Assembly: GCA_038230075.1 (NCBI GenBank)
Contig: JBBRNV010000001.1
Coordinates: 11,672 to 75,671 of the forward strand
Source of the DNA: Minisyncoccia bacterium
GTDB lineage: Bacteria > Patescibacteriota > Minisyncoccia > Phycocordibacterales > CALRBL01
Length of the DNA: 64,000 nucleotides
Reading direction: 5' to 3'
Program-made: the position numbers and the translations under genes
In this document: positions 1-64,000 of the stretch, one piece after another
Position numbering within the stretch: position 1 is the first letter of the stretch
Layout: each line of letters opens with the position of its first letter
Notes under the pieces: model-generated
Databases searched by the model: none
Seen by the model: the letters and a program-made list of their open reading frames with translations, nothing else
What the model was told of the DNA's origin: nothing

Positions 1-247
1 GAGTATTCGTGCTTTCTCAGGATCAAATGAAAAATATTGTTGAGTAAGAGGAATTAGTTCTTCAGTGATTCACAGTACGCGGTGAGTGTGCATCCATAGG
101 TTTGAACGATAGAACAAGACTTCAAATATATGATATCGATAAATACTTCGTAGTTTCTCTTCTCGTTCTTTGGGGAATATTGAGAGGTCGATAGGTGAGT
201 ACATATTGCCAATATAGCATTTCAAAGTCGTTTGATATACTTCATAT

Positions 248-817
248 ATGAAACACGTTGAGATTGAAATTCAGGCGCGAATTGAAAAAAGTGCCACACT
301 GCAAGCATTTTTAGAAAGTAATGCCAGTTTTATTTCTGAGCAGAATCAAATTGATGAATATTTTACTCCAGCTCACGAAAATTTCGTTGATGTAAAACCA
401 ATTGTAGAATGGTTTAGAATTCGAGATGAAAAGGGTATTTTCAGTATTAACTATAAAAAATGGCATTATGAAAACAGTGTTGGAACATATGCTGACGAAT
501 ACGAAACAACTGTTGGAGACAAAGAGACTGCTCGAAAGATTTGTGTAGCCCTTGATTTCGTTTCACTTGTGGTAGTAAATAAGAATCGTAAGAAGTTTAT
601 GTATGAAGATTATGAAGTTGCGTTTGATACTGTTGTTGGCCTAGGTAATTTTGTTGAGATTGAATATAAAGGAGAGGCGACCGTTGATCCAAAAACAACA
701 ACAGCAGAGATGATCTCTTTCTTGAAAGAACATGATTGTGGGAAAGTGGAATTAAATAACGGAGGATATCCCATGCTTCTTCTATTTCCTCATGACGCTC
801 ACTATATAGAAGTATAA
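248..817 (+). CDS. CYTH-domain protein (class IV adenylate cyclase / triphosphatase-like), tentative
   Basis: 189 aa. N-terminal VEIEIQARI acidic beta-strand pattern and size are typical of CYTH/CyaB-like proteins. Weak motif-level recognition only. Confidence 0.45.
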   Translation: MKHVEIEIQARIEKSATLQAFLESNASFISEQNQIDEYFTPAHENFVDVKPIVEWFRIRDEKGIFSINYKKWHYENSVGTYADEYETTVGDKETARKICVALDFVSLVVVNKNRKKFMYEDYEVAFDTVVGLGNFVEIEYKGEATVDPKTTTAEMISFLKEHDCGKVELNNGGYPMLLLFPHDAHYIEV

Positions 818-859
818 AAGAGGTGACAAAGACTAAAATTACTATAAAATAATATACCT

Positions 860-1561
860 ATGTTTAAATTTATTGCTGGACTGTTTATAAGTGTGGGAGC
901 GTTAGTACAAGGAGCATTCGGAATTCATTCGTCATCAACAACGTCTCGAATTGAACCACCTCCACGTGAGTTTCGTCAGGAAGAACGACGAATGATGGCA
1001 AGTACAACAGAAGATCAGGGTGAAATGCGAAACAGAGATCAGTTTCTAAGAGGTGTTTTCGGTGCAGTATCTGCGGTAAATGGAACAAATATCACTCTTT
1101 CAACACGATTTGAGATAAAAACTGAACCAAAACCAACAACGGGAAGAGCTAGTTCATCAAATGCAACATCTTCACGACCAATTCCTCCTGTTAGAGTTGA
1201 AATTGGAAACGCATCAACAAGTATCACTGTTGATGCCTCAGAAGCTAAGATTCTTAAGGGAAACTCTAGTACAACTGCATCAATTTCTGACATTACCGTT
1301 GGAAGTAAAATTCTCGTAGAAGGAAAAATAAGTACAAGTACTGGATCTATCAAAGCGGTAGTTATTCGAGTAGGCATTCTTCCTCCGTCTGAAGAGTTAC
1401 AAAGAATGATTCGAAATATGTTAGATAAAAATGGAAAACCATTATCTTCATCAAGTACCTCTAGTGGAATATTTCCTACACCTCCACCACGAGGTGATGA
1501 TCAAAAACCAGTCCCTCCACCTACTCGTCCATCAATAAGTCCACAAAGAGGAGGTAGATAG
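860..1561 (+). CDS. Ser/Thr/Pro-rich membrane-anchored (likely secreted) low-complexity protein
   Basis: 233 aa. N-terminal hydrophobic segment followed by long S/T/P-rich low-complexity sequence. AT-rich codon usage matches neighbours. Confidence 0.4.
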   Translation: MFKFIAGLFISVGALVQGAFGIHSSSTTSRIEPPPREFRQEERRMMASTTEDQGEMRNRDQFLRGVFGAVSAVNGTNITLSTRFEIKTEPKPTTGRASSSNATSSRPIPPVRVEIGNASTSITVDASEAKILKGNSSTTASISDITVGSKILVEGKISTSTGSIKAVVIRVGILPPSEELQRMIRNMLDKNGKPLSSSSTSSGIFPTPPPRGDDQKPVPPPTRPSISPQRGGR

Positions 1562-1612
1562 TGAAATAAAAACAGTACTCAGTTGTAATAACCAATATAA
1601 TAAATATCCAGC

Positions 1613-2128
1613 ATGCAAAACGGAACTCTCATTAAAGGAATAGCTGTGCTCGTTGTTATTGGAGGAATTGTCGGTTTTCTCGTTTGGCCATCTAAAGATG
1701 TTGTAGTTGATCAAAATATTTCTAATTCAAATGTTGAAGTTACTAAAGAAACTTCAGGAAGTACCACATCTGCTGCTCAAACTGCAACAGACACCACCAT
1801 TGTAACAACTCAACCTTCAGAAAATAATTCTCAGTTCAAAGATGGTTCATATACATCAGAAGGAAATTACACCTCTCCTGCGGGCCCAGAAGCTATTAAA
1901 GTAACACTCACCCTTTCAAATGGAGTTATTACCAATTCAACAGTGGTAAGTGAAGCAACTGCAACCTTTTCAAAGCGTTATCAAGGAATGTTTGTTGATA
2001 ACTATAAACAATATGTTATTGGTAAAAATATTGATTCATTAAAGCTCGATAAGGTTTCAGGATCATCTCTCACACCAAAAGGTTTCAATGATGCAGTTGC
2101 AAAAATCAAAGTTTCTGCGAAAGCATAA
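1613..2128 (+). CDS. membrane-anchored FMN-binding domain protein (candidate ApbE flavinylation substrate)
   Basis: N-terminal TM helix and S/T-rich linker. C-terminal region resembles the FMN_bind domain, including a D-x-x-SG-S/T-x-T-like site (DKVSGSSLT) where ApbE substrates are flavinylated. Lies directly upstream of the ApbE gene. Confidence 0.55.
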   Translation: MQNGTLIKGIAVLVVIGGIVGFLVWPSKDVVVDQNISNSNVEVTKETSGSTTSAAQTATDTTIVTTQPSENNSQFKDGSYTSEGNYTSPAGPEAIKVTLTLSNGVITNSTVVSEATATFSKRYQGMFVDNYKQYVIGKNIDSLKLDKVSGSSLTPKGFNDAVAKIKVSAKA

Positions 2129-2154
2129 ATGTCTCGTTAGTTGACCTTGCTCAT

Positions 2155-3015
2155 ATGAATATTTCTTTTAAAGCCATTGGAACGCATTGGGTTATTGATG
2201 TGTACGATGTTCTTTCTGCTGAAAAAGAAGAAAATCTTACAAAAAAAATCAAAGATCGAATCGAACAATTTGAACAAATGTACTCACGATTTAGAGAAAA
2301 TTCATGGCTACAGATAATTTCAAAAAATCCTAGCACGTATGGCATTCCCTCAGATGGTGAGGTACTAATCTCATTGTATAAAAACATGTACCAATATACC
2401 GCTGGTGCTGTTACTCCTCTTATTGGCCAAGTACTTGTTGATGCTGGGTATGATAAAGAATATTCTTTAATTCAGAAAAAAGAGTTATCATCGCCACCTT
2501 TATGGGAAGATGTTATTGAATTTAATCCACCACACATTACCATCAAAAAAGAGTGCTCACTCGATTTTGGTGCATTTGGAAAAGGATATTGCGTTGACAT
2601 TGTGGATACAGTTTTAAAGTCAGAAGGAGTCAATAGCTTCTGTGTTGATGCAGGGGGAGACATGATTCATAAAAGCACAGAAGCAAAAGCACTTCGTGTT
2701 GGACTCGAAGACCCACTAGACACAAAGAATGTGATCGGACTTATTTCGTTATTAAACAAAAGTATTGCAGGTTCATCTGGAAACAGAAGAGCATGGGGAA
2801 AGTTTAATCATATTATCAATCCAAAAACACTTGAAAGTTCAAAAGATATACAAGCAATTTGGGTGGTGGCAGACTCAACACTTATTGCTGATGCCATGAC
2901 GACTGCATTGTATTTTACATCTCCTGAAATTCTTCTAAAACACTTCTCTTTCGAATATCTTATGTTGTTTAGTGACTACTCAGTTGCTGGAACACTTCTT
3001 ATTGATGCTGAATGA
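2155..3015 (+). CDS. apbE: FAD:protein FMN transferase (ApbE family)
   Basis: 286 aa. GAFGKGYCVD and CVDAGGDM motifs match ApbE GA(I/F)xKGY(A/C)VD and NxGGD signatures. Confidence 0.75.
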   Translation: MNISFKAIGTHWVIDVYDVLSAEKEENLTKKIKDRIEQFEQMYSRFRENSWLQIISKNPSTYGIPSDGEVLISLYKNMYQYTAGAVTPLIGQVLVDAGYDKEYSLIQKKELSSPPLWEDVIEFNPPHITIKKECSLDFGAFGKGYCVDIVDTVLKSEGVNSFCVDAGGDMIHKSTEAKALRVGLEDPLDTKNVIGLISLLNKSIAGSSGNRRAWGKFNHIINPKTLESSKDIQAIWVVADSTLIADAMTTALYFTSPEILLKHFSFEYLMLFSDYSVAGTLLIDAE

Positions 3016-3098
3016 TGTAAGAAGACAATTTCTTGCGATAACCTCTATATAAGGGTAAAATTGATATACGGCGCGAATTCCATTCAAGCTTTACCCCT

Positions 3099-4220
3099 AT
3101 GATGTACTCAAATGTTTTTCCAAAAATTAAAAGTATCATCAGTCATTTCTACACTGAAACATTCTTTCCCCTCAAGACAGAAGTAGATTTGAAATCGTTT
3201 CAAAGTAGATTTAATCTTGTCCTAAAAGAACATCTTGAAAAAAAACTTCAAATATATAGAAAAATAACAAATAATTCTGAAGTATTTGATGTAATGAAGT
3301 ATGCAGTTGAACTGGTCTGTGAAGGTGGAAAGAGAGTTCGCCCTTATATGTTCTATCTTGCGAATTTGTCTGAGGGCGGAACAGACACCGAAGAAACACT
3401 AAAGCTTGCAATCTCACTTGAATTATTTCATGCCTTTGCTTTGATTCATGACGACATTATTGATCGAGGGACAGAACGTCATGGAAAATTAACAACCCAT
3501 GTGTATACAGAAAAGGCAATTTCGGCATTTCCACGAGGTGATAAAAAGCACATAGCAGAAGGAATGACAATTCTTGCGGGTGATCTCATGTTTAGCTGGT
3601 CTCAAGAAATCATTGGAAAAAGTCACACACAAGAATTAAAAGATATTTTTTATACAATGGTAGATGAGGTGGTTGCTGGACAAACCCTTGATGTGACATT
3701 TATGCTTCAATATGAAGTAACTTCTGAGTCTATTGCTAGAAAAAATGAATTAAAAACAGCACTGTATTCATTTGTAAATCCAATGCTTATGGGATCTGTA
3801 CATGCACAATCACATGTACACGATCAATTTTATCGGGAATTTGGTCTCATCATCGGCCAGGCGTTTCAAATTCAGGATGATCTTCTAGATATTACAGGCA
3901 GTTCGAAAAAGTTAGGAAAAAATACTTTTTCCGATATTAAAGATGGTCAACACACATTCTTAAGTCAGTATGTTTTTGAGAGTGCTGATATTCAAGGAAA
4001 AGATTTGCTACGATCGCTTTTTGGAAAAGAACTTGACGATCATGCACGCAGTGCACTTACTCGTTTGTTTACTTCAAGTGGAGCCGCTGCATATGCATCA
4101 AAAAAAGTTAGTACTCTGATTACTGAAGCACGAACATTGATTGATGAAAGTACATTTAAAACAGTTTATAAAAAACGATGGCATGATTTTGTGAATCTAC
4201 TTGAACATCGAAACTCGTAA
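3099..4220 (+). CDS. polyprenyl diphosphate synthase (trans-isoprenyl diphosphate synthase; FPP/GGPP synthase family)
   Basis: First DDxxD motif LIHDDIIDRGTERHGK and second motif FQIQDDLLD. 373 aa. Confidence 0.8.
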   Translation: MMYSNVFPKIKSIISHFYTETFFPLKTEVDLKSFQSRFNLVLKEHLEKKLQIYRKITNNSEVFDVMKYAVELVCEGGKRVRPYMFYLANLSEGGTDTEETLKLAISLELFHAFALIHDDIIDRGTERHGKLTTHVYTEKAISAFPRGDKKHIAEGMTILAGDLMFSWSQEIIGKSHTQELKDIFYTMVDEVVAGQTLDVTFMLQYEVTSESIARKNELKTALYSFVNPMLMGSVHAQSHVHDQFYREFGLIIGQAFQIQDDLLDITGSSKKLGKNTFSDIKDGQHTFLSQYVFESADIQGKDLLRSLFGKELDDHARSALTRLFTSSGAAAYASKKVSTLITEARTLIDESTFKTVYKKRWHDFVNLLEHRNS

Positions 4221-4221
4221 T

Positions 4222-5121
4222 ATGCCATATCCTGAATATTCTTCGGATGTAATGTTTTGCAAAAAGATCCATAAGAAATATGGAAAAAGTTTTTATTTTG
4301 GAACATTTTTATTTGAAAAAAGTGCACGAGAGGCTACATGTATTTTATACGCCTTCTTTAGGTATCCCGATGAATATGTTGATACATATTTTAACGATCA
4401 AAAAGAAATTGCGCGCACTAAACTTCTTGAATGGCAAAATACTTGGAAAAAGGTATTTAACAATGAGGTTGTTGCTATTGAACAAGATCAATTAAAGATT
4501 TTGCGTGCAGCGCGATATGTTTTTAAAACATATCACATTCCATTTGAATACAGTGAAGCATTTATTGGTGCAATGCTTCAAGATACGATTAAACAAACAT
4601 ATGAAACCTACAAAGAATTAGAAGAGTACATGTATGGGTCAGCTGTGGTTGTTGGGTTGATGATGACTCATGTGCTTTGTTCAAAAGATCAGAAGTTTTT
4701 AGAAGATGAGAAATATAGAAATACTATACTTAGTAAGGCGCAATCACTTGGAGAAGGTTTTCAAATGACAAATTTTCTCCGAGATATTTCAGACGATTTA
4801 CAAACAAGAGGAAGAATTTATCTCCCTCAAGAAGATCTTGTTAAGTATGGCGTGACGACGAAGATGTTAACAGAAAAGACTCTTACAACAGAATTTATTT
4901 CTATGATGAAATTTGAGATCAATAGAACAAAAGAATTGTATGTGGTCGGAGATGAAGGAATTCCACTTCTACCAAAGAATGCTCAAAAAGGAATTCGTGT
5001 TGCACGAGTGTTGTATTCAAGTATTCTCAATAAAATCGAAGACACCAAGTACAATATTTTTCGAGAACGAATACATCTTAGTTTTGTACAAAAGTTATTC
5101 GTTGCAATTAAATCTTTATAA
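4222..5121 (+). CDS. squalene/phytoene synthase family protein (CrtB/CrtM/HpnD-like)
   Basis: YCKKIHKKYGKSFYFG and GEGFQMTNFLRDISDDLQTRGRIYLPQEDL match SQS_PSY signatures. The ORF track starts at a TTG at 4201 overlapping the upstream stop. The ATG at 4222 lies immediately after the upstream TAA. Confidence 0.75.
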   Translation: MPYPEYSSDVMFCKKIHKKYGKSFYFGTFLFEKSAREATCILYAFFRYPDEYVDTYFNDQKEIARTKLLEWQNTWKKVFNNEVVAIEQDQLKILRAARYVFKTYHIPFEYSEAFIGAMLQDTIKQTYETYKELEEYMYGSAVVVGLMMTHVLCSKDQKFLEDEKYRNTILSKAQSLGEGFQMTNFLRDISDDLQTRGRIYLPQEDLVKYGVTTKMLTEKTLTTEFISMMKFEINRTKELYVVGDEGIPLLPKNAQKGIRVARVLYSSILNKIEDTKYNIFRERIHLSFVQKLFVAIKSL

Positions 5122-5122
5122 T

Positions 5123-6637
5123 ATGAGTCAAGAACAACAAAAAAAAGTTATCGTTATTGGATCAGGAATCGGCGGTATTGCCACTGCGTGTTTACTCGGA
5201 AAGAAAGGGTATAAAGTGACCATTCTTGAAAAATTGTCAGAGTATGGAGGAAGAGGAAGGGTGTTTAGTGAAAAAGGTTTTACATTCGATATGGGCCCTT
5301 CGTGGTACATGATGGCAGACGTTTTCGAGGAATTTTTTGCAGCACTTGGAGAAAATATTAATGATTACCTTTCACTTCAGAGATTGTCTCCTTCATATCG
5401 TATTTTTCTCAAGAGTGAAATGAAGCATTATGACTTCTACAGTGATATTGAAAAAAATAGGGAAATATTTGAGTCAATTGAACCAGGATCTGGTGATGTT
5501 CTTAAAAAATATTTAGAAGATTGTAAGTATCAATACGACATAGCAAAAAAAGAATTTATTTTTAAAAATTACGATTCGATTTTTGATTTCTTTAATAAAC
5601 GAGTAATGACTGAGGGAAGAAAACTCCCCATTTTCAAAAAAATGAATCAAATTGTGGAAGCGTCATTTAAAAGTGAAATACTCCAAAAAGTCTTGCAATA
5701 TCAAACAGTTCTTTTAGGAACTTCACCTTTTGATGCTCCTGGAATTTACGCTCTTATGAATCATGTTGATTTTAATGGTGGAGTTCATTATCCGAAAGGA
5801 GGAATCACAAAACTCTTTGAAGCATTAATTACTGTGGCTAAAAAGAATGGTGTTTCTTTTAGAAATAACGCTGAAGTTCTTACCATAAATGTTGAGGAAG
5901 AAAATGTAACTGGTGTGACATTAAAAAATGGAGAAGTGCTACGTGCTGATATTGTTGTTTCAAATGCAGATATTGAGCACACTGATCAGAAGTTACTAGA
6001 ACCCGAATATCGACAAAAAACTCCGAAATATTGGGATACTCGAAAAATGGCACCTTCTGCATTCATTATGTATCTAGGGCTAAAAGAAAAAGTTCCATCT
6101 CTTTCACATCACAATTTATTATTTTCAGAAGATTGGAAAAAAGGATTCGATGAAATCTTTAAAGATCCAGTGTACCCAACTGACATTTCACTATATGTCT
6201 GCGCTCCTTCAAAAAGTGATGCTTCTGTTGCACCAGAAGGAAAAGAAAATTTGTTCATTCTTGTTCCGATTGCCGCAGGGCTTCCTGATAATGAAAAAAT
6301 TAGAGCATCATTTGAGGAAAATGTTCTCGACGTCATAGAAAAATATATGGGTGTAAAAAATATGAGAGATTTGATTGAATATAAAAGAGTTTATTCAGTG
6401 AATAACTTTAGAACCGACTATAATGCTTTTAAAGGAACGGCACTTGGCTTGGCACACAATTTTATGCAAACATCTTTTTTTAGACCAAATAACATAAATA
6501 AAAAAGTTAAAAATTTGTATTACGTCGGAGCGGGAACTAATCCTGGAATTGGTATGCCAATTTGTATCGCATCTGCAGAATTGGTATATAAACGAATTAT
6601 GGGTATTACAGATCCTGAGCCTCTTAAAAACGTGTAA
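5123..6637 (+). CDS. phytoene desaturase family FAD oxidoreductase (CrtI/CrtN-like)
   Basis: N-terminal Rossmann VIVIGSGIGGIATACLL. GFTFDMGPSWYMMADVFEEFF and C-terminal NLYYVGAGTNPGIGMP align to CrtI. The upstream in-frame extension to 4913 overlaps the previous gene and is read-through. Confidence 0.8.
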   Translation: MSQEQQKKVIVIGSGIGGIATACLLGKKGYKVTILEKLSEYGGRGRVFSEKGFTFDMGPSWYMMADVFEEFFAALGENINDYLSLQRLSPSYRIFLKSEMKHYDFYSDIEKNREIFESIEPGSGDVLKKYLEDCKYQYDIAKKEFIFKNYDSIFDFFNKRVMTEGRKLPIFKKMNQIVEASFKSEILQKVLQYQTVLLGTSPFDAPGIYALMNHVDFNGGVHYPKGGITKLFEALITVAKKNGVSFRNNAEVLTINVEEENVTGVTLKNGEVLRADIVVSNADIEHTDQKLLEPEYRQKTPKYWDTRKMAPSAFIMYLGLKEKVPSLSHHNLLFSEDWKKGFDEIFKDPVYPTDISLYVCAPSKSDASVAPEGKENLFILVPIAAGLPDNEKIRASFEENVLDVIEKYMGVKNMRDLIEYKRVYSVNNFRTDYNAFKGTALGLAHNFMQTSFFRPNNINKKVKNLYYVGAGTNPGIGMPICIASAELVYKRIMGITDPEPLKNV

Positions 6638-7486
6638 TTATTTTGCTAAAAGGACAAGAAAGAAAAGAATCATTCCAACTAATGTATTTATTTTTGGAAA
6701 GTATGTATAGAGAGTAAATAATTCATCACTAGTTTTTGAACGGAGAGAAAGAATCATAAGCGATGTATAGATAATAAATCCTCCGATTCCGAACAAGGAA
6801 AAGTAACGATATGCAACAAAGCTTGAAATTGTATAAAGAAAAAGACAAAGAACTAGCGTTTTTTGCGCACCTAAATATGTAGCAATTGTGTGTAGGTGTG
6901 CATCGGTATCAGCTTTAATGTCGGGAACCGCTGAATATGCATGCATGGCAATTGCCCATGCCATTCCTCCAACTAAAGGAATTAAAGGAAATCCGATTCC
7001 ACCTGCGACATAATAACCAACTACAGCCGTTGCAATGTAATGACCTGCGCTAAAAAGACTATCAAGAAAAGGTTTTGCTTTTGCACGAATCGGCTTCGAA
7101 GAGTAGAACCCTGCAAAGAATAGAAAAGCGATAAGTGAAAGAAGTGTTGCTCTTGAAATGGTCACAAAAAAGAGAACGATAATAAAAACAAGACTGCTTA
7201 GAATGATCCATCTCCACAGAGAAGTGTGTTCTTCTCGTGCGACAAGTGATTCGTAAGCTATTTTCTTTGGATTTAATTTGTCAGTTTCATAATCAAATAT
7301 ATCGTTAATTCCATAAATAAAGATATTGGCAGGAAAGGTAAAGTAAACAGAGAAGATAATAAATGGAAGTGAGTGCCAAGAATAGTCTCCTGCATGAGCA
7401 ACTGCAGCAAATCCTAGTATAAATGAGCCTAATTCGTATATCCAAAACCGCGGGCGGCTAATACTGAGAGCTCTTTTGAGATTCAT
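6638..7486 (-). CDS. UbiA-family membrane prenyltransferase
   Basis: 282 aa polytopic membrane protein with NDIFDYETD (NDxxDxxxD) motif. Convergent with, and abutting, the CrtI-like gene. Confidence 0.7.
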   Translation of the reverse strand: MNLKRALSISRPRFWIYELGSFILGFAAVAHAGDYSWHSLPFIIFSVYFTFPANIFIYGINDIFDYETDKLNPKKIAYESLVAREEHTSLWRWIILSSLVFIIVLFFVTISRATLLSLIAFLFFAGFYSSKPIRAKAKPFLDSLFSAGHYIATAVVGYYVAGGIGFPLIPLVGGMAWAIAMHAYSAVPDIKADTDAHLHTIATYLGAQKTLVLCLFLYTISSFVAYRYFSLFGIGGFIIYTSLMILSLRSKTSDELFTLYTYFPKINTLVGMILFFLVLLAK

Positions 7487-7509
7487 ATAAAGAAGTATAT
7501 CATTCAGTT

Positions 7510-8079
7510 ATGAAAACTATTATCGGAGTTGTTGGTGAAAAAGGAAGCGGAAAAGAAACTTTTGTTTTACACGTTAAGGCATATTTGGAAAAGAAAGCTC
7601 GTTCAGTATCTCATACGCGATCATCAGATATTTTGGCAGAAACATTAACTGCATGGGATCTTCCTCAAACAAGACATAATTTGCAACACATGGCTATTGT
7701 GATGGATGAGGGATTTGGAAAGGGAACATTAACTCACGCTGTTAAAAAAAGAATAGAGAAACTCCCTGGAGAAATTGTTATGTTTGATGGAGTAAGGTGG
7801 CATAGTGATGAACAAATGATTCGAAGTTTTACAACACACATGCTTATCTACATTACAGCCGACATTAAAGCTCGATATGAGCGTACAAAAGAACGAAAAG
7901 AAAAGGTTGGCGAATCTTCAGCGAGTTATGAACAATTTATGAACGAAGAAAGGGCACTCACCGAACTCGATATTCCACTTATTGGCCAAACAGCTGATTT
8001 TAAAATTGAAAACAATGCCACCATCGAAGAATTTCAACAAAAAGTTGAAGATTTTTGTACCACACATTTGAAAGTCTAA
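7510..8079 (+). CDS. P-loop NTPase / small-molecule kinase-like protein
   Basis: Walker A GVVGEKGSGKETF at the N-terminus. 189 aa, no further assignment. Confidence 0.4.
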   Translation: MKTIIGVVGEKGSGKETFVLHVKAYLEKKARSVSHTRSSDILAETLTAWDLPQTRHNLQHMAIVMDEGFGKGTLTHAVKKRIEKLPGEIVMFDGVRWHSDEQMIRSFTTHMLIYITADIKARYERTKERKEKVGESSASYEQFMNEERALTELDIPLIGQTADFKIENNATIEEFQQKVEDFCTTHLKV

Positions 8080-8139
8080 GAATTGCAGTCTTATATTCAC
8101 CGAGTACAATAGAATGATTATCCATTAATATAGAAATAT

Positions 8140-8505
8140 ATGTTTAATGAAATTGCTTTTACCGTTTATGCAGTGACAGATATGAAGAAGTCTCGAGCTT
8201 TTTATGAAGGGGCACTAGGTCTTACGCCAAGTACAGAATTTCCAGCAACTGAAGAGTCTGCATGGATTGAATACAGTATTGGATCAGGAACATTAAGTAT
8301 TGGATGTTCTCCCGATTGGAAACCATCAGAAGATGGCGCGGTAGTAGCTCTTGAAGCAAATGATTTTGAGGCGGTTGTGAAAGTATTGAAAGAACACAAT
8401 GTAAGCTTTAAGCTTGAACCACAAGATTTTCCAACATGCCATATGGCTGTAATTAACGACCCTGATAATAATCGGGTCTTAATTCACAAACGAAAAGCTC
8501 GATAA
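8140..8505 (+). CDS. VOC (glyoxalase/bleomycin-resistance) family protein
   Basis: 121 aa. Paired beta-alpha-beta-beta-beta module pattern typical of VOC proteins. Confidence 0.55.
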   Translation: MFNEIAFTVYAVTDMKKSRAFYEGALGLTPSTEFPATEESAWIEYSIGSGTLSIGCSPDWKPSEDGAVVALEANDFEAVVKVLKEHNVSFKLEPQDFPTCHMAVINDPDNNRVLIHKRKAR

Positions 8506-8536
8506 ATGAAATAACTACACAACTCTGTTGTATTAG

Positions 8537-9112
8537 TTGTATAGATCTACATATATGGGAGAACATCTCGAAACCGATGAGGCTGTTGTCTTAGATGTTC
8601 AACAGGGAAATGCAGAGAAGTTTGGTATTGTCATGGAAAGATACCAGGCTAAGCTTTTTCGATATGGAAGAAAGTTCCTTTCTGATCCTGAAAACATTTC
8701 TGATCTCGTTCAAGATGTTTTTATAAAAAGTTATCAAGCAATTCAAAGCTTCGATACCTCTCAAAAGTTTTCATCGTGGATATATCGAATTGCGCACAAC
8801 TCATTTGTGAATGAATTAAAAAGAAAACAAAAAGCACCACTTCGAATCTTTGATTTTGATACGTTGTTGAATCACCCTGTTTACGAAGAAGAACATAGTT
8901 CAGAAGAACAAGTGGCAATTAAGAATATGATTGATATTGGCTTAAATAAGTTAGACCCGAAATATAAAGAAGTACTCATTCTTCACTTCATCGAAGACTT
9001 GGCTTACAAAGACATTTCGGACGTGCTTAGAGTTCCGACGAGTACAGTTGGGGTGAGAATAAAACGAGCAAAAGAAGCATTAAAGAAAGTCTGTGACATT
9101 ACAAACATATGA
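8537..9112 (+). CDS. RNA polymerase sigma-70 factor, ECF subfamily
   Basis: Region 2 IYRIAHNSFVNELKRKQ and region 4 HTH DISDVLRVPTSTVGVRIKRAKEALKK. Start may instead be the ATG about 18 nt downstream (MGEHLE). Confidence 0.8.
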   Translation: MYRSTYMGEHLETDEAVVLDVQQGNAEKFGIVMERYQAKLFRYGRKFLSDPENISDLVQDVFIKSYQAIQSFDTSQKFSSWIYRIAHNSFVNELKRKQKAPLRIFDFDTLLNHPVYEEEHSSEEQVAIKNMIDIGLNKLDPKYKEVLILHFIEDLAYKDISDVLRVPTSTVGVRIKRAKEALKKVCDITNI

Positions 9113-9924
9113 ACCACATAAACAATTTCACAAAAGAAAATCAAAATACTGAACAAAAAGCCAAAGAGCACATGCTTCAAGTTCTTGATCAAATAAAAAA
9201 AGGAAAAGTGACTATGACGCCACGATTTTACTTCACCCTTCGTTTTACTGCGCTTATTGCTGTTTCGGTTCTTCTCTTCATCTTCTCTTCATTTTTCTTT
9301 AGTTTTCTTTTCTTTGCACTTCAAGCAAGTGGCTACTACTTCTTATTCGGTTTTGGATTGAAGGGATTCACCACACTCATCATTCTTTTTCCATGGAGCC
9401 TTTTCTTGATTCAGGTCTTGCTGCTTGCGCTCATTGAATGGCTTCTTAAAGGCTTTAGTTTTGGTTATAAAACACCACTTGCATACCTTATTTTAGGAAT
9501 CGTTGGTATTTCAATGCTTCTTGGTCTTGTTGTTTATTTAACACCACTTCACGACGATTTCGAGTCAGAAGCAAAACATAATAACTTGCCCGTTCTTGGT
9601 GGGTTATACGACCACGTAAGACGTCCAAGTCATGATCACGGCATTTATAACGGAACAGTCATTGCGATCTCTACAAGCTCAATTATGGTCAAAATTGACG
9701 ATGCCGGAGACGTTGCTACTGACACACTGGTGGTAATGGATTCTGCAGCACTTCAACTCAGCAAACAGGTTAGTTTGGGTCAAGGTGTATTCATCGCTGG
9801 GGAAATTGATCATGAAAAGTTTATTCCTTATGGAATTCATATAACATTCACTCCTGCTACACCTACACAACGACCAGAATTCGGTTCAAGTTCTGAAGAA
9901 TTTTCTGCTCAACCTACATATTGA
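9109..9924 (+). CDS. membrane protein co-transcribed with ECF sigma (putative anti-sigma factor)
   Basis: Overlaps the sigma gene stop (ATGA). Short cytoplasmic N-terminus, then multi-TM region and an extracytoplasmic C-terminal domain. Confidence 0.4.
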   Translation: MNHINNFTKENQNTEQKAKEHMLQVLDQIKKGKVTMTPRFYFTLRFTALIAVSVLLFIFSSFFFSFLFFALQASGYYFLFGFGLKGFTTLIILFPWSLFLIQVLLLALIEWLLKGFSFGYKTPLAYLILGIVGISMLLGLVVYLTPLHDDFESEAKHNNLPVLGGLYDHVRRPSHDHGIYNGTVIAISTSSIMVKIDDAGDVATDTLVVMDSAALQLSKQVSLGQGVFIAGEIDHEKFIPYGIHITFTPATPTQRPEFGSSSEEFSAQPTY

Positions 9925-10104
9925 AATAAAATATAAAGTTGGTTGTATAAGGGATGTCGGTGGCATTAAGAAGGCTTCTGACAATAATTATCTATCTGGC
10001 GTGAAGGCCAATTTACTAGCTAACACAAAAAACTTATAGAAAAACAACACCCATAACACAAATATATAATCATACGACGCAACAGTAGATTTCTTGTCTA
10101 TATA

Positions 10105-10140
10105 AAACCATCTCATTTCTCATGTGAGGTGGTTTTATTA
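10105..10140. terminator. bidirectional rho-independent terminator between convergent genes
   Basis: AAACCATCTCAT...ATGTGAGGTGGTTT stem of about 11-12 bp flanked by T-runs on both strands. Confidence 0.5.
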
Positions 10141-10151
10141 TTTTCTAAACT

Positions 10152-10892
10152 TTAGAAGTTTTTTTCAGCGTAAATAGAGATACTTCGTCGTTTGTGAGCC
10201 TTTCCATGTCGAAGATGTCCATGAGACTTATGCATTTTATGAATAGTAAACGCAGGTGAGAGATAGTCTTTAATTTCTTGTTCAGTAAATACGTGTTCAG
10301 CTACACCAATGTGAGGGTGAATATATGAACCAGCTTCTTCAGCAGGACTTTCTTTAAGTAGTCGTTCAGCATGTTCATCTTCGTCTCGAAGAAAAGTTTT
10401 GAAGAAGAGCCATCCTCCAGGTTTTAAAATTCTAACAATTTCTTTAATAAAAACTTCCCGCTCGTTGTTTTTGAGAAAATGAGAGGCCATCATGTCGAGT
10501 ACAATATCTTGAGAATCGTTCTCAATATCGAAAGTACCAACAATAGAGCGTGTCTCGTATGAAAGTGGAAGATTCTCACTTTTTGAAACAGCTTGAGCAA
10601 TAGCTTCTTTAGAAATGTCATATCCAATTCCATGAATATTAAATGTTTCTGAAAGATAAATAAGGTTTCGACCATTTCCACATCCTAGGTCAGCAACTGA
10701 TGTTCTGATATCTAAATACTGTAGTCCTTGTTTAGGATTCTCAAGTCGTTTAAGAAAACGAGTAAATTTGATTAAATCTTCACTTGGATTATCTGAAAGG
10801 GTGAGGTTGTTACCAGACTTGTATTCTTTATCCCAAAAGTTTTGACCCTTCTGCTTTGATCTGAGGCTTGATTTCTTTGGTCGGAATCGCAT
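10152..10892 (-). CDS. class I SAM-dependent methyltransferase
   Basis: Motif I DLGCGNGRN plus typical downstream acidic and hydrophobic motifs. Confidence 0.7.
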   Translation of the reverse strand: MRFRPKKSSLRSKQKGQNFWDKEYKSGNNLTLSDNPSEDLIKFTRFLKRLENPKQGLQYLDIRTSVADLGCGNGRNLIYLSETFNIHGIGYDISKEAIAQAVSKSENLPLSYETRSIVGTFDIENDSQDIVLDMMASHFLKNNEREVFIKEIVRILKPGGWLFFKTFLRDEDEHAERLLKESPAEEAGSYIHPHIGVAEHVFTEQEIKDYLSPAFTIHKMHKSHGHLRHGKAHKRRSISIYAEKNF

Positions 10893-10931
10893 CGAACCAT
10901 TACATCACGATATGTTCTTTCTGACAAATAT

Positions 10932-11705
10932 ATGTATACTCTTCATATGAGTGCAAACAAAACCTATATCTACGGAAAACATGCGGTAACTGAGGCATTG
11001 CTTCACGCTCCAAAAACTCTCAACAAGGTATATTTCAATACTAGTTTTGAAGATGGACGAATAAAAGAATTGGTTCACAAAAATTCTATTGCTCAAGTTG
11101 TTGTACAAACAAAAGACCTCCCAGGTGAAACCGAAGAAGAAGTTCATCAGGGTGTGGTTGCATCATTATCACTCGACCTTCTTCTCAAGCCTTTCGATGA
11201 ATTTAAAACTAACTTTGAAGTAAACGCCGACAGTTGTCTTATTTTACTTGGAGAATTGCAAGATGTTCAGAATGTTGGAGCAGTTATTCGATCTGCAGCA
11301 GCGTTTGGAGTTGGAGCTGTTTTAATTCCAGAACATAATCAAGTTCAATTTACAGGAACAGTGGTTAAAGTTTCCGCTGGAATGGCCTTCAGAATTCCAC
11401 TTGTGACCGTACCTAATGTGAATAGCGCTGTTCGTGATCTTCAAAAATTAGGTTTTTGGGTATACGGATTAGATGGGGAATCAAAAAAACTTGTTACTAA
11501 GGAAGTATTTGATGCTCCTACACTTTTTATTTTAGGAAATGAAGCTACAGGAATTCGACAAAAAACACTAGAATTATGTGATGTGGTACTTTCTATTCCA
11601 ACTAACCCCCAATGTGAGTCATTAAATGCTGCGACATCTGCCGCTGTTGCTATGTATGCGTGGAGTGCACAGCATCCAAAAGCCCTTAAACCTAAGGCGA
11701 AATAA
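10932..11705 (+). CDS. TrmH/SpoU-family RNA 2'-O-methyltransferase (RlmB-like)
   Basis: N-terminal YGKHAVTEAL substrate-binding region and SpoU motifs LLGELQDVQNVGAVIRSAAAFG, LGNEATG, IPTNPQCESLNAATSAAVAMY. Confidence 0.8.
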   Translation: MYTLHMSANKTYIYGKHAVTEALLHAPKTLNKVYFNTSFEDGRIKELVHKNSIAQVVVQTKDLPGETEEEVHQGVVASLSLDLLLKPFDEFKTNFEVNADSCLILLGELQDVQNVGAVIRSAAAFGVGAVLIPEHNQVQFTGTVVKVSAGMAFRIPLVTVPNVNSAVRDLQKLGFWVYGLDGESKKLVTKEVFDAPTLFILGNEATGIRQKTLELCDVVLSIPTNPQCESLNAATSAAVAMYAWSAQHPKALKPKAK

Positions 11706-11725
11706 GGTTTCTATACAAGGGTTGA

Positions 11726-11754
11726 TTGACAGCTTAAGCCTTGTGGGATATACT
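11726..11754 (+). promoter_or_regulatory. sigma-70-like promoter upstream of DEAD-box helicase (TTGACA-N17-TATACT)
   Basis: Consensus -35 TTGACA, 17-nt spacer, -10 TATACT. This would give a roughly 150-nt 5' UTR. Confidence 0.45.
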
Positions 11755-11906
11755 GCTTTGGTAAGTCAATCTCTCTAGTTTTTGTTTTGGTGAGTCATCT
11801 CTTCGAAACTTCGGCCTATGAATCTACTTTAGGTAAAACTCGCGAGTCCTAGTCGTCTTACGTTTATTCTATAGACTAGCAGCGATCTCGCGGTTCGCAT
11901 TATTGT

Positions 11907-13238
11907 ATGTATTCATCATCAAACACTGGCTCAGCCAGTAGATCGCGTTTTAAAAGTGGGCCACCTTCAGTTGCAAGTCGATCTTCATCGTACACACCAG
12001 GAAGTCGTCCATCATTTGGAGCAAGTCGAGGACCATCAGCGTCTCGAGGCTTTTCTTCTGGTCCATCACGATCACGATTCTCTTCTGCTCCAAAGCGAAG
12101 TCGATTCGGTGGTCAGTTTATTAACGAATCAAAATATATCAACAAAGCAGTTGTTTCAAACGAACCTGTGAAGGAATTTATTCCTCAGACTACGTTTAGT
12201 GCACTTCCTGTTGATGAACAATTAAAAGCTAATATTCTTGCTAAAGGATTTGATACACCAACTCCTATTCAAGACGCAGCCATTCCTCATATTATGGCTG
12301 GAAAAGACATTGTCGGTATTGCAAATACTGGTACTGGAAAAACTGCAGCCTTTCTTATTCCTTTGATTGATAAGATCATTAAAGGAATTACACTTAAAGT
12401 AGAAGAAAACATTTTAATTGTTGCACCTACTCGAGAACTTGCCATTCAGATTGACGAGGAACTTAAACTTCTGACTAAAGGAATGAAAATTTACTCAGTA
12501 TGTGTTGTTGGAGGAGCACCCATTCGAAAACAAATGGCTGAACTTCGATATCACAATAACTTTATTATTGGAACTCCAGGACGATTAAAAGATTTGATCG
12601 AACGAAAGTGGATCAATCTAAAAGAATTTAATACTGCGGTTCTTGACGAAGCTGATCGAATGCTTGAAATGGGATTCGTTGCCGACATGAAATACATGAT
12701 GGCTCTTATGCCTAAAGAAAAGCAGACGCTCTTCTTTTCAGCTACTCTTTCTTCAGATATTGAAAAACTCATCAAAGACTTCTTGAGAGATCCTGTTCGT
12801 GTTTCTGTTAAAACAGGTGACACATCAAAGAATGTTGACCAAGACGTTGTTCGTGTTCAACGAGGACATGACAAAATGGAAGTACTTCACGATCTTCTTA
12901 ACAAAGAAGAGTTCAATAAAGTGCTTATTTTCGGAAAAACAAAGCACGGGGTAGAAAAGCTTTCTAAAAATCTTATCGAACGAGGATTCAAAGCAGAATC
13001 TATTCACGGAGACAAACAACATTCTCAACGACAGCGAGCACTTTCTTCATTTAAAGAAAACAAAGTAACTATTCTTGTTGCAACAGATGTTGCCGCACGA
13101 GGTCTTGATATTCCAAATGTGAGTCATGTGATTAACTTCGATATTCCTGCAACCTACGATGACTATGTTCACCGAATTGGACGAACTGGCCGAGGAGGTA
13201 AGTCTGGAAAAGCTCTGACATTTGTCGACGCTCGATAA
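11907..13238 (+). CDS. DEAD-box ATP-dependent RNA helicase with Ser/Arg-rich N-terminal tail
   Basis: Q motif, Walker A ANTGTGKT, DEAD, SAT and HRIGRTGR motifs. First ~100 aa are a low-complexity S/R/G/P-rich extension. Confidence 0.9.
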   Translation: MYSSSNTGSASRSRFKSGPPSVASRSSSYTPGSRPSFGASRGPSASRGFSSGPSRSRFSSAPKRSRFGGQFINESKYINKAVVSNEPVKEFIPQTTFSALPVDEQLKANILAKGFDTPTPIQDAAIPHIMAGKDIVGIANTGTGKTAAFLIPLIDKIIKGITLKVEENILIVAPTRELAIQIDEELKLLTKGMKIYSVCVVGGAPIRKQMAELRYHNNFIIGTPGRLKDLIERKWINLKEFNTAVLDEADRMLEMGFVADMKYMMALMPKEKQTLFFSATLSSDIEKLIKDFLRDPVRVSVKTGDTSKNVDQDVVRVQRGHDKMEVLHDLLNKEEFNKVLIFGKTKHGVEKLSKNLIERGFKAESIHGDKQHSQRQRALSSFKENKVTILVATDVAARGLDIPNVSHVINFDIPATYDDYVHRIGRTGRGGKSGKALTFVDAR

Positions 13239-13247
13239 TTACTTATA

Positions 13248-13940
13248 ATGATCGATATGGATATCTCCATTCAGATCGTTAACTACAATACAAAAAAATA
13301 TCTCATTGATTGTCTCGATTCTATCAAACTAGATTTGAAGAATTCGAAACTTACGTATGAAGTGCTTGTCATCGACAATGCCTCTCATGACAATCTCGAC
13401 GATCTTACTTCAATGTATGGTCCAACATTCTCATTTGTGAAAAACAGTGAGAATGTTGGTTTTGGTGCAGCACATAATATTTTGGCAAAACAAGCCAAAG
13501 GAGATTTCATTTTTCTCCTTAATCCAGATACTAAATGCATTGAGCCAAATACTGTAGAACGCTTACTTACGAGTCTTAAAACAAATAAAGTAGACATACT
13601 TGGTCCAAGATTAAAAACAGAACATGGTTTACCTCAAGAATGGGATCATGGAGATCTTTCGACTCAACCATTCCAACTGTATAAAGATTTCTTTTGTCAC
13701 AATACCTATAGTCAAAAAAACGAAACATGTTTGGTTTCCTGGGTGTCTGGAGCAGCTTTTCTTATTGATAGAAAACTATTTGAGAGACTTAATGGATTTG
13801 ATCCAAACTTCTTCCTATATCATGAAGAAGTTGATTTATGCGAGAGAGCGAGAAGTGTTGGTGTTAAGGTATTATACGATCCAACAATTCAAATTCTTCA
13901 TCATGGAGGTGTTGTTGCAGTGAAAAATGATCATTTGTAG
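13248..13940 (+). CDS. family 2 glycosyltransferase
   Basis: N-terminal ISIQIVNYNTKKYL and VIDNAS D-x-D-type region typical of GT2. Confidence 0.65.
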   Translation: MIDMDISIQIVNYNTKKYLIDCLDSIKLDLKNSKLTYEVLVIDNASHDNLDDLTSMYGPTFSFVKNSENVGFGAAHNILAKQAKGDFIFLLNPDTKCIEPNTVERLLTSLKTNKVDILGPRLKTEHGLPQEWDHGDLSTQPFQLYKDFFCHNTYSQKNETCLVSWVSGAAFLIDRKLFERLNGFDPNFFLYHEEVDLCERARSVGVKVLYDPTIQILHHGGVVAVKNDHL

Positions 13941-13983
13941 ACATCAAAGAAAGTCTATATAAAGAAACGTCTAAAGCGTTTAT

Positions 13984-14775
13984 TTACAGTCCTAAACTAG
14001 TAAGAAAAATCTTGAGTTCGTCGTCTTTAATGTGTCGGTATTCTCCTTGTTTAATATTTCCTAATTTAATGTTGAGAATTGATGTTCTTTTAAGATCATA
14101 TACATCATTGAATAATGCAGAAAGCATTCGTCGAATTTGATGTTTCTTTCCTTCAGTTAACAGAACTCTAAATGTTTTTTCATTCAGAATTGTGACCTTA
14201 CATTTTTTTGTAACATATCCTTCAATGTTGACGCCATTTTCCATTTTCTCTTTGAAGTTATTTCGAAGAGGAAGTGTTGATTTGACCTCATACTCTTTTT
14301 CGTGAGCGTGATCAGGATTTAAAAGTCGGTCAGTGATTCTTCCGTCGTTAGTAAGAATGATTAAACCGTGCGAGTTTTTATCGAGTCGTCCGATGGGGAA
14401 TAGATGAATAGAAGGATCATCAAATTTAAGCGATCGAACAATATCTCGTTCGCCTTTATTTTGAGCGTGAGTAATAACGCCCACTGGTTTGTTATAGGCA
14501 AGATAGACATACTTTGTTGGCTTTCCTTTTCCTTTCACTTCAACAATGTCTGATTCGGCTACTTTGTCTCCAAGAGAAGCGAGCTGTCCGTTAATAAGCA
14601 CTCGTTTCTTTTCAATCAATTCGTCAGCACCACGTCTTGTTGAGAAGTTTTTGTGTGCCAAATATTTGTTAATACGCATAGGAAAGAGTGGCGCCTCCTG
14701 ATCAGGGTCCTTTTTAACAACCGGAGGTACTTTAGGGGCCCGAAAAGCCTTTTTAGATAGTGGTTTTTTCACCAA
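13984..14775 (-). CDS. rRNA pseudouridine synthase (RsuA/RluB family) with S4 domain
   Basis: S4-like KRVLINGQ and catalytic GRLDKNSHGLIILTNDG motif. Confidence 0.8.
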   Translation of the reverse strand: MVKKPLSKKAFRAPKVPPVVKKDPDQEAPLFPMRINKYLAHKNFSTRRGADELIEKKRVLINGQLASLGDKVAESDIVEVKGKGKPTKYVYLAYNKPVGVITHAQNKGERDIVRSLKFDDPSIHLFPIGRLDKNSHGLIILTNDGRITDRLLNPDHAHEKEYEVKSTLPLRNNFKEKMENGVNIEGYVTKKCKVTILNEKTFRVLLTEGKKHQIRRMLSALFNDVYDLKRTSILNIKLGNIKQGEYRHIKDDELKIFLTSLGL

Positions 14776-14819
14776 AAGACTATATCACAGATTCCAACAA
14801 AATCTAGCTTTTGTCAAAA

Positions 14820-15338
14820 TTACCACGTATTGCAGGAGGTAAGATCGCTACATATTTTCCAAGTGCTTGGTGCTGGAATCCAACTATCTCTGAAATCATA
14901 AAATCTGCTATTGGCGGAAGGATAGCTTTCGGGGGTGACATAACTCAATAATTTATAATTAACACCATCTGATGTATAGATAAATCCCGACCAAGGATCT
15001 GCAATGTTTCGTTTTGGATCAGTTGGAAGAGTAGAAATATATTTCGGCGCTAAGTTGGGAACATATCCACCAGGTCCTGTAAAAACTCCATCACTTTCTT
15101 TGAGCCAATTCGATGAACCTCCTGTACTTGGATATGTTCCGTTGTCAGCATAGTAGGCGTTGATAGCCTTTTCTAATTGAAGTAAATTTTGTACCCGTTG
15201 AGTATCTCGGGCTTTAGTCCTCGCACTTGCTACTGAAGCGAAAACAACTGAAGATAAAACAGAAACAATAGAGACAACTACGAGAAGTTCTATCAGGGTA
15301 AAACCTTTTTCTGTGTTTCTTTTAAGATGTAAAGTCAT
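14820..15338 (-). CDS. type IV pilin / pseudopilin-like protein (prepilin N-terminal methylation motif)
   Basis: KGFTLIELLVVVSIV, a class III signal peptide cleaved after G by prepilin peptidase. Confidence 0.7.
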   Translation of the reverse strand: MTLHLKRNTEKGFTLIELLVVVSIVSVLSSVVFASVASARTKARDTQRVQNLLQLEKAINAYYADNGTYPSTGGSSNWLKESDGVFTGPGGYVPNLAPKYISTLPTDPKRNIADPWSGFIYTSDGVNYKLLSYVTPESYPSANSRFYDFRDSWIPAPSTWKICSDLTSCNTW

Positions 15339-15342
15339 GGTA

Positions 15343-15639
15343 TTACTTTTTTAAAAACTTAAGAGCCTCTCCAGTTTTAAACAGAAATTCTTTTGAGAGT
15401 TCCGGAGTTATTTGGGCAACGACAGAGCCGAATAGTTGTTTATAAAATATAACTCCAGAAAGCAACAAACTTAGTGTGATAAAAGAAAGAAGTATTATAT
15501 TTACATGTCTTGGATCTGTGACGATTCCTGTTTTTACCATCCACGAGACAAGAGCTGGCGGCATCTTTTCTTTTTTAAAAGTAGTGTAGAGATAGCTCGA
15601 CTGTTCATCTTCAAATTGAACACCTTGATTATCGTCCAT
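15343..15639 (-). CDS. small single-TM hypothetical protein
   Basis: 98 aa, one hydrophobic helix, in operon position between rsmG and the pilin gene. Confidence 0.35.
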   Translation of the reverse strand: MDDNQGVQFEDEQSSYLYTTFKKEKMPPALVSWMVKTGIVTDPRHVNIILLSFITLSLLLSGVIFYKQLFGSVVAQITPELSKEFLFKTGEALKFLKK

Positions 15640-15673
15640 AAAAATATTATATCACGTTTTTAAAGTTCTTGTG

Positions 15674-16369
15674 CTAGACGTTTTTCTTTAAGATAATAAT
15701 CGATTTATTAACAAATGAAGGATGATGTATTTGTTTTATGCTCATTAGATCTAATCTTGAAACTCGAAGTAGGTTTTTTACATGATCACTTTCTTGAATG
15801 GCCGCATCAGAACTTTTTTGAAGAATCATAATGCCTTTTGAAGCGAGAAGATCTAACCCCCATGTAATTAAATTTTCGGTATGTGATACAGCACGTGCTG
15901 TTACAACATTAAAAGTATTTCGACAAACCTCTTGTTTTGCAGCATCTTCCGCTCGCATGTTAACAACGGTACAATTCTTTAACTCTAATGTGTTAACAAT
16001 ATGCTCAAGAAAGCTACATTTCTTTCCGACAGATTCAAATAAGACCACTTCAATGTCAGGACGCATAATAGCAATCGGGATTCCAGGAAAGCCTGCACCT
16101 GTGCCAATATCAGCTAATCTGTGAGCTTCTTTCGGTATAGAGTCTAAAATAGTCAAAGAGTCTGCAAAATGTTTAATCTCTATCTCAACAGGGTCTTTTA
16201 TGCCAGTTAAGTTGATTCGAGTGTTCCAATCAAGCAGGTCTTTCTGATATGTTGAAAACTGTTCGATTTGTTTGTCGGAAAGGGTGATTGATAAGTCAGA
16301 TGCGATTTTTACAAGTGTTTCTAAGGCCATAGATGTTGGCACTATACCATGCGAAGTTTTTTTGGTCAT
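15674..16369 (-). CDS. rsmG: 16S rRNA (guanine527-N7)-methyltransferase RsmG
   Basis: LLDWNTRINLTGIKDPVEIEIKHFADSL and GxGxG DIGTGAGFPGIP motifs. Confidence 0.85.
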   Translation of the reverse strand: MTKKTSHGIVPTSMALETLVKIASDLSITLSDKQIEQFSTYQKDLLDWNTRINLTGIKDPVEIEIKHFADSLTILDSIPKEAHRLADIGTGAGFPGIPIAIMRPDIEVVLFESVGKKCSFLEHIVNTLELKNCTVVNMRAEDAAKQEVCRNTFNVVTARAVSHTENLITWGLDLLASKGIMILQKSSDAAIQESDHVKNLLRVSRLDLMSIKQIHHPSFVNKSIIILKKNV

Positions 16370-16383
16370 GATAGAATCTTTAT

Positions 16384-17151
16384 ATGAAGTACGACATGTA
16401 TTCTCTTATTGTGTTTGACCTCGACGGAACTCTCACTGTCAGTAAGTCTGATTTGTCGGTAGAGATGGCACAAACCCTCTCAAAATTACTACAGAGAAAA
16501 TTAGTGGGGGTTATTTCCGGAGCGTCATATCAACAATTTCAAGATCAATTTGTTTCTGTTCTCGAAAAAGTGCTCGATGAAAAGATACTGCTCTCAAAAT
16601 TAATGCTTCTTCCAACAACTGGTCTTAGTTTCTATAGATATCAAGGAGGTGAGTGGACTTCTCAGTATTCTGAAATTCCTGACGAAGATTTTAAACAAAG
16701 AATTAGAGTGTCACTTAAAGAAGTGCTTGAAATGCATCCTGAACTTAATATTCCACATGATTTTGACAATCAACTTGAAGATAGGGGAAGTGAAATGACG
16801 TTTTCAGCGCTTGGCCAACATGCTGATGTTGAACATAAAAAAGTATTTGACCCTGATCGCTCGAAACGAGCAGTTCTTGTGAGAGAACTTCTTGAAAAGT
16901 TGCCAGATGCAAATATTGCATTTGGTGGTATGACCTCTATCGACATCACAAAAAAAGGATTTGATAAAGCTTACGGAGTGCAACGTCTCTGTGATACAAT
17001 TAGCATCAATAAAAGTGAAGTTTTGTATATCGGAGATGCGCTCGAACCTGGAGGAAATGATTTTAACGTGAAAGAGGCTGGGTTCGATACAATATCAGTA
17101 ACAGATCCAAGCGACACACAAATTCTCATCACTCAAATTTTACATGATTAA
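16384..17151 (+). CDS. phosphomannomutase, eukaryotic-type (HAD-IIB)
   Basis: FDLDGTLT HAD motif I. The C-terminal PGGNDFNV...ISVTDPSDT aligns with eukaryotic PMM PGGNDxEI...SVTxPxDT. Confidence 0.7.
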   Translation: MKYDMYSLIVFDLDGTLTVSKSDLSVEMAQTLSKLLQRKLVGVISGASYQQFQDQFVSVLEKVLDEKILLSKLMLLPTTGLSFYRYQGGEWTSQYSEIPDEDFKQRIRVSLKEVLEMHPELNIPHDFDNQLEDRGSEMTFSALGQHADVEHKKVFDPDRSKRAVLVRELLEKLPDANIAFGGMTSIDITKKGFDKAYGVQRLCDTISINKSEVLYIGDALEPGGNDFNVKEAGFDTISVTDPSDTQILITQILHD

Positions 17152-17488
17152 TAAGTTTATTGATAACAGACCATGGGGTAAAGAAGAACACTTTATCCAA
17201 AATGAAAAAGCAACGGTAAAATTGCTCTATGTAAAAGCGCGAGAAAAATTAAGTCTACAATTTCATCATAAAAGAAGTGAGTTTTGGAAAATCATCGCAG
17301 GTTCTCCTATTATTGTTATTGAAGATCAAGAAATCACGGCTCAAGTTGGTGATGAATTTGATATTCCTGTTGGAGCAAAACATAGAATTATGGGAGGGGA
17401 AGATGAAGCCATTATTTTAGAAATTGCAGAAGGAGATTTTGACGAGAACGACATTACTCGGTTAGATGATGCCTACGGGCGTACGTAG
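17144..17488 (+). CDS. mannose-6-phosphate isomerase, type II cupin domain
   Basis: RPWGKEE..LSLQFHHKRSEFWKIIAGSP..VGDEFDIPVGAKHRI matches the type-II PMI cupin signature (LSLQxHxHRxEHW). Confidence 0.7.
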   Translation: MINKFIDNRPWGKEEHFIQNEKATVKLLYVKAREKLSLQFHHKRSEFWKIIAGSPIIVIEDQEITAQVGDEFDIPVGAKHRIMGGEDEAIILEIAEGDFDENDITRLDDAYGRT

Positions 17489-19340
17489 TATGTTATTTTC
17501 AAAGACGAGTAAAAAAATGATTATCGAACCAATTGGTGTCATTCGAAACAATGATATCGACATGTTTCTGTGTAAATCTATTTCGTCTAAAACATCTCTT
17601 GTCTACTATAAAACAACAGATGGAAAGAATTTTTCAAAAATAAAAAAATCGATAAGTATTGTATGGCAGCGTAAAGAAATTGTTGTTGACGATATTGAGG
17701 ATGCTCGATTTTCAGAAGTGGGTGATTATCATTTGTTAACATTTAAGATTGGAAAAAAAGTCTACTTTGCAACATCAAAAGATTATTTTGAGTTTAAGGT
17801 TATTTCGCAATCATCGGAATTTAAAGAAGTTCCTTTGGTAATTTCTCATTTTTCATATAAAGGTGGATGTGTTGCTCTTTATAGAGACCCACAATTTGGA
17901 ATTGCTGTGTCGCACGATCTAAAAACGTGGAGATTTTCAAATATTATGGGAGCTGAGAAGGCGGTAGATGCACTTCATCATAAGGAAAATAGAATTATTG
18001 GAGCAATGCGTTCTGATCGAGGCATTTTAATTTTATACGATAAGTTATACGAAAGAACGGCAGATGCTCAGTACAATCCGAAAAAAGAGCATGTACTTGA
18101 AATTCAAGGAGTTATGCTTTCAGAATTGCAGCCATATCGAGCGTTGTGGGCCTCAGATTCGCCGCTATATGTAGAAGCGTCTAAAATTCCTTTCCAAGGT
18201 CAACCACTTGCGGCATTTCTTGATAGAACTTCTATCTCTGTATATTGGAAATCAAACGAAGCAACATTTTTTAGTTTAATTCTTCCAAAAATATTCGGCG
18301 AACCAACTGATGTAGCAAATGTAAAACTTGATAAGCATGTACATAATCCTGTAATTAGGCCAAATCCTGACAATTATTGGGAATCAGTTCAAACATTCAA
18401 CCCCGCTGCACTTTATTTAGATGGGAAAGTGCACCTACTCTATCGAGCCATGGGATCTGCGGGTATTTCTTATTTGGGATATGCAGCGAGTGATGACGGA
18501 TACACATTCGATGAACGTTCAAAAGAGCCTGCGTATTGGCCAAGAAAAGAATTTGAAGGAACAACAACGCCAGTTTCTTCATATACCGACGAATTTATGT
18601 CAGGAGGTGGATGGGGAGGTTGTGAAGATCCTCGACTCGCAGTGATTGACGACAAAGTATATTTAACATATGTCGCATACGATGGATGGAGAGCTCCACG
18701 TGTGGCACTTTCAACAATCACCACAAAAAACTTTCTTAAAAAGAAATGGGACAAATGGACTGAACCAATTCTTCTTTCAAAACCACATCAAACAAACAAA
18801 AACTCCTGTTTTCTTCCTGCAAAAATTAACGATAAATTTGTTATTTTTCACCGAGTCTTTCCTAATATTCTAATTGATTATGTTGAAGATTTAGATTTCG
18901 GAGAACATGCAAAATGGCTTGAAGGACATCACAAAATTGAACCACGTGGCACCCATTGGGATAGTCGAAAATTAGGAGTTGGAGCAACACCAATCAAGAC
19001 TGATATGGGTTGGCTTTTGATTTATCAAGCGGTTGATGACCGACATGACAGTCAATATAAAATTGGAGCGATGATTCTCGATCTTCATCATCCAGAAAAA
19101 GTGTTGTATCGAACAAACAAGCCAATTTTGATTCCAGATATGGAATATGAAAATAGAGGACACAAATCAGGTGTCGCATATCCATGTGGAGCAATAATTA
19201 AAGACGATACACTTTTTGTGTATTACGGAGGAGCTGACAGCGTGGTGTGTGTTGCATCACTTCCGCTTAAAAAGTTTTTATCGGGCATGAAGCATCACAA
19301 AGATATAAAACTTTCAGTTAAAAAGGCATCTATTTCTTAA
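17466..19340 (+). CDS. GH130-family glycoside phosphorylase (DUF377) with N-terminal extra domain
   Basis: C-terminal ~330 aa contain GCEDPRL, YLTYVAYDG, GWLLIYQAVDD and YYGGADSV GH130 signatures. N-terminal ~280 aa unassigned. Alternative start ATG at 17490, immediately after the upstream stop. Confidence 0.75.
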   Translation: MMPTGVRSMLFSKTSKKMIIEPIGVIRNNDIDMFLCKSISSKTSLVYYKTTDGKNFSKIKKSISIVWQRKEIVVDDIEDARFSEVGDYHLLTFKIGKKVYFATSKDYFEFKVISQSSEFKEVPLVISHFSYKGGCVALYRDPQFGIAVSHDLKTWRFSNIMGAEKAVDALHHKENRIIGAMRSDRGILILYDKLYERTADAQYNPKKEHVLEIQGVMLSELQPYRALWASDSPLYVEASKIPFQGQPLAAFLDRTSISVYWKSNEATFFSLILPKIFGEPTDVANVKLDKHVHNPVIRPNPDNYWESVQTFNPAALYLDGKVHLLYRAMGSAGISYLGYAASDDGYTFDERSKEPAYWPRKEFEGTTTPVSSYTDEFMSGGGWGGCEDPRLAVIDDKVYLTYVAYDGWRAPRVALSTITTKNFLKKKWDKWTEPILLSKPHQTNKNSCFLPAKINDKFVIFHRVFPNILIDYVEDLDFGEHAKWLEGHHKIEPRGTHWDSRKLGVGATPIKTDMGWLLIYQAVDDRHDSQYKIGAMILDLHHPEKVLYRTNKPILIPDMEYENRGHKSGVAYPCGAIIKDDTLFVYYGGADSVVCVASLPLKKFLSGMKHHKDIKLSVKKASIS

Positions 19341-19349
19341 TTTTTATAT

Positions 19350-21341
19350 ATGTATAACGTAAAACGAAATCAACATAATCCTATTTTGAACCCTGAGCGC
19401 ATGCGTGCTTGGGAAGGTGATGCAACATTTAACTGGTCAGGTATAAAAGAAGGAAACACTGTTCATTTGGTATATAGAGCTTTAGAGAAACATAAACGAA
19501 TTGAAGACAAAGAGTTAGAGTTTTCAACAATTGGATACTGTAAGAGTACTGACAAGCTTTCAACGTTGAAAGATCGAAGACAACTTATTACACCTGAATA
19601 TAATTGGGAAAAGTTTGGATGTGAAGATCCCCGAATTCATAAAATTGGAGACACCTACTACATTTTTTATACAGCACTTGGAACGTTTCCATTTGGTCCT
19701 GATGGTATTAAGGTAGCATTAGCAAAAACAAAAAATCTGAAAGATATTACAGAAAAGCATCTTCTGACTCCGTTTAATGCGAAGGCAATGACACTATTTC
19801 CTGAAAAGATAAAAGGGAAGATTGCGGCATTTGTGAGTGTTGATACCGACAGACCTGACCGTGGGGTAAAACTTGGTTACATCACATTTAATTCAGAAGC
19901 AGATATTCTTTCTCATGAATATTGGAATTCGTGGTATCAAAATATTCAAGAAAATCAATTACATCTCGCACGAAATTCAGGAGAGCAAATTGAAGTAAGT
20001 GCTCCGCCAATTAAAACAAAATATGGATGGTTACTTATTTATTCACATATTCAAAATTACTTCAGTAATGATAGGGTTTTTGGAGTTGAGGCGGTATTAC
20101 TTGATCTTAAAGACCCACGAAAGGTTATTGGAAGAACTCAATTTCCTTTTTTGGTACCAGAAGAAGTGTATGAAGAATTTGGACAAGTTCCCGCTATTGT
20201 TTTTCCTAGTGGTGCGTACCTTGATAAGGAAAAGGGTAAAGATGTTGTTGTTTTGCTCTACGGCGCAACAGATACTACAGGCTGCGCAGCCACCATTCCA
20301 CTTGATGAGTTGTTAGTGTCTCTGAAAAATGGAACGGAGCAATTTATTCGTTCACCTAAAAATCCCCTCATTATTCCAAACGAACTTCACTTATGGGAAG
20401 ACGTTGCTGTTTTTAATCCAGCTGCAGTTCGAATTGATGGAACAACTCACATTTTTTATAGAGCCATGGGCAAAGAGAATACTTCAGTCATAGGCCTTGC
20501 CCTTTCAAAAGACGGGGTAAAGATTGATCGAAGATTTAAAGATCCTATATATATACCTCGCGCTGATTTTGAAAAAAAGGCAAAAGAAGGAAATTCAGGA
20601 TGCGAAGATCCTCGTGCAACAATTATTGGTGATCGACTATTCTTGGTATACACAGCATATGATGGCATACGACCTCCAGGAGTTGCCATGACATCAGTTT
20701 CAATTAAAAAATATACCGAAGCTGTTTCTCATATGGTCAAAGATATTAAGGGAACAGTAGAAGTGAGAATTCCTTGGGATGAGCCTGTTTTTGTATCACT
20801 GCCAAATCTTGATGATAAAGATGCACTTCTTTTTGGTGAGAAGTTCAATAAAGCATGGTGGATGTTTCATCGAGTAAATCATAATGTGTGTTTTGATATT
20901 CTTTTTGGATTGCAACCAGAAAAATTAAAATCACCTGATGATTTACGGAAACAAAATGTTAAAATGCATAATGTAACTCCACTGTTCGGTCCACGACGTG
21001 GTATGTGGGATAGTAAAAAAGTTGGTGTTAATTGTCCACCTGTTAAAACAAAGGCCGGATATCTTCTTCTCTATCATGGAATTGGAGAAGATCACATATA
21101 TAGAGTAGGGGCAGTACTTCTCGATTTAAATGATCCATTCTCTGTTATAGGACGAAGTTCGCAGCCTATTTTCGAACCTAATGCAGAATATGAAAAGAAA
21201 GGAATAATTCCAAATGTAGTGTTTCCTTGTGGATTAGTTGTTGAAAAAGATTTACTCCATATTTATTACGGAGGAGCAGACACCGTGGTTGGTATGGCGG
21301 GAATGAGTTTAAAAAAGCTCATTGAGCAGCTTCTTGCATAA
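19350..21341 (+). CDS. tandem double-GH130 glycoside phosphorylase
   Basis: Two complete GH130 repeats in one 663-aa protein, each with GCEDPR(I/A), Y-x-Y-TA, GWLLIY/GYLLLYHG and YYG(G)ADT motifs. Confidence 0.8.
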   Translation: MYNVKRNQHNPILNPERMRAWEGDATFNWSGIKEGNTVHLVYRALEKHKRIEDKELEFSTIGYCKSTDKLSTLKDRRQLITPEYNWEKFGCEDPRIHKIGDTYYIFYTALGTFPFGPDGIKVALAKTKNLKDITEKHLLTPFNAKAMTLFPEKIKGKIAAFVSVDTDRPDRGVKLGYITFNSEADILSHEYWNSWYQNIQENQLHLARNSGEQIEVSAPPIKTKYGWLLIYSHIQNYFSNDRVFGVEAVLLDLKDPRKVIGRTQFPFLVPEEVYEEFGQVPAIVFPSGAYLDKEKGKDVVVLLYGATDTTGCAATIPLDELLVSLKNGTEQFIRSPKNPLIIPNELHLWEDVAVFNPAAVRIDGTTHIFYRAMGKENTSVIGLALSKDGVKIDRRFKDPIYIPRADFEKKAKEGNSGCEDPRATIIGDRLFLVYTAYDGIRPPGVAMTSVSIKKYTEAVSHMVKDIKGTVEVRIPWDEPVFVSLPNLDDKDALLFGEKFNKAWWMFHRVNHNVCFDILFGLQPEKLKSPDDLRKQNVKMHNVTPLFGPRRGMWDSKKVGVNCPPVKTKAGYLLLYHGIGEDHIYRVGAVLLDLNDPFSVIGRSSQPIFEPNAEYEKKGIIPNVVFPCGLVVEKDLLHIYYGGADTVVGMAGMSLKKLIEQLLA

Positions 21342-21367
21342 GTTACCTAGTGATATACTAGATAGAT

Positions 21368-22003
21368 ATGAAACAACAAAAAATTATCGTTTTAATTTTG
21401 TTAGTTCTTGTTATTATTTTGGTTGTCTTTGTTGTGAGGAAAGGAACTACACCAAATACTGATATACAAAACAATGTTCCAACAACTGCAACATCAACAA
21501 CTCCTGTGAATGTTTCAATAGCTGAAGTAAAAAAAGCACTACTATCTGCAACTGTGACTATTCCGGACGAAGGGACAAAAGCTCAATTGGTAAATGGTGA
21601 AGTTGATTGGCAAGCAACAGACGAAGTTCATGGTTCAATTGGGCTCATTCCAGATGTTCTCGCTATTCATGGAACAGATGTGCTTGCAGCATTCGGTGTT
21701 TCTTCAGGAGGAACAGGAGAGTTTTCTTACGTTTTTCTTTTTTCATATAAAAACGGTAAACTTACGCACACTTCAAGTTATTTCTTAGGAGATCGAATTC
21801 TTGTTAAAAAAATAAATACTGACACATTTGAAGCAAAAGCAAGTGAGGGTGAATATATTGCAAGCATTTCGATTGTTGATAGAGGAGAAAATGAACCGAT
21901 GGCCGCCGAACCAACAATTGCTAAAACTATAAACATTGCAGTTAAAAATGGAGTTTTTAATGAACAGTCGGTAAAAATAACAAGTCCTATCTTAGAACAA
22001 TAA
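21368..22003 (+). CDS. membrane-anchored hypothetical protein
   Basis: N-terminal TM (IIVLILLVLVIILVVFVV) followed by a T-rich linker and a beta-rich domain. Confidence 0.4.
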   Translation: MKQQKIIVLILLVLVIILVVFVVRKGTTPNTDIQNNVPTTATSTTPVNVSIAEVKKALLSATVTIPDEGTKAQLVNGEVDWQATDEVHGSIGLIPDVLAIHGTDVLAAFGVSSGGTGEFSYVFLFSYKNGKLTHTSSYFLGDRILVKKINTDTFEAKASEGEYIASISIVDRGENEPMAAEPTIAKTINIAVKNGVFNEQSVKITSPILEQ

Positions 22004-22009
22004 ATTTGT

Positions 22010-23170
22010 ATGCTTCAGAAATATTCGACTTCATCACATGGAACCAGTGAGACACAAGATGCTTTAAGATTTAAAGCAACACACGATGCCGATACTGCAA
22101 AAAGAAAGCTTGCAGATCAAAAGCGTATCCAAATAATGAGTAAGAAAAGCTTCTTATCTTCTACAATTTCTGAATTACAGAGAAAACAGGCAGATGTAAG
22201 AAAGATTGAACAAGATGCTCGAGCACTTGAGCAGCATTCTCAAGAATCTGAAAGAGAAATCAACCTTCTTAAGAATAACTTAACAGTTGCTGAAGCTGAG
22301 TTGCAAAATATAGAAAGAAAAGTCCAAGATGTTGAAAGAGAAAAGGGTACAACTGAGAGTCGAATATCTTTGTTAAAAGAAGAATTACATAAAAAAGAAT
22401 CACATTTTTTAACAGACTTAAAATTAAAGCAAACAAAAAAGTCGCACGTCACAGAAATTGAAAATGAATTACAACGAGAAAAGACTGAAATAGAAAAGAC
22501 AAAAAATGAAGTAAGGTCTTTACATAATGAAGTTGCAATAAATGAACATTCTGTTAGTACGTTTGAAAAAGAGATTACAAGCTTACTAACTACTGTTCAA
22601 TCAAAAGATAGAGAAGTCTTGAATGTTAAAAGACAAATCGAAGAGCTACAATCTAAACTGAGAGACTTGGTAACTAGTCTACAAATATCGAAAGATGAAG
22701 TGTTAAAAAAGCAAAATCAAGTTGCCGAACATAAGAGAATGACCGAATCTAAAATGACAAAACTTGGAGCACTAGAGACTGCAGTCAAAACTAAAGCTTC
22801 TCATGTGCAAACCAGATTGTCAGATAAGACCCGTGCTCTTGAAGAATCGAAAAGTGTTGAAATGGAAAGTGGGCAACTAGATCACGACAGCTCAAGTATT
22901 AAACGTGAAGAAAAGCTAAAAGAAACCATTCTTCACAGTGAAGATCATCAACTTCAAGAAGTTGAGAAAAAGAAGCAGGCGTTTGAAAATGATATTCGAG
23001 TTATAAAAAATAATCTTTCAAAAAAAGAAAGTCAGATTTCTCAAGATAAGAAACTCGTAGAAACAAAGAAGGCGCAAAAAGTCGCAGTAGAGCAAGAAGT
23101 AAAAAATCTTGAAATGAATAGAAAGAATTATGAAATTGAAATTCGTCGGCTAGAACAAGAAATTATGTAA
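22010..23170 (+). CDS. long coiled-coil protein (E/K/Q-rich)
   Basis: 386 aa almost entirely heptad-like E/K/Q/L-rich sequence. No TM segment. Confidence 0.5.
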   Translation: MLQKYSTSSHGTSETQDALRFKATHDADTAKRKLADQKRIQIMSKKSFLSSTISELQRKQADVRKIEQDARALEQHSQESEREINLLKNNLTVAEAELQNIERKVQDVEREKGTTESRISLLKEELHKKESHFLTDLKLKQTKKSHVTEIENELQREKTEIEKTKNEVRSLHNEVAINEHSVSTFEKEITSLLTTVQSKDREVLNVKRQIEELQSKLRDLVTSLQISKDEVLKKQNQVAEHKRMTESKMTKLGALETAVKTKASHVQTRLSDKTRALEESKSVEMESGQLDHDSSSIKREEKLKETILHSEDHQLQEVEKKKQAFENDIRVIKNNLSKKESQISQDKKLVETKKAQKVAVEQEVKNLEMNRKNYEIEIRRLEQEIM

Positions 23171-23171
23171 T

Positions 23172-24041
23172 ATGAAATTCTCAAGCCATAAAATTTATCA
23201 CCATTATGGAAAAAGTCTGTACGCAGCTAGTTTGTTTTTTCCAAAGAATGTTAGAGTTGCATGTCATGCCCTCTATTCCTTTATAAAAATAGCTGATCAT
23301 GCCATTGCTCCGTTTCAAAATGATTTGCAAAAAGCCTCTGAAGTCTTAGATTTGTGGAAAATTGAATGGCAAAAAGCTTTTGACTCTGGAATGGCAAAAG
23401 ATAAACAGTTAAATAAAATCGCGGTCGTCTTTCATCAGTACGAAATTCCATATAATGAAACGGTTACTTTTTTAGAATCACTTTTAGCCGATATTTCTAC
23501 ATCTGAATATAAGAATTATCAAGATCTCGAAATGTATATGATGAGTTCGTCTTCAATTATTTGCATCATGATGGCTCGTTTAATAGGTATTAATAGTGGA
23601 AATAGATATCCTAAAGATGAGATTACATGGCAACCCCTTCTTAAAGCAGCTCAAATACTTGGAATAACTTTTCACATGACTAGTTTCTTACGTGATATTA
23701 AAGAAGATGTGTGTATTCGAAATAAAATATATCTTCCGCAAACAGAATTAGAAACATATGGAGTAACTAAAGAAATGTTGATTGTGGGAAAAGTTACCCC
23801 AGAATTTACCGATCTTATGAAATTTCAAATTGAAAGAATAAGATTATTTTATGCAGAATCTGAGAAGAGTTTAGTACTGGTTCATCCAAGCTGCCAAAGA
23901 GCTTTGAAAATTATTATGAGAGTGTATGAAGATGTTATTAATAAAATTGAGAAAAGTAATTACGATGTTTTCTCGAAAAAGCCAAAAACTAGAATTTGGG
24001 AAAAAATGATGCTAGCTTTCAAACTTGCTCGTCCGCATTAA
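23172..24041 (+). CDS. second squalene/phytoene synthase family paralog
   Basis: YHHYGKSLYAASLFFPKNVR and LGITFHMTSFLRDIKEDVCIRNKIYLPQTEL parallel the motifs of the 4222..5121 gene. Starts 1 nt after the coiled-coil gene stop. Confidence 0.7.
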   Translation: MKFSSHKIYHHYGKSLYAASLFFPKNVRVACHALYSFIKIADHAIAPFQNDLQKASEVLDLWKIEWQKAFDSGMAKDKQLNKIAVVFHQYEIPYNETVTFLESLLADISTSEYKNYQDLEMYMMSSSSIICIMMARLIGINSGNRYPKDEITWQPLLKAAQILGITFHMTSFLRDIKEDVCIRNKIYLPQTELETYGVTKEMLIVGKVTPEFTDLMKFQIERIRLFYAESEKSLVLVHPSCQRALKIIMRVYEDVINKIEKSNYDVFSKKPKTRIWEKMMLAFKLARPH

Positions 24042-24043
24042 TA

Positions 24044-24667
24044 CTATTTCTTTCCGGCGCATGTTTCGTCTGCCCACAAACCTCTTTTATTGTTCTTTGC
24101 TTCAGTTTGGGCTTGTTTAAATTGTTTTTGAAATTGATATGGAGTTTCGTATGTATATTCGTATGCGTATCCGTCTGTAATCATTTTTTGGTTAATGAAA
24201 CTAAGAGTTGATGTTGATGAGGTGCTAGTCGTATCTTTAAAGTAGATATATGCAAGAAGACGGCCGTATTTATCACGAACATCTTGAGTTGGATCACCTG
24301 AAATTGTAATACTCTTACTACTAAGAATTGATTTCAGATAGTTAGAGGCTTCTTTTCCAAAACATTGAACAGGACGACGAGGATCGACAGTTTCGGGAGT
24401 ATTAATTCCAATAAAACGAACTTTGTCGTGTCCGCATTGTCTTTCGATATCGATGGTGTCGCCGTCGATTACCTTTGTCACCTTTGTCACTTCATTGTTA
24501 GGGCGAGTTGCGACTTTACAAAGCTCACTGATAGCAAGGCTTGTTACTGGAGTTTTTTTATTTTTAACAATTTTTTCAACCATGGTTGGATGAGACACCA
24601 GTTGGTATACAATTGTGCCGAAAATAAGTATCACAAGGGTTATATACACTTTTTGATTCACATTCAT
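24044..24667 (-). CDS. membrane-anchored thermonuclease (staphylococcal nuclease / SNase-like)
   Basis: N-terminal TM. VIDGDTIDI...VRFIGINTPET...GRLLAYIY match the SNase fold catalytic region. Confidence 0.7.
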   Translation of the reverse strand: MNVNQKVYITLVILIFGTIVYQLVSHPTMVEKIVKNKKTPVTSLAISELCKVATRPNNEVTKVTKVIDGDTIDIERQCGHDKVRFIGINTPETVDPRRPVQCFGKEASNYLKSILSSKSITISGDPTQDVRDKYGRLLAYIYFKDTTSTSSTSTLSFINQKMITDGYAYEYTYETPYQFQKQFKQAQTEAKNNKRGLWADETCAGKK

Positions 24668-24701
24668 ATGGTATCATGATGACATAAATTTTTATTGAAT
24701 T

Positions 24702-25862
24702 ATGGATAAAGTTTTCACTATTTCTGAATTTCTTGATGGAGTAAATGAAGGTCTTACCTCATATGGTGGTCAGTTAATTGGAGAAGTAACGAGTGTGGTA
24801 ATACGAGCGAGTGCTGTCTATTTTAATCTTAAAGACAGCAAAGAGAATGCTAGCCTTGCATGTTTTATGTGGCTCCGTGACTTAAACATGTCTGGGGTAG
24901 AGTTGAAAGAAGGGCTTGAAGTTCAGGTGCTTGGTATTCCTCAAATATATAAACCGACTGGTAGATTAAACTTTCAGGTTAAAGTAGTTCAATTGGTTGG
25001 AGAGGGTGCACTAAAAAAAGCTTATCTTGAATTAAAAGCAAAATTAGAAAAAGAGGGCGTCTTTGATAGTAAAAAAAAGAAAGAGATACCTGCTTATATT
25101 AAAAAAATAGGTGTTATTACATCAAGAGATGGTGCGGTGATTCATGACTTCCTTAATAATCTTGGAAGATATGGATACGATACGCAGCTTTTTAATGTTC
25201 ATGTTGAAGGATTGCACGCACTTAAAGACATTCGAAAAGCACTTGTGCACTTTGCCAAAACAGATGTTGATGTGGTGGTGCTCATTCGAGGTGGTGGCTC
25301 ACTTGAATCGTTTGCAGCATTTAATAACGAAATGTTAGTGCGAGAGGTATCAGAGTACTCAAAACCTCTAATTTCAGGGCTTGGACACGATAAAGACGTT
25401 CCTCTCGTTGCTCTGGCGTCAGACTTGATGACATCAACTCCAACGGCAGTTACCTCTGTTATAAATGAATCATGGGAGCAAGCAGCTCATTTATTCGAGA
25501 ATCTTAAATATGAGTTGTTTAGATGGGGGCAAGATATTATTTCTCAGAAAGCAGAAGAATTGTACGTGTATGAGAAGTATTTGGTAGAAAAATCATTTGC
25601 AGTCCGAAGTTATATTCAAAAGATAATCGATTCGGTCTCTGAACATTTTCGATTATTAAAGACAAAACTTGATGTGCAAAAGCAGTTACTGTCTCAATTT
25701 GAGAGACAAATTGATGCGTACGATCCTCGAAGAGTTTTGAAGGTTGGATATTCAATTGTTATGTCTAAAGAAAAAGTAATAAAATACATCTCTGATGTGA
25801 AAAAGAATGATCGAATTGAAATTCAAGTCTCTGACGGGTCAATTAGTGCAAAAGTATTATAA
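24702..25862 (+). CDS. xseA: exodeoxyribonuclease VII large subunit
   Basis: N-terminal OB-fold region, VVLIRGGGSLESF and GLGHDKD motifs. Confidence 0.85.
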   Translation: MDKVFTISEFLDGVNEGLTSYGGQLIGEVTSVVIRASAVYFNLKDSKENASLACFMWLRDLNMSGVELKEGLEVQVLGIPQIYKPTGRLNFQVKVVQLVGEGALKKAYLELKAKLEKEGVFDSKKKKEIPAYIKKIGVITSRDGAVIHDFLNNLGRYGYDTQLFNVHVEGLHALKDIRKALVHFAKTDVDVVVLIRGGGSLESFAAFNNEMLVREVSEYSKPLISGLGHDKDVPLVALASDLMTSTPTAVTSVINESWEQAAHLFENLKYELFRWGQDIISQKAEELYVYEKYLVEKSFAVRSYIQKIIDSVSEHFRLLKTKLDVQKQLLSQFERQIDAYDPRRVLKVGYSIVMSKEKVIKYISDVKKNDRIEIQVSDGSISAKVL

Positions 25863-25886
25863 ATAAAATTTGATATAATTACCGCA

Positions 25887-26117
25887 ATGCCACATAAAAA
25901 ACAAGAAAAAGAAAATACATCAGAGCATATTACCCATTCACTTCAGAAATTGCAGGAAATAGTTACCTGGTTTGAACATCAAAAAGAAGTAAATTTGGAA
26001 GAAGGTTTGCAAAAAGTGAAAGAAGGAGCTGATCTCATTAAACACAGTAAGGCTCGTTTAAAAGAATTAGATAATGCATTTAAAGAAGTCGAGAAAGATT
26101 TAGATGAATCAAAGTAA
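25887..26117 (+). CDS. xseB: exodeoxyribonuclease VII small subunit
   Basis: 76-aa helical protein, LEEGLQKVKEGADLIKHSKARLKELDNAFKEV, immediately downstream of xseA. Confidence 0.7.
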   Translation: MPHKKQEKENTSEHITHSLQKLQEIVTWFEHQKEVNLEEGLQKVKEGADLIKHSKARLKELDNAFKEVEKDLDESK

Positions 26118-26162
26118 CGTTCTATAGGTTTTTTCGAGAAATTGTAGTAAAAATATACACAC

Positions 26163-27884
26163 ATGATATCTGTCATAAAGCGTTATTGGGGCTGGATACT
26201 TTCAATTTTTGTTTTTTCTGTTGCAACAAATGGACTCTCACTCCTGTTTCCGAAGAAAGTCGGGGTATTTGTTGATGCATATAAAAGCGGCACATTTTCA
26301 GCGCATGACACAATACTTAGTCTTGTGTGGCTTTCAGTCGTCATATTATTGACTGCTTTTATACAATTTATTATTTCAACGTATGCATCTGAAAAGATTG
26401 GAAGAGAATACCGACAAAAAATAATTAGCGCTCTTCAGGGTCAAAGTTTAAGGTATGTACGTGAGACAACGGCCGCACGATTAATCACCACGCTGACATC
26501 AGATGTTGATGCTGTTAAGAACTTGGTTGCGTCAGGTATTGTTTCAATTCTCACTGCAATTGTTACACTCATTGGTGCTGTTATATTCCTTCTAAGTATT
26601 AATTGGAAGTTAGCCCTTATCACTCTTTCGGTTATTCCTGTTTTAATGTTTGTTTTTTCAATGATTATGGGAAAAGCGGGAAAGTTGTTTGGAATGTCTC
26701 AAATTAATCTTGATAGAATAAATAAAACAATTAACGAGAGTATTATTTCTGCTCCACTTATTAGAGTTCTTAATGCGCGAAATGCTGAATCTAAAAAATT
26801 TGAAGAGGTAAATAAGGCAAGTACTGATATTGCTCGCGGAATTGTAAGGGTTTTTGCTTCACTTATTCCTATTGTGGTTATTCTTTCGAATGTCGCTATT
26901 CTTCTTGTTCTTTGGTTCGGAGGTAAGCAAGTTATTGGAGGAACTCTCTCTATTGGACAAATGAGTGCTTTTTTCTCATATACGTCAGTATTTATTTATC
27001 CATTCTTTATTCTTTCTTTTGCGAGTACGTTTATTTCTCGAGCCAATGTATCACTTAAAAGAATTCAAGAAGTATTAGAAGCGAAAGGTTCAGTAGCTGT
27101 TGAAGGGGGAAATCACCAAGCTCAACTAAAAGGGGGAATTGTCTTCGACAATGTCACACTTTCATACAGTGATAAAATTATTCTAAAAGATATTAGTTTC
27201 GAAATTAAACCAGGAACAAAAACAGCAATTGTTGGACCAACCGGAGCGGGAAAGACCGAACTATTCTATCTTGTGGCAGGTCTGACTGATCCAACGATGG
27301 GTAAGGTGTTGGTTGATGGCGTACCAACATCTGATTGGAATCAGTCGTCACTTCTTTCTCAAATCGGTCTAGTGTTTCAAGATAGTGTTATCTTTAACAC
27401 CACACTTAGAGAAAATGTTGTACTTAATGATGAGAAAAGAAAAGTTCACACAAAAGATGTTAAAAACGAAGATCAATTAACAAAAGCATTAAATACCTCA
27501 GAGCTCGAAGATTTAGTGGCAAGCCTTCCACAAGGAATAGAAACAATTATCAGTGAACGAGGAACTACTCTTTCTGGTGGTCAAAAACAGCGAGTGATGC
27601 TGGCACGAGCCCTCTCTTCTGAACCCTCTCTACTTTTGCTCGATGACTTTACGGCACGTGTTGATATTGCGACCGAAGGTAAAATTATTGATAAGCTCAA
27701 TAAGAACTACAAAAATCTTACTTTGGTTTCAATTACTCAAAAAATTGAGCCAATCAAAAAATACGATCATATTATTGTGCTTATGGAAGGAGAGCTTATT
27801 GCTCAAGGTAGCCACGATCAACTGATGAAATGCTCGATTGAATACCAACAAATTTACGCATCACAACAAACAACTGAACATTAA
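26163..27884 (+). CDS. ABC exporter, fused permease/ATPase (MsbA/multidrug type), subunit 1
   Basis: Six-TM N-terminal domain, Walker A GPTGAGKT, ABC signature LSGGQKQR, Walker B LLLLDD. Confidence 0.85.
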   Translation: MISVIKRYWGWILSIFVFSVATNGLSLLFPKKVGVFVDAYKSGTFSAHDTILSLVWLSVVILLTAFIQFIISTYASEKIGREYRQKIISALQGQSLRYVRETTAARLITTLTSDVDAVKNLVASGIVSILTAIVTLIGAVIFLLSINWKLALITLSVIPVLMFVFSMIMGKAGKLFGMSQINLDRINKTINESIISAPLIRVLNARNAESKKFEEVNKASTDIARGIVRVFASLIPIVVILSNVAILLVLWFGGKQVIGGTLSIGQMSAFFSYTSVFIYPFFILSFASTFISRANVSLKRIQEVLEAKGSVAVEGGNHQAQLKGGIVFDNVTLSYSDKIILKDISFEIKPGTKTAIVGPTGAGKTELFYLVAGLTDPTMGKVLVDGVPTSDWNQSSLLSQIGLVFQDSVIFNTTLRENVVLNDEKRKVHTKDVKNEDQLTKALNTSELEDLVASLPQGIETIISERGTTLSGGQKQRVMLARALSSEPSLLLLDDFTARVDIATEGKIIDKLNKNYKNLTLVSITQKIEPIKKYDHIIVLMEGELIAQGSHDQLMKCSIEYQQIYASQQTTEH

Positions 27885-27885
27885 T

Positions 27886-29664
27886 ATGAATTACAATCTT
27901 AACGACATTCCAAAAGATAGTAGAAGTTATTTCAAGCGACTATTCGACAGTTTTAAAGGATTATCTGCATATATAGATAAAAAGAAAATGTTTCTGGCTA
28001 TTTTTTTGGTACTCATTAGTTCTATTGCACAAATCGTTACTCCTTATTTACTTGGTTCAGCAATCGATAAATATATTGCGCCTGGAAACTTACGAGGTTT
28101 AGGTAGTCTTATTCTAATTGTTGGTGTTTTGTATGTGATTACTGCATTAACTTCATATGCACAGCAAATCATTATGGGAAATGTTGGCCAAGACGCACTT
28201 TTTAAATTACGTTCTGTTATTTTCGAAAAAATACAGTCGCTTCCAATAGGATTTTTCAACCAAAATAAAGTAGGAGATTTGATGTCTCGTATTAATAACG
28301 ACACCGATAAACTTTCACAATTTCTTTCTGAAAGTATTTTGAGATTCGCTGGAAGCTTTGCAACGCTTCTTGGAATTGCTGGATTTGTTCTCTATATCAA
28401 TCTTAAGCTTGGTGCTTCACTTCTTTCAACCACTATCATTCTTTTTGTTATTACTCGAATCATTTCTCCTTTTCTTGAGCAAGCAAATAAGAAAAGCTCT
28501 CAATCAGTTGGGGCTTTTACTTCGGGTGTACAAGAAAATCTTACTAACTTTAAAGCGATAGTGGCATTCGATCGACGAACATATTTCGAAGAGAATCTTA
28601 ATAGTTTGGCAACTAACGCATATAAAGCCTCAATGTGGGCAGGTTTTGGGAACAATGTGCTTAGTCCTGTATACGATTTTGGTGGATATATCGCCCAGTT
28701 AGTTGTACTTGTGTATGGAATCTACTTAACAACTCATGGCCAAATGACTATCGGAATTCTGATTGGTTTTCTTACGTATGCCATCAGATTTTATGACCCA
28801 CTTCGTTTTATGGCTACGATTTTCTCTAATATTCAAGTGTCACTAGCGTCATGGAGCCGTATTCAAGACATTTTGAAAATGACATCAGATTTAATTCAAG
28901 TTCCTGAATCTGATGAAACAAAAGCTAAAATGACACACAGTGATAAAGAAATTATGTGTTTCGATCATGTTACTTTCGGATACAAAGATGACCAGAAAAT
29001 TATTAATGATGCCTGCTTAATGCTTGAAAAGGGCAAAACATATGCACTCGTTGGCCCTACTGGAGGAGGAAAGTCGACTCTAGCAAGCTTGATGGCTCGT
29101 TTGTATGATCCAGTGAGTGGAACGATTTTCTTAAAATCTAAAGATATTCGTTCATATTCTACTGAAGAAAAAAGTAAGCTTGTTAGTCTTATTCTGCAGG
29201 AACCTTTAATGTTTGAGGGAACAATTGCAGATAATATTCGATATGGAAATTCAGAATTTGAAGGAATGAATGACGATAACCTCATGTCACATTTCCATGA
29301 AAAAGGAATGAAAGAACTCATTGGACGTTTTCAAGAAGGGCTTGCAACAAAAGTTGATGTTGGAGGGGAAAATATTAGTTTGGGTCAAAAACAACTCATT
29401 TCATTTCTTCGAATCATTCTTCGTCAACCTGAGTTACTCATTCTTGATGAAGCCACTGCAAACATCGATACAGTCACTGAATCAATGCTTCAACACATGA
29501 TCGACAGCCTTCCTGAATCAACAACTAAGGTTATTATTGCTCATCGGTTAAACACTATTCAAAAAGCAGATCAGATATTCTTTATTAATGGAGGTAGTAT
29601 CGAAAAAGCAAAAAGTTTTGAAGAAGTGGCCTCAATGATTCAACAAGCTAAGCGTACAAGTTAA
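27886..29664 (+). CDS. ABC exporter, fused permease/ATPase, subunit 2
   Basis: Walker A GPTGGGKST, signature ISLGQKQL, Walker B LILDEATA. The ATG at 27886 is 1 nt after the upstream stop (the ORF track start at 27838 overlaps). Confidence 0.85.
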   Translation: MNYNLNDIPKDSRSYFKRLFDSFKGLSAYIDKKKMFLAIFLVLISSIAQIVTPYLLGSAIDKYIAPGNLRGLGSLILIVGVLYVITALTSYAQQIIMGNVGQDALFKLRSVIFEKIQSLPIGFFNQNKVGDLMSRINNDTDKLSQFLSESILRFAGSFATLLGIAGFVLYINLKLGASLLSTTIILFVITRIISPFLEQANKKSSQSVGAFTSGVQENLTNFKAIVAFDRRTYFEENLNSLATNAYKASMWAGFGNNVLSPVYDFGGYIAQLVVLVYGIYLTTHGQMTIGILIGFLTYAIRFYDPLRFMATIFSNIQVSLASWSRIQDILKMTSDLIQVPESDETKAKMTHSDKEIMCFDHVTFGYKDDQKIINDACLMLEKGKTYALVGPTGGGKSTLASLMARLYDPVSGTIFLKSKDIRSYSTEEKSKLVSLILQEPLMFEGTIADNIRYGNSEFEGMNDDNLMSHFHEKGMKELIGRFQEGLATKVDVGGENISLGQKQLISFLRIILRQPELLILDEATANIDTVTESMLQHMIDSLPESTTKVIIAHRLNTIQKADQIFFINGGSIEKAKSFEEVASMIQQAKRTS

Positions 29665-31194
29665 TTATTCTACTGCTAAATTTATTCCAGTCATTCCTTT
29701 TGGTTTTTCAATTCCAAGATAGGCAAGTGTTGTTGGAGCAAGACTTGTTAGTGATTGATTATCGACAAGTTTGGCAATGTTTGGATCAGTGATAATACAT
29801 GGAACCAAGTTAGTTGTGTGTGCGGTATGAATTGTTTTTGTTTCTAAATCAACATTTACTTCAGCATTTCCATGGTCTGCGGTAACAATGGCTATTCCTT
29901 TTTTTTCAACAAGAGCAGTAACAACTCGTTCTAATTGTTTGTCTACTTCTTCAACTGCTTCAATAATTGCAGGAACGTTTCCTGTGTGTCCAACCATGTC
30001 AGGATTGGCAAAGTTAATAAAAATAAAGTTTGTTCCTTTGTTGATATGCTCAATTGCTTTGTCTGCAATAGCCTCAGCTCGCATTTCAGGAGCTTTATCG
30101 TGAGTCTGCACATCTTTTCTACTTTCAAGTAATTCGTGAACTTCACCCTTGTGAGGAATTTCTCTTCCTCCGTTTAAAAAATAAGTAGCGTGAGGAAATT
30201 TTTCTGTTTCTGCAATGTGAGCTTGTGTTAAGTTAGCTTCTGAAATTTCTGCTGCAAGTGTTGTTTCTGCTTCAATTGCAGGAAATGCGACCATCGCTTT
30301 AAGTTCTTTTTGATATTCAGTCATTGTTACAAAACAAAGATTCATGGTCGTAACTTGCTCAGCAATTTTTTTAGAAATCATTCGTGCTCTGTCAGATCGA
30401 AAATTAAAAAATAAAACCCCGTCATTTTTTTCGATTTTATATGATTTGTTATTGTCATCAAGAAAAACAATTGGTTCAACGTGTTCATCGACAATGCCAA
30501 GTTCATACAACTTCTCAAAAGTTTCACTTGGTGTATTTGTTTTGATTGTGTGTTTTTCACTAAGACTTTTTGCGTTGAATAATACATTTTCTACTTTTGA
30601 GATTCTGTCCCAGTTATTGTCTCTATCCATAGCGTAAAAACGTCCTGAGGCTGATGCAATGAATCCAATACCAACAACCCTAAGAACTTGTTCCAGTTCT
30701 TTTATATATGCCGCGGCGCTTTGTGGAGCGGTATCTCGACCGTCGGTATAGATATGAATTGCAATTTTATGTATTCCAGCCTTCTTAGCGGCCTTAAGGA
30801 ATGCAAAAAGATGCTCTTGATGACTGTGTACGCCTCCGTCGCTTAGTAACCCTTTAATGTGAAGAGTGGAATCAAATTTTTTTACGTGTTTGAAAAGAGA
30901 AGTGAATGCTGGGTTTGAAACAAACTCATCGTTATCTATCGATTTTTTGATTCTAACTAAATCTGTATCGAGCGCTCTTCCTGCTCCAATGGTAGTGTGA
31001 CCAATCTCGCTATTTCCCATCTGACCTTGAGGCAAACCAACAGCTAGTCCAGAAGCATCAAGGAGTGTGTGAGGGTAGGTACTCCAAAGAGAGTCGAAAA
31101 AGGGAGTTTTCGCCTGTGCAATAGCATTGTTCGTGGTGTATTCTCGATGACCCCATCCGTCGAGAATAATAAGTACAACTTGTTTGTGTTCCAT
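29665..31194 (-). CDS. gpmI: 2,3-bisphosphoglycerate-independent phosphoglycerate mutase
   Basis: VVLIILDGWGHRE N-terminus and full-length alignment to iPGM. Confidence 0.9.
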   Translation of the reverse strand: MEHKQVVLIILDGWGHREYTTNNAIAQAKTPFFDSLWSTYPHTLLDASGLAVGLPQGQMGNSEIGHTTIGAGRALDTDLVRIKKSIDNDEFVSNPAFTSLFKHVKKFDSTLHIKGLLSDGGVHSHQEHLFAFLKAAKKAGIHKIAIHIYTDGRDTAPQSAAAYIKELEQVLRVVGIGFIASASGRFYAMDRDNNWDRISKVENVLFNAKSLSEKHTIKTNTPSETFEKLYELGIVDEHVEPIVFLDDNNKSYKIEKNDGVLFFNFRSDRARMISKKIAEQVTTMNLCFVTMTEYQKELKAMVAFPAIEAETTLAAEISEANLTQAHIAETEKFPHATYFLNGGREIPHKGEVHELLESRKDVQTHDKAPEMRAEAIADKAIEHINKGTNFIFINFANPDMVGHTGNVPAIIEAVEEVDKQLERVVTALVEKKGIAIVTADHGNAEVNVDLETKTIHTAHTTNLVPCIITDPNIAKLVDNQSLTSLAPTTLAYLGIEKPKGMTGINLAVE

Positions 31195-31215
31195 TTTTAA
31201 GTAAATTCGTTCAGT

Positions 31216-32544
<1,329 letters not shown>

Positions 32545-32575
32545 TCATTTCACACAACGTTTTCTGAATTAAAAT

Positions 32576-33121
32576 GTGTGGTATATTACCTACATGGAAA
32601 ATCCAAAAGTACAAGGAACGGTATACGCACTTATATTTTTAGTAGTAGTTGGAGGGTTAGGAGCACTGCTGTATTATTCTTCTGATTTTTCAAAATCATC
32701 AAGTACGACTGCAACAAGTACAGCAACATCAACACAAAATAATTTACAAGTCCCAAATAATTCAAATACAAATATGGAAACAGTTACAACAGCAAGTGGT
32801 TTAATGATTAAAGACACAGTAGTAGGAACAGGTGCAGAAGTTGTCTCTGGTGATAATGTTGTCGTAGATTACGAAGGAAAGTTAGAAGATGGAACAGTGT
32901 TTGATAGTTCATATAAACGAGGTGAGCCTGTTTCTTTCGCAATCGGAATCGGAAAAGTTATTAAAGGATGGGATGAAGGAATTCCTGGAATGAAAGTTGG
33001 CGGAAAACGAACATTAATTATTCCTGGAAATCTTGCGTACGGTCCAAGTGGTATTCCTGGAACAATTCCTCCAAACGCAACACTTATCTTCAACGTAGAA
33101 CTACACGATATTAAAAAATAA
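32576..33121 (+). CDS. FKBP-type peptidyl-prolyl cis-trans isomerase, membrane-anchored
   Basis: N-terminal TM plus FKBP domain [17 protein letters not shown]...[23 protein letters not shown]. Confidence 0.8.
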
Positions 33122-33128
33122 CTCGTAT

Positions 33129-34403
33129 ATGGCAATTATAGACAATCACTCAATGCGTCAGTCGGCACTGTTTACTAAAACTCGTCGAGAAGCTCCTAAA
33201 GATGAAGTAGCTAAAAACGCTCAGCTTTTGATTCGTGCTGGATTCATTCATAAAGATATGACTGGTGTGTATTCATATTTACCACTTGGTCTTAAGGTTC
33301 TCAAAAAGATTGAACAAATTATTCGAGAAGAAATGAATGAACTTGGCGGGCAAGAACTATTTTTAGCATCACTTCAAAATAAGGAATTGTGGGAAAAAAC
33401 TAATCGATGGGACGACGCTGCTGTTGATATCTGGTTTAAAACTGAATTAAAAAATGGGGCATTTCTTGGACTAGGTATGACACACGAAGAACCTATCACA
33501 AATTTAATGAGAGAGCATATTCGATCTATCAAAGATTTGCCGGTCGCTGCATATCAATTTCAAACAAAGTTTCGAAACGAACTTCGAGCAAAAAGTGGAA
33601 TTATGCGAGGAAGAGAGTTCTTAATGAAAGATCTATATTCTTTCTCAAAAAACGAACAGTCGCATTTTGAATTTTACGAAAAAACAAAGACTGCATACAC
33701 AAAAATCTATCAAAGAGTGGGGCTTGGCGAAAGCACATTTCTTACATTTGCGTCAGGAGGAATATTTGCTCCATATTCACACGAATTTCAAACTATCACT
33801 GATGCTGGTGAAGATGTTATTTATGTAAGTCGAGAAAAACGAATTGCAATCAATAAAGAAGTATACACGCCAGAAGTGATGAAAGAACTTGGAGTTATTG
33901 CAGAAGAGTTAGAAGAAGTAAAATCTGTTGAAGTTGGAAATATCTTTACTTTAGGAACTCGATTTTCTGAGCCACTTGAATTATTTTATAATGACGAAAA
34001 AGGCGAGCGAACTCCAGTATTTATGGGAAGTTATGGCATTGGCCTCGGACGAGTGATGGGAACAATAGTTGAAACCATGTCTGATGAAAAAGGAATTATT
34101 TGGCCTGCAGAAGTTTCACCATTTAATATTCACCTCATTTCTCTTGATCCAAAAGATGAAGTCATAAGAAGTACTTGTGATGAGTTATATAATGCATTTC
34201 AACAAATGGGAAAATCTGTTCTCTATGATGATCGTGATCTTCGACCAGGAGAGAAATTTAATGATGCAGATCTTATTGGTATCCCACTTCAGATCATTGT
34301 TGGTTCAAAGAATCTTACAAATGGAATGGTAGAAATGAAAGAAAGAGCTAAGAATATGGCTACGTTAGTTCCAAAGGAAAAGATTTTTGCGACGATTGCC
34401 TAA
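33129..34403 (+). CDS. proS: proline--tRNA ligase (short form without INS editing domain)
   Basis: Class II aaRS motifs. The N-terminus aligns to bacterial ProS. 424 aa. Confidence 0.85.
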   Translation: MAIIDNHSMRQSALFTKTRREAPKDEVAKNAQLLIRAGFIHKDMTGVYSYLPLGLKVLKKIEQIIREEMNELGGQELFLASLQNKELWEKTNRWDDAAVDIWFKTELKNGAFLGLGMTHEEPITNLMREHIRSIKDLPVAAYQFQTKFRNELRAKSGIMRGREFLMKDLYSFSKNEQSHFEFYEKTKTAYTKIYQRVGLGESTFLTFASGGIFAPYSHEFQTITDAGEDVIYVSREKRIAINKEVYTPEVMKELGVIAEELEEVKSVEVGNIFTLGTRFSEPLELFYNDEKGERTPVFMGSYGIGLGRVMGTIVETMSDEKGIIWPAEVSPFNIHLISLDPKDEVIRSTCDELYNAFQQMGKSVLYDDRDLRPGEKFNDADLIGIPLQIIVGSKNLTNGMVEMKERAKNMATLVPKEKIFATIA

Positions 34404-34435
34404 TACTGTAAACAGACGTACTATCAAGTAACTAT

Positions 34436-35491
34436 ATGGCACGAGGATTTCAACACTTATTTTCAAACGATATTGGAGTAGATTTGGGTACGGCAAACAC
34501 TCTTGTATATGTTGCTGGTCAAGGAATTGTTATCAACGAACCCTCAGTTGTTGCGATAAACCAAAAAACAGGGCGAGTTGTTGCAGTAGGAAAAGAAGCA
34601 AAAGACATGCTTGGACGAACACCGGCACACATTCAAGCAGTTCGTCCTCTTGTTGATGGAGTTATTTCAGATTTTGAAGTGACACAAGAAATGCTCCTCT
34701 ATTTAATTCGAAAAGCGGAATCAAAAGTAAAAAAACTATTGGGCCCAAGAATGGTGATCGGAGTTCCTTCTGGAACAACAAACGTTGAAAGACGTGCTGT
34801 TCGTGATGCTGCAAAAAGTGCAGGTGCTCGAGAAGTTTTTATTGTTGAAGAACCAATGGCTGGTGCTATTGGTATTGGTCTTCCTGTTATGCAGCCAATT
34901 GGAAATATTATTATCGATATTGGAGGAGGAACAACTGATATTGCCGTTATTTCACTTGGAGGAATTGTTAAATCAAAAAATTTGAAAGTAGCAGGAGATA
35001 AATTGAATGACGACATTATTAACTACATGAAAAATGAGTTTAAAATTCTTATAGGTGAAAAAACAGCTGAGCAATTAAAAATTTCAGTAGGAGGTGCAAT
35101 TCCTCGAGAAGAAGCAATTCAAATTCCTGTTAGAGGACGTGACCTTATTACAGGATTACCACGAGAAGTAATGGTTGGTGATGTCGACATTCAAGCGGCA
35201 CTTATTGGTTCAGTTGAAACATTAATGGATGCAGTTAAAGAGGTTCTTGAAACAACACCTCCTGAGATTTTGGCAGATATTATGCAGCGAGGAGTCTATT
35301 TAATAGGAGGGGGAGCTCTTATTTCAGGTTTTAGAGATCTTCTTGAGAATTTTCTTGGTATTCCAGTATTTATCGCAGAAGATCCATTGTCGGCAGTTGT
35401 TCGAGGAACTGGTATAATTCTTGAGCATATAACAACATTTAAAGAAGTCTTATTAGAAAATGAAGAAGAACTTCCACTCAGCAATAAATAA
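34436..35491 (+). CDS. mreB: rod shape-determining protein MreB
   Basis: DIGVDLGTANTLVYV and the rest of the actin-fold motifs. Confidence 0.9.
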   Translation: MARGFQHLFSNDIGVDLGTANTLVYVAGQGIVINEPSVVAINQKTGRVVAVGKEAKDMLGRTPAHIQAVRPLVDGVISDFEVTQEMLLYLIRKAESKVKKLLGPRMVIGVPSGTTNVERRAVRDAAKSAGAREVFIVEEPMAGAIGIGLPVMQPIGNIIIDIGGGTTDIAVISLGGIVKSKNLKVAGDKLNDDIINYMKNEFKILIGEKTAEQLKISVGGAIPREEAIQIPVRGRDLITGLPREVMVGDVDIQAALIGSVETLMDAVKEVLETTPPEILADIMQRGVYLIGGGALISGFRDLLENFLGIPVFIAEDPLSAVVRGTGIILEHITTFKEVLLENEEELPLSNK

Positions 35492-36272
35492 TCAAGGAAA
35501 TAGAAAATCGTTTCTACGACAGTTTTCAATTGCAAGTAGTCTTGCAATTGTAGTCATTGTTGTGGTTCTCACCTTTCAAACATCTCTTCGAGGATACATG
35601 ATTTCAATGCTTTCTCCGATTTGGAAGATTGAACAAGGGTTTAAAATGGGAACAGCGAGAGTGTTCAGTAGTTTCTCAACTTCAAATCTTCAAAAAGAAA
35701 ATGAAGATCTTAAAAGCAAGCTTACTTCAAGTGAGGTGAAAGATTCACTTCAGCAAGCTCTTGTAGTTGAGAATAGAGAATTAAAACAAGTACTTGGAAG
35801 ACTCGCAACAACAACAGCTTCAAGTACAAAATTAGCTTCAATTTTACCGAAACCCAATCAGTTCTCAAATGACACTCTTCTTGTTGACCTTGGCTCTGAA
35901 GATGGAATTTTAAATGAAAGTTTGGTAGTTGCATATGGAAACGTACCAATCGGGACCATTACAGAAGTATATTCTCATCAATCTCTTGTTACGTTATTTT
36001 CTGCCTTTAATAAAAAAACAAAAGTATTAATAGGTGACAAACATTTAGAAGCAGAAGCTCAAGGAGTTGGTGCTGGGGGTTTTGTGCTTAAACTTCCAAA
36101 AGCTACTGAAATAAAAAATGGAGATGTTGTGACCGCCACAAACTTCATTACGTATGTTTTTGGAAATATTTCTTCAATAGAATCTGTTGAGAATAATCCT
36201 TTTATTGAAGCTCACTTTTCGCTTTTCGCTAATCCTCAAGAGCTTCATTTTGTTCAGATAATTAAAAATTAA
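35460..36272 (+). CDS. mreC: rod shape-determining protein MreC
   Basis: N-terminal TM, coiled-coil segment and C-terminal beta domain. Synteny between mreB and PBP2. Start is uncertain (overlaps the mreB 3' end). Confidence 0.6.
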   Translation: MKKNFHSAINNQGNRKSFLRQFSIASSLAIVVIVVVLTFQTSLRGYMISMLSPIWKIEQGFKMGTARVFSSFSTSNLQKENEDLKSKLTSSEVKDSLQQALVVENRELKQVLGRLATTTASSTKLASILPKPNQFSNDTLLVDLGSEDGILNESLVVAYGNVPIGTITEVYSHQSLVTLFSAFNKKTKVLIGDKHLEAEAQGVGAGGFVLKLPKATEIKNGDVVTATNFITYVFGNISSIESVENNPFIEAHFSLFANPQELHFVQIIKN

Positions 36273-36529
36273 TGAATCCTAGGTACGCAAAAATTTTATT
36301 TGTATTTTTTGGTTTATTTCTTATCTCATTCGCTTTACCTTGGTGGATTTCACTTCCACTAGCATGTATTTCAGTCTTTTTTATCGATATATACGCGCCA
36401 ATTTGGGTTGCCGGAATTGTTGCGCTTCAAGCTTTTCAGTTTACACATGCTCAATCAGTTGTATGTATTATTTTAGGCCTCATTCTATGGGTAATCTGTA
36501 CATATTCTAAAGATCGCTTTCGTGTATAA
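36272..36529 (+). CDS. small polytopic membrane protein, MreD-like by position
   Basis: 85 aa, 3 predicted TM helices, located between mreC and PBP2. Confidence 0.4.
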   Translation: MNPRYAKILFVFFGLFLISFALPWWISLPLACISVFFIDIYAPIWVAGIVALQAFQFTHAQSVVCIILGLILWVICTYSKDRFRV

Positions 36530-36537
36530 TATGCCAG

Positions 36538-38223
36538 ATGCAACGAAACTATGGTGAAATAGATCCTGACGAAATTTTACTTGATGCTCATAATTTGCCT
36601 GAGCTTGATACTCATCAATTTGAAGGAAGGCTTGAAAAACCAATTGGAAGACAGGCTGTACTTCTGCTTTCTTTAGTTTTCTGTGTTATTGGAGCTTTTT
36701 TCACATGGAGAGCGTGGAATTTACAAATTGCGAATGGCGAAGGGTATAAAAATAGAAGTGAGCAAAACAGTTTGCGATCTACGTTTGTATTTGCAGATCG
36801 CGGAGTTATTTCTGATCGAAATGGAATTCCTCTTGCGTGGAATGTTGAAAATGAAAGTTCTGACGATGTGTATGTAAAAAGAAAATATTTAGAAACAGAA
36901 GGTTTTTCAAATCTGTTGGGTTTTGTTCGATATCCAAAAAAAGATAAAAATGGTTTTTATTTTAAAACAGAAGTAACAGGCCACGATGGTGTTGAAGAAT
37001 ATTTCGACGGCATGTTGAAAGGAATTAACGGAGAAAAAGTTGTTGAAACTAACGCTAAAGGTGGTGTAGTTTCTCAAGGTGTTTTGGTACCACCTCAACA
37101 TGGTACGAATATTGCATTATCTATTGATCAAGATCTTCAGATGGCACTCTATCGAAATATTAAAGCCACTGCTGAAACTTCAGGGTTCGTTGGTGGATCA
37201 GGTGCAATTATGGATACACAAACAGGCGAGATTCTTGCAATGACAACTTATCCTGAATATTCCTCACAAGTTTTGGCAAATGGAGACGACTCGGCAGTAA
37301 TTGATTCATACTCTTCTAATTCTTCTAACCCTTATATGAATCGAGTCTTGAGTGGGCTATACACTCCTGGTTCGATTGTAAAGCCATTCATGGCATTAGC
37401 TGCACTCAATGAAAAAGTGATCACTCCTGAGAAACAAATTTTAAGTACAGGTTCAATTTCAATTCCAAATCCATATTTTAAAGATAAAACATCAGTTTTC
37501 CACGACTGGAGGGCGAATGGATGGACTGACATTCGACAAGCAATCGCGGTTTCTTCCGACGTTTATTTTTATGAAGTGGGAGGAGGTTTTCAAGATCAAA
37601 GAGGAATTGGTATCGATAATATTAATAAATACATGGAGTTATTTGGTTTTGGAACAGGTGTAAAAGATTCATTTTTCGCTAGTAAAGATGGCGTCATCCC
37701 TAATCCTGAATGGAAAAAGAAAGTTTTTGATAATGATCAATGGAGAGTGGGAGACACATACAACACGTCGATTGGTCAGTTTGGTTTTCAAGTGACACCC
37801 TTTCAAGCACTTCGTGCGGTTGCTGCCCTTACCAATAGTGGAACATTAATTAATCCAACTATTATTAAAACTACTCCAACCACAACAATTAGTATTGATC
37901 GAAAAATATCAAATATTCCAGATTCGTATTATCAAATTGTGAGAGAGGGTATGAGACAAGCGGTTACTCAAGGAACTCTCACCGCTTTAAATATTCCAGG
38001 AATCCATATTGCAGGAAAAACTGGTACTGCTGAACTTGGAACAAAAAAGCAGTATGTAAATTCTTTGGTTGAAGGATTCTTTCCTTATGAAAACCCACGA
38101 TATGCTTTTGTCATTGTTATGGAAAAAGGTCCAGCAAAATATAAAGAAGGTGCACCCGTTGCTGCTAAGAACTTTTTTGAGTGGTTAGTTGCAAGTAGTT
38201 CAAAACAACAGTACATTCAATAA
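36538..38223 (+). CDS. mrdA: penicillin-binding protein 2 (peptidoglycan D,D-transpeptidase)
   Basis: N-terminal TM, SxxK (SIVKP), SxN-like and KTGTAE motifs. Confidence 0.85.
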   Translation: MQRNYGEIDPDEILLDAHNLPELDTHQFEGRLEKPIGRQAVLLLSLVFCVIGAFFTWRAWNLQIANGEGYKNRSEQNSLRSTFVFADRGVISDRNGIPLAWNVENESSDDVYVKRKYLETEGFSNLLGFVRYPKKDKNGFYFKTEVTGHDGVEEYFDGMLKGINGEKVVETNAKGGVVSQGVLVPPQHGTNIALSIDQDLQMALYRNIKATAETSGFVGGSGAIMDTQTGEILAMTTYPEYSSQVLANGDDSAVIDSYSSNSSNPYMNRVLSGLYTPGSIVKPFMALAALNEKVITPEKQILSTGSISIPNPYFKDKTSVFHDWRANGWTDIRQAIAVSSDVYFYEVGGGFQDQRGIGIDNINKYMELFGFGTGVKDSFFASKDGVIPNPEWKKKVFDNDQWRVGDTYNTSIGQFGFQVTPFQALRAVAALTNSGTLINPTIIKTTPTTTISIDRKISNIPDSYYQIVREGMRQAVTQGTLTALNIPGIHIAGKTGTAELGTKKQYVNSLVEGFFPYENPRYAFVIVMEKGPAKYKEGAPVAAKNFFEWLVASSSKQQYIQ

Positions 38224-39486
38224 ATGAATCCGCTTACCTTTACTATTGAAAAAAAGCTTCAGAATAAGCTTGGAAGAGTCGGAACAATTAAAACACCACA
38301 TGGAGTTATACATACTCCTGCTTTTGTGACCGTTGGAACGAAGGGAACGGTAAAAGCGTTAACGCCAGAAATGGTTGCTTCACTTGGTGCAGAAGTTGTT
38401 TTAGCAAACACCTACCATCTCTATCTTCAGCCGGGTGATGATATTGTTAAACAAGCGGGAGGACTTCAGAAATTTATGAATTGGAATGGTCCAACAATGA
38501 CCGACTCAGGAGGATTTCAAGTATTTTCACTTGGGGCTGCATACGGAAAGGAACTTTCGAAAATAACTAAAGCTCGAACAGGAAAAGAGGAAGTTATTCT
38601 TTCAGAAATTACCGAAACATCAAAAAATAAAAACGGAAGAATTCATGATGAAGATGATCTGTCAAAAGGAAAGCTTGCTAAAATTGATCACGACGGGGTG
38701 ATGTTTCGGTCTCATATCGATGGATCAGCTCACTATTTCACTCCTGAAAAATCTATTGAAATTCAACATAATATTGGCGCAGATATTATTTTTGCATTCG
38801 ATGAGTGTACATCACCAAACGAACCCTTCGCATACCAACGAGAAGCGCTCGACAGAACTCATCGATGGGCTAAGAAATCTTTGACATATCATATTTCAAA
38901 AGACAATGCAGAACGACAAGCCTTATTTGGTGTTATTCAAGGGGGAAGAGAAGAGAAACTTCGGAAAGAAAGTGCTGAAATACTATCTTTAATGGAGGTT
39001 GATGGAAAAAGTTTTGATGGTTTTGGTATTGGTGGATCGTTTGCAAAAGAAGACATGTCATCTGCTGTTTCGTGGGTTAATTCGGTGTTACCAGAAAGCA
39101 AACCAAGACACTTACTAGGAATTGGAGAACCTGAAGATTTATTTATGGCAATTGAACAAGGGTGCGATTTGTTCGACTGTGTTGCACCAACTCGAATTGC
39201 TCGAAATGGTCAGTTATACACACTAAAAGGAAAAATTAATATTAATAATGCTCAATTCATAAAAGATTTTTCTCCAGTTGAAAGTGAGTGTGAATGTTAC
39301 ACCTGCAAACATTACACGAGAGCTTATTTGTCACATTTATTTCGAGCAGATGAAATGCTTGCAGCAACTCTTGCTTCAGCCCACAACCTTTACTTCATTA
39401 TAAATTTAGTGAAAAAAATTAGACAAAGTATACTCGACGACTCTTTTGAAGTGTTTAAGAATACTTTTTTAAATACATATAAATAA
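38224..39486 (+). CDS. tgt: queuine tRNA-ribosyltransferase
   Basis: VIHTPAFVTVGTKGTVKALTPEMV...ANTYHLYLQPG and Zn site CECYTCKHYTRAYLSHL. Contains a ~50-aa insertion relative to canonical Tgt. Confidence 0.9.
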   Translation: MNPLTFTIEKKLQNKLGRVGTIKTPHGVIHTPAFVTVGTKGTVKALTPEMVASLGAEVVLANTYHLYLQPGDDIVKQAGGLQKFMNWNGPTMTDSGGFQVFSLGAAYGKELSKITKARTGKEEVILSEITETSKNKNGRIHDEDDLSKGKLAKIDHDGVMFRSHIDGSAHYFTPEKSIEIQHNIGADIIFAFDECTSPNEPFAYQREALDRTHRWAKKSLTYHISKDNAERQALFGVIQGGREEKLRKESAEILSLMEVDGKSFDGFGIGGSFAKEDMSSAVSWVNSVLPESKPRHLLGIGEPEDLFMAIEQGCDLFDCVAPTRIARNGQLYTLKGKININNAQFIKDFSPVESECECYTCKHYTRAYLSHLFRADEMLAATLASAHNLYFIINLVKKIRQSILDDSFEVFKNTFLNTYK

Positions 39487-39772
39487 GAAGATGGGTGGCC
39501 CGTTGAAGGACCGCCCACCATAGCTCGTACAGCAACGCTGTTTTATCTTCCTATTCGACTGGGCGTATATCAACAAAGTTGTGATCCTACACACGCAATT
39601 GCGTATCTCAAGCGGATCCACACTTCTACACACGTCATGTTTTCTGGCCAAGAATAGCGGCAACCAAGCGTTATGCTCAGCAATATCCGTGTCGTCGAGG
39701 GAAATAGGCCAACTGCTATATAATAGTTAAACATATGGTGACTCAGTGGTCAATTTAAGCTAGTATGTCCCT

Positions 39773-41893
39773 ATGTCTATGAGATCAAGTAAAAAATTTG
39801 AGATTTCTAATAAATACGCACCTGCCGGCGATCAACCAACCGCTATTCAAAGCTTGTTTGAGGGAATTGGTAAAGGATATCGACATCAAACACTTCTTGG
39901 GGTAACAGGTTCAGGAAAAACCTTTACCGGAGCAAATGTTATTGCTCAAATTCAAAAGCCCACATTGGTGATCGCTCATAATAAAACTCTCGCAGCACAA
40001 CTCGCTCAAGAATATAAAGAATTTTTTCCTAATAACGCTGTTCACTATTTCGTTTCATATTACGACTACTATCAACCTGAGGCGTATATGCCAGTTACCG
40101 ACACCTATATTGAAAAGGAGGCACAAATTAACGAAGAGATCGATCGGTTGCGACATGCGTCTACACAGGCCCTCTTAACACGAAGAGACGTCATTATTGT
40201 TGCCTCAGTTTCTTGTATCTATGGATTAGGTTCTCCAGAAGAGTATCAAAAGGTTAATTTAAAACTCGAAAAAGGATTAGTGATCGATCGTGCAGAATTA
40301 ATTCGAAAATGTATTGGAATTTATTTTGAACGAACAATTGCAGACTTAAAGCCAGGCCAAATTCGAGCTCTTGGAAACATGGTTGAAATTATGCCAACAA
40401 GTGAAAGGGTGATTTATCGAATCAATTTAAAAAATACTGAGAAGGGAAGTGTGGTTGAACAGATATTAAAGATTGATGAAATCACCCGTTCTATTATTGA
40501 GGAAGTAGATGCTTTTTTCTTATTTCCAGCAAAACATTTCGTTACACCAGAAGATGAACGAAAAAGAGCTATTCTAGATATTAAGCTTGAATTAGACGTT
40601 CGATTAAAAGAACTTCATAAAGAAGGAAAAATTTTGGAAGCAGATCGACTCAAAAGACGAACTACATATGATCTCGCTCTTATCAAAGAAGTTGGATACT
40701 GTAACGGTATTGAAAACTACTCACGTCACTTCTCAGGAAAGGCTCCTGGAGAAGCACCAGACACTCTTCTTTCATACTTTCCTCATAATAAAGATGGAAG
40801 TGCAGACTTTCTTACTATCATCGATGAATCCCACGTTACTATTCCTCAATTAAATGGAATGTTTGCAGGAGACGCTTCACGAAAGCAAAGTTTGGTAGAT
40901 TTTGGATTCAGACTTCCTTCTGCTCGAGACAATAGACCATTAAAGTTTGCAGAGTTTGAAGAAAGAATCGGACAAACAATTTATACATCAGCAACACCTG
41001 GAAAATTTGAGCTTGGAATAAGTGAAAATATTGCTGAACAAATCATTCGTCCAACAGGATTGATTGATCCCGAGATAGTAATTAAACCCATTATCGAACA
41101 AGACATTGTTGTTGATGGAAAAACAAAACGATATAAGGGTCAGGTTTTTGATTTTATCGAAGAAGCTGAGAAAGTTATAAAAAAAGGATTCAGAGTGCTC
41201 GCCACAACTCTTACTAAAAAAATGGCAGAAGACTTAAGTGCATATCTTAAGGAAAAGAATATCAAAGCAAAATATTTACACAGTGATATTCAAACACTTG
41301 AACGTATTCAAATTTTGACCGAACTTAGAAAAGGCGTATTCGATGTGCTTGTGGGAGTTAACCTTCTTCGAGAAGGACTCGACCTGCCTGAAGTTTCACT
41401 CATTGGAATTCTTGATGCAGATAAAGAAGGATTCCTTCGAAGTGAATCGGCACTAATTCAAACCATAGGAAGAGCAGCTCGAAACTCAGAAGGAAGAGTT
41501 ATTTTATATGCTGACAAAGTTACGGGCTCTATGGAACGAGCAATAGGAGAAACAGATCGACGACGAACTAAGCAGGTTGCATATAATACAAAAAATGGAA
41601 TTACTCCAACTACAATTATAAAAAAGATTCAAGATATTACCGAGCAAATTCAATCTGAACATGCAAAAACAGTAAGTGCCTTAATGGCATTCGATATGAA
41701 GCGTCTAGAAGATGATCCAGAAGCACTTCTCAAAGATAAAGAAAAACAAATGAATGATGCAGTGAAAGATCTCGATTTCGAGACAGCTGCTATTCTTCGT
41801 GATGAGATTGTTGCACTGGCTAAAAAAGCAGGAATCGACCTACTCAAAATTCATGGCGTAAAGAAAAAAGTCACAAAAAAGCCAAAAAGATAA
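39773..41893 (+). CDS. uvrB: excinuclease ABC subunit B
   Basis: Full-length UvrB helicase motifs including GVTGSGKTFT, with a C-terminal UVR domain. Confidence 0.95.
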   Translation: MSMRSSKKFEISNKYAPAGDQPTAIQSLFEGIGKGYRHQTLLGVTGSGKTFTGANVIAQIQKPTLVIAHNKTLAAQLAQEYKEFFPNNAVHYFVSYYDYYQPEAYMPVTDTYIEKEAQINEEIDRLRHASTQALLTRRDVIIVASVSCIYGLGSPEEYQKVNLKLEKGLVIDRAELIRKCIGIYFERTIADLKPGQIRALGNMVEIMPTSERVIYRINLKNTEKGSVVEQILKIDEITRSIIEEVDAFFLFPAKHFVTPEDERKRAILDIKLELDVRLKELHKEGKILEADRLKRRTTYDLALIKEVGYCNGIENYSRHFSGKAPGEAPDTLLSYFPHNKDGSADFLTIIDESHVTIPQLNGMFAGDASRKQSLVDFGFRLPSARDNRPLKFAEFEERIGQTIYTSATPGKFELGISENIAEQIIRPTGLIDPEIVIKPIIEQDIVVDGKTKRYKGQVFDFIEEAEKVIKKGFRVLATTLTKKMAEDLSAYLKEKNIKAKYLHSDIQTLERIQILTELRKGVFDVLVGVNLLREGLDLPEVSLIGILDADKEGFLRSESALIQTIGRAARNSEGRVILYADKVTGSMERAIGETDRRRTKQVAYNTKNGITPTTIIKKIQDITEQIQSEHAKTVSALMAFDMKRLEDDPEALLKDKEKQMNDAVKDLDFETAAILRDEIVALAKKAGIDLLKIHGVKKKVTKKPKR

Positions 41894-42192
41894 AACCTTT
41901 TATTTATATGTAAAAGTGATATATTACTTTCTGCATTGTTTTTTCAACCCCGCAGTTACTTACACATGTTAGAATCTACCACACCAGCCGAATCCACCAT
42001 CGACAGTCGATACGTCACCAAACATGAATTGGAAAAAATCGGAATTAAAGTAAGGCGACCAATGGGTCCTGAATTCATGATTTGTTGCTTGCGACCAGAT
42101 TTGACTCAAGCGGGTCAAACTGACGTTGGTCCTGTTCAACTTCCACCGAGCCTTTTTCGCCGCCGGAGTTAACTACCGACTGAAGCTATCTC

Positions 42193-42228
42193 ACCCCTGT
42201 CCACCACGTGTGGAGGGGGGTTTGCTTT
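42193..42228 (+). terminator. rho-independent terminator ending a plus-strand transcript in the uvrB-uvrA spacer
   Basis: CCCCT-gt-CCAC-cacgt-GTGG-AGGGG stem followed by TTTGCTTTT. Confidence 0.5.
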
Positions 42229-42362
42229 TACAAATGTATCGTCTTTAGGTAAGATAGTACCGTTTCCCCGAAGAAGCCATGCCAGTTGTTAGGGCTCAGA
42301 AGGGGATTTTTAACGTACATAACATTGACTAGTGAACAATCGTTCACTATAATTACATACTC

Positions 42363-45002
42363 ATGAGCACATCAGAATCAAAAAAGAAAAGTGATCACAA
42401 AAGTACTTTTGTAGGTCACGACTCAATTATCATCAAAGGTGCCCGAACGCACAATTTAAAGAATATTGATGTTGAAATGCCTCGAAATAAAATGATTGCT
42501 ATCACTGGTCTTTCTGGATCAGGAAAGTCATCACTTGCATTCGACACTATTTTTGCCGAAGGACAACGACGCTATGTTGAATCTCTTTCTTCATATGCCC
42601 GACAATTTTTGCGACAAATGCAGAAACCAGATGTTGATGAAATCACAGGTCTTTCTCCTGCAATTTCTATCGATCAAAAGTCTCGATCGAACAATCCACG
42701 CTCAACCGTTGCAACAATTACTGAAATTTTTGACTATCTTCGAATTTTATTTGCTCGAATTGGAAAGCCTCACTGTTTAACTTGTGGAAGAGAAATTAAA
42801 AAGCTTTCAAAAGAAGAAATCTTAGAGTCGATTTACAAAACGGTTACATCTATTGAGTCAAAGAATACAAAAAAAGTAATGGGGGTTGAGGTTAGTAAGC
42901 AAATGTTTCAAGTCTTCGCTCCACTGATTGTTGGAAGAAAGGGTGAATATTATCAACTTCTTTATGATCTGTTGGGAAAAGGATATGACCGTGTTCGAGT
43001 CGATGGTTCTGTTAAAAATCTACGAGAACAAATTATTCTTGATAAAAACAAGAAACATTCTATTGATGTTCTTGTTGATGAATTTTATATTTCAGAATTA
43101 AAATCAAAAGATAAAAAGCAAAAAGCTGCGTTCGAAGAACGTCTTAATGAATCAATTGAGAAAGCTTTAACAGAATCTGATGGTTTGCTTCGTATTACAA
43201 CAGAAAGTGAAGATCATCTCATTTCTTCAAAGTTCATGTGTCCTTTTGATGGATTCTCATTTCCTGAAGTTGAACCTCGACTATTTTCTTTCAATTCACC
43301 TTATGGAGCTTGTCCTGAATGTAACGGATTAGGTACCCGGCATTTCTTTGGAAATGAAGTGTGTCCTAAATGTAATGGAGCTCGTCTCCGCGATGAAGCA
43401 CTTAATGTCTTTCTGATTGAAAATAATAATAAAGTTAATGTTATTCAACTTGTTGATCTCTCTATAAAAAATGCTATCAAGTTTTTCAACGATTTAAAGC
43501 TGTCACCAACAGAAAAAGAAATCTCAAAAGTAATCGTTAAAGAAATTCTGGCTCGTTTGTCGTTTATGAATAATGTTGGAATTGAATATCTATCACTTAG
43601 TCGAAAGGCGTCAACACTATCTGGAGGTGAGGCTCAACGAATTCGACTTGCTTCACAATTAGGTTCAGGCCTCGTTGGTGCTATGTATGTGCTTGACGAA
43701 CCAACAATTGGTCTTCATCAACGAGATAATGATCGACTCATTAGCACACTTCTTAATCTTCGAGATCAAGGAAATACTATTATTGTCGTTGAGCATGATG
43801 AAGATACTATTTATGCCTCAGATTATATTATTGATATTGGTCCAGGTGCGGGAATTCATGGAGGAAACGTTGTTGTGTCAGGATATCTCGATGAATTATT
43901 AACTGCCAAACATAATCCTTCAGGGTCTATTACCCTTGATTACCTCAGAGGTGACGAGGTTATTAAGATTCCAGAGATAAGACGAGATCAAAATCAAGGT
44001 GTAATCTCAATTAAAAATGGAAACATCTTCAATATTAAAAATTTGAATGTTGATATTCCTTTAGGTAAGTTGGTTGCAGTTACCGGAGTATCGGGTTCAG
44101 GAAAATCTTCTTTCACATACGAAATTCTCTATAAAAACTTACAAGCTCGATTTGATAAGCGATATCGAACGAATGAAATATTTAACTGTTCAACATTTAC
44201 AGGAACAGAATATTTAGGGAGAGCAATTTTGATTGATCAGTCTCCAATTGGAAGAACACCTCGGTCAAACCCTGCAACATATACAGGAGCATTTACACAT
44301 ATTCGAGATTTGTTCGCAGAAACAAGTGAAGCTAAGGCTCGTGGATGGAAATCAAATCGTTTTTCATTCAATGTTAAAGGTGGTCGTTGCGAAACATGCG
44401 AAGGAAATGGAATGATCGAAGTTGAAATGCATTTTCTTCCTACGGTATATGTAACGTGTGATGTTTGTAATGGAAAACGCTTCATGAAAGAAACACTTGA
44501 AGTTAAATATAAAAAGAAGAATATCTACGACGTATTAAAAATGACTGTCGAAGAAGCATCAGAATTTTTTAAAGACATTCCTTCTATTTCAGATAGATTA
44601 GAAACTCTCGGAGAAGTAGGTTTAGGATACTTAGAACTTGGTCAGTCAGCCACCACACTTTCCGGAGGAGAAGCACAACGAGTTAAAGTGTCATCTGAAC
44701 TCTATCGACCACATGTTCAAAAATCAATCTATATTCTTGATGAACCAACCATCGGTTTGCATTATGAAGATGTGAAGAAATTGATTGAAATAATTCAAGT
44801 TTTGGTGAACAAAGGAAATACGGTGGTTATCATCGAGCATAATATGGATGTTATTAAATCGGCAGACTATGTGATTGACATCGGCCCTGAAGGAGGTGAA
44901 GGTGGTGGTCAAATTGTTGCGAAAGGAACTCCTGAATATGTTGCAGGAGTGGCAAAAAGTTATACTGGCCAATATCTAAAGAAAGTACTTAAAAAGAAAT
45001 AG
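42363..45002 (+). CDS. uvrA: excinuclease ABC subunit A
   Basis: Two ABC ATPase modules ([19 protein letters not shown], two LSGGE signatures) and Zn-finger Cys pairs. Confidence 0.95.
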
Positions 45003-45016
45003 TGTTGAACGGGTGA

Positions 45017-45044
45017 GCCGGGTCAACTTAACAGTTGACCCGGC
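45017..45044. repeat. perfect 11-bp inverted repeat hairpin just after uvrA
   Basis: GCCGGGTCAAC-ttaaca-GTTGACCCGGC. Not followed by a T-run. Confidence 0.4.
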
Positions 45045-45061
45045 GTGAAAGTGTCCTGTCC

Positions 45062-45370
45062 TCATGGAATTGAGTCAGGGATGAACCGATCCTTAAGAGC
45101 GAGTTGTGGTGCTTCAAGCTTGAGTTTCAGCCAGCTGGCGTAAGCTTTTGGACACCACGACGATGTTCTTTGACGAACCGGAATACTTGCGAGAAGTTGG
45201 TTTCTAAACCTTTCTGGGTCGACCTTGAACACAAGTCGAACTTGGTTTAAGGCAACTAACTTCTGATGTTGACGAAAATGAGCACGAGCCTCCCATTCAC
45301 GACAAACGAAATCAACGATCGGCTTAATGAGTACAGCTCTCAGAAAGCGGAGGGGTAACATGAGATGCAT
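45062..45370 (-). CDS. hypothetical basic protein in GC-elevated spacer (doubtful)
   Basis: 102-aa Arg/Leu-rich ORF lying wholly inside a locally GC-rich 440-nt intergenic region. Could be spurious if the region is a structured RNA. Confidence 0.2.
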   Translation of the reverse strand: MHLMLPLRFLRAVLIKPIVDFVCREWEARAHFRQHQKLVALNQVRLVFKVDPERFRNQLLASIPVRQRTSSWCPKAYASWLKLKLEAPQLALKDRFIPDSIP

Positions 45371-45443
45371 TCTAAGACTTAATCATACCTTTAAATATTT
45401 TAAAGTCACATTTGACGAATATGATATAGTATTGCCATAAAAA

Positions 45444-46751
45444 ATGAATTTAGATCAATTTAAAAAACTGCAAAAAAAGAAACAGCTGCCCGATATGCCC
45501 GGTGTTTATTTTTTTCGTAAAGGAAAAGAGATTTTATACATTGGAAAAGCAACATCACTTCGAAGTCGTGTTCGAAGCTATTTTTCAGATGATCTGATTC
45601 AAACTCGTGGAATGTTTATTTGCGACATGGTCTCACTTGCAACTTCAATTACACACGAAGAAACAACTTCAGTGCTTGAAGCACTTATTCTTGAAGCCAA
45701 TCTAATTAAACAATATTTACCGAAATATAATACAAAAGAAAAAGATAATAAGAGTTTCAATTTTGTCATAATCACGGAAGAAGAATATCCTCGAGTGCTG
45801 GTTATCCGAGGAAGAGACTTAGAACATATGAAAACATTAGGAGAAGTAAAAGCTAAGTATCAATTTGGACCTTTTATGAATGGATCAGCACTTCAAGAAG
45901 CTCTCAAAATTATTAGAAAGATTTTTCCTTATCGAGATACATGTATTCCAAATTCTGGAAAACCTTGTTTTAATGCCCAACTTGGGCTATGTCCTGGAGT
46001 ATGTGCTGGAACAATCACTAAACAAGAATATGCGAAGCACATTAATCACATCAAGTTGTTTTTCGAAGGAAAGAAGACCGCTCTAAAGAAGGTGTTGAGT
46101 AAAGAAATGAATCAATACGCCAACTTGCTTCAATTTGAAAAAGCTCAAGAAGTAAAACGCCAGCTTTTTGCGATTGATCACATTAAAGATGTTTCACTTA
46201 TCAAAGACGAATATCGAACAGAATCAATTGCTAATATTCAAAGTACAGATTCAGGAAGTTTGCCATTTAGAATAGAGTCATATGATATTGCTCACACATC
46301 AGGCGTTAATGTTACCGGCGTGATGGTGGTTGTTGAAGACGGGCTCGCAAAGAAAGCAGACTACAGAATGTTTAAAATCAGAGGTGGATTTGGTAATAAC
46401 GACACTGCAAGTCTTAAAGAGATCATTACAAGACGTTTAAAACATGATGAATGGCCTAAACCTGACATTATGCTCATTGATGGTGGAAAAGGTCAGTATA
46501 GTGCAGCAAAAGAAGCTCTCGAGAAGGCGGGAATTGTGGTTGATACAGACATCACCCTTCTTTCAATTGTTAAAGATGAGAAGCATCAACCAAAAATGTT
46601 CTTAGGGCAAAAAGAAGATGTAGCAAAGAAACATAAAAAAGCACTCTTATTAGCAAATGCCGAAGCACATCGATTCACCCTTCAATTTCATCGAAAACTT
46701 AGAAGTAAAAGTATGTTTGGAAATGCTGCGCCAAAGCACAAAAAGATTTAG
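45444..46751 (+). CDS. uvrC: excinuclease ABC subunit C, short form lacking C-terminal (HhH)2 domain
   Basis: GIY-YIG (GVYFFRKGKEILYIGKATSLRSR), Cys-rich CFNAQLGLCPGVC, UVR domain, RNase H-like endonuclease domain with IDGGKGQ. Ends at 435 aa. Confidence 0.8.
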   Translation: MNLDQFKKLQKKKQLPDMPGVYFFRKGKEILYIGKATSLRSRVRSYFSDDLIQTRGMFICDMVSLATSITHEETTSVLEALILEANLIKQYLPKYNTKEKDNKSFNFVIITEEEYPRVLVIRGRDLEHMKTLGEVKAKYQFGPFMNGSALQEALKIIRKIFPYRDTCIPNSGKPCFNAQLGLCPGVCAGTITKQEYAKHINHIKLFFEGKKTALKKVLSKEMNQYANLLQFEKAQEVKRQLFAIDHIKDVSLIKDEYRTESIANIQSTDSGSLPFRIESYDIAHTSGVNVTGVMVVVEDGLAKKADYRMFKIRGGFGNNDTASLKEIITRRLKHDEWPKPDIMLIDGGKGQYSAAKEALEKAGIVVDTDITLLSIVKDEKHQPKMFLGQKEDVAKKHKKALLLANAEAHRFTLQFHRKLRSKSMFGNAAPKHKKI

Positions 46752-46792
46752 CATGTGAATTGTGTTCGAAATTATTGTGTTACTATAAATTA

Positions 46793-47776
46793 ATGGCATT
46801 ACGCATTGCAGTTCTTCGCGGTGGACCTTCACATGAATATGACATTTCTCTCAAATCGGGAGAACATATTATTTCTCAGATAGATTCTCCAGAATATGAA
46901 GTATATGATGTTGTCGTTAACCCTCATGGAGTCTGGCACCATCAAGGTGTTGAAGTTCAACCTGCGGATTTCATACAAAAAATAGACTTACTCTTAAATG
47001 CTATTCATGGAGAGTACGGCGAAGATGGTGAGTTACAGCGGTTTCTCGAAACTCATAATGTTTTACATAACAGTTCTTCGGCTTATGCATCGGCTGTTTC
47101 AATGAATAAACAATTAACAAAAGACATTCTTCAAAAAGGAGGAATTAAAGTACCTAAGGGAATTCTTGTTAAAAAAGAAGAAGTTCAAAGCAAGGCTGAC
47201 ATCGAACAAGTGGCGTTAGAGGTTGTTAGGCACTTTACGTTGCCCGTCATCATAAAACCTGTTTCAAAAGGTTCATCATTTGGTATGACCTTAGCAAAAA
47301 GTTTTCATCAAATTGAATATGGGGTTGAGCTTGCTCTAAATTTCGACGACGCAGTTTTGATTGAAGAATATATTTCAGGAAAAGAGGCAAGTGTCGGTGT
47401 GATTGATGGATTTAGAAACCAAGATCACTATTCACTCCTTCCGACGGAAATAAGACATTCATCAAAAGAGGGGTTTTTTGATCTTTCAACAAAATATGGA
47501 AAGGAAGAACATTTGTATACTCCTGGATCGTTTTCGCAACATGAAAAAGAAGAATTACAATTAATTGCAATAGAAGCACATAAATTATTAGGACTTTCTC
47601 ACATCTCTCGATCAGATTTTATCGTTCATCCAAAACGTGGGGTGTACTTTCTTGAAATAAATAGTGTCCCTGGGATGACTGAGCAATCTATTATTCCTCA
47701 TTCGCTTCGAGCTATTGGCTCAACAACCAAAGAAATGTTCGATCACATGATTAAGCGTATCTTGAAGCGTTCTTAA
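46793..47776 (+). CDS. ddl: D-alanine--D-alanine ligase
   Basis: MALRIAVLRGGPSHEYDISLKSG N-terminus and ATP-grasp motifs. The ORF track start at 46760 is an upstream extension. Confidence 0.85.
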   Translation: MALRIAVLRGGPSHEYDISLKSGEHIISQIDSPEYEVYDVVVNPHGVWHHQGVEVQPADFIQKIDLLLNAIHGEYGEDGELQRFLETHNVLHNSSSAYASAVSMNKQLTKDILQKGGIKVPKGILVKKEEVQSKADIEQVALEVVRHFTLPVIIKPVSKGSSFGMTLAKSFHQIEYGVELALNFDDAVLIEEYISGKEASVGVIDGFRNQDHYSLLPTEIRHSSKEGFFDLSTKYGKEEHLYTPGSFSQHEKEELQLIAIEAHKLLGLSHISRSDFIVHPKRGVYFLEINSVPGMTEQSIIPHSLRAIGSTTKEMFDHMIKRILKRS

Positions 47777-48270
47777 GATATATATTTCAGTTCCTTCATT
47801 CGTTCGAGTGACTTGTTTAAAAAGTATATCCAATGATCACAGTCTTTGTTTTGATTGTGTAAATTCCAGTTTGATAAAATTTCATCTGCTGTCGCCCAAT
47901 CGAGTATAAACGTTTCGTGAGCCTCTAATTTTGTTGGAATAAGGTCGGTGTTTTTAAGAATGACAAGAAAGCATGTAGCGAATGCAACACGATTAACCTT
48001 TTTTAAAGGGTTATAAAAATGACACAATGCTTCTGCAATTTTTTCAGTATATAAAAAATTATGAAGGCCACTTTCTTCAGTAACTTCTCGAAGTATTCCT
48101 TGTTCTATGTCTTCATTGGTATCAACACCTCCTGAAAATAGTCTCAACCTTCCATTATTTTGTTTTCCAACCGCAAACTTTTGAGTTTGAAGGTCAAATA
48201 CTACAGCACAGCCACCATCTCGACGTTCTTCATTTTCTCGAGGGATTCCGAATTCTAAAGTTGGGGACAT
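47773..48270 (-). CDS. NUDIX hydrolase
   Basis: Nudix box GGVDTNEDIEQGILREVTEESGL. Confidence 0.75.
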   Translation of the reverse strand: MSPTLEFGIPRENEERRDGGCAVVFDLQTQKFAVGKQNNGRLRLFSGGVDTNEDIEQGILREVTEESGLHNFLYTEKIAEALCHFYNPLKKVNRVAFATCFLVILKNTDLIPTKLEAHETFILDWATADEILSNWNLHNQNKDCDHWIYFLNKSLERMKELKYIS

Positions 48271-48439
48271 GACGGTATTGTAACAGGTTTCTGTGATGAC
48301 AGAACGGAGCGATAGGACTCGGTCACCAGTTCTTTTGCTTCACAAAAAGACTGTCGACCCCGCCTCATTTGTCGCTGTCGCAAGCGACATGGCGACTTCA
48401 TTCAGGCCTTCTCGCCCTGTCAGAGCTTTCAGATAATTA

Positions 48440-48467
48440 AAAGATCTGGCTAAATGTCAGATCTTTT
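48440..48467. terminator. bidirectional hairpin terminator 3' of tRNA-Ala
   Basis: AAAGATCTG-gctaaatgt-CAGATCTTT with T-runs on both strands. Confidence 0.5.
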
Positions 48468-48472
48468 ATGTA

Positions 48473-48548
48473 TGGTGGACGCGACAGGACTCGAACCTGC
48501 CACCCCCTCAGTGCAAGTGAGGTGCTCTACCAGATGAGCTACGCGCCC
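48473..48548 (-). tRNA. tRNA-Ala (anticodon TGC), CCA encoded
   Basis: Minus-strand sequence GGGCGCGTAGCTCATCTGGTAGAGCACCTCACTTGCACTGAGGGGGTGGCAGGTTCGAGTCCTGTCGCGTCCACCA. Cloverleaf with 7-bp acceptor including the G3:U70 Ala identity pair, anticodon loop CTTGCAC, T-loop GGTTCGAGTCC. Confidence 0.92.
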
Positions 48549-48636
48549 GATTACCTTGTTTACTTCGAAAACTGCACTAACTAGGTGAAAAATAGTATAA
48601 AACAGGCCACCTTAAAAGGCAAGGTAAAAAAGAGGT

Positions 48637-49512
48637 TTATTTGAGATATTCCTCAATTAATGCCTGATGTTCTTTATATGTCTTCGAAGGATGAATCATT
48701 CTATTACTGTCGTGGAAATAGAAAACGTAATCTGTTTTGATAGGGTCGTACGCTGCTTCAATTGCAGCAATTCCAGGATTTGAAATAGCAGAAGGGGGAA
48801 GACCTTTATTTTTATAAGTGTTATAAGGTGACTCGATTTTCTTATCTTGAGGAGTTACTTGAGGCCACCATCCACTGTCATCACTTCCTTTCGCATATTG
48901 AAGTGTTGCATCAAGATCAAGACTCATTCCATTAAAAAGTCTATTCCAGATGATTCCTGAGATAAGTCGCATATCACTTTTTCCTGCTGCTTCACGCTGA
49001 ATGAGTGAGGCAATCTTAACAACGGTATCAACATTAATTTTGCTTTTCATTGAAGCTTTGTGTGTTCCTGCAGCTTTTGGATCAATATTGTTTTGCACTG
49101 CTTCATCAAAGTTTTTAAGCATTTCATCTTTTACCTCTGACCCTGTTGAATCAATAGGAAGAAGATAGGTGTCAGGGAAGTAGTAACCTTCAAGTTTTGT
49201 ATCTAAAAATTCTTGTCGATCAATATTGTTCCAAGCGAGAGTTTTGCTATAAATATCGGCCACTTCTTCTTTTCGAAGACCTTCAGGAATTTTAACGTAT
49301 CTCATGTAAGGGTTCGCAAGGTTTTGATACATTTGAAGGGCACTTAATGCTCTTCCAAAAATATCTTTGGCTCGTGCAATATTTTGAGGAATGTTAGTGA
49401 GAAAAGGAAGTAGGGCAATTAGAAGTGCAACACCAAGTGTGATGACAAATTTTTTTCCAATCTTAGCACCTATCTTTTGAGATCTATTTTTTGATTGTTG
49501 GCTGTCCTTCAT
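48637..49512 (-). CDS. mltG: endolytic murein transglycosylase MltG (YceG-like)
   Basis: N-terminal TM and YceG-family core including the YYFPDTY motif. Confidence 0.7.
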   Translation of the reverse strand: MKDSQQSKNRSQKIGAKIGKKFVITLGVALLIALLPFLTNIPQNIARAKDIFGRALSALQMYQNLANPYMRYVKIPEGLRKEEVADIYSKTLAWNNIDRQEFLDTKLEGYYFPDTYLLPIDSTGSEVKDEMLKNFDEAVQNNIDPKAAGTHKASMKSKINVDTVVKIASLIQREAAGKSDMRLISGIIWNRLFNGMSLDLDATLQYAKGSDDSGWWPQVTPQDKKIESPYNTYKNKGLPPSAISNPGIAAIEAAYDPIKTDYVFYFHDSNRMIHPSKTYKEHQALIEEYLK

Positions 49513-49538
49513 TGCGATATACTTAAGAGTACAATTCT

Positions 49539-50048
49539 ATGAGCGTTATGACAAGTAAAACAATGATTAGATTTCCATGGTCTAAGGCTGCGCTGCTTCG
49601 TTCTTTTGTTATTTGCGTTATTGTTGAAGCAGGATTCTTTCTTCCACTTTTAGTTTCGTTTGTAGATGTTCAAGATTCATTCACTTTTGCATACCTTACG
49701 GCACCGCTGACAACCATAGGGTTACTTGTTGCACTTCCGCTTCTCTGCGCTATAGTTCAGCTCGTCTTGCTTGAATCGGTGTTTTATGACATTAACGACC
49801 ACTATGTCATGATAAAACGAGGCAGTATCACACCGCAAGATATGACCATTTCCTACAGAAACATTGAAGAAGTAGAGGTTTATGCTGATTTTATCGACAA
49901 AAGCTTCGGTTTATCTTCAATTAAGCTTACTTCAAGCCGCATTTCAGAAGAGGCAAAAGACTTGGCAGTTATTCGTTTTCTATCAAATAAAAACAGTCAG
50001 GAACTCAAAAATGACATCATAGAGTTATGTCATAAATTAGGCTCATAG
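49539..50048 (+). CDS. membrane protein with bacterial PH (bPH_2/YdbS-like) domain
   Basis: Two N-terminal TM helices then a PH-like beta domain (ITPQDMTISYRNIEEVEVYADFIDKSFGLSSIKLTS). Confidence 0.45.
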   Translation: MSVMTSKTMIRFPWSKAALLRSFVICVIVEAGFFLPLLVSFVDVQDSFTFAYLTAPLTTIGLLVALPLLCAIVQLVLLESVFYDINDHYVMIKRGSITPQDMTISYRNIEEVEVYADFIDKSFGLSSIKLTSSRISEEAKDLAVIRFLSNKNSQELKNDIIELCHKLGS

Positions 50049-50060
50049 CCGTCATCAATT

Positions 50061-50567
50061 ATGTCTAAACACGACATCCACAGAGATCTAGTTCAAACGC
50101 TTTATAAAGAGCACGGAGACGCTATTTTTCGATATGCTTTCTATAAAACCTCTGACCGAGAGAAGTCCCTTGATATAACTCAAGAAACATTTGTCAAAAT
50201 ATGGGAATCCCTTACAGGAGGAACCATTATTGAAAATCATAAGGCGTATCTCTACAGAACAACAGAACGAATGGTAATCGACTGGTATCGAAAGAAAAAG
50301 TCATTATCACTCGATGCTCTACAAGATGTTGGATACGATCCTTCTGATGAATCAGGTACTGAATCAACTATTCACCGACTTGATGCAGAAAAAGTTTTGA
50401 GCCATATCAAAGACCTTGAACCTGATTATCGAGATATTCTACTTCTCCGATACATCGAGGGAATGACTGTAAAAGAAATTGCTGCGATTTTACAGGAAAA
50501 AGAAAATACGGTGTCGGTACGAATTTACCGAGCACTTGAAAAACTTCGCGCAATCATGAAATTATAA
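50061..50567 (+). CDS. RNA polymerase sigma-70 factor, ECF subfamily (second copy)
   Basis: Region 2 IFRYAFYKTSDREKSLDITQETFVKIWE and region 4 GMTVKEIAAILQEKENTVSVRIYRALEKLR. Confidence 0.8.
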   Translation: MSKHDIHRDLVQTLYKEHGDAIFRYAFYKTSDREKSLDITQETFVKIWESLTGGTIIENHKAYLYRTTERMVIDWYRKKKSLSLDALQDVGYDPSDESGTESTIHRLDAEKVLSHIKDLEPDYRDILLLRYIEGMTVKEIAAILQEKENTVSVRIYRALEKLRAIMKL

Positions 50568-50569
50568 AT

Positions 50570-51775
50570 ATGAATACTAAGGAAGAAAAAATACTATACG
50601 AAACTCTAGAAGTTCAGAAATTCCTCGAAGAAGCTGAATCAGTGGTTATGTCGTCTACGGAAAAAAGAAATCTTTGGATTGCTATTTCTCGTAGAATGGA
50701 AGCAAACGAAAAAAAGGTTGTATCACCATACAGCTTTAGTTTTATGTTTAAACATCGAAAGCAAATCATTGCATTTGCTTCAATTGTTCTTATTCTTACA
50801 GGTTACTTTGGAACAAGTTACGCAGCAGATAGCTCTCTTCCTGGAGATGCACTGTACTCAGTTAAAATTAATGTCAACGAAGAAGTTCAAAACTTTTTTG
50901 CTATTGGTGCCAATGCTCAAGCAAAGGTTGCAGTAGATCAAGCAAAAAAGCGACTTCAAGAAGCAGAAACACTTTCTGTAAAAGGAAGATTGAATTCAAA
51001 CACAAAAGCCATCATTGAGGCTAATTTCAAAAAACACACAACAAAAATTAAAGAATCTGTTGCAACACTTCATAGTGAAAAAAATACTCAAGCTGCAAAC
51101 GCTGTTATTTCTGATCTTACCTATAGTGTAAAAGCACACGAAACAATACTTTCAAGTATTAAAGAACGAACAGGTAGCACAACTCAAAATCAAATTGATT
51201 CATTGATTGGAAATATCAATACACAAGTTGTTGCAGATCTTGCAAGCACATCAGTTGGTGCAACTTCAACTTCTATCGATTTAAGTGAGGTATTAAAGAA
51301 TGACGCTAGTTCAACTGATGCCACAACAATTATTGTTGCGACAAGTTCAACATCAACAATTGGTGTAAAGAATACTTCAGTTTTAACTGCGACAACAACC
51401 ATGAGTCTCAGCACCTCAACAAAAAATAAAGCAACAAGTACTTCAACTTCAACAACCACTCAACCAGTTGCAAGCACAACTATTACCGCAAGTGATATCG
51501 ACCAAACACAAAAAGACGCTATCAATGTTATTGATCAGGCTTCACAAAGCACCAAAGATTCGTCAAATAACTCAATTCTCTCAGATAAAGCTGCAGAAAA
51601 ATTCCAATTAGCACAAGATGAAATAAAAAACGCACGAACATATCTTGATTCAAAACAATATGAAAAGGCACTCAATTCTTTTAGCCAAGCAAAAGGGTAT
51701 GCTACCGAAGCACAAGCTATTTTGAAGGCTCAAAGTGACGCTTCAACAGAAGTTCTCGATCTTCTCAAGAAATAA
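50570..51775 (+). CDS. putative anti-sigma factor / membrane-anchored Ser/Thr-rich protein
   Basis: Starts 3 nt after the ECF sigma stop. Cytoplasmic N-terminus, single TM (IIAFASIVLILTGYF), then a long extracytoplasmic T/S-rich helical domain. Confidence 0.45.
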   Translation: MNTKEEKILYETLEVQKFLEEAESVVMSSTEKRNLWIAISRRMEANEKKVVSPYSFSFMFKHRKQIIAFASIVLILTGYFGTSYAADSSLPGDALYSVKINVNEEVQNFFAIGANAQAKVAVDQAKKRLQEAETLSVKGRLNSNTKAIIEANFKKHTTKIKESVATLHSEKNTQAANAVISDLTYSVKAHETILSSIKERTGSTTQNQIDSLIGNINTQVVADLASTSVGATSTSIDLSEVLKNDASSTDATTIIVATSSTSTIGVKNTSVLTATTTMSLSTSTKNKATSTSTSTTTQPVASTTITASDIDQTQKDAINVIDQASQSTKDSSNNSILSDKAAEKFQLAQDEIKNARTYLDSKQYEKALNSFSQAKGYATEAQAILKAQSDASTEVLDLLKK

Positions 51776-51790
51776 GTATATTATGTCGGA

Positions 51791-53014
51791 ATGAAACGAC
51801 TCGTTTTATTTGGAATTACAGGTGATTTATCGAAAAAGAAACTTATTCCAGCACTTCGTTCTCTTTTTGAACGAGAGCTTTTAAAGCTTGTCCAGGTTAC
51901 AGGATTTGGAAGATCACCAATTTCGACAGATGAATTAGATACACTTATTGGAACTAAAGATTCATTTAGGTCTATATTCTCGTATGTCAGTGGAGACTAT
52001 CACAATATTTCTGCGTACAAGCAGCTATTGTATGAATTAAAATCAGATGATGAGCTTGTGGTGTACATTTCAACACCTCCTTTTGTTTATTCAGATATTA
52101 TTGAAGGCTTACTTTCAATTAAAAAGATTCATGCGAAAACAAGAGTGTATTTCGAGAAGCCGTTTGGTTTGTCAAAAGTAGAGGCAGAGAAACTATTTTC
52201 AAAACTAGAGCAAGAATTTATCACCGAAGGTGTAGAGCAAAACGCCTTTGTTATTGATCACTATGTAGCAAAACCATCATTTCAAAATCTGATTAAGGTG
52301 AGAAAAGATACTTCTCAGTTTTCAAATTGGTTTTCAACTCAATCAGATCAATCAGAAAAGCTTTCAAATATTACTCTCGACATCAAAGAAGACAGCACAG
52401 CAGAAAAACGTGGCTCACTATATGATGCATCAGGAGTATTAAAAGATGTGGTTCAAAATCATATGCTTCAAATGCTGAAAATCTCTTTGATTTCTTTCTC
52501 TGGTCAAAATAATGACGATAAAAGTTTTTGCAGATTCCTCAAACAAATCAACATTTCGTCTATGGTGAGAGCTCAGTACAATGGTTTTAAAACAACTAAA
52601 GGAGTGAGTCCTGACTCGCAAACTGAAACGTATGTAAAAATAAACCTTGAATACACAAACACAAACTCAATAGAACCTGTATCGATAGTTATGGAAGCAG
52701 GAAAAGCATTGAAAAAAGGTGATTCAAGCATAAAAATAAAAACTGTAAGTGGTCGCGATATTGTGACCACTTTGTCTGGTCATGAAAATATTTCTATAGA
52801 CGGAAAATTGGTGTGGGAAAAAGAGGCTCGAAAGGAACACACTCCTGATGCATACGAAGTAATATTCAGCTCAGCCTTAGACGATAAACGTGACGTATTT
52901 ATTCCAAAAGATGAGGTTCTAGCTTCTTGGCAGTTTGTTGAAACACTTATACAACACATGCAGCAAAGTTCGCTCTTAACATACGAAGTAGGCTCTGATA
53001 CAGTAAATACATGA
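51791..53014 (+). CDS. glucose-6-phosphate dehydrogenase family protein, short divergent form
   Basis: N-terminal LFGITGDLSKKKLIPAL matches G6PD GxxGDLA(K/R)(K/R)K(L/I)xPAL. VIDHYVAKP matches the catalytic RIDHYLGKE. Only 407 aa. Confidence 0.6.
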   Translation: MKRLVLFGITGDLSKKKLIPALRSLFERELLKLVQVTGFGRSPISTDELDTLIGTKDSFRSIFSYVSGDYHNISAYKQLLYELKSDDELVVYISTPPFVYSDIIEGLLSIKKIHAKTRVYFEKPFGLSKVEAEKLFSKLEQEFITEGVEQNAFVIDHYVAKPSFQNLIKVRKDTSQFSNWFSTQSDQSEKLSNITLDIKEDSTAEKRGSLYDASGVLKDVVQNHMLQMLKISLISFSGQNNDDKSFCRFLKQINISSMVRAQYNGFKTTKGVSPDSQTETYVKINLEYTNTNSIEPVSIVMEAGKALKKGDSSIKIKTVSGRDIVTTLSGHENISIDGKLVWEKEARKEHTPDAYEVIFSSALDDKRDVFIPKDEVLASWQFVETLIQHMQQSSLLTYEVGSDTVNT

Positions 53015-53253
53015 TAAAAGATTTTTTAATGCGAAAGATGCTTGAAAGACAGCTCAAAAATGTTCCTAAGGAAGAACAAGAACGACTCATTACCCTTATT
53101 ACAAAAAACCCTGAATTTTTCCAGAAAATCGCTGAAGAAATAAAGAAACGAATGGATGGAGGAATGGAACAAACTGCTGCAACCATGGCTGTTATGCAAA
53201 TGTATCAAAAAGAATTACAAGAAATAGCTGGAAAACCTGAACAAAAAGCGTAA
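53011..53253 (+). CDS. small helical hypothetical protein
   Basis: 80-aa ORF overlapping the upstream stop (ATGA) and overlapped by the downstream start (TAATGA). Operon-like packing. Confidence 0.35.
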   Translation: MIKDFLMRKMLERQLKNVPKEEQERLITLITKNPEFFQKIAEEIKKRMDGGMEQTAATMAVMQMYQKELQEIAGKPEQKA

Positions 53254-53828
53254 TGAAAAAAATATTCATTTTATACGGACATCCTGAGCATGAAAGTTTT
53301 GGTTCAACGCTTGCAGAATCATACGAGAAAGGTGCGAGACAGGCTGGTTTTGAAGTTCAGATCATGAAAATGGCTGATATGCAGTTCGACCCATGCATGA
53401 TGAAAGAAATGAAAAAACCTGGAATGCTTGAACCTGATCTCAAACTCTTTCAAGAACACATTGTGTGGTGTGATCATTTTGTCGTGCAACATCCAATATG
53501 GTGGAACGATCTTCCTGCACGTCTTAAGGGTCTTTTTGACAGAACTTTTTATCAAGGATTTGCATATAAGTATGGAGCATCAGGATATACATGGTCAAAA
53601 CTTCTTAAGGGAAGAACGGGGCGAATCATTTATACATGTGGATCACCTTGGTTTGTTTCATTTTTTAGAGTTTTTGGAAGCCCTACTCAAACATTGAAAA
53701 CTGCTATTCTTAATTTTTGTGGAATTAAAACAAAAGCGACACGTGTAGCTCGAGCTGAAAAATTAACAGAAGAACAAAAGAATGCATGGCGAGGAAAGAT
53801 GTTTGAAATGGGAATGAATGGAAAGTAA
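53253..53828 (+). CDS. flavodoxin-like NAD(P)H-dependent oxidoreductase (NQO/Flavodoxin_2 family)
   Basis: MKKIFILYGHPEHESFGSTLAESY N-terminus typical of the NAD(P)H:quinone oxidoreductase / flavodoxin-2 fold. Confidence 0.6.
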   Translation: MKKIFILYGHPEHESFGSTLAESYEKGARQAGFEVQIMKMADMQFDPCMMKEMKKPGMLEPDLKLFQEHIVWCDHFVVQHPIWWNDLPARLKGLFDRTFYQGFAYKYGASGYTWSKLLKGRTGRIIYTCGSPWFVSFFRVFGSPTQTLKTAILNFCGIKTKATRVARAEKLTEEQKNAWRGKMFEMGMNGK

Positions 53829-53868
53829 TCATTAGCACTGTTTCTCTTTATTTGTTACTATCGCACTC

Positions 53869-54966
53869 ATGTCACTCTCAATCGGAATTGTTGGTCTCCC
53901 AAACGTAGGAAAATCAACCCTCTTTAACGCTCTCACGAAAAAGAGTGTTCTTGCTGCAAACTATCCATTTGCCACTATTGATCCTTCTGTTGGTGTTGTA
54001 GCGGTTCCAGATGAACGTCTATATAAGCTTGCAACCTTCTCACAAACTCTCAAAACTGTTCCTGCGGCTGTTGAATTCGTCGATATTGCCGGACTCGTTA
54101 AAGGTGCCGCATCAGGAGAAGGTCTTGGAAACAAATTCCTCTCAAACATTCGAGAAACAGACGCAATTCTTCAGGTAGTTCGAATATTTGAAGATACAAA
54201 TATTATTCACGTTGATAATCGAATTGATCCACTAGGAGATATCGAAGTTATTAACCTTGAACTTGTTTTTGCAGATACCGAAACTGTTGCTAAACGGTTG
54301 GTAAATCTTGGAAAAGATGTAAAAAAGGCAGACAAAGCTGCAATCGCTGAACATACTGTGCTTGAAAAGATAAAAAAAGTTTTAGAAGAAGGAAAGTTGG
54401 CACAAGAAGCAGATTTAACTGAAGATGAGAAAATGATTATACAAAGCGCTCATCTTCTCACCATGAAGCCTATTTTGTATGCACTTAATAAAAAAGGAGG
54501 AGGAACAAATCTTGATGAAATCAACGACGAACGATATAAAAAACTGATCACATTTTTGGAAGGTAAAAAAGCCAGTTTTGTTATTGTAGATGCAAAGATT
54601 GAAGATGAATTAAAAGAATTAGAAGGAGAAGAAAAAGAAATGTTTCGGGTTGATATGGGAGGAAAAGATGATGGAATCGACCTTCTTATTCAAAAAAGTT
54701 ATAGCATGCTTGGTCTCATGACATATTTTACAACAGGTGTTCAAGAAACTCGAGCGTGGACAATTAAAGTCGGCTCAACCGCTCCAATTGCCGGAACTGC
54801 AATTCATACCGATTTTAAAGACAAATTTATTCGCGCAGAAGTCATTAATTGGAAGTCATTGCTCGATTCAGGCTCATTCGGCGTTGCCCGAGAAAAAGGT
54901 TTAGTAAGAACCGAAGGAAAAGAATATATTGTGCAAGATGGAGATGTGATTGAATTCAAAAAATAA
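53869..54966 (+). CDS. ychF: ribosome-binding ATPase YchF
   Basis: G1 GIVGLPNVGKSTLFNALT, a TGS-like C-terminal domain, 365 aa. Confidence 0.9.
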   Translation: MSLSIGIVGLPNVGKSTLFNALTKKSVLAANYPFATIDPSVGVVAVPDERLYKLATFSQTLKTVPAAVEFVDIAGLVKGAASGEGLGNKFLSNIRETDAILQVVRIFEDTNIIHVDNRIDPLGDIEVINLELVFADTETVAKRLVNLGKDVKKADKAAIAEHTVLEKIKKVLEEGKLAQEADLTEDEKMIIQSAHLLTMKPILYALNKKGGGTNLDEINDERYKKLITFLEGKKASFVIVDAKIEDELKELEGEEKEMFRVDMGGKDDGIDLLIQKSYSMLGLMTYFTTGVQETRAWTIKVGSTAPIAGTAIHTDFKDKFIRAEVINWKSLLDSGSFGVAREKGLVRTEGKEYIVQDGDVIEFKK

Positions 54967-54989
54967 TTTCAGAGGCGCAATTTACGGTT

Positions 54990-55433
54990 ATGGCTGTTGC
55001 AATCGATAAGAAAAAGCATATTGAGAAGTATGGAAAGATTGCAGATGATCCTTATACGATTTGCTTGTCATATGTACTTGAGCGATTAATTTTTTGTACC
55101 GATAAAGATGCTAACTCAACAGTGGCTATAACAATTGAAAAAAGAGGAAAGAAAGAAGACGCCCAGCTTCTTGCCCATTACAACAGTATTGTTGATCAAG
55201 GCACGTATCATGTTAACTCCGTGAGATTCAAACAACGCATATCTCATTTTATGATGAAGACAAAGAGGGATAATGACGTAGGGCTACAGATTGCTGATCT
55301 CTGTGCTTATCCTATTGCTCGCCATGTCTTAAATTCAGAAGAACCATACATCCCATTTAAGATAATCGAAGGAAAATTAAGAAAAGGGAATAACGGTAAA
55401 GTAGATGGATACGGTCTGAAAATCTTCCCTTAG
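54990..55433 (+). CDS. hypothetical protein, DUF3800-like C-terminal motif
   Basis: DVGLQIADLCAY resembles the conserved GxQLADLxA motif of DUF3800 proteins. Lacks the usual N-terminal DESG segment. Confidence 0.35.
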   Translation: MAVAIDKKKHIEKYGKIADDPYTICLSYVLERLIFCTDKDANSTVAITIEKRGKKEDAQLLAHYNSIVDQGTYHVNSVRFKQRISHFMMKTKRDNDVGLQIADLCAYPIARHVLNSEEPYIPFKIIEGKLRKGNNGKVDGYGLKIFP

Positions 55434-55440
55434 AACGCAA

Positions 55441-55462
55441 AAAGTCCCTTGCGGGACCTTTT
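55441..55462 (+). terminator. rho-independent terminator
   Basis: GTCCC-ttgc-GGGAC followed by CTTTTG. Confidence 0.5.
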
Positions 55463-55665
55463 GCCGACCGGGGACACCCCGATCCGATATCTAGAATATA
55501 CACTATTCAAAGGCTTTAAGTCAAGGAGTTATCCACAGTCAAGATTCCACATATACTAAGATAGGGTTTTAAGTGTTTTATTACATAGCAAGTATGAAAT
55601 TAGAGTATTTTGCAATATATTCAACTAAATAGTACAATATTGGGTATTATAAATAATTTATTATT

Positions 55666-56754
55666 ATGACCAACAAATCAAAGGTGATCTTAGGGATTAT
55701 TGCAGCCATTATTATCATAGGAGGTATTTGGATTGTTAATGTAAATCGTAATAATGAGCCAAAAAATTTGACCTTTGGTTTGATCTCTAATCTCACTGGA
55801 GATTACTCTGCAGTAGGAGAATCATTTGCAAAAGGTGCAGACTTAGCTCAGTCTGAATGGAATACAGCACATCCAAACCAACAAATTCAAATGATAAAGG
55901 AAGATGATGGCTTTGATGCAAAGAAAGGTCTTTCTGCTTATAAAAAACTTACAAGCATTGATCATATTGATGCTTTAATCAATACAACCACAATTACTAT
56001 TGATGCACTATATGATGATGTATCAAAATCTGGCATACCAGTAGCACTTGGATTCGAGCAAGGAATCGAAGCGAGAGACGATAATGTAGTCCAGTTATGG
56101 CCAGGAAGTGTGCCTGCAGAAGTAAAGCTTGGAGAAGCAATCAAAGAAAAAGGATTTAAGAATATTGTATTATTCGTCGATAACGGCTCCGCCGCTTTTC
56201 AGCGATTTGCAGATGGTTTTAAGAAAGGATATGGATTACCAGTGCAAGAAATAAAAATAGCTGCTGATGGAAGTGATGTGCGTACAAGCGCTCTCAAGGC
56301 AAGCACACTCAAGCCCGACGCAGTTGTATTTATTATCAAACCCACTTCAGGAGCACTTTTGGTTAAAGAATTGAAATCAATTAGTAAAGATAATTATCAA
56401 TTCGTGTTTGATGCCAATATTCAGACAGGTTTTACTGACTACACAAAAATTCTTGGTGATACTAATGTTTTGAATGGTAGTATTATTTATACTGTACCGA
56501 GCGTCTATCGAAAAGACTTTACAGATAATTTCAAGAACAAATTCGGCACGGAGCCAACTATTGGATCAGAGACCGGTTATAACGCATTTAAACTTCTTGC
56601 TCAAAGCTATGATGAAAATAAAGAAAAATGGGTTAAAAATATGCAGGAAGCCAGCTTTGATGGTGCAGACGGAAAGATTGTATTCGATGAGAATGGTATA
56701 AGAATTCCTGAACTTAAAATTGGTACGATTGAGAATGGAAAGCTCCCAAACTAA
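55666..56754 (+). CDS. ABC transporter substrate-binding protein, Liv/branched-chain amino acid type
   Basis: N-terminal signal/TM anchor and type I periplasmic-binding fold. Followed, after the island, by a livH-like permease fragment. Confidence 0.7.
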   Translation: MTNKSKVILGIIAAIIIIGGIWIVNVNRNNEPKNLTFGLISNLTGDYSAVGESFAKGADLAQSEWNTAHPNQQIQMIKEDDGFDAKKGLSAYKKLTSIDHIDALINTTTITIDALYDDVSKSGIPVALGFEQGIEARDDNVVQLWPGSVPAEVKLGEAIKEKGFKNIVLFVDNGSAAFQRFADGFKKGYGLPVQEIKIAADGSDVRTSALKASTLKPDAVVFIIKPTSGALLVKELKSISKDNYQFVFDANIQTGFTDYTKILGDTNVLNGSIIYTVPSVYRKDFTDNFKNKFGTEPTIGSETGYNAFKLLAQSYDENKEKWVKNMQEASFDGADGKIVFDENGIRIPELKIGTIENGKLPN

Positions 56755-56776
56755 TCTGAAGTAAAAATAATTAATA

Positions 56777-56812
56777 AAGCCACCGAAAATCTTTCGACTT
56801 CGGTGGCTTTTG
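56777..56812 (+). terminator. rho-independent terminator of the SBP gene
   Basis: AAGCCACCGAA-aatctttcgac-TTCGGTGGCTTTTGG. Confidence 0.55.
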
Positions 56813-56833
56813 GTTAAGGGTTAACGTTTCGGG

Positions 56834-57649
56834 TTAGTCCGCAATACGCTTGAGCGCATCGACCCAATCCTTGCCCTCCTCGCTGATCCGCGCATGGAGC
56901 ATTCGCACCTTCGCGCCCTCGATCGAAATCGGGAACCGCGAGTAGTGGTCGAATGCCGCCGAGAACGGATCATCGTGGTGGCTGAGATCAGTAACGACGG
57001 CGACTTGCTTCGCGCCCTGACGAGCCGCCTCAATCATGAGGAGGATGCCATAGGGCACCAGCTCGCCGAGTTTAAACTTGTCCCCCATCGTCTGCGAACT
57101 CATCGGGAGATGGAGGTCCGTGAGAACCACATCGAACTTCTCCTTGCCGAGAAGCTCCATCGCCTCCTGATAGCCGGTTGCCGTGGTGAGAAAGTGACCA
57201 GCCAAGCCTTTCTTGGCGCTCGCGATATGCTTCGCAGCGTCATCGATGACGAGGATGCGGAGCGCATCAGCCTTGATCGGCACTTGTTCTTCCACAGGGG
57301 ACTCAGAGATTTCTGCAATCGGCGTGAGCTTCTTGCTGATCTCAGAGATCGTGGTCAGAAGATTGTGAAGTAGGTCTGCACCGTGCACGACTGTCACATT
57401 TTCAGGAAGATTGGTCGGCTTAGTGTGGTAACCGCCGCCTCCAACACCCCAAATGCAGAGATAGGACTTCTTTTTATCGAAGTCTTTCTCGATTTTGCGA
57501 ACGCTGTCGAAGATGATGAGATCAGCTTCGCTGGCGACGTCGATGAACTTTACGGGCTCACCGAGGATTTGCTTAATGGTTTTGCCTAGGATTTTTGCTT
57601 CCATGGCGATGTGGACCCGGATGGGTTGGATAGTGGTAGCGGTATTCAT
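56834..57649 (-). CDS. atypical receiver (REC, CheY-like) domain protein with unknown N-terminal domain
   Basis: C-terminal half has LRILVIDD ... KFDVVLTDLHLP ... VAVVTDLSHHDD, matching REC beta1 DD, beta3 phospho-acceptor D and beta4 T positions. Paralogous to 59677..60198. GC-rich codons. Confidence 0.6.
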   Translation of the reverse strand: MNTATTIQPIRVHIAMEAKILGKTIKQILGEPVKFIDVASEADLIIFDSVRKIEKDFDKKKSYLCIWGVGGGGYHTKPTNLPENVTVVHGADLLHNLLTTISEISKKLTPIAEISESPVEEQVPIKADALRILVIDDAAKHIASAKKGLAGHFLTTATGYQEAMELLGKEKFDVVLTDLHLPMSSQTMGDKFKLGELVPYGILLMIEAARQGAKQVAVVTDLSHHDDPFSAAFDHYSRFPISIEGAKVRMLHARISEEGKDWVDALKRIAD

Positions 57650-57737
57650 GAGATATGGCCTTTCTTTGTAGGTTGGATTTGAACGTTAAGTTGGAAAAGG
57701 GCTGGATTGCCTCTAATAACATAGTAACACAACTGTA

Positions 57738-57766
57738 TTGACAAGTCAAATTCGATGTGATAAGAT
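57738..57766 (+). promoter_or_regulatory. candidate promoter TTGACA-N17-TAAGAT with TTGAC-aa-GTCAA inverted repeat over the -35
   Basis: Identical hexamers and spacing to the promoter candidate at 59520..59548. Sits in the divergent AT-rich gap. Confidence 0.35.
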
Positions 57767-57831
57767 TTCGACCAAAGCACTTTACAAGTTGGTCATAGCT
57801 AAAAGTCCTTATTTTTTAAGGATTCCTAACT

Positions 57832-58302
57832 ATGACCAACCAAACAAACATCCTACGCACGTCTTTCGTGCAAGTGTGCAGCTTGCTCTGCATCGCCCTC
57901 GCTCTCTTCCTTACCGGCTGCGCTAAGAAAAAGGTCGAGGAGAAGGTCGTTACTCGGGGCTTCATGTATATGGAGTATCCCAAAGCGATTATTCTTCAAA
58001 TCGACAAGGAAGGCGTCGTCACCACTGGCGAATGGGAGAGTACCCCAGGCATTCCTTGGTCTTGGTGGAAGGATTCGGGTAAGAACGTGGGGAGCGAACT
58101 CACTGCCTATCCCGGCAATAAGTTCGTCCTTGAAGGACCGGCACAAGTGGGCGACCATTTTCGCTACCGCCTCTATTACAAAGAGATTCTCCTCGAAACG
58201 GGTGAGATGAAAAAGGTTTTGGAAAAGGTGACGGTCGAGAGCGACAAAATGGCGGATTATCAAAAGCAGATGGCTGCGACTGAAAGTCCGAAAACACAAT
58301 GA
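57832..58302 (+). CDS. lipoprotein (lipobox LFLTGC)
   Basis: Signal peptide with L-T-G-C lipobox and a beta-rich mature domain. GC-rich codons. Own hairpin terminator at about 58340-58385. Confidence 0.6.
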   Translation: MTNQTNILRTSFVQVCSLLCIALALFLTGCAKKKVEEKVVTRGFMYMEYPKAIILQIDKEGVVTTGEWESTPGIPWSWWKDSGKNVGSELTAYPGNKFVLEGPAQVGDHFRYRLYYKEILLETGEMKKVLEKVTVESDKMADYQKQMAATESPKTQ

Positions 58303-58448
58303 TGGTATACCCATCAGGAGAGCATCCTCAGGTTCGATCCCTGAAAGCATCACAAGCACTGTCCTTCGGGCGGTGCTTTACTTTTTGTATAAAATATGTT
58401 TAAATAATAAAAAATTTTGGTACATTCACAAACTGGCTTTAATCAGGT

Positions 58449-59432
58449 GTGCCGTTGAACACCAGTGTAGACATTCTTATGGATCAAACCACACAGGAAT
58501 TGGCTCAAAACCTTTGGAAAGGTTTTGAGCCTGATCTCACCGAAGATCGAAAGAAACGTTGGCAGGAAGTTTCAAGGGAAATGGCAGAGATGGGAGCACC
58601 TCATGTAAGTGAGGAGAGCGTCCATTGTCATTATGCTGACAGGATGCAACTCGAGACATTTCAGAGAGTCAAAGCGGCATTGGGCGATAAGATTCTCATG
58701 AAGCTCTCCGAACCATCACGGTTTGAAGTGTTGTATGTCGAGACCATGATCACCTGCAGCGCTGAATTCAAGCGAGACACCACTTCCGACTTTCAGAAGG
58801 ATATCGACAAGTTTGGTGTCGGCGCTAAGTTTGATGTTGAAAAAGACATCCAAGAAACTGAAAGAGAGCTCCGGAAATCTATCGAGTCGAAATTCAAACT
58901 CGAGATGCTCTTTTGGTCAGCGCTTGAGAAGGGCGGCCTGAAGGATGCTTCTGCGTTTCTTGCTGCTATTGAATTGGTACGGACGACCGCCTCTAACGAT
59001 TTGCAGATCGAAGCCCTCAACTGGAGGATCAACTTGGCAATTTCTCTGAACGATTTTGAGATGTTCAAAGAATCTTTCAAGAGAGCTGTCGGCATGCAGG
59101 ATCAGTTCGAGGATTTCCGCGAGGCTATGGCAAAAGGGATCAGACGTGTCGTGATCGAGAATCTCCTTCAGGGGCTGGAAATGTTGCCTTCTGATTTCGG
59201 TCTTGCTCAGGCACGTCAATCAGAAAAAGATATCCCAGCCTACTTTGAGGAGCAGGCACAGATCTTCCTACGCGAGGCGTTTTTGGAAATCGTAGACAAA
59301 ATGTGCGCTGATCCAGAGCTTGACCTTATAAAGACGGCAAGGATGGCACTAAGCGAGAAGCGCAGAAGCTATCTCCGGGTCAATCCCTGCTTCAAGGACA
59401 TCCTCTTTGTCGAAAAAAAGAAGGAGAAATAA
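58449..59432 (+). CDS. all-alpha hypothetical protein
   Basis: 327-aa ORF (GTG start at 58449, or ATG at 58479) with E/K/L/A-rich helical sequence. GC-rich codons. No recognizable motif. Confidence 0.5.
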   Translation: MPLNTSVDILMDQTTQELAQNLWKGFEPDLTEDRKKRWQEVSREMAEMGAPHVSEESVHCHYADRMQLETFQRVKAALGDKILMKLSEPSRFEVLYVETMITCSAEFKRDTTSDFQKDIDKFGVGAKFDVEKDIQETERELRKSIESKFKLEMLFWSALEKGGLKDASAFLAAIELVRTTASNDLQIEALNWRINLAISLNDFEMFKESFKRAVGMQDQFEDFREAMAKGIRRVVIENLLQGLEMLPSDFGLAQARQSEKDIPAYFEEQAQIFLREAFLEIVDKMCADPELDLIKTARMALSEKRRSYLRVNPCFKDILFVEKKKEK

Positions 59433-59476
59433 GAAAAAGCGAATGAAGCTGAGCAAGGTTCAATCCCAAGCTCACG

Positions 59477-59502
59477 CCCACAAGAAATTGTGGGTTTTTT
59501 TA
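59477..59502 (+). terminator. rho-independent terminator
   Basis: CCCACAA-gaaa-TTGTGGG followed by T8. Confidence 0.55.
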
Positions 59503-59519
59503 TTATCCAGACGAGTAAC

Positions 59520-59548
59520 TTGACAATATATATTAAGTATGATAAGAT
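59520..59548 (+). promoter_or_regulatory. candidate promoter TTGACA-N17-TAAGAT
   Basis: Same -35/-10/spacing and shared TGATAAGAT as the 57738 candidate. Confidence 0.35.
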
Positions 59549-59676
59549 AATAAAGTAAGTTCTTTGAAAGGTGTCATCCTGTTGAGTTTGGAAGAAAGGA
59601 CATAATTGACTTGCTAGCAAAATGCTAAGCGAATTATGTACTTTCTCACCACACTCAACTCAAAGGAAAAAACACC

Positions 59677-60198
59677 ATGAATATCAAGAAATTGCTCGTT
59701 ATCGATGACCAACCCTGCAACGTCGCGTCTGCTCACTTGACCCTTAAGGAGGGTTACGACTACAAAGTCGTGGACAACATCACTGCCGCCTACGACCTAC
59801 TGAAGTCGGGCGAGAAGTTCGACGTCGTCCTGACCGACCTGTGGCTGCCTCGTGGCGACTTCACTGGCGCCATGCGTGGTGGGGACACAGCAGCAACCCC
59901 TATCGCGGCTGGCCTGATCTTCGCGATCAGGGCCATGAACGAAGGCATGAAGGTCGTCATCTGCACGGACAGCGATCATCACCAGGATCGGCTCTGCTCG
60001 GTCATGGATCTCATCAACGATGGAACGCATGACAAAGAAAAGGCCATCTACTTCGTTGAAGCGAGAACCTGTCCGGTGGAGGGCGCCTGGGAGAACGGTG
60101 AAATCGTTCTCTCCGACGACTGGTATAAAAAGCCCGGTCCGCACCCGAAGAACTGGCTTCAAGCGATGAAAGTCGCCGGCCTCGTTCCTTACCGGTAA
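59677..60198 (+). CDS. stand-alone atypical receiver (REC, CheY-like) domain protein
   Basis: KLLVIDDQ ... KFDVVLTDLWLP ... KVVICTDSDHHQD. Paralog of the C-terminal half of 56834..57649. GC-rich codons. Confidence 0.6.
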   Translation: MNIKKLLVIDDQPCNVASAHLTLKEGYDYKVVDNITAAYDLLKSGEKFDVVLTDLWLPRGDFTGAMRGGDTAATPIAAGLIFAIRAMNEGMKVVICTDSDHHQDRLCSVMDLINDGTHDKEKAIYFVEARTCPVEGAWENGEIVLSDDWYKKPGPHPKNWLQAMKVAGLVPYR

Positions 60199-60258
60199 TA
60201 GTGGTGCACCCACTCGGTGAAGTAACCGACGAGTTCAATCCTCGTAAAACTTTCAAAC

Positions 60259-60296
60259 AACACTGCAAGATTCGTTCTGCGGTGTTTACTTTTTAT
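60259..60296 (+). terminator. rho-independent terminator
   Basis: AACACTGCA-agattcgttc-TGCGGTGTT followed by TACTTTTTAT. Confidence 0.5.
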
Positions 60297-60336
60297 AAAA
60301 CGTGGCTGTTTAAGAAAAAAATGCTAAAATAATAAT

Positions 60337-60900
60337 GTGAACATCCTGCCGCAACTTATTATCAACTCAATCATTGCAGGATCAATCTATTCCTTGGTTG
60401 CCCTTGGTTTTAATCTGATATATGGAACTACGAAGTTTTTTAACCTCGCTCACGGAGTCTTGGCTGCCATCGGAGGATACGCTGTTTTCTACCTCTCGAA
60501 ATCTTTGGATCTTCCTTTGATACCAAGCGCAATCATCGGAATCTGTATCGCTGGACTCATAGGCTTTTTGATAGATAAAACTATCTTTCGAGCACTCCGA
60601 AAAAGGAAGGCTTCGGGCATGGTGTTTCTGGTTGCATCGCTCGGTATCATGACAGCACTTCAAGCGGTCATTGCAATAATTTTCTCAAGCCAGTTTCAGA
60701 CACTTTCTACAGGGTCATTCAAGGTATACGAAATTGCCGGTGGAGTGATTACGCAAGTACAGGTAATTATTTTGTTGCTCTCCATTCTTATTATGTTCGG
60801 ACTTGCGATACTTTTAAAATACACTCGATTTGGCAAAGCAGTAAGAGCTATAAGCGATGACGAGGAAGTATCGAAGATTTATGGAAGTGCTTGGTCATGA
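60337..60900 (+). pseudogene. truncated livH-like branched-chain amino acid ABC permease (N-terminal ~185 aa only)
   Basis: Aligns to the LivH N-terminus (GSIYSLVALGFNLIYGTTKFFNLAHG) through the RFGKAVRAI..IYG region, then terminates. No continuation in the other frames. livM/livG/livF are absent downstream. Confidence 0.6.
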
Positions 60901-61091
60901 GACACCTTCAGAAGCTCTGACGAGATTTAGACAAAGAAAAAGACCTCGTTCTAATTGAGGCCTGGCGGTAGGGCATCGAGAGCTCGATGATCTATACCAT
61001 GATGTATGGAAAACAAGCTGAAAAGCGATATCGCAAATTTAGGGGACAATAGACCCTTTCTTAAATAAAAGGCGCTTGCTATAATTGACGA

Positions 61092-61232
61092 GTGAAGAAT
61101 AAAGCAGCCCAAGAACTAGGTAAAAAAGGTGGCCTAAAGACCAAGAAGAAATATGGTAAAAAGTATTTCAAGAAACTTGGTCAAAAAGCCGCAAAAGTAC
61201 GGTGGGGAAAAATCAAACCCGCCGTTGCTTGA
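61092..61232 (+). CDS. small basic KGG-motif-like ORF (possible remnant)
   Basis: GTG-initiated 46-codon ORF ELGKKGGLKTKKKYGKKYFKKLGQKAAK resembling stress-induced KGG repeat peptides. TTGCTATAAT -10-like element just upstream. No clear RBS. Confidence 0.2.
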   Translation: MKNKAAQELGKKGGLKTKKKYGKKYFKKLGQKAAKVRWGKIKPAVA

Positions 61233-61406
61233 TATATATCGAGCGCTTGGTATGATGTCCTTCAAAGAGTAACTTGAAAATCACATAAAAAGGCTTGCTC
61301 GCCTACTAAGGCCGGAAAAGGGCATTTATGGGCTTAGTAGACGGGCAAATCGACGAATCTCAAGATTTATAGGGCTATTTCGACAAAGTAGCCACTGTTT
61401 ACGAAG

Positions 61407-62339
61407 ATGGTACTGTCATGGAGTTTAAGATATAATTACTTAATGCATCACGAACTATTTATTGCCATCTTGGCAGGTCTTGGAGGAATGTTAGGTTGGG
61501 GATTAGCAGATCTTTTTGCAAAAAAAACGATTGATGAAATTGGTGATGTTGTCAGTTTGGCGTGGGGCCACATTTTCGGCACCATCATTTTGGCTTTAGT
61601 TGCTGTATATCAATTTGGAAGCGGTCATAGTATTTCAATACCACATGATACTCAAACATGGTTTTATTTACTTTTATTTGGAATAGTGCAGGCAACAATC
61701 TATCTTTTGGTCTATCAAGGATTCGGAAAAGGTCAGGTGGCAATTTTAAATCCTGTGTTCGCGTCTTTTTCAGGAATCACCGCACTTTTATCAATTCTTA
61801 TTTTTGGTGAAATTGTGAGTGGATTTGTTTTACTTGGTCTTATCACTTTATTTATCGGAATCATTCTCATCAGTGCTGATTTTCAAGCGCTTAAAGCAAG
61901 AAATTACAGCTTCTCTCATGTTAAAGGGTTACGAGAAGTTGTTCTTGCCACTATTCTTGCTGCTTTTTGGACATTACTTTGGGATAAGTTTATCAATGGT
62001 CATGATTGGATCTCATATGCCTTGTTTATGTATCTATTCATGACTGTGGTGATATTAATTGTTGCAAAGATGCGCAATATTAATCTTGTTGTTACTAAAA
62101 AACACACATGGAAATACTTAATTCTTATTGGTGTTTGTGAAACTATTGCGTATTTAGCTATTAGTCTAGGATACAGCACCACATTTCACCTCAGTGTCGT
62201 TGCAATTTTAAGTGGGGCATTTTCACTCCCAACAATTATTCTTGCAAGAACTTTCTTAAAAGAAAAAACAACACAAGTACAACTTTCAGGTTCTCTTGTT
62301 ATTATTCTTGGAATAATAATTTTGGCTGTGTTACAATAA
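61407..62339 (+). CDS. DMT superfamily (EamA-like) transporter
   Basis: 10 predicted TM helices in two 5-TM halves. A more likely start is the ATG at about 61443 (MHHELFIAIL). Confidence 0.7.
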   Translation: MVLSWSLRYNYLMHHELFIAILAGLGGMLGWGLADLFAKKTIDEIGDVVSLAWGHIFGTIILALVAVYQFGSGHSISIPHDTQTWFYLLLFGIVQATIYLLVYQGFGKGQVAILNPVFASFSGITALLSILIFGEIVSGFVLLGLITLFIGIILISADFQALKARNYSFSHVKGLREVVLATILAAFWTLLWDKFINGHDWISYALFMYLFMTVVILIVAKMRNINLVVTKKHTWKYLILIGVCETIAYLAISLGYSTTFHLSVVAILSGAFSLPTIILARTFLKEKTTQVQLSGSLVIILGIIILAVLQ

Positions 62340-62364
62340 CCAAATATTCGAGCGTAGTACTTCA

Positions 62365-63504
62365 ATGTCACACACTTCAAAAAATGAATTTGATCAATCG
62401 GTTCTAGAGAGTCTTCAACACACAACTCCCTTTTTCCTTTTTTCTCGTAACAGACTTGTTGAAAAATTTAAAGAATTTCAAACGTTTTTTCCTGGATCAA
62501 TTATTCACTATGCAATGAAGGCAAATTCTGAGCCTGAAATTCTGAAATTACTTTTTAATGAAGGATGTGGTTTTGAAGTTGCGTCAGTATACGAACTTCA
62601 CATGTTGAAAGACATAGGTGTGCCTGGAGATAAAATCATCTACGGTAGCTCTGTTAAACCATCTGCTCACATTAAAGAATTTTTTGATTATGGTGTTAAT
62701 CGATTTTCATTCGATTCATTATCTGAGCTTGAAAAAATAGCGGCGGTTGCTCCTGGTGCGAACGTATATGTTCGAATTACTGCAAACGATACAGGGAGTG
62801 TGTTTAAGTTTTCCGAAAAATTTGGAACAGATAAAGAAAACGCAGTTCCTCTTCTTGTTCGAGCAAAAGAACTAGGACTACATCCGTATGGAATAAGTTT
62901 TCATGTTGGTTCACAAGCCAATAATCCAATGGCGTGGGCGCATGCCCTTGAAAGTATTCACCAAACACTTCAACACCTACTTACACTCGATATAAAACTT
63001 GATGTTATTAATATCGGAGGAGGATTTCCTTGTAACTACGCTTCAAGTGAAAAAGATTTACCACTTAAAGAGATTGCGGAACACACACTCGCTCAACACA
63101 AGAAACTTCCATATCAACCAAAGCTTATTTTAGAACCGGGAAGAGGAATGGTGGCAACGACAGGAATATTAGTTGCAAGTATTATCGGAAGAATTGAAAG
63201 GCGGGGAAATACGTGGCTCTTTCTAGACACCGGTGTATATGATTCACTCTATGAAGCTATGGCTTACCAAGGATCAACACGATATCGAGTGAGCAGTATG
63301 CGTTCGTCGTTTGACTCTGGTGAATCAATATTTGCACTTGCGGGCCCAACAGGAGATTCTCCCGATATTATTATGAGAGAAGCACTACTTCCACACGACA
63401 TGTCAGTCGGAGATAAGTTAGTGATTCATGATGTTGGTGCCTACAGCTTAGTGGTTTCGAGTCGATTTAATGGCTTTCCAAGGCCTGGTGTTCATTTTAT
63501 ATAA
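62365..63504 (+). CDS. PLP-dependent decarboxylase, Orn/DAP/Arg decarboxylase family 2 (ODC or carboxynorspermidine decarboxylase-like)
   Basis: HYAMKAN (PLP lysine), INIGGGFP, ILEPGRGMVA motifs. 379 aa. Confidence 0.8.
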   Translation: MSHTSKNEFDQSVLESLQHTTPFFLFSRNRLVEKFKEFQTFFPGSIIHYAMKANSEPEILKLLFNEGCGFEVASVYELHMLKDIGVPGDKIIYGSSVKPSAHIKEFFDYGVNRFSFDSLSELEKIAAVAPGANVYVRITANDTGSVFKFSEKFGTDKENAVPLLVRAKELGLHPYGISFHVGSQANNPMAWAHALESIHQTLQHLLTLDIKLDVINIGGGFPCNYASSEKDLPLKEIAEHTLAQHKKLPYQPKLILEPGRGMVATTGILVASIIGRIERRGNTWLFLDTGVYDSLYEAMAYQGSTRYRVSSMRSSFDSGESIFALAGPTGDSPDIIMREALLPHDMSVGDKLVIHDVGAYSLVVSSRFNGFPRPGVHFI

Positions 63505-63538
63505 TTGACAGATAGGGTAGTAGGCGTAAACTTTAGAT

Positions 63539-64000
63539 ATGTTTAATACCTCCCAAAAAGTTAGTCTTACTTTTTTCTTATTACTTGTAGTATTTTGGGT
63601 CACCCTAGCAGTCACAAAAACAACTGAAGGAATATATAACTACACATTTTCATTTCTTTTTGGATTAATTCCTCTTGTTGGTGGAATTATTGCGATGTTT
63701 ACTTCAAGAATGTGGGGAGGTTTAAAAACAGCACTCGGAAAAGCAATATTTTTTATTGGATTTGGAGTATTTTTATGGGGTTGCGGAGAAACAATTTGGT
63801 CATATTACAACTTCTTTTTAGGAATTGCAGCACCATATCCGTCACTTGCAGATCTAGGCTTCGCTCCAAGTATTTTCTTCTACGGCCTTGGAACTTTCTA
63901 TTTATCAAAGGTAACTGGTGCAAAGTATGGTTTACGAAGTAAGGCTGCAAAATTCTTTGTAACACTTGCACCGCTCATTATTTTAATTCTTTCATACTAC
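63539..64000 (+). CDS. polytopic membrane protein, 3'-truncated by window end
   Basis: Open frame from ATG 63539 to the window edge (154 codons) encoding hydrophobic helices. Not in the supplied ORF track because there is no stop codon in the window. Confidence 0.4.
   Translation, partial: MFNTSQKVSLTFFLLLVVFWVTLAVTKTTEGIYNYTFSFLFGLIPLVGGIIAMFTSRMWGGLKTALGKAIFFIGFGVFLWGCGETIWSYYNFFLGIAAPYPSLADLGFAPSIFFYGLGTFYLSKVTGAKYGLRSKAAKFFVTLAPLIILILSYY

Follow-up and report, generated by a model that had tools for sequence, protein, structure and literature searches.

The DNA analysed here, a stretch of 64,000 nucleotides (the window), carries four closely packed genes for isoprenoid enzymes between positions 3099 and 7486, and a fifth, related gene about 16 kb away. 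All five genes lie where the initial annotation had placed them, and all have strong family matches. The first gene (3099..4220, plus strand; start set at 3102 by the gene caller) encodes a short-chain trans-isoprenyl diphosphate synthase, predicted to be a GGPP synthase in the role of CrtE (PF00348 polyprenyl_synt, 152.6 bits). It is followed on the same strand by a predicted phytoene synthase, a CrtB-like enzyme of the SQS/PSY family (4222..5121; PF00494 SQS_PSY, 201.3 bits), and by a CrtI-family desaturase (5123..6637; PF01593 Amino_oxidase, 98.3 bits; TIGR02734 crtI_fam, 493.3 bits, cut-off 238), which is the single CrtI-family gene within the window. A UbiA-superfamily prenyltransferase, assigned below to the Lye/LyeJ (lycopene elongase/hydratase) type, is encoded on the minus strand (6638..7486; PF01040 UbiA, 77.8 bits). 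The divergent second SQS/PSY paralogue is found at 23172..24041 on the plus strand (PF00494, 148.2 bits).

Read from the sequence, the prenyl synthase stop codon (4218-4220) and the SQS/PSY ATG (4222) are separated by 1 nt, as are the SQS/PSY stop codon (5119-5121) and the desaturase ATG (5123), so that of the 4-nt and 1-nt junctions described previously only the latter holds. The desaturase stop codon (6635-6637) directly adjoins that of the UbiA gene (6638-6640) with a spacer of 0 nt, in agreement with the convergent, abutting arrangement noted before. A promoter-like site (TTGCGA, 17-nt spacer, TAAAAT; 3033..3061, plus strand) is located in the 83-nt gap 5' of the first cassette gene; it matches the consensus at 9 of 12 positions, sites of this kind being no commoner in the region than shuffled expectation, and is a weak candidate for the promoter of the cassette. 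The same proteins are encoded by the independent Logan assembly of run SRR19962015, indicating that these genes are not an assembly artefact.

The organism-named sequences among the best 120 listed matches of UvrB all belong to Paceibacterota, Parcubacteria, Taylorbacteria, the Patescibacteria group or unclassified 'bacterium' MAGs, with identities of 72-76% (79% for the best match without a name). The suspicion that the window comes from a reduced-genome, Patescibacteria-like lineage is supported by these matches, and the host is, by sequence affinity, a tiny-genome Paceibacteria-type Patescibacterium. The GC content of the cassette (0.335-0.359) is like the window background (about 0.36) and, together with the Paceibacterial affinities of UvrB, suggests that the cassette is native to this host, which we regard as probable within the overall reading given below.

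Enzyme families and predicted pathway

Numbered from the start at 3102, the prenyl synthase has its Asp-rich motifs at residue 117 (DDIID) and residue 259 (DDLLD). The residues preceding the first motif, to which the initial annotation had pointed as determinants of chain length, are Phe at -5 and Ala at -4, with no insertion in the motif. This is a GGPP-type pattern, and the context F-A-L-I-H-DDxxD without insertion is kept in most of 48 cassette orthologues. By this chain-length rule, which is taken from other lineages, the product would be GGPP (C20). The top NCBIfam matches of the protein are short-chain synthases, every one of them below its equivalog cut-off. The first SQS/PSY synthase likewise scores below every NCBIfam equivalog cut-off; both of its Asp-rich motifs are intact (DEYVD, DISDD), and its top PDB match is 5iys, named phytoene synthase (E 1.5e-29).

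The desaturase matches NF058655 CrtID, a model of haloarchaeal bifunctional CrtI/CrtD, over the full model length with 598.2 bits, which is below the cut-off of 640, and reaches 272 bits on the CrtD model; its PDB matches are 4rep and 4dgk. The name of the CrtID model matches the bifunctional enzymes of Haloarcula japonica, for which both CrtI and CrtD activity have been shown by knockout and complementation (PMC11946383). The desaturase is nearest to this haloarchaeal model and may itself be bifunctional.

The only NCBIfam model of this type that the prenyltransferase passes above its curated cut-off is NF009516 (PRK12875; 223.8 bits, cut-off 205), the family of a haloarchaeal lye gene. For calibration, the 'prenyltransferase' (lye) encoded between crtI and cruF in Halocatena salina scores 426 bits on PRK12875, whereas the Arthrobacter homologue falls instead in PRK13105 (469 bits). 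The Asp-rich motifs of the protein are invariant. Quinone-type models (UbiA, MqnP, MenA) give just 21-43 bits, so that a grouping with quinone biosynthesis enzymes, which the initial annotation had named as evidence against its proposal of a lycopene-elongase-like enzyme, is not supported and the proposal itself gains ground.

We consider it probable that an acyclic C45/C50 carotenoid of bacterioruberin type is produced by the genes at 3099-7486 acting as a self-contained cassette, and that the gene at 23172-24041 is a CrtB duplicate that is impaired or has a new function. The carotenoid cluster suggested earlier is supported. In the proposed pathway, the trans-prenyl diphosphate synthase would supply GGPP, two molecules of which would be joined head-to-head by CrtB to give phytoene, and the single CrtI-family flavoenzyme would convert phytoene to lycopene. 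The membrane-bound UbiA protein would then add a C5 unit from DMAPP to C-2 (and C-2') and hydrate the 1,2 double bond, and the desaturase, like its haloarchaeal bifunctional counterparts, would at a later stage insert the C-3,4 double bonds as well, yielding isopentenyldehydrorhodopin (C45) and then bisanhydrobacterioruberin (C50). Elongation may take place at one end (C45) or at both (C50), either being compatible with the sequence. No CruF was detected among all ORFs of at least 50 aa in the 64-kb window, using an HMM that included Patescibacterial CruF sequences, which suggests an end product like bisanhydrobacterioruberin rather than bacterioruberin, unless cruF is located elsewhere in the genome. 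The product is most likely a long (C45/C50), bacterioruberin-like pigment of the membrane.

The divergent second synthase

The second SQS/PSY protein, a singleton, is 32% identical to the first, and its nearest match among 1.84 billion representatives has 37% identity. The tree places it within the Patescibacterial CrtB clade, apart from HpnC-like sequences; its terminal branch (0.39) is about double the median length (0.195) and by eye the longest of those drawn. It deviates at 10 of the 30 positions with a conservation of 85% or more, the median for 140 homologues being 1; R45K, D52A, Q165H, N168S and R181K (CrtM numbering) are among the changes. As catalytic residues are lost (R45K, D52A, Q165H, N168S), the protein is probably inactive or changed in function.

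That the gene encodes another phytoene synthase isozyme with full function, for instance one under different regulation, would be consistent with the intact full-length ORF (Pfam match spanning positions 3-262 of 263), with the retention of D48, Y129, R171, D172 and D176, and with the 1-nt spacing to the gene upstream, an arrangement suggestive of expression. Weighed against the deviations at near-invariant positions, the long branch and the lack of any closer relative, we regard this as rather unlikely. The gene is most likely a lineage-specific, fast-evolving CrtB duplicate, catalytically impaired or with a new function, and its role in the pathway is doubtful. Being a degenerate duplicate within the Patescibacterial CrtB radiation, it also speaks against the two functional branches, C30 and C40, considered previously.

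A precedent is provided by YisP of Bacillus subtilis (3we9), in which the SQS/PSY fold is kept while a catalytic metal-binding motif is lost, although the degenerate motif is not the one affected here. YisP acts as a farnesyl diphosphate phosphatase and not as a head-to-head synthase. It is among the PDB matches of the second synthase with a partial alignment (E 4.5e-05) that indicates no specific sequence relationship.

Alternative readings of the cassette

If the UbiA protein were a CrtEb-like elongase of actinobacterial type, attaching C5 units in hydroxylated form with no hydration of the 1,2 double bond, or acting at a single end, a C45 carotenoid or a C50 carotenoid resembling flavuxanthin would be expected. 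The protein does match the actinobacterial-type models PRK13105 (131.9 bits, below the cut-off of 217) and PRK13595 (136.9 bits), it shares about 34% identity with the Arthrobacter homologue, in an alignment that covers less of the protein than the one with the haloarchaeal Lye, and the window has no CruF. Since PRK12875 is the sole model of this type passed, the desaturase is nearest to the haloarchaeal CrtI/CrtD model and the gene tables contain no Pfam-annotated cyclase, such an enzyme appears distinctly unlikely.

It is more improbable still that the pathway ends at lycopene or another C40 compound, with the UbiA protein prenylating an unrelated acceptor (a quinone precursor or lipid carrier) and its adjacency to the crt genes being non-functional. 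JGI names several UbiA homologues 4-hydroxybenzoate polyprenyltransferase, which is a generic name, and some close ones lycopene elongase/hydratase. The low scores on quinone-type models as compared with PRK12875, the absence of quinone biosynthesis genes from the Pfam annotation of the window and the convergence of the CrtI and UbiA genes, which is kept at 63 of the 68 related loci and spans many Patescibacterial lineages, all argue against this.

A C30 pathway on FPP, with a CrtM-like dehydrosqualene synthase and a CrtN-like desaturase, is very improbable. The first synthase aligns to the S. aureus CrtM structures (E about 1e-17), and the NCBIfam results list no CrtN-specific model with which the CrtI scores could be compared; against this are the GGPP-type pattern of the prenyl synthase, the score of the desaturase on the C40/C50 CrtID model, and the 107 bits of the first synthase on the phytoene synthase entry as compared with 65 on CrtM. 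In addition, all Lye-type elongases known so far act on C40 lycopene (PMC11946383).

A three-step HpnC/HpnD/HpnE-like squalene route, raised in the initial annotation in view of the pair of SQS/PSY paralogues and the single flavin enzyme, is effectively refuted: HpnD, although the best NCBIfam match of the second synthase and the second-best of the first, stays far from its cut-off (131.7 and 150.4 bits vs 278.6), as do HpnC (104 and 122 vs 250) and HpnE (44.9 vs 283), the HpnD pattern is not diagnostic because HpnD is likewise the top match for the CrtB of a genuine haloarchaeal bacterioruberin cluster, and the second synthase, distant from the cassette and grouped with Patescibacterial CrtB, lacks the first DxxxD motif that the solved HpnC structure 4hd1 keeps.

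Spread in Patescibacteria and comparison with known systems

Most of the 80 Patescibacteria genomes that were sampled carry the same cassette, and the UbiA gene is present in at least 450 species-level genomes of this group. The complete four-gene order occurs in 43 of 57 loci, the CrtI and UbiA stop codons overlap or abut in 35 of the 63 convergent loci, and no further neighbouring gene family is common to more than 13 of the 80 loci. In 2023, Haro-Moreno et al. (PMC9948471) reported lyeJ, crtD and cruF in Patescibacteria of deep Lake Baikal; they detected lyeJ and crtD with HMMs, inferred the same pathway for the same phylum, and noted that cruF was not clustered with the other two. The conserved crtE-crtB-crtI/lye cassette, its convergent architecture and its breadth are not described there, and the window differs in having no CruF at all. 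Pigment genes in a Patescibacterium are therefore less notable than the initial annotation supposed, and the cassette, although well founded as a finding, is a rather ordinary one.

Actinobacterial C50 clusters (Arthrobacter bacterioruberin; Corynebacterium CrtEb-type elongases), represented here by Arthrobacter sp. StoSoilB13 (locus L007), contain the same four families in the order IPPS-CrtB-CrtI-UbiA. Their genes are co-directional, whereas the UbiA gene of the window is convergent, and their UbiA protein belongs to PRK13105, which the window protein fails.

The haloarchaeal bacterioruberin cluster crtI/crtD-lyeJ-cruF (c0507-c0506-c0505 in Haloarcula japonica; PMC11946383), represented here by a plasmid locus of Halocatena salina (L006), shares with the window the same enzyme families, a Lye-type UbiA protein in the same equivalog (PRK12875), a desaturase nearest to the bifunctional CrtID model and a CrtB close by. 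Identities to the Halocatena proteins are 34% for UbiA (33.7% over 95% of the protein), 41% for CrtI and 34% for CrtB. The window differs in lacking CruF, in its desaturase being under the CrtID cut-off, and in its host, a non-halophilic, ultra-small bacterium. It also differs in gene order: the haloarchaeal crtI-lye-cruF genes are co-directional, whereas in the window crtE-crtB-crtI face lye convergently with abutting stop codons, and the unit includes both the GGPP synthase and CrtB.

The cassette, its surroundings and its conservation

All five genes proposed in the initial annotation were recovered by ORF listing and family scans. A polyprenyl synthase (3099-4220, plus strand; PF00348, 152.6 bits), an SQS/PSY enzyme that we refer to as the cassette CrtB (4222-5121, plus strand; PF00494, 201.3 bits) and a CrtI-family flavoenzyme (5123-6637, plus strand; TIGR02734, 493.3 bits) face a UbiA prenyltransferase on the minus strand (6638-7486; PF01040, 77.8 bits), and a second SQS/PSY ORF is located at 23172-24041 (plus strand; PF00494, 148.2 bits). 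The fold assignments of these proteins, as judged from sequence, are unambiguous. The three co-directional genes had been described as joined by 4-nt and 1-nt junctions; both spacers read directly from the sequence are 1 nt, so that only the latter value stands. No nucleotide separates the stop codon of the desaturase (TAA, 6635-6637) from that of UbiA (6638-6640, read as TTA on the plus strand), which links UbiA to the carotenoid desaturase gene (crtI/crtD). In a promoter and terminator scan, promoter-like sites did not exceed chance.

The GC content of the cassette (0.335-0.359) is that of the window background, and a Logan assembly of run SRR19962015, made independently, encodes identical proteins; we therefore regard these genes as real and native. 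The window contains one tRNA, and no rRNA genes were found in it. Its UvrB is 72-79% identical to its matches, whose named sources are all Candidatus Paceibacterota, Taylorbacteria, Parcubacteria group, Patescibacteria group or unclassified 'bacterium' MAGs, and Paceibacteria MAGs are also the source of the nearest cassette orthologues. This supports the earlier guess of a Patescibacteria-like host.

A stretch of approximately 3.6 kb (56700-60340) has a GC content of 0.42-0.59 against a background of 0.36, and is bordered on one side by the gene of a LivK-like binding protein (55666-56754) and on the other by an ORF for a truncated BPD_transp_2 permease (60337-60900). It encodes two response-regulator-receiver-like proteins (56834-57649, minus strand; 59677-60198, plus strand), a lipoprotein-like 156-aa ORF and a 327-aa ORF without a Pfam match, and these ORFs are intact. 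No Rfam, plasmid or tandem-repeat matches were obtained within the stretch, and Logan assemblies of the same run end at both of its edges; the stretch was either acquired as an island or joined during assembly. Two GH130 genes (mannoside phosphorylase family) stand in tandem at 17466-21341, beside phosphomannomutase and mannose-6-phosphate isomerase-like genes and are unrelated to the cassette. A TspO/MBR gene is found outside the window, approximately 2.8-3.2 kb upstream of its position 1 (20275-20673 of locus L001); the Rhodobacter tspO gene (crtK) is located in the carotenoid cluster.

We scanned one genome per species using two peptide patterns and identified UbiA relatives in at least 450 genomes, a lower bound since only these two patterns were used. 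The window's own species was not among the genomes scanned, and the highest UbiA identity within them was 56%. The best 80 of the at least 450 belong nearly all to Patescibacteria MAGs, with a few from Armatimonadota and others, and the loci around them were used for comparison of synteny. CrtI converges on UbiA in 63 of the 68 loci that extend far enough; in 35 of these 63, the two stop codons overlap or adjoin, an offset of -4 nt being most frequent. In 43 of 57 loci the order is complete, with IPPS (prenyl synthase), CrtB and CrtI pointing towards UbiA.

When neighbors within 4 kb were clustered all-against-all across the 80 loci, no other neighbor family occurred in more than 13 of them, and the cassette is therefore a self-contained four-gene unit. 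Immediately upstream of it (1613-3015) are genes for an FMN_bind-domain protein (weak Pfam match) and an ApbE flavin transferase. With ApbE encoded within 10 kb in only 3 of the 80 loci, this gene does not belong to the conserved cassette. Both ApbE and a 189-aa kinase-like neighbor were rejected as members, as they are not conserved across these loci.

Two variations of the cassette are noticeable among the related loci. In about 10 of the 80 (L012, L022, L029, L036, L037, L038, L040, L042, L051 and L052), a hydrophobic ORF of approximately 120-175 aa without a Pfam match is found directly downstream of UbiA, inside the cassette (in L022, for example, at 10929-11336); its product may serve the pathway as an accessory membrane protein, and no such ORF lies between UbiA and CrtI in the window. 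In loci L066 (5064-10855) and L086 (3019-8163), the cassette reads through only if UGA specifies an amino acid (translation table 25 or 4), and it therefore occurs in recoded lineages too. One of these two loci is on a 1.1-Mb chromosome labelled Candidatus Peribacteria, and the order in L066 is co-directional, IPPS ... CrtI-CrtB-UbiA.

Enzyme assignments and the predicted carotenoid

Some of the reference-family assignments given here rest on NCBIfam thresholds and not on full phylogenies. The prenyl synthase carries LFHAFALIH-DDIID at residue 117 (numbered from the start at 3102) and DDLLD at residue 259. Under the Ohnuma/Wang chain-length model, archaeal type-I GGPP synthases have two DDxxD motifs, the first of which is free of insertions and preceded by an aromatic side chain at -5 and a small one at -4. 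The residues before the first motif, which the initial annotation had singled out as informative about chain length, are Phe at -5 and Ala at -4, without an insertion, in agreement with this rule. The motif context, including F at -5, is kept in most of 48 cassette orthologues, and the predicted product is short-chain, most likely C20. Because every NCBIfam equivalog cut-off was missed (NF041003, GGPP synthase, 117.6 against 500 bits; NF045685, CrtE, 86 against 460; IdsA, 136 against 468), the GGPP synthase activity is one that we infer.

In the cassette CrtB, the motifs DEYVD and DISDD are intact and align with D48/D52 and D172/D176 of Staphylococcus aureus CrtM. Its highest score on the CrtB equivalog models was 160 bits (cyanobacterial CrtB) against a cut-off of 550. 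The CrtB from the cluster of Halocatena salina, with which it shares 34% identity, likewise fails all NCBIfam CrtB models, and since this protein is a genuine CrtB, the models are too narrow to settle membership.

The desaturase has the FAD-binding GxGxxG motif at its N-terminus (VIVIGSGIGG), and its top solved structures are of the CrtI family (4rep, 4dgk). Its top model is NF058655, 'bifunctional phytoene desaturase/3,4-desaturase CrtID', at 598.2 bits over model positions 1-477 of 478, which narrowly misses the curated cut-off of 640 bits; for calibration, the CrtI from the Halocatena cluster scored 749.5 bits and that from Arthrobacter 453.5 bits on this model. The subfamily cut-off of TIGR02734 is passed (493.3 against 238.1 bits), and CrtD models gave 240-272 bits. 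The name of NF058655 fits the bifunctional Haloarcula japonica enzymes C0507 and D1086, for both of which CrtI and CrtD activities have been shown by knockout and complementation (PMC11946383). Only one CrtI-family gene is encoded within the 64-kb window, and bacterioruberin producers with a single CrtI have been suggested to possess bifunctional enzymes (PMC11946383).

A C30 pathway of the CrtM/CrtN type, in which the SQS/PSY enzyme and the desaturase would act on a shorter backbone, is unlikely; the NCBIfam results included no CrtN-specific model. The presence of two SQS/PSY genes and a flavin desaturase had also led to the suggestion of an HpnC/HpnD/HpnE-like squalene route, which we reject on the basis of NCBIfam scores and calibration on genuine haloarchaeal CrtB. 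All three cut-offs were missed: for HpnC (TIGR03464, cut-off 250.45) the cassette CrtB and the paralogue scored 122.2 and 104.3 bits, for HpnD (TIGR03465, cut-off 278.6) 150.4 and 131.7 bits, and for HpnE (TIGR03467, cut-off 283.05) the desaturase scored 44.9 bits. The HpnD score of the cassette CrtB is no evidence for HpnD, because HpnD is also the best NCBIfam match of the genuine Halocatena CrtB.

The suggestion that UbiA might be lycopene-elongase-like gained support, as the protein passes the curated cut-off of NF009516 (PRK12875; 223.8 against 205 bits) and falls below cut-off on PRK13595 (137 bits) and PRK13105 (132 bits). We calibrated the meaning of PRK12875 with homologues from haloarchaeal megaplasmids found by tblastn. 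The matching gene in Halocatena salina (plasmid locus L006) bears the annotation 'prenyltransferase' and is flanked by crtI and cruF, and a phytoene synthase gene follows closely downstream; this is the arrangement known from the bacterioruberin operon crtI/D-lyeJ-cruF of Haloarcula japonica (PMC11946383). This Halocatena Lye protein scored 426.3 bits on PRK12875, and the homologue from Arthrobacter sp. StoSoilB13 (locus L007) fits PRK13105 instead (469 bits). The window UbiA, a membrane prenyltransferase by family, is 33.7% identical to Halocatena Lye across 95% of the protein, and its Asp-rich motifs N61-D62-xx-D65-xxx-D69 and D189-xxx-D193 are invariant among 26 homologues and Halocatena Lye. 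Since PRK12875 is passed, and the Halocatena and Arthrobacter proteins separate between the two models, UbiA belongs by curated threshold to the haloarchaeal Lye family and not to the actinobacterial or quinone families. It would then add C5 units to lycopene and carry out 1,2-hydration (Lye/LyeJ). A quinone-type enzyme (UbiA, MenA or MqnP), the alternative noted in the initial annotation, is rejected, as the MqnP, 4-hydroxybenzoate and MenA models gave only 21-43 bits against 224 bits for PRK12875.

An HMM of haloarchaeal, Patescibacterial and Armatimonadota CruF (TIGR03460/NF041333) matched none of the window ORFs, all of which were searched down to a length of 50 aa, and Halocatena CruF as a BLASTP query retrieved nothing in the window. 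The Pfam annotation of the called window genes likewise includes no PF04240, cyclase, rhodopsin or retinal genes. CruF adjoins UbiA in only 6 of the 80 related loci, which are among those most distant from the window (L075, L078, L079, L080, L084 and L087, carrying the labels Uhrbacteria, Saccharimonas, Abditibacteriaceae, Armatimonas and a Pyrinomonadaceae-labelled MAG). A study of Lake Baikal reported cruF as unlinked in Patescibacteria (PMC9948471). Because CruF is absent from the window, the end product is predicted to be bisanhydrobacterioruberin-like, unless cruF is encoded elsewhere in the genome; the sequence would fit either a C45 or a C50 carotenoid.

A divergent second synthase

The second synthase (23172-24041) is 32% identical to the cassette CrtB. 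A word-indexed search returned only 9 relatives, and in an exhaustive HMMER search no protein among 1.84 billion representatives exceeded 37% identity, which makes this protein a singleton. The relative closest to it (P0123) proved to be an ordinary CrtB of a cassette with the order IPPS-SQS_PSY-amine oxidase-x-UbiA. In a neighbor-joining tree, the second synthase is placed inside the Patescibacterial CrtB radiation and apart from HpnC-like sequences, on a terminal branch of 0.39 against a median of 0.195 (about twofold), the longest visible in the drawn tree.

In a comparison with approximately 140 homologues, 30 positions showed conservation of at least 85%; the second synthase departs from the conserved residue at 10 of these, compared to a median of 1 and to 3 for the cassette CrtB. 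Alignment with CrtM did not recover an intact set of catalytic residues: the changes are R45K, D52A, A134S, G138C, Q165H, N168S and R181K, with K39, A46, H168, S171 and K185 of the second synthase replacing R45, D52, Q165, N168 and R181 (CrtM numbering), while D48, Y129, R171, D172 and D176 are kept. D52A affects the second Asp of the first DxxxD, and D52 and N168 bind Mg and are essential in CrtM. Loss of the first DxxxD is not an HpnC trait, because the HpnC structure 4hd1 retains this motif. YisP provides a precedent for an SQS/PSY fold that has lost a motif and has a different activity. We infer that the second synthase is a degenerate or neofunctionalised duplicate.

Two genes without Pfam matches directly precede it (21368-23170), the first for a membrane-anchored protein of 211 aa and the second for a highly charged coiled-coil protein of 386 aa. 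The latter ends 1 nt upstream of the second synthase, and the two genes may form an operon with it.

Significance and comparison with haloarchaeal bacterioruberin synthesis

Pigment or squalene synthesis had been considered notable in a reduced-genome host. The window does encode a Patescibacterial carotenoid cassette, but lyeJ, crtD and cruF were already reported in Patescibacteria by Haro-Moreno et al. 2023 (PMC9948471), and with bacterioruberin genes known in the phylum since then, the window is a typical carrier. Beyond that study, our literature search found no other treatment of these genes in Patescibacteria. The added value is modest and comes from delimiting the cassette clearly and showing how widespread it is, from the finding that CruF is usually missing, and from a putatively degenerate CrtB paralogue specific to this genome.

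Patescibacteria (Candidate Phyla Radiation) have strongly reduced biosynthesis and are believed to obtain lipids from hosts. If the assignments are true, this small and conserved gene set would supply a C45/C50 carotenoid that spans the membrane, one of the few lipid-like molecules that they make themselves. As a tentative joint reading, which we consider possible but rather improbable, Paceibacteria, thought to scavenge membrane lipids, would keep a CruF-free crtE-crtB-crtI/lye cassette whose product, either a C45 carotenoid or a dihydroxy C50 one resembling bisanhydrobacterioruberin, would be among their few self-built membrane lipids and act as a membrane-spanning stiffener or antioxidant, and in this genome the degenerate CrtB duplicate would have taken on a function other than synthesis, such as regulation or the binding or hydrolysis of prenyl diphosphates.

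On the evidence of its genes, the pathway shares its enzyme families with haloarchaeal bacterioruberin synthesis and would work alike. The two differ in organization: cruF is linked to lye in the haloarchaeal operon and not in the window, which is without CruF, whereas in the window crtE and crtB are joined in one compact unit and lye is convergent.

Follow-up and report, generated by a model that had tools for sequence, protein, structure and literature searches.

The window analyzed here, a stretch of 64,000 nucleotides from a Minisyncoccia bacterium, carries four same-strand ORFs between positions 16384 and 21341, all on the + strand and with gaps or overlaps of at most 23 bp. They encode a 255-aa HAD-IIB α-hexose-phosphate mutase of the PMM/PgmH type (16384–17151), a 114-aa stand-alone type-II phosphomannose isomerase (PMI) cupin (17144–17488), a 624-aa GH130 protein (17466–19340), and a 663-aa double-GH130 protein (19350–21341). 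The sequence-only reading regarded these genes as one coherent cluster, and the cluster proves to be conserved across many genomes. Three ATG codons (17466, 17490, and 17517) could each start the 624-aa gene, and the public NCBI protein P0121 uses the third. The N-termini of the four products contain no signal peptide or membrane segment; thus, the products are expected to be cytoplasmic.

The cluster was previously proposed to feed the eno and gpmI genes, 10 kb away. However, gpmI (29665–31194) and eno (31216–32526) lie on the opposite (−) strand, 8–11 kb downstream, behind nine listed unrelated ORFs of at least 100 aa. Six of these are annotated, including SQS_PSY, SNase, exonuclease VII, and two ABC exporters. 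gpmI and eno are unlinked housekeeping genes outside the mannoside cluster. A nearby sugar importer, secreted mannanase, or other source of β-1,2-mannosides was also sought, and none was found among the annotated genes of the window or conserved with the cluster. A mannose-1-phosphate guanylyltransferase is absent from the cluster and from the annotated window genes.

The identification of the first gene product as a eukaryotic-type phosphomannomutase (PMM) stands in part. The protein matches the Pfam PMM family PF03332 (62.6 bits, cut-off 22.4, E = 6e-17) as well as the HAD-IIB model TIGR01484, and the motifs FDxDxTL, I[ST]G, EDR, KR, and GDxxxxGGND are kept across 27 cluster-linked homologs. 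However, its closest solved relative is the L. lactis α-phosphoglucomutase (PDB ID: 4bnd; E = 1.4e-34, 123 bits), whereas eukaryotic and parasite PMMs match at E = 1e-16 to 1e-10 with at most 63 bits. Judged by these similarities, the protein belongs to the mutase branch containing PgmH and the PMMs and is not a generic phosphatase, an identity that had also been considered. Its mannose specificity we infer from the genomic context only.

The second product agrees with its earlier description as a stand-alone type-II PMI cupin. It scores 64 bits against MannoseP_isomer (PF01050, cut-off 23.6) and carries the type-II PMI motifs, of which RPWG, SLQxHxxRxExW, the His of 'KHR', and LEIxxGxFxExDIxRxxDxYGR are kept across 36 cluster-linked homologs. 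The cupin aligns to the C-terminal PMI part (positions 361–467) of the bifunctional equivalog TIGR01479, for which it reaches 69.9 against a cut-off of 373. A role in the isomerization of mannose-6-phosphate and fructose-6-phosphate is predicted. A PMI homolog is found at 32 of the 57 related loci, upstream and on the same strand at 28 of them.

In the 624-aa protein, Pfam detects GH130 (PF04041) once, at aa 306–608 (E = 8.7e-47), and a Pfam and NCBIfam search of the ~285-aa N-terminus gave no match. The suggestion that this N-terminal domain (17466–18320) may be a degenerate repeat is nevertheless supported: its family aligns with the double-GH130 family in hhalign (probability 99.2%, E = 7.9e-20, 240 columns), and its AF2 model (pLDDT 86.4, pTM 0.83) resembles GH130 structures, which make up all of the top 27 Foldseek matches in the PDB. 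There is no conservation at the EDPR, Lys, His-Arg, Tyr-His, and GGxD positions, and neither the Asp relay (D104 in UhgbMP), the −1 subsite Asn, nor the equivalent of UhgbMP D304 is kept. Mean conservation is 0.41, compared with 0.68 in the C-terminal domain. The alignment and the model identify the N-terminal domain as a five-bladed, GH130-like propeller that is degenerate and non-catalytic. This pseudo-propeller, present in some lineages including that of the window, presumably has a structural or glycan-binding role in which it imitates the dimer of solved GH130 enzymes.

Two residue patterns are informative for GH130 propellers. An Arg/His pair (R168/H231 in UhgbMP) serves as the phosphorylase rule, and a Glu beside the catalytic Asp together with a Lys at the position of UhgbMP R150 marks the β-1,2 enzymes (PMC7660257). 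The C-terminal domain of the 624-aa protein, propeller A (18321–19340), is of the phosphorylase type with the β-1,2 signature. Its best PDB match is 9fj8 (Teth514_1788, E = 1.4e-52), and it scores 231.8 bits against NF052550, the NCBIfam equivalog model for β-1,2-mannobiose phosphorylase. N312, R327, E387-D388, K445, H462-R463, K502, Y531-K532, and D591 are kept in 114–115 of 115 homologs (K532 in 108), so that the Asp relay, the −1 subsite Asn, and the D304 equivalent (N312, D388, D591) are all present, and the Glu/Lys pair (E387/K445) is invariant. The phosphate site is complete, with R463 and K502 invariant, apart from a variant His position: among the 115 homologs, 72 have a His at the equivalent of His231, 38 a Gln, and 4 a Tyr, and the window has Gln521. 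A conserved insertion of ~12 residues is located in the lid region.

The 663-aa protein matches PF04041 twice (E = 3.7e-93). Its second repeat, propeller C (20349–21341), has the canonical signature of a β-1,2-mannoside phosphorylase, with N356, R371, E419-D420, K490, H507-R508, K557, Y575-H576, and D644 invariant or nearly so across 118 homologs. This set contains the Asp relay, the −1 subsite Asn, and the D304 equivalent (N356, D420, D644) and the invariant Glu/Lys pair E419/K490. In a residue-level alignment with Uhgb_MS, K490, R508, K557, and H576 correspond to K184, R202, R242, and H261, the first three of which are phosphate ligands in that enzyme (PMC12814180). With R508, K557, and H576 (near-)invariant, the phosphate site of C is complete. 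The lid region is as long as that of Teth514_1788. Against NF052550, propeller C scores 215.1 bits and the whole 663-aa protein 389, compared with a curated cut-off of 450; all cluster scores against NCBIfam equivalog models are below cut-off. A, B, and C are all closest to the β-1,2 enzymes Teth514_1788/1789, Lin0857, and Uhgb_MS, so a repeat-by-repeat comparison with characterized GH130 members places every catalytic propeller nearest the β-1,2-mannoside phosphorylases, each with the Glu/Lys pair. Whether the two propellers of the 663-aa protein pack together had been raised as a question; from the AF2 model (pLDDT 92.8, pTM 0.88), a fixed mutual arrangement of B and C is predicted.

The earlier view that both repeats are complete catalytic units holds for repeat 2. 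Conversely, repeat 1, propeller B (19350–20333), has lost the phosphate-binding Arg, Arg/Lys, and His family-wide. It does not lack all catalytic residues: the sugar site and the Asp are kept, with N28, R43, E92-D93, K145, and D308 invariant across 118 homologs, comprising the Asp relay, the −1 subsite Asn, and the D304 equivalent (N28, D93, D308) and the Glu/Lys pair (E92/K145). Alignment of B to C and A with hhalign shows that the phosphate ligands are replaced as follows: Arg by S163, Lys/Arg by H213, His by S232, and Tyr-Arg by F244-G245. Among the homologs, the Arg position holds Ser, Thr, or Ala, the Lys/Arg position His or Gln, and S232 is present in 111 of 118. Positions 158–172 contain no basic residue that is conserved. 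In turn, B has gained an inserted T166-D167, E215 (118/118), and E247 (115/118). B is about as conserved as C, with 54 near-invariant columns (≥97% identical) compared with 67. Its residue pattern indicates that B is not a canonical phosphorylase, and since the phosphate-binding site is lost, its chemistry is probably different from phosphorolysis. Replacement of basic residues by carboxylates turns GH130 phosphorylases into hydrolases (PMC4599007). B scores 65.5 bits against NF058598, the model of BT3780-type β-1,2-mannosidases (cut-off 550), well below its 179.3 bits against the phosphorylase model NF052550, and it lacks the basic ligands and has D167, E215, and E247. Because of this low BT3780 score (65 vs 179 bits), any hydrolase character of B would represent an independent switch.

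The tandem GH130 fusion is found in at least 510 species genomes, mostly Patescibacteria of many lineages and some Omnitrophota. This distribution does not fit the proposed lineage-specific innovation, and a few GH130-GH130 sequences were already listed in CAZy (PMC7660257). An A-type GH130 gene lies directly upstream of the double-GH130 gene at all 57 informative loci, the gene calls in three genomes read PMM-PMI-A-BC or PMI-A-BC, and natural A-B-C triple fusions exist with the propellers in gene order. A, B, and C are three paralogous catalytic propellers, always together and in the same order; the sequence-only reading had overlooked that the upstream propeller A belongs to this invariant set. 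We know of no characterized member of the tandem-GH130 family.

We propose that the locus is a conserved Patescibacteria/Omnitrophota operon for cytoplasmic β-1,2-mannoside processing linked to glycolysis, in which B is non-phosphorolytic and probably hydrolytic, and we estimate the probability of this reading at roughly 55%. It builds on the observed domain identities, residue patterns, and gene-order conservation, from which we infer what the substrates are, what B does, and where the flux originates and leads. Because A and C have a complete phosphate site and the β-1,2 Glu/Lys pair, both would phosphorolyze β-1,2-manno-oligosaccharides to α-mannose-1-phosphate. The lid lengths suggest that C takes longer chains and A short ones, by analogy with the Teth514_1788/1789 pair. 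The HAD mutase would then convert mannose-1-phosphate to mannose-6-phosphate, and the cupin PMI would convert this to fructose-6-phosphate, toward glycolysis. B, no longer using phosphate, would most likely be a cytoplasmic β-1,2-mannosidase for a linkage or chain length beyond the reach of the phosphorylases. Several observations weigh against this catabolic route: no importer, mannanase, or other substrate source accompanies the cluster or is annotated in the window, the HAD enzyme is nearer to phosphoglucomutase than to any PMM, and the PMM-like and PMI genes are missing from many related loci. In addition, the hydrolase call for B derives from a sequence pattern, and B has a conserved Lys/Arg at its own position 242 that could in principle still bind an anion.

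The flux could also run in the opposite direction, although we consider this somewhat unlikely. Fructose-6-phosphate would be converted via mannose-6-phosphate to mannose-1-phosphate, from which the phosphorylases, acting in reverse, would build an intracellular β-1,2-mannan reserve similar to Leishmania mannogen. The polymer would later be phosphorolyzed without ATP being spent, with B trimming, priming, or debranching it. Such a cycle is consistent with the PMI and the mutase being the only conserved partners, with no conserved transporter or secreted glycanase, with the lack of signal peptides, and with the habitats of the at least 510 species that carry the cluster, in which external β-1,2-mannan is no obvious nutrient. 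Teth514_1788-type enzymes make long β-1,2 chains from mannose-1-phosphate in vitro (PMC4264767, PMC12814180), and Leishmania has a tandem array of related propellers specialized for synthesis or phosphorolysis (PMC10913872). However, β-1,2-mannan has not been reported from these bacteria, and reverse phosphorolysis yields net polymer only at a high mannose-1-phosphate/Pi ratio. An MFS sugar-type transporter immediately downstream at one related locus fits uptake, and in Thermoanaerobacter the corresponding cluster serves salvage and includes an ABC importer (PMC4264767).

As for propeller B, the proposed hydrolase could instead be catalytically silent, a glycan-binding or structural partner taking the place of the second subunit in the usual GH130 dimer and presenting substrate to C. 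GH130 enzymes of known structure form dimers or larger assemblies (PMC12814180), B and C pack in a fixed way in the model, and the gene family has already yielded one non-catalytic propeller in the 624-aa protein. We nonetheless regard silence as unlikely: all −1/+1 subsite residues and the proton-relay Asp are invariant in the 118 homologs of B and lost in the true pseudo-propeller, and B-type proteins also occur stand-alone. Moreover, three invariant carboxylates were gained exactly at the former phosphate-ligand sites, which resembles changed chemistry rather than decay.

It is rather doubtful that the HAD gene encodes the cell's general α-phosphoglucomutase of the PgmH type, located beside the mannoside genes without a dedicated mannose role. 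The higher score of the L. lactis enzyme would fit such a role, as would the absence of the gene from 35 of the 57 related loci. Conversely, where the HAD gene is present (22/57), it usually lies directly upstream of the PMI gene on the same strand (17/22), and in the window the two genes overlap by 8 bp. PMM-family enzymes also commonly accept both hexose phosphates.

It is very improbable that B is a sugar-nucleotide-dependent β-1,2-mannosyltransferase like the strict GT108 transferases, which would make the 663-aa protein a synthase–phosphorylase fusion: although those transferases lack the Arg of GH130 phosphorylases and GH130 β-1,2 phosphorylases can weakly transfer mannose from GDP-Man (PMC12814180), B has lost the residues proposed to hold the GDP-Man diphosphate (R202 and R242 in Uhgb_MS, where R242A lowers transferase activity about 10-fold; PMC12814180), the carboxylates it gained would, without a bridging metal, repel a nucleotide diphosphate, and the guanylyltransferase is missing from the cluster and the annotated window genes.

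The significance of the cluster lies partly in its hosts. Patescibacteria have very small genomes and few recognizable sugar pathways, and still keep ~4–5 kb for three or four GH130 propellers. The constant propeller order, often accompanied by PMI and the mutase, in at least 510 species marks an important, uncharacterized carbohydrate route. β-1,2-Mannans are rare in nature; with such a substrate predicted, the cells may exploit an unrecognized glycan, perhaps from their hosts, or make the polymer themselves. If they do store it, this would be an unrecognized carbon and energy store in ultra-small, host-dependent bacteria, requiring neither ATP nor sugar nucleotides. B offers a naturally occurring and strongly conserved example of a GH130 phosphorylase site that has been remodeled to lack its phosphate ligands and is joined to a canonical phosphorylase. 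Such an example is relevant to the interconversion of phosphorylase, hydrolase, and transferase activities within this fold, and could provide new tools for making β-mannosides, which are hard to synthesize.

Among known systems, the closest are Teth514_1788/1789 (GH130_6, Thermoanaerobacter sp.), which at 32–36% identity are the best solved relatives of all three catalytic propellers. Their sugar-site signature (Asn, Arg, Glu-Asp, Lys, Asp) recurs in the cluster, as does the arrangement as adjacent paralogues with different lid lengths, and they form α-mannose-1-phosphate, the product predicted for A and C. However, they are single propellers of ~300 aa and both phosphorylases, whereas the cluster has three catalytic propellers and a pseudo-propeller on two polypeptides. 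Their gene cluster also encodes a guanylyltransferase, a GH5 enzyme, and an ABC importer (PMC4264767); the partners in the window are a PMI and a HAD mutase, with no importer, and propeller B has no phosphate site.

The GH130_3 β-1,2-mannosidases BT3780 and BACOVA_03624, encoded in Bacteroides yeast-mannan utilization loci, resemble B in retaining the Glu/Lys pair, the −1 subsite, and the catalytic Asp, with the basic phosphate ligands replaced by carboxylates (PMC4599007); the likeness to B is one of residue pattern. In the BT3780 type, a carboxylate pair (E227/E268) serves as the base. Many members of the BT3780 sequence cluster have signal peptides (PMC7660257), unlike the B product. The Leishmania GT108 MTP array (mannogen) shares the five-bladed propeller and the proposed mechanism, and its tandem paralogues carry out different β-1,2-mannan reactions in a cytoplasmic reserve cycle (PMC10913872, PMC12814180). 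Conversely, the MTPs are separate eukaryotic genes, not fusions, and the PDB sequence hits of the cluster propellers at E ≤ 0.001 include no GT108 chain.

The accompanying enzymes have known counterparts as well. L. lactis PgmH (4bnd) and eukaryotic PMM1/PMM2 have the HAD-IIB fold, the PMM-type cap, and all catalytic motifs in common with the cluster HAD protein; PgmH is named a glucose-phosphate mutase, whereas the genomic context here points to mannose phosphate. The PMI domain of bifunctional GMP/PMI enzymes (TIGR01479, PF01050) is a cupin with matching motifs and the same presumed metal ligands, but in the window it is a separate 114-aa protein without a guanylyltransferase domain. Finally, CAZy in 2018 contained four GH130-GH130 multimodular sequences among 1592 entries (Li et al., PMC7660257). 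These have the same two-module layout and were only catalogued, with the asymmetry of the active sites, the invariant third propeller, and the spread across Patescibacteria and Omnitrophota not noted.

The two GH130 genes at 17466-19340 and 19350-21341, both on the forward strand, encode three paralogous propellers: A, the C-terminal domain of the 624-aa protein, and B and C, repeats 1 and 2 of the 663-aa protein. We searched 83 related loci with the window's domains and based the counts on the 57 having at least 3.5 kb of upstream sequence. In 57/57 loci, the double-GH130 gene is immediately preceded on the same strand by an A-type GH130 gene, whose best match is the C-terminal domain of the 624-aa protein. 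Furthermore, four proteins of 971-1110 aa (P0018, P0122, P0021 and P0001) are triple fusions of A, B, and C in gene order, P0001 carrying ~125 additional N-terminal residues. These three propellers therefore form one fixed unit. Their mutual identity is only 29-36%, and they are at roughly equal distance from Teth514_1788, a characterised beta-1,2-type enzyme.

Of the 57 loci, 32 have a PMI cupin homolog and 22 a PMM-like HAD homolog. According to gene calls, the order PMM-PMI-GH130-doubleGH130 or PMI-GH130-doubleGH130 occurs in three genomes or contigs: a Campbellbacteria genome that is closed, a contig from JGI, and an Omnitrophica MAG. CP064977.1 is one example of a closed genome with the operon. 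Full-length homologs of the 663-aa protein number in the thousands (47-53% identity), all unnamed or labelled 'GH43/DUF377', and close relatives of the window's GH130 genes all come from metagenome-assembled genomes of Patescibacteria and Omnitrophota. The finding holds up and extends further than the sequence-only reading supposed: scanning one genome per species, the double-GH130 protein is encoded in at least 510 genomes, with carriers among Paceibacterota, Nomura-, Zambryski-, Taylor-, Jorgensen-, Campbell-, Wolfe-, Sung-, Magasanik-, Peregrini- and Moraniibacteria, Saccharibacteria, and Omnitrophota. The tandem fusion is not the lineage-specific innovation proposed earlier, being common in Patescibacteria and already catalogued in CAZy, which in 2018 had four GH130-GH130 entries, mentioned only in passing (PMC7660257). 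Literature on GH130 in Patescibacteria or the candidate phyla radiation yielded passing mentions only, such as a single sentence of a genome report (PMC7143001). Four features appear to be undescribed so far: the constant grouping of the three propellers, the conservation of a propeller B that lacks the phosphate ligands, the pseudo-propeller of the 624-aa protein, and the tight link of the set to PMI and a mutase across ultra-small bacteria.

The propeller A copies of six loci, four labelled Omnitrophota, one Planctomycetia (L024), and one Paceibacterota (L062), the others being L003, L008, L013, and L047, are 56-58% identical to that of the window, compared with 39-52% for the other loci, mostly Patescibacteria. 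For propellers B and C, these six loci do not stand apart from the rest. This hints at an exchange of the A gene or at a common long-form clade.

The sequence-only reading placed the four open reading frames of the cluster correctly to the nucleotide, and all four lie on the forward strand. The first (16384-17151, 255 aa) matches Pfam PMM (PF03332) and NCBIfam HAD-IIB, and shares 8 bp with the second (17144-17488, 114 aa), which matches Pfam MannoseP_isomer (PF01050) and the NCBIfam PMI part of GMP/PMI. Pfam finds GH130 once in the 624-aa protein (aa 306-608) and twice in the 663-aa protein, whose gene begins 9 bp past the preceding one. For these domains the top NCBIfam model is beta-1,2-mannobiose phosphorylase, with a score under the cut-off. 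The start of the 624-aa gene is ambiguous, with ATG codons at 17466, 17490, and 17517; the public copy P0121 begins at 17517. Upstream, the divergent rsmG/gidB gene is separated from the PMM-like gene by only 14 bp (16370-16383), so that the promoters of both genes must fall within coding sequence. A consensus scan of 15.6-22.1 kb found promoter and terminator sites no more numerous than in shuffled sequence and is thus uninformative on transcription units. The genes gpmI and eno (29.7-32.5 kb), previously included in the route, are not linked to the cluster, since they lie on the opposite strand and are separated from it by nine unrelated ORFs (100 aa or longer), of which six are annotated.

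Several neighboring genes were also observed. Just upstream (13248-13940 and 14820-15338) are a GT2 glycosyltransferase of 230 aa, similar in length to polyprenol-phosphate mannose synthases, and a protein resembling type IV pilins that carries a GFTLIELLVV motif. Directly 3' of the double-GH130 gene (21368-23170) are a protein of 211 aa that is membrane-anchored at its N-terminus and a coiled-coil protein of 386 aa rich in Glu and Lys. Both lack Pfam matches, and in the three related loci for which genes were called, neither is retained at this downstream position. Isoprenoid genes at 3099-7486 and 23172-24041 (a polyprenyl synthetase, a flavin amine-oxidase-type desaturase, a UbiA prenyltransferase, and two squalene/phytoene synthase family genes, one of which adjoins the GH130 cluster) are suggestive of squalene or carotenoid synthesis in a bacterium with a small genome. 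Farther away, the GC content of 33-39% that holds over most of the window (~0.36) rises to 0.45-0.47 at 56800-60300. This stretch contains two receiver-domain-like ORFs, a lipoprotein-like ORF, and a 327-aa ORF, and is flanked by a solute-binding-protein-like ORF (55666-56754) and a LivH-like permease ORF (60337-60900). The stretch resembles foreign DNA inserted into an ABC transporter operon; rRNA was rejected as there was no Rfam match.

The N-terminal domain of the 624-aa protein, which has no match in Pfam and NCBIfam searches, is a pseudo-enzyme domain, as the suggestion of a degenerate third repeat had correctly anticipated. Aligned together, 22 domains of this type match the double-GH130 family with an hhalign probability of 99.2% (E 7.9e-20, 240 columns). 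The AlphaFold2 model of the domain (pLDDT 86.4, pTM 0.83) is all-beta, and its top 27 PDB matches are all GH130 enzymes. The mean top-residue frequency is 0.41 versus 0.68 for the C-terminal domain, and zero catalytic or substrate-binding positions are conserved in the family. At the EDPR site of the active enzymes the window's domain reads EDAR, and the family consensus there is xFRxS. The domain is limited to some lineages; elsewhere, protein A is ~400 aa long.

The active sites were compared at diagnostic positions taken from Li et al. 2020 (PMC7660257), Cuskin et al. 2015 (PMC4599007), and Ladeveze et al. 2025 (PMC12814180), with the numbering of Uhgb_MS, another characterised enzyme, checked residue by residue (K184=K490, R202=R508, R242=K557, H261=H576). 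In 118 sequences of propeller C, N356, R371, E419-D420, K490, H507-R508, K557, Y575-H576, and D644 are all invariant or nearly so. Propeller A keeps this set (N312, R327, E387-D388, K445, H462-R463, K502, D591), and at the position of the phosphate-site His, 72 of 115 sequences have His, 38 have Gln, and 4 have Tyr, the window having Gln521. The Glu/Lys pair that Li et al. found confined to beta-1,2-specific enzymes (PMC7660257) is present in A, B, and C.

Propeller B is clearly homologous by profile-profile alignment (E 7.5e-69 to C, 1e-64 to A), is overall as conserved as C, and has invariant N28, R43, E92-D93, K145, and D308. At the phosphate-ligand positions, Arg is replaced by Ser/Thr/Ala163, Lys/Arg by His/Gln213, and His by Ser232. 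Three invariant carboxylates absent from A and C accompany these losses: D167, within a three-residue insertion immediately after the lost Arg, and E215 (118/118) and E247 (115/118), each aligned against a Gly. Consequently, the earlier description of two complete catalytic repeats holds for the sugar site, which looks active in both, and not for phosphate binding of the known type, which is confined to C. A change of Tyr-Arg to Phe-Gly in B was dropped as a fourth lost ligand because Uhgb_MS and Lin0857 also lack that Arg.

Propeller B would thus act independently of phosphate, and judging from its residues, hydrolysis is more likely than sugar-nucleotide transfer. Hydrolysis is favored because carboxylates in place of the basic phosphate ligands constitute the only known GH130 phosphorylase-to-hydrolase switch (PMC4599007). 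Transfer is disfavored because the residues lost in B are those proposed to hold the GDP-mannose diphosphate (PMC12814180). In structure searches for propeller B, including those with the stand-alone relative P0284 or a fragment as query, the beta-1,2-mannosidase BT3780 (5a7v) never ranked above 7th. Rarely, B also occurs as stand-alone proteins of ~325-330 aa with its signature (e.g., P0260, P0266), and wider single-domain GH130 relatives lack the Arg/Lys and His in other ways, their signatures including SWTQ and CWSS. Phosphate-less GH130 variants may therefore be more diverse than the known hydrolase subfamily.

The packing of the two repeats, a question raised by the sequence-only reading, was addressed with an AlphaFold2 model of the 663-aa protein. 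Two 330-aa domains positioned independently of each other would not reach its scores (pLDDT 92.8, pTM 0.88), and B and C are thus predicted to form a pseudo-dimer of fixed arrangement. The segment from the Arg of YRA to the Glu of EDPR acts as a lid limiting chain length in Lin0857, Uhgb_MS, and Teth514_1789 (PMC12814180). It comprises 48-49 residues in B and C, matching the long-chain enzyme Teth514_1788, and ~60 in A versus 54 in Teth514_1789. These lengths suggest oligomers as the substrate of C and short substrates for A.

The HAD protein has the full set of HAD-IIB mutase motifs, conserved in 27 cluster-linked homologs, and its PDB matches below E 1e-9 are exclusively mutases; the remaining ones (a HAD-like hydrolase and IMP-specific 5'-nucleotidases) are weak and partial, at E 3e-5 or worse. 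Its proposed identity as a phosphomannomutase accordingly stands as regards a mutase rather than a generic phosphatase. However, its nearest solved relative is the Lactococcus lactis alpha-phosphoglucomutase 4bnd (E 1.4e-34), with eukaryotic and parasite PMMs at ~1e-16. We infer a mannose-phosphate role from a single argument, the position of the gene, which immediately precedes PMI in 17 loci as well as in the window. The cupin matches PF01050 far over the cut-off, and its type-II PMI motifs are retained across 36 homologs; its matches to solved structures are weak. A free-mannose or lyxose isomerase, favored solely by a weak match to 2y0o (E 0.075), was rejected given the clear PF01050 match.

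The best-supported reading is a cytoplasmic route in which A and C would phosphorolyse beta-1,2-manno-oligosaccharides to alpha-Man-1-P, the HAD mutase would convert this to Man-6-P, and the cupin PMI would yield Fru-6-P. None of the four products has a signal peptide. Importers, secreted mannanases, and guanylyltransferases are neither conserved alongside the cluster in the related loci nor present among the annotated window genes, and the search for a nearby sugar transporter or mannanase proposed earlier thus came back empty. The mannoside could be a host or environmental glycan imported by some route. A second possible source, an endogenous beta-1,2-mannan reserve built by reverse phosphorolysis, seems to us rather unlikely. 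This reserve polymer, if true, or new chemistry for B would make the system of higher interest. Such a reserve would resemble the mannogen cycle of Leishmania, which likewise involves an endogenous beta-1,2-mannan and is run by GT108 propellers related to GH130 (PMC10913872).

Follow-up and report, generated by a model that had tools for sequence, protein, structure and literature searches.

The GC-rich spacer between uvrB and uvrA in an uncultured Paceibacteria genome: a candidate lineage-specific orphan unit ending in an intrinsic terminator

A GC-rich island in an intergenic region of an AT-rich genome is a classic hallmark of noncoding RNA, and the genuine structured RNAs that have come from GC-versus-IGR-length discovery have a conserved structure with covariation. 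The spacer between uvrB and uvrA described here resembles candidates of that kind in being long and in having a GC content well over the intergenic background, but is unlike them in having neither homologues nor an excess of folding energy. It was analyzed within a 64-kb stretch of DNA (“the window,” meaning the whole of that stretch), and the coordinates of the features discussed are collected in Table 1. The spacer is read here as a lineage-specific orphan unit, whose product would be either a small mRNA, possibly a decaying one, or an sRNA.

The adjacency of uvrB and uvrA is conserved in Paceibacteria, with a gap ranging from an overlap to about 4.5 kb, and in relatives this slot holds unrelated accessory genes, often GC-richer than their flanks. 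In the two nearest lineages (L082 and L084) it contains adk-like genes that are mutually only 20% identical, accompanied in L082 by an extra 112-aa ORF; L085 has a 161-aa hypothetical ORF, and L002 (7115–7336) a protein of 73 aa predicted to have two TM helices (MLLRLRKFAPHVVSLILLVVLGGAFVSLLVNQSDPPVDRADLPAQAIAGMLGFFFLVFALLAWRVTRENRPVR), whose gene has a GGAGG Shine-Dalgarno (SD) sequence, its own terminator, and a GC content of 0.49 vs. 0.38 in the flanks. GC-rich terminator hairpins are common in relatives just upstream of the uvrA promoter. Because relatives carry differing genes and terminators, the uvrB–uvrA junction is, to judge from this gene content, a recurrent slot across Paceibacteria for lineage-specific accessory DNA ending in a terminator, a pattern that the spacer in the window fits. 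The spacer shares with the slot genes of L002, L082, L084, and L085 its position, its plus-strand orientation, the tendency to be GC-richer, and the order of a terminator followed by a separate uvrA promoter. It differs from them in sequence, with no similarity to the adk-like, 112-aa, 161-aa, or L002 proteins at either the DNA or the translated level, and the two TM helices of the L002 protein have no counterpart in the 78-codon ORF of the spacer (ORF78), for which neither a TM helix nor a fold is predicted. A by-eye match to L002 (CCAGyCGrATCCACCA) was not significant, and an AAA_17 kinase encoded elsewhere in the window (7510..8079) was considered as an ortholog of the slot genes and rejected.

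Table 1. Positions of the features discussed, numbered from the first nucleotide of the window.
Feature	Position	Strand	Details
xseB	25887..26117		76 aa, leaderless; Pfam Exonuc_VII_S, E 1.6e-6
uvrB	39773..41893	+	706 aa; stop TAA 41891–41893; Pfam domains of called product
uvrB–uvrA spacer	41894..42362		469 nt; GC-rich core about 41945–42310
Extended −10 promoter-like box TGATATATT	41917..41925	+	matches TGnTATAnT; predicted transcription start about 41932
ORF78	41936..42172	+	78 aa, TTG start; stop TAA 42170–42172
Intrinsic terminator	42193..42229	+	hairpin 42193–42221, tail UUGCUUUU 42222–42229
Second hairpin	42265..42311	+	UCCCC...GGGGA then UUUUU; weak, interrupted; dG −15.5 kcal/mol, z −1.2
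uvrA promoter	42325..42353	+	TTGACT-17-TATAAT; 11/12 consensus matches
uvrA	42363..45002	+	879 aa; ATG start
GC-rich island ORF	56834..57649	−	
GC-rich island promoter	57738..57766		TTGACA-17-TAAGAT, upstream TG
GC-rich island ORF	57832..58302	+	
GC-rich island ORF	58449..59432	+	
GC-rich island promoter	59520..59548		TTGACA-17-TAAGAT, upstream TG
GC-rich island ORF	59677..60198	+	
Lysine-rich basic protein VKNKAAQELGKKGGLKTKKKYGKKYFKKLGQKAAKVRWGKIKPAVA	61092..61232		46 aa, GTG start, leaderless

The flanking genes place the source genome in the Patescibacteria/CPR, Paceibacteria group, an uncultured lineage. The called uvrB product has the ResIII, UvrB_inter, Helicase_C, UvrB, and UVR domains (Pfam), and its homologs, 51–79% identical, are nearly all from Patescibacteria MAGs of the Paceibacteria group. 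The exact protein is confined to contigs of one sample, and in a set of about 15 billion proteins the next closest has 79% identity. UvrA is 83% identical to the product of the L001/L082 gene, which bears UvrA_inter. Every comparative test (covariation, dN/dS) is limited by this lack of a close sequenced relative, the closest UvrB being only 79% identical. An assembly artifact is excluded for the spacer: L081, assembled independently by Logan from the same sample, matches it throughout at 100% identity.

The original prediction described a GC-rich spacer of 469 nt, and this was borne out. No intergenic region of the window is longer, most being <250 nt. GC content is 0.49–0.53 over positions 42050–42300 (100-nt windows); the best 150-nt window reaches 0.54, the 98.6th percentile, compared to a mean of 0.373 for the window as a whole, and the best 250-nt window 0.508, the 98.1st percentile. 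Over its entire length the spacer has a GC content of 0.43 vs. 0.32–0.38 in most other intergenic regions. The 5′ part is C/A-rich and G-poor, with GC skews of −0.37 and −0.29 at 41900–42050. Two other intergenic regions are also relatively GC-rich, at 0.465 each. One (39487–39772, 286 nt) lies upstream of uvrB and begins with a hairpin at about 39491–39520 (−19.8 kcal/mol), directly after the tgt stop codon and with a U-rich tail on the minus strand; its plus strand has a small second hairpin and TTTTATCTT, and neither an Rfam match nor a convincing ORF was found in it. The other (48271–48472, 202 nt) is on the 3′ side of a minus-strand tRNA-Ala(TGC) gene and has no Rfam match at E ≤ 0.1 except the tRNA itself.

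Comparisons of the spacer DNA with 86 related loci gave nothing significant (blastn, nhmmer, tblastx). It is absent from metagenome contigs (exact 28-mer search) and viral contigs (22-mer), has no blastn match in phage and plasmid collections, and has no second copy within the window, whose long intergenic regions have no repeat family in common. A mobile element, MITE, or phage or plasmid fragment was rejected on these grounds, i.e., a single copy in the window and no phage, plasmid, or viral match, and its short direct and inverted repeats are only at chance level.

A separate GC-rich island is found at 56830–60300, with GC content up to 0.65 (window mean 0.37) and four ORFs, two of which show similarity to receiver domains (Pfam E 3e-4 and 2.6e-7). 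It was probably acquired horizontally, since its codon usage is unlike that of the host. Each of its three plus-strand ORFs is followed by a 3′ module (58301–58387, 59456–59502, and 60202–60295) consisting of a hairpin resembling a tRNA T-arm (TCAGG-TTCGATC-CCTGA, ACGAG-TTCAATC-CTCGT) and then an intrinsic terminator with a T-rich tail, which after the first and third of these ORFs is TTTACTTTTT. The window contains three copies of the sequence GTTCRATCC and no more, one at 26–35 nt past each of the three plus-strand island stop codons. No tRNA was called at these modules, which could be att remnants of tRNA 3′ ends or a tRNA-like 3′ UTR element of acquired cassettes. Kinship of the uvrB–uvrA spacer with them was considered and rejected; the alignment is unconvincing and GTTCRATCC is missing from the spacer.

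An extended −10 promoter of the sigma-70 type has TGn followed by a TATAAT-like hexamer, placed right for a gene start. The sequence TGATATATT in the spacer, which the original prediction had not pointed out, has this form and this placement, beginning 24 nt past the uvrB stop codon and lying 10 nt ahead of the TTG codon of ORF78. There are 15 TGnTATAnT boxes in the window (both strands), about 11 of which sit 4–14 nt upstream of real gene starts, including those of xseB and a GTG-initiated basic protein of 46 aa. The motif is not over-represented in the window (15 observed vs. 10.4 ± 3.1 expected), so the weight of such a box comes from its position, not from the count. It is possible that TGATATATT arose by chance, the intergenic DNA being AT-rich (2–4%, as a rough estimate); its form and position suggest that it may work as a promoter.

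An SD sequence is found in just one of 47 genes of this genome. Many genes have a TGnTATAnT box 6–9 nt ahead of the ATG (e.g., at 233–241, 7494–7502, 15646–15654, 21351–21359, 25871–25879, and 45422–45430), implying that leaderless mRNAs are widespread; uvrA and uvrB themselves are apparently leaderless, or nearly so. The start codon is ATG in every clear gene of the window bar one GTG. Two of the leaderless genes, xseB and the one for the 46-aa protein, are small enough to fall below the 90-aa cut-off of the ORF map and make a natural comparison for ORF78, which like them is small, has TGnTATAnT just upstream, and is without an SD sequence. The resemblance does not extend further. Their ATG or GTG codons follow the −10 box by 6–7 nt, while ORF78 has a TTG codon 10 nt after it; their codon usage is like that of the host (+0.38 to +0.39 per codon), compared to −0.02 for ORF78; and xseB belongs to a recognizable family while ORF78 does not.

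At the other end of the spacer, the original prediction had placed an intrinsic terminator about 130 nt before uvrA. A stable GC-rich stem-loop with a U-rich tract directly after it is indeed found there, its tail ending 134 nt short of the uvrA ATG. The stem consists of ACCCCU/GGGGGU (6 bp), one G·G mismatch, and UCCAC/GUGGA (5 bp), closed by a CACGU loop; its predicted free energy is −20.1 kcal/mol (z −2.6), and six of the eight nucleotides of the tail are U. In an energy scan of all U-tracts on both strands of the 64 kb, it was tied for the strongest hairpin (−19.8 kcal/mol), and the remaining strong hairpins were intergenic and at gene ends. A simple terminator scan was silent here because of the internal mismatch. 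The overall plan is that of known intrinsic terminators, an 11-bp GC-rich hairpin with a 5-nt loop and a U-rich tail directly after it, located between a stop codon and the next promoter; the G·G mismatch in the stem and a G–C break in the U-tract UUGCUUUU are unlike them. The hairpin begins 21 nt after the ORF78 stop codon, which is normal gene-end geometry in this genome, where the terminators of other genes (e.g., those of tgt and of the gene that ends at 56754) are 5–25 nt past the stop. The use of canonical intrinsic terminators is among the firmer results obtained for this organism. Whichever reading of the spacer is adopted, the terminator probably shields uvrA, which has a promoter of its own, from upstream transcription. 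The second hairpin, between the terminator and the uvrA promoter, is not significant on its own.

The same terminator could serve uvrB, in which case the spacer would be a long uvrB 3′ UTR with no internal promoter. There is no hairpin right after the uvrB stop codon, the first strong terminator being the one at 42193–42229, and the lack of overall enrichment of TGnTATAnT would also fit. On the other hand, other genes have their terminators 5–25 nt past the stop, a GC-rich 3′ UTR of 300 nt would be exceptional in a compact genome, and TGATATATT has the same form as the boxes at real gene starts; we regard a uvrB 3′ UTR as improbable. An independent plus-strand transcript, as originally proposed, is plausible given the strong terminator and the extended −10 box, although the transcript itself is something that we infer from these signals.

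Whether such a transcript would be coding depends on ORF78. This frame is in phase with uvrB and lies in a stop-free run of 92 codons that opens directly past the uvrB stop codon; it was not taken as a read-through extension of uvrB, since UvrB is already complete (UVR domain, K-rich tail) and no homolog is similarly extended. The TTG codon is about 4 nt from the predicted 5′ end of the transcript, and an internal ATG at 41966 would give a 68-aa product. The predicted protein includes the stretches MLESTTPAESTIDSR... and VRRPMGPEF.... Relative to mononucleotide shuffles, which were used as controls for both the stop-free run and codon usage, a run of 92 codons is equaled in 7–10% of cases. The codon log-odds score of ORF78 is −0.02 per codon, intermediate between host genes in frame (+0.42 ± 0.15) and the off-frames (−0.77 ± 0.39); Pfam-supported genes of the GC-rich island have equal scores in their true frames (−0.02 to −0.08). 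Codon usage is somewhat better than in stop-free, composition-matched shuffles (z +2.1), and GC3 is 0.40 vs. 0.24 in host genes. With stops ignored, the frame leads the other five by only 0.07 per codon, a margin that would rank at the 5th percentile among real genes and that 44% of shuffles match.

ORF78 has no match in Pfam, NCBIfam, or PHROGs, in agreement with the original description of it as a 78-codon ORF without a recognizable family. A word-indexed search of 5.8 billion protein clusters found no homolog, nor did a translated match turn up when metagenome and viral contigs were scanned with the back-translated sequence. Exhaustive phmmer comparison with 1.84 billion representatives gave two matches (E 2e-7 and 7e-7), which were judged spurious; both are eukaryotic AHNAK-like repeat proteins in which “GIK..KGPEF” is summed over 7–11 repeats. 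Conservation at the protein level, which had been named as a test of the idea, is thus not seen across these 1.84–5.8 billion clusters. On the Logan contig, the gene caller placed no gene in the spacer. A single-sequence AlphaFold model had a pLDDT of 45 with no fold and no predicted TM helix, an outcome that would best be called uninformative to mildly negative. The suggestion of a small protein gene, then, is unsupported by conservation, with no credible homolog, a weak codon signal, and a low pLDDT.

The original prediction offered a structured ncRNA as the other possibility, having failed to fit tmRNA or RNase P RNA by eye. The latter point is confirmed: ARAGORN finds no tmRNA in the window, and in the spacer Rfam searches at E ≤ 10 give only three spurious matches to eukaryotic snoRNAs and miRNAs, with no family reaching E = 5. 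Over the whole window, only the tRNA-Ala passes the Rfam 15 gathering score. The structured RNA itself was not supported, either by a confident Rfam assignment, which had been proposed as a check, or by folding. The putative transcript (41932–42229) is no more stable than its dinucleotide shuffles (plus strand z −0.02, minus strand −0.37), instead of lying clearly below them in energy as expected for structured ncRNAs in general, and its MFE structure is a row of short hairpins and not a rod. The spacer as a whole has a slight folding advantage over its shuffles (z −2.0 on one strand and −2.35 on the other), but this is due to the terminator and the palindrome in the uvrA promoter. A minus-strand sequence, GGGGTGAGATAGCTTCAGTCGGTAG, was considered as the 5′ half of a tRNA and rejected; no model backs it, and its GGGG is part of the terminator stem.

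A divergent form of a known RNA (tmRNA, RNase P RNA, 6S RNA, or SRP RNA), or a riboswitch or leader of uvrA, seems scarcely credible. It has in its favor only the GC richness and the size of about 300 nt. Neither Rfam nor ARAGORN detects any of these RNAs in the spacer, and the slots of 14 relatives (spacers of 270–850 nt) likewise contain no Rfam RNA. The element cannot be the leader of uvrA, because the uvrA promoter is downstream of it, and by-eye inspection for an anti-terminator found no complement to the 5′ arm of the terminator.

A new lineage-specific sRNA, as opposed to a known one, is harder to dismiss. Such an RNA would extend over about 300 nt from the promoter at 41917 to the terminator at 42229, acting by base-pairing or protein binding, with the ORF incidental. 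A GC-rich island in an AT-rich intergenic background, bounded by a promoter-like box and a terminator, would be in keeping with this, as would the base composition of the 5′ part, which recalls unstructured seed regions, and the weakness of ORF78 on every test. Against it are folding at the level of shuffles (with only the small excess noted above for the whole spacer), the lack of an Rfam match or of any homolog that could be examined for covariation, and the coincidence that would be needed for a 92-codon frame to close just before the terminator (7–10% for the length alone). Taken together, these make an sRNA unlikely, but not implausible.

The uvrA promoter is near consensus, with an ATG codon 9 nt past its −10 hexamer, so that the uvrA mRNA would be leaderless or nearly so. 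Between its −35 and −10 hexamers is a perfect 7+7 palindrome (AGTGAAC-AATC-GTTCACT, 42331–42348), whose GAAC-N4-GTTC is the core of the Gram-positive LexA box (Cheo-box type). A LexA/SOS box at uvrA was considered and rejected: among 52 loci checked, the palindrome is missing upstream of uvrA in every other lineage, the sole match being this organism's own copy in L081; it is not present upstream of uvrB; and there is no LexA-like protein among the window ORFs tested. About 1.1 chance matches to the palindrome are expected in the window. The palindrome could serve some repressor as an operator, or it may have arisen by chance.

The signals in the spacer, i.e., a promoter-like box, an open frame, a stop codon, and a terminator, together suggest a gene-like plus-strand unit or its recent remains. 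A rival reading is full decay, with a former accessory gene in the slot now lost, the box and frame leftovers or chance occurrences, and only the terminator still working, to end uvrB transcripts and insulate uvrA. Consistent with this, the two nearest lineages have an adk-like gene in the slot and other relatives have different ones; slot genes evolve so fast, as the 20% identity of the L082 and L084 adk-like genes indicates, that a remnant could escape detection; the region upstream of uvrB is also long and GC-rich, and has extra genes in relatives; and the spacer has no homologs, poor coding statistics, and no called gene. However, a compact CPR genome, with intergenic regions mostly under 250 nt, would be expected to lose 469 nt of dead DNA quickly, and AT-biased decay of a host-like gene would not give a core with a GC content of 0.5 where host genes have 0.37. 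There is no translated similarity to the slot genes of relatives, and no Pfam match to adenylate kinase or anything else. A box, a 92-codon frame, and a stop codon 21 nt before a terminator are also unlikely to occur together by chance. A completely decayed gene is possible but, on this evidence, on the doubtful side.

The reading preferred here is an independent plus-strand unit with a coding-type RNA product, live or recently live, which is held tentatively and at somewhat less than an even chance. Transcription would start at about 41932 from the extended −10 box TGATATATT, of the kind that drives the host's mostly leaderless genes, continue for about 300 nt, and end at the intrinsic terminator (42193–42229). 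This would shield uvrA, which has its own near-consensus promoter with an operator-like palindrome. The product would most likely be a short orphan mRNA carrying the 78-codon frame (68 codons if read from the internal ATG), with an unstructured sRNA less likely. Promoter use, termination, and translation of the frame are all projected from sequence. Against such a unit, no homolog of the spacer DNA or of any of its reading frames was found anywhere searched, and for the same reason there is no sign of selection on it.

A stronger proposal is that the unit is a functional, lineage-restricted novelty with its own leaderless-type promoter, encoding either an orphan micro-protein that arose de novo or was recently acquired, or a new sRNA. 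This proposal is rather doubtful. Given its position beside the palindrome-bearing uvrA promoter, the unit might be linked to DNA-damage physiology.

As things stand, a spacer without conservation or detectable structure is a low-priority orphan, and the more solid by-products of the analysis concern the genome around it: the near-absence of SD sequences, the leaderless-type extended −10 boxes, and the recurrent accessory slot between uvrB and uvrA. The small RNAs, small proteins, and transcription-unit architecture of CPR organisms are, to our knowledge, almost entirely uncharacterized. If functional, the unit would provide a case of an orphan small gene or sRNA from one of these streamlined genomes.

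Follow-up and report, generated by a model that had tools for sequence, protein, structure and literature searches.

We propose, with a probability of roughly 60%, that the block at 56.8 to 60.3 kb of the window (the whole 64-kb stretch of DNA analyzed here) is a group of four autonomous single-gene cassettes from a GC3-rich accessory gene pool that circulates in Parcubacteria-type Patescibacteria. In each cassette, a GC-rich ORF is flanked by AT-rich expression signals, and cassettes of this kind recur across ultra-small Patescibacteria. The four ORFs lie within positions 56834 to 60198, with a GC3 of 0.55 to 0.72 compared to a window median of 0.26, and encode REC271 (56834 to 57649, minus strand; GC 0.545, GC3 0.68), lipo156 (57832 to 58302, plus strand; GC 0.505, GC3 0.62), hel327 (58449 to 59432, plus strand; GC 0.473, GC3 0.55), and REC173 (59677 to 60198, plus strand; GC 0.559, GC3 0.72). 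GC3 in the 10 host genes compared was 0.25 to 0.42. Windowed GC is 0.45 to 0.58 across 56.8 to 60.3 kb and 0.31 to 0.40 in the rest of the window, and among 59 non-overlapping window ORFs (median GC3 of 0.257, robust standard deviation of 0.03) the island genes are the sole strong outliers. The compositional anomaly described in an earlier, sequence-only reading is thus real when recomputed by window and per gene, although its figure of 55 to 60% GC for the four ORFs roughly fits GC3 and overstates whole genes (47 to 56%). Codon usage in the block has moved overall toward both G- and C-ending codons. The five spacers are host-like (0.36 to 0.38 GC), bearing out the AT-rich signals reported between the GC-rich ORFs. 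As had also been described, the block is bordered on the left by the gene for a Liv-type substrate-binding protein (SBP; 55666 to 56754, plus strand; Peripla_BP_6, E = 1.6e-25; GC3 of 0.27) and on the right by a truncated LivH-type permease gene (60337 to 60900, plus strand).

The REC173 cassette has the most complete chassis: a sigma-70 promoter, a structured leader of 125 nt, a 3' module of three hairpins that adjoins the stop codon, and a terminator. This chassis is reusable, as leader A and the 3' module also surround unrelated ORFs elsewhere; the ORFs carried on it are mutually unrelated and lack a Pfam family. REC271, whose family is the largest, is followed by a plain terminator and lacks a shared leader. 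The two near-identical TTGACA-N17-TAAGAT promoters reported earlier, each with an upstream TG, were found at 59520 to 59548 (plus strand, REC173) and 57738 to 57766 (lipo156). The latter is half of a back-to-back pair (57721 to 57766), in which TTGACT-N17-TACTAT (57749 to 57721) drives REC271 on the minus strand and TTGACA-N17-TAAGAT drives lipo156 on the plus strand. No promoter for hel327 was found at ≥9/12 matches, the only candidate being an extended -10-like TGTATAAAAT at 58386-95. Terminator hairpins were found 3' of all four genes, so the claim that every gene has its own promoter and terminator holds for four of four terminators and for the promoters of three genes. A cassette-like gene organization is supported. 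The SBP and REC271 genes converge on a hairpin read from the sequence at 56780 to 56806, with T-runs on both strands, which is probably a bidirectional terminator; the REC271 3' region is kept in locus L020, which comes from a different sample.

Leader A (59549 to 59676, plus strand) is a conserved and structured 5' UTR; it contains a long irregular hairpin (59581 to 59659), and its 5'-proximal UUUGAAAG (59563 to 59570) is complementary to the 3' core. Alignment A6, which sets it against the 5' UTRs in front of unrelated ORFs in L042, L045, and L055, shows a mean identity of 77% and 29 pairs, with compensatory changes in 5. Model R2 also detected it (67.5 bits) upstream of a REC paralog in L025; the case for leader A is built on five copies. 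A second leader, leader B (58435 to 58478, plus strand; GGCTTTAAnnAGGTGTGCCnnTGAACACCAG...), precedes hel327 and recurs elsewhere, also in front of unrelated ORFs: it was found upstream of hel316 (L020), hel312 (L040), REC173h (L048), and, in L044, a 146-aa ORF and REC211. In the 3' module (60196 to 60259, plus strand), the tandem stops TAA-TAG run into hairpin P1 (60200 to 60214), followed by P2 (60215 to 60228), P3 (60229 to 60245; loop TTCAATC), and the invariant core AAAACTTTCAAAC (60246 to 60258). Model R1 scored the REC173 module at 87.4 bits, and 17 distinct copies were found, each after an unrelated ORF. Compensatory changes occur in P1 and P3, paired cells reach 94.7% compared to 30 to 51% in slid controls, and the REC173 module's fold agrees with the proposed structure (z = -3.4). 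Because the alignments were seeded with exact-pattern hits, the invariant parts of both module and leader are partly so by construction. Neither leader A nor the 3' module matched Rfam 15, with nothing at E ≤ 1 in 55 to 62 kb and sub-threshold noise only at E ≤ 10 in 60150 to 60340. A terminator hairpin and T-run come next (60259 to 60296, plus strand); together with the DNA from there to livH, they are orthologous with the stretch past hel316 in L020. Tandem arrays of cassettes occur in L044, L048, and L008, and one homology break between relatives coincides with the conserved core of the 3' module.

The two central cassettes carry related 3' architectures. lipo156 is a small lipoprotein, with a signal peptide and lipobox LTGC read from its translation. 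Its family is rare (8 representatives at E ≤ 1e-3 in 1.8 billion proteins), and its core residues 59 to 110 are one of 11 matched stretches within a single 1373-aa protein. No homolog was found in the relatives' loci examined, the L020 slot included. Its 3' region (58300 to 58392, plus strand) comprises four hairpins, with the stop codon inside P1, a short P2, a P3 with a T-loop-like loop TTCGATC, and the terminator last; the fold is at -30.6 kcal/mol (z = -2.9). The architecture is that of the REC173 3' module (alignment A4), with diverged sequence. hel327, called helical in the sequence-only reading, has no Pfam family and probably starts at the ATG at 58479; it is 67% identical to L020 hel316 beginning at residue 11. 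Neighbors of its homologs include a REC271 homolog and Liv genes (L040) and TrmB (L038). In its 3' region (59433 to 59505, plus strand), a T-loop-like hairpin precedes an intrinsic terminator (59476 to 59495 plus T-run). Model R1 detected neither the lipo156 nor the hel327 3' region, and their likeness to the module is architectural only.

REC271 and REC173 have genuine receiver folds, of the (βα)5 flavodoxin-like type. REC271 comprises a small α/β domain of unknown type (residues 1 to 110) and a divergent receiver domain (126 to 271; DD137, D178, T220, HH224-225, K260xW262), while REC173 is a stand-alone divergent receiver without an output domain (DD10-11, D54, T97, HH101-102, R130, K158xW160), with an insertion between β3 and α3 and a β-hairpin past β5. 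The earlier description of two paralogous receiver-like proteins with a β3-α3 insertion is confirmed, as they share 36% identity across 108 aa (E = 4e-12). Pfam Response_reg (PF00072) matched only the N-terminal half of its profile in both proteins (positions 1 to 56 of 111), scoring 31.3 for REC173 (gathering cut-off of 30.2) and 21.3, under the cut-off, for REC271. The acidic pocket (D10, D11, and D54 in REC173; D137 and D178 in REC271) is invariant in the families and aligns with D12, D13, and D57 of CheY. The predicted β4 strand ends in a threonine (T97 in REC173, T220 in REC271) that hardly varies, and a D-x-x-x-P motif follows β3. The canonical lysine at the end of β5 is missing: β5 of REC173 terminates in A129-R130, and the matching position in REC271 is variable (R, P, K, T, G...). 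The invariant lysine of both families occurs later, in a KxW motif starting the last helix, and both have an extra invariant HH motif at T+4 and T+5. They could be ordinary two-component response regulators, one a CheY-like single domain and the other with an unknown domain N-terminal to its receiver, served by a kinase encoded elsewhere in the genome. We consider this unlikely, since sequence similarity ends past β3, the β5 lysine is replaced or variable, and the HH and KxW motifs are additional to the canonical set. In addition, the 28 window ORFs scanned with Pfam (nearly all ORFs of ≥300 aa included) gave no match to a histidine kinase or Hpt domain, in line with the absence of a nearby kinase noted earlier, and neither did the called genes with Pfam records around homologs at ~25 loci.

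No curated family or defense system fits REC271, REC173, lipo156, or hel327, in agreement with the sequence-only reading, which could not place the architecture in a described system. The label "orphan," in contrast, does not stand: the REC271 family has >146 clusters, with full-length conservation at 44 to 85% identity in Parcubacteria-type genomes, the REC173 family 21, and the hel327 family 10. The single ORFs with their own promoter and terminator, the deviant composition, the cargo of small proteins without known families, and hammerhead-like ribozymes that precede homologous cassettes in L013 and L018 would also suit phage-derived morons or a defense or anti-defense module left by a prophage. 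This origin is improbable, as relatives of REC271 and REC173 and leader A are all missing from IMG/VR, 50,697 phage records gave 0 matches, and PADLOC and PHROGs yielded weak receiver-half matches only. Two module-pattern matches in IMG/VR reached only 26 bits and lacked P1, and the flanking genes (ychF, DUF3800, Liv, and EamA) are cellular housekeeping genes.

The sequence-only reading took the block for an insertion that broke the liv operon and that could have been acquired horizontally; in its full form, this account would have one recent transfer from a GC-rich donor land in the operon and inactivate it. The strong GC3 contrast, the sharp borders, and the shift to both G- and C-ending codons are what such an event would leave, and L020 has a tyrosine recombinase gene ~6 kb away (with XerC/D-type Pfam domains only), the last ~80 nt of which survive in the window. 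Comparison with L020 makes this account hard to sustain. There, the slot between SBP (92% amino acid identity to the window SBP) and LivH is occupied by REC272 and hel316, yet is followed by intact livH, livM, livG, and livF. The common ancestor with L020 already had REC271 and hel327 genes in this slot. Two cassettes of the window, lipo156 and REC173, are missing from the slot in L020; conversely, only L020 has a 138-aa cassette there. In the window, the truncated livH matches BPD_transp_2 at profile positions 2 to 172 of 269, and only its residues 1 to 183 are homologous (86% identity to L020 LivH 1-183). Homology to L020 ends at LivH residue 183 and returns at 60973 to 61434 (L020 391 to 853; 92% nucleotide identity), placing a deletion junction inside 60886 to 60972. 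A later deletion of ~5.3 kb, unrelated to the island, truncated the window's liv operon; the island did not break it. Neither flanking direct repeats nor a tRNA gene was found at the block, the sole tRNA gene of the window being at 48473. With its REC271 and hel327 core at the same site in L020, and with no tRNA gene or repeats bounding it, the block does not have the form of a recently acquired island.

The composition argues in the same direction. In 19 of 19 other loci, in hosts of 0.34 to 0.53 GC, the GC content of REC271 homologs exceeds that of their far flanks, and per-gene GC3 excess was found in L016, L018, and L020, at the REC173 loci, and in L002, L004, L038, and L040. In the last four, genes for which high expression would be expected (HU, S15, NusA, trigger factor, and ClpP) are not GC3-rich. 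Synonymous divergence is 0.61 for REC271 (dN/dS of 0.16), ~1.0 for REC173 (dN/dS of 0.06 to 0.09; GC3 of 0.66 to 0.72 in three of three copies), and 2.2 for hel327 against hel316; the island proteins are under purifying selection. High GC3 has thus been kept at synonymous divergence of 0.6 to 2.2, and therefore a single recent transfer fails as an explanation: the GC excess is a family trait in every genome examined and persists at saturating divergence, leaving a one-off acquisition very improbable indeed. A chimera, in which a GC-richer organism's DNA was joined to an AT-rich contig and for which the sequence-only reading had wanted a check, is favored by the abrupt composition change only and has practically no credibility, given host-like internal spacers, promoters of a type found in relatives, junctions identical in an independent Logan assembly (L001), homologous genes within matching flanks in a different sample (L020), and a livH terminator and leader that run on from the REC173 module as they do from the hel316 module in L020.

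A circulating pool of cassettes is consistent with the contexts in which these genes occur. REC173-type genes of 54 to 88% identity lie in at least five different contexts. Of 21 loci, 7 have a Liv SBP within 5 kb and 7 have a TrmB-like gene within that distance, with TrmB divergent next to REC173 and hel327 homologs; this closeness could reflect a shared variable region instead of a shared function. For movement of cassettes as units, no target-site duplications were seen and the window held no associated recombinase, nor was an empty and occupied pair with base-level boundaries on both sides found. Our best guess is that the REC proteins are kinase-independent receiver-type adaptors tied to TrmB regulators and Liv uptake loci. 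We speculate that REC271 and REC173 would function on their own, as adaptors or switches that could be turned on by a small-molecule phosphodonor or a ligand, or work without phosphorylation, with the recurrently adjoining TrmB-type regulators and Liv-type uptake loci as putative partners. The shared UTR elements may place cassettes under common post-transcriptional control and could serve as homology handles in cassette exchange. High GC3 might be upheld by mRNA-level selection or by GC-biased gene conversion in an often-recombining pool.

Single-domain and atypical receivers (CheY, DivK, CpdR, FrzS, and AmiR) are close to the REC proteins in the fold, acidic pocket, β4-end threonine, and D-x-x-x-P, and REC173 stands alone without an output domain. 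The REC proteins differ from these receivers in lacking a canonical lysine at the end of β5, in their invariant HH and KxW, in long insertions past β3 and β5, in that no kinase partner is seen, and, in REC271, in the N-terminal domain. FrzS and the receiver-like domain of AmiR are phosphorylation-independent, and the partner of AmiR is AmiC, a Liv-type binding protein. This pairing parallels the Liv neighborhood of the REC genes and is a lead only. AmiC is cytoplasmic, whereas the Liv SBPs here carry a membrane anchor at the N terminus.

Morons, a concept from lambdoid phage genomics, resemble the cassettes as single ORFs with a sigma-70 promoter and intrinsic terminator, deviant composition, and unrelated neighbors. 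Promoter, terminator, and composition are all present here, but the cassettes are located among housekeeping genes of cellular chromosomes, not in a phage or prophage, and are missing from the viral collections searched. They also have conserved structured 5' and 3' UTR elements in common, a feature not known from morons. Integron cassettes and their attC sites are likewise similar in having small unrelated ORFs, each with a conserved hairpin element directly past the stop codon, in tandem arrays (L044, L048, and L008) with a homology break at the element core. The cassettes of the block differ in having their own promoters and mixed orientation (REC271 on the opposite strand). Neither the attC inverse-core/core nor promoterless ORFs nor an intI/attI/Pc platform characterizes the block: inspection of the 3' module by eye showed no RYYYAAC/GTTRRRY core sites, no intI-attI-Pc platform lies adjacent, the window has no integrase gene, and a literature search gave no integron link to these cassettes.

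A survey of 125 Patescibacteria genomes reported genomic islands in the hundreds as well as genes transferred one by one, with most of the exchange taking place inside the phylum (PMC12455944), which fits a phylum-internal accessory pool. A term search of that paper, made for response regulators and cassettes only, returned no mention of either.

The four GC3-rich ORFs at 56.8 to 60.3 kb form a cluster of autonomous single-gene cassettes in a conserved but variable slot at the Liv locus. The receiver-fold proteins encoded by two of the cassettes are conserved and divergent, UTR elements common to unrelated genes form the basis of the REC173 cassette, and the decay of the neighboring liv operon is an independent deletion. 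We put the probability of these anatomical and evolutionary statements at roughly 80%. The sequence-only reading of this region had picked out a real compositional anomaly, confirmed by recomputing windowed GC, per-gene GC3 and codon usage; the finding is more structured than it supposed, and its readings of orphan proteins and of an island that broke an operon are wrong. Windowed GC rises from 0.31-0.40 to 0.45-0.58 over 56.8-60.3 kb, the only such rise in the 64-kb window, although whole-gene GC is 47-56% and not the 55-60% first proposed. The genes are REC271 (56834-57649, minus strand; 271 aa, GC3 0.68), the lipoprotein lipo156 (57832-58302, plus strand; 156 aa, GC3 0.62), hel327, reported as helical (58449-59432, plus strand; 327 aa, GC3 0.55), and REC173 (59677-60198, plus strand; 173 aa, GC3 0.72). 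They are the only strong outliers among 59 non-overlapping window ORFs (median GC3, 0.257). Flanking host genes have a GC3 of 0.25-0.42, GC2 is unchanged in the block genes, the five spacers are 36-38% GC, and codon usage shifts toward G-ending and C-ending codons alike. A TTGACA-N17-TAAGAT promoter with an upstream TG precedes lipo156 and another precedes REC173, and that of REC271 is TTGACT-N17-TACTAT. Hairpin terminators lie 3' of all four genes, and a promoter scan found no consensus-grade promoter ahead of hel327.

The block lies between a gene for a Liv-type substrate-binding protein (SBP) on the left and a LivH-type permease gene, truncated at about two-thirds of its length, on the right. 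In L020, a related locus from a different sample, SBP and LivH are 92% and 86% identical to those of the window. The interval between them holds REC272 and hel316 (84% and 67% identical, respectively), arranged as in the window, with livH, livM, livG and livF intact downstream. The presence of the same REC and hel genes next to an intact livHMGF shows that the slot was already occupied in the common ancestor of the two loci and that its occupation is compatible with a working operon. Compared with L020, the window itself has lost some 5.3 kb in a single deletion (junction in the 60886-61434 region): homology stops at LivH residue 183 and restarts at 60973-61434, which corresponds to L020 positions 391-853 at 92% nucleotide identity. 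The lost stretch covers the 3' part of livH and all of livMGF, and beyond these a TrpR-like gene, a 332-aa gene rich in GC and most of a gene for a tyrosine recombinase; no livM, livG or livF was found elsewhere in the 64-kb window. The decay is thus separate from the filling of the slot, contrary to the idea that the island broke the operon. The contents of the slot differ between the loci, with lipo156 and REC173 found only in the window and a 138-aa GC-rich gene only in L020. A small lysine/glycine-rich ORF lies at about 61090-61215, within the L020-matching stretch. A SAM-II riboswitch match at 60291-60337 (plus strand), which separates the terminator of REC173 from the start codon of livH, falls below threshold (21.2 bits, cut-off 44; E 0.05 for 191 nt searched) and is probably noise. 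At L055:1266-3004, ychF (66% amino acid identity to the window ychF at 53869-54966) is directly followed by a different GC-rich cassette, which carries leader A, the structured 5' UTR of REC173, and the 3' module, a three-hairpin element found after the REC173 stop. The region from ychF to liv may be a recurrent landing area.

The two receiver-like proteins are paralogs, as had been noticed (36% identity over 108 aa between REC173 and the C-terminal part of REC271, E 4e-12). In profile and sequence searches, the match is confined to the first half of the receiver domain. Both proteins keep the acidic pair after β1, the Asp ending β3 and the Thr ending β4; the canonical Lys ending β5 is not retained, the position being Arg in REC173 and variable in REC271. 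An HH pair at Thr+4/+5 is invariant in both REC families, and a KxW motif begins the last helix of each. Structure models bore out the proposed β3-α3 insertion, and the N-terminal part of REC271 is an α/β domain of ~110 residues. Far from being orphans, the proteins belong to families of more than 146 clusters (REC271, conserved over its full length at 44-85% identity) and 21 clusters (REC173). Source names for the REC271 family include Taylorbacteria, Wolfebacteria, Campbellbacteria, Staskawiczbacteria, Paceibacterota and 'Parcubacteria group'. Additional receiver-like paralogs of 194-223 aa occur at L004:11273-11857 (-), L025:6977-7648 (-), L043:1254-1904 (-) and L044:2998-3633 (+). They have an insertion of ~40 aa between α2 and β3 or a long insertion past β5, and all retain DD, D, T, HH and KxW; the superfamily is wider than the two window families. 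No Pfam family matches hel327, whose relatives form ten clusters. The lipoprotein lipo156, with an LTGC lipobox, has very few relatives. In the 1373-aa protein P0155, 11 stretches matched, among them the lipo156 core (residues 59-110), and these multiple matches suggest a surface-repeat domain. Identity of the block as a defense system, phage family or NCBIfam family was rejected, since searches of the four proteins against PADLOC, PHROGs and NCBIfam gave only weak matches, to the receiver half.

Liv-type SBPs lie no more than 5 kb from the REC271 homolog at 7 of 21 loci, TrmB-like regulators likewise at 7 of 21, and in L018 and L040 the REC271 homologs also sit inside Liv clusters. Homologs of REC173 adjoin TrmB-family genes divergently, as does a hel327 homolog in L038. 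These divergent neighbors are genuine TrmB winged helix-turn-helix proteins; REC271, considered as their counterpart, was rejected for want of any similarity to them, and the window contains no TrmB homolog. Each of five loci (L002, L004, L030, L038, L044) has several TrmB-family paralogs, about 250 aa long and close to the host in composition, which often flank GC-rich cassettes divergently. Pairs of receiver paralogs are frequent (L004, L025 and the window). Genes of the REC173 type, at 54-88% identity, occur in at least five different genomic contexts, which argues that such a gene moves singly. The reported lack of a nearby kinase stood up to a wider search, as no kinase or Hpt gene was found in annotated homolog neighborhoods or among the 28 window ORFs scanned.

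The GC3 excess of the block recurs in its relatives. The REC271 homolog exceeds DNA more than 3 kb away in GC at 19 of 19 other loci, by 0.03-0.20, in hosts of 0.34 to 0.53 GC; gene by gene, a GC3 excess is seen in L016, L018 and L020, and also in REC173 and hel327 homologs. A minority of REC271 homologs (L028, L031, L037) have near-host GC3, so the excess can be lost. Between the window and L020, dS is 1.25 for SBP (dN/dS 0.035), saturated for livH, 2.2 for hel327 (dN/dS 0.11) and 0.61 for REC271 (dN/dS 0.16). For REC173, compared with L048 and L008, dS is about 1.0 and dN/dS 0.06-0.09, and GC3 is 0.66-0.72 in all three copies. The compared block genes are functional and under purifying selection, and their GC3 excess is older than one full turnover of synonymous sites. 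Candidate causes are selection on the mRNA, GC-biased conversion inside a frequently recombining pool, or repeated replacement out of a GC-rich reservoir. A single recent import is no explanation, because the excess has survived synonymous turnover. Expression-linked codon bias was rejected: genes at the same loci with presumably high expression (HU, S15, NusA, trigger factor, ClpP) have ordinary GC3, as do enolase and MreB in the window, recognized by N-terminal sequence, and G-ending and C-ending codons are both shifted. An overlapping antisense gene was rejected as well, as the long antisense ORFs inside REC271 genes (window 56894-57373, plus strand; similar in 18 loci) lie in the codon-aligned frame, which is left open just because the GC3-rich sense frame has almost no TTA, CTA or TCA codons, and are most likely no genes. 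An excess at saturating dS warns that a compositional island is not always a recent transfer, and the cassettes offer a natural test case for selection versus biased gene conversion.

The sequence-only remark on a separate promoter and terminator for each gene is directly touched by a chassis of shared elements around the ORFs. The 3' module (60196-60296 including the terminator, plus strand) begins right at the REC173 stops TAA-TAG and comprises 64 nt, with three abutting hairpins and an invariant tail, AAAACTTTCAAAC, followed by the terminator. It is also present behind hel316 in L020 and a REC173 homolog in L013, and a scan for the exact pattern detected copies in 15 metagenome contigs, two of which have two. 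In nearly all copies with a callable upstream ORF, it starts at the stop codon or 14-20 nt past it. Among these ORFs, usually GC3-rich relative to their own contig, are several receiver paralogs, along with small proteins of which at least six are unrelated to each other; none has a Pfam family. Compensatory changes occur in P1 and P3, with double changes at 8 pairs, and pairing holds in 94.7% of cells compared to 30-51% in slid controls, the structure having been derived from the same sequences. With R1, the covariance model of the module, the window yields a single full hit (87 bits), and weaker variants turn up behind other cassettes in L008 and L025; the lipo156 3' region has the same four-hairpin layout with diverged sequence. 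T-arm-like hairpins behind three genes were rejected as tRNA remnants or att sites, as ARAGORN found no tRNA and the loop varies (GNRA-type, TTTA); the T-arm-like hairpin is one stem of the larger motif. The module has no match in Rfam 15, and its pattern gave only two weak matches in IMG/VR (26 bits with R1, without P1), with P2 and the core pattern on the viral contigs L057 (1504-1576) and L058 (942-1014), which may be relatives or chance matches. Tandem cassettes with a module behind each ORF occur at L044:2853-3700, L048:783-1560 and L008:8517-9078. The stretch from the module to the next ORF is conserved there, reading (A)CTTCATTGAG(T/C)C-hairpin-G(A/G)TTCATAGAG(T)TACAG, then (G/A)TCTTTGA and leader B, a second leader. 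Absent from Rfam, this stretch is possibly an additional element for processing.

In L042, L045 and L055, unrelated ORFs have 5' UTRs with a mean identity of 77% to leader A, which in REC173 is 128 nt long, and their cassettes also have the most similar 3' modules. The leader A hairpin contains 29 pairs, five of them compensatory. The leader A covariance model, R2, also matches ahead of a receiver paralog in L025, and leader A has no match in Rfam 15 or IMG/VR. Leader B is found ahead of hel327, hel316 and hel312, and likewise ahead of a REC173 homolog in L048 and of two further ORFs in L044; one ORF family can therefore have different leaders, and one leader different ORFs. Complementarity links UUUGAAAG (59563-59570), at the start of leader A, with the 3' core, CUUUCAAA (60250-60257), and the difference between the window and L020 has its right-hand end at that core. 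Hammerhead-like type III cores (CUGAUGAG...CGAAAC, GUC site) are found at L013:7900-7978 (+), ahead of a REC173 homolog, and at L018:5939-5981 (+), ahead of a REC271 homolog, in each case 20-25 nt from the start codon. With scores of 38.8 bits (E 2.6e-5) and 24 bits (E 0.41), neither reaches the Rfam cut-off of 48.5, and no hammerhead ribozyme was found in the window or in 11 further loci.

We speculate that the receiver-like proteins are adaptors or switches without a dedicated kinase, tied to TrmB regulators and amino acid uptake, and that the common UTR elements provide joint post-transcriptional control and perhaps serve as recombination handles; this mechanism is tentative. An equally doubtful extension is that the cassettes belong to an undescribed Patescibacteria system in which unrelated GC3-rich ORFs, with receiver-fold cargo prominent, share an interchangeable chassis: a consensus promoter, leader A or B, sometimes with a hammerhead ribozyme, a 3' module starting at the stop codon, and a terminator. 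The chassis elements would double as a post-transcriptional control circuit and as handles for exchange between loci and genomes. The core CTTTCAAA and its complement at the leader 5' end would form the borders of the unit, and the lasting GC richness could be the footprint of exchange, through GC-biased conversion, or of mRNA selection.

Patescibacteria make up a large part of bacterial diversity. Their genomes are tiny and encode few regulators, and their accessory biology is mostly obscure; to our knowledge, plasmids, integrons and conjugation are rarely seen in them. A kinase-less, phylum-wide receiver-fold superfamily, strongly conserved beside TrmB and amino acid uptake genes, could indicate an episymbiont-specific signaling mode. 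On their own, the receiver-like proteins would be only modestly new, and value is added by the phylum-wide GC3-rich cassette pool and two unrecorded structured RNA/DNA elements common to unrelated genes. R1 and R2 can be used to catalog the accessory gene pool and to test gene movement or co-regulation in Patescibacteria. Gene exchange within the group is documented in general (PMC12455944); in that article, a term search for response regulators or cassettes came up empty. Searches of the literature that paired Patescibacteria with response regulators or TrmB, with GC3 or with integrons returned nothing relevant beyond general HGT context, and no description of these protein families or RNA elements was found in the literature searched.

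Among known systems, the REC proteins share their fold with receiver domains; with no β5 Lys, and no kinase partner in the neighborhoods and window ORFs scanned, we class them as a variant of this kind, distinct from ordinary response regulators. Phage morons have their own promoter, a terminator and deviant composition, as the cassettes do, but the cassettes are not in phages. Similarity to integron cassettes lies in a hairpin element after each ORF, in the formation of arrays and in a break located at a conserved core, but inspection showed no attC core sites, there is no integron platform, and the cassettes described here carry their own promoters.
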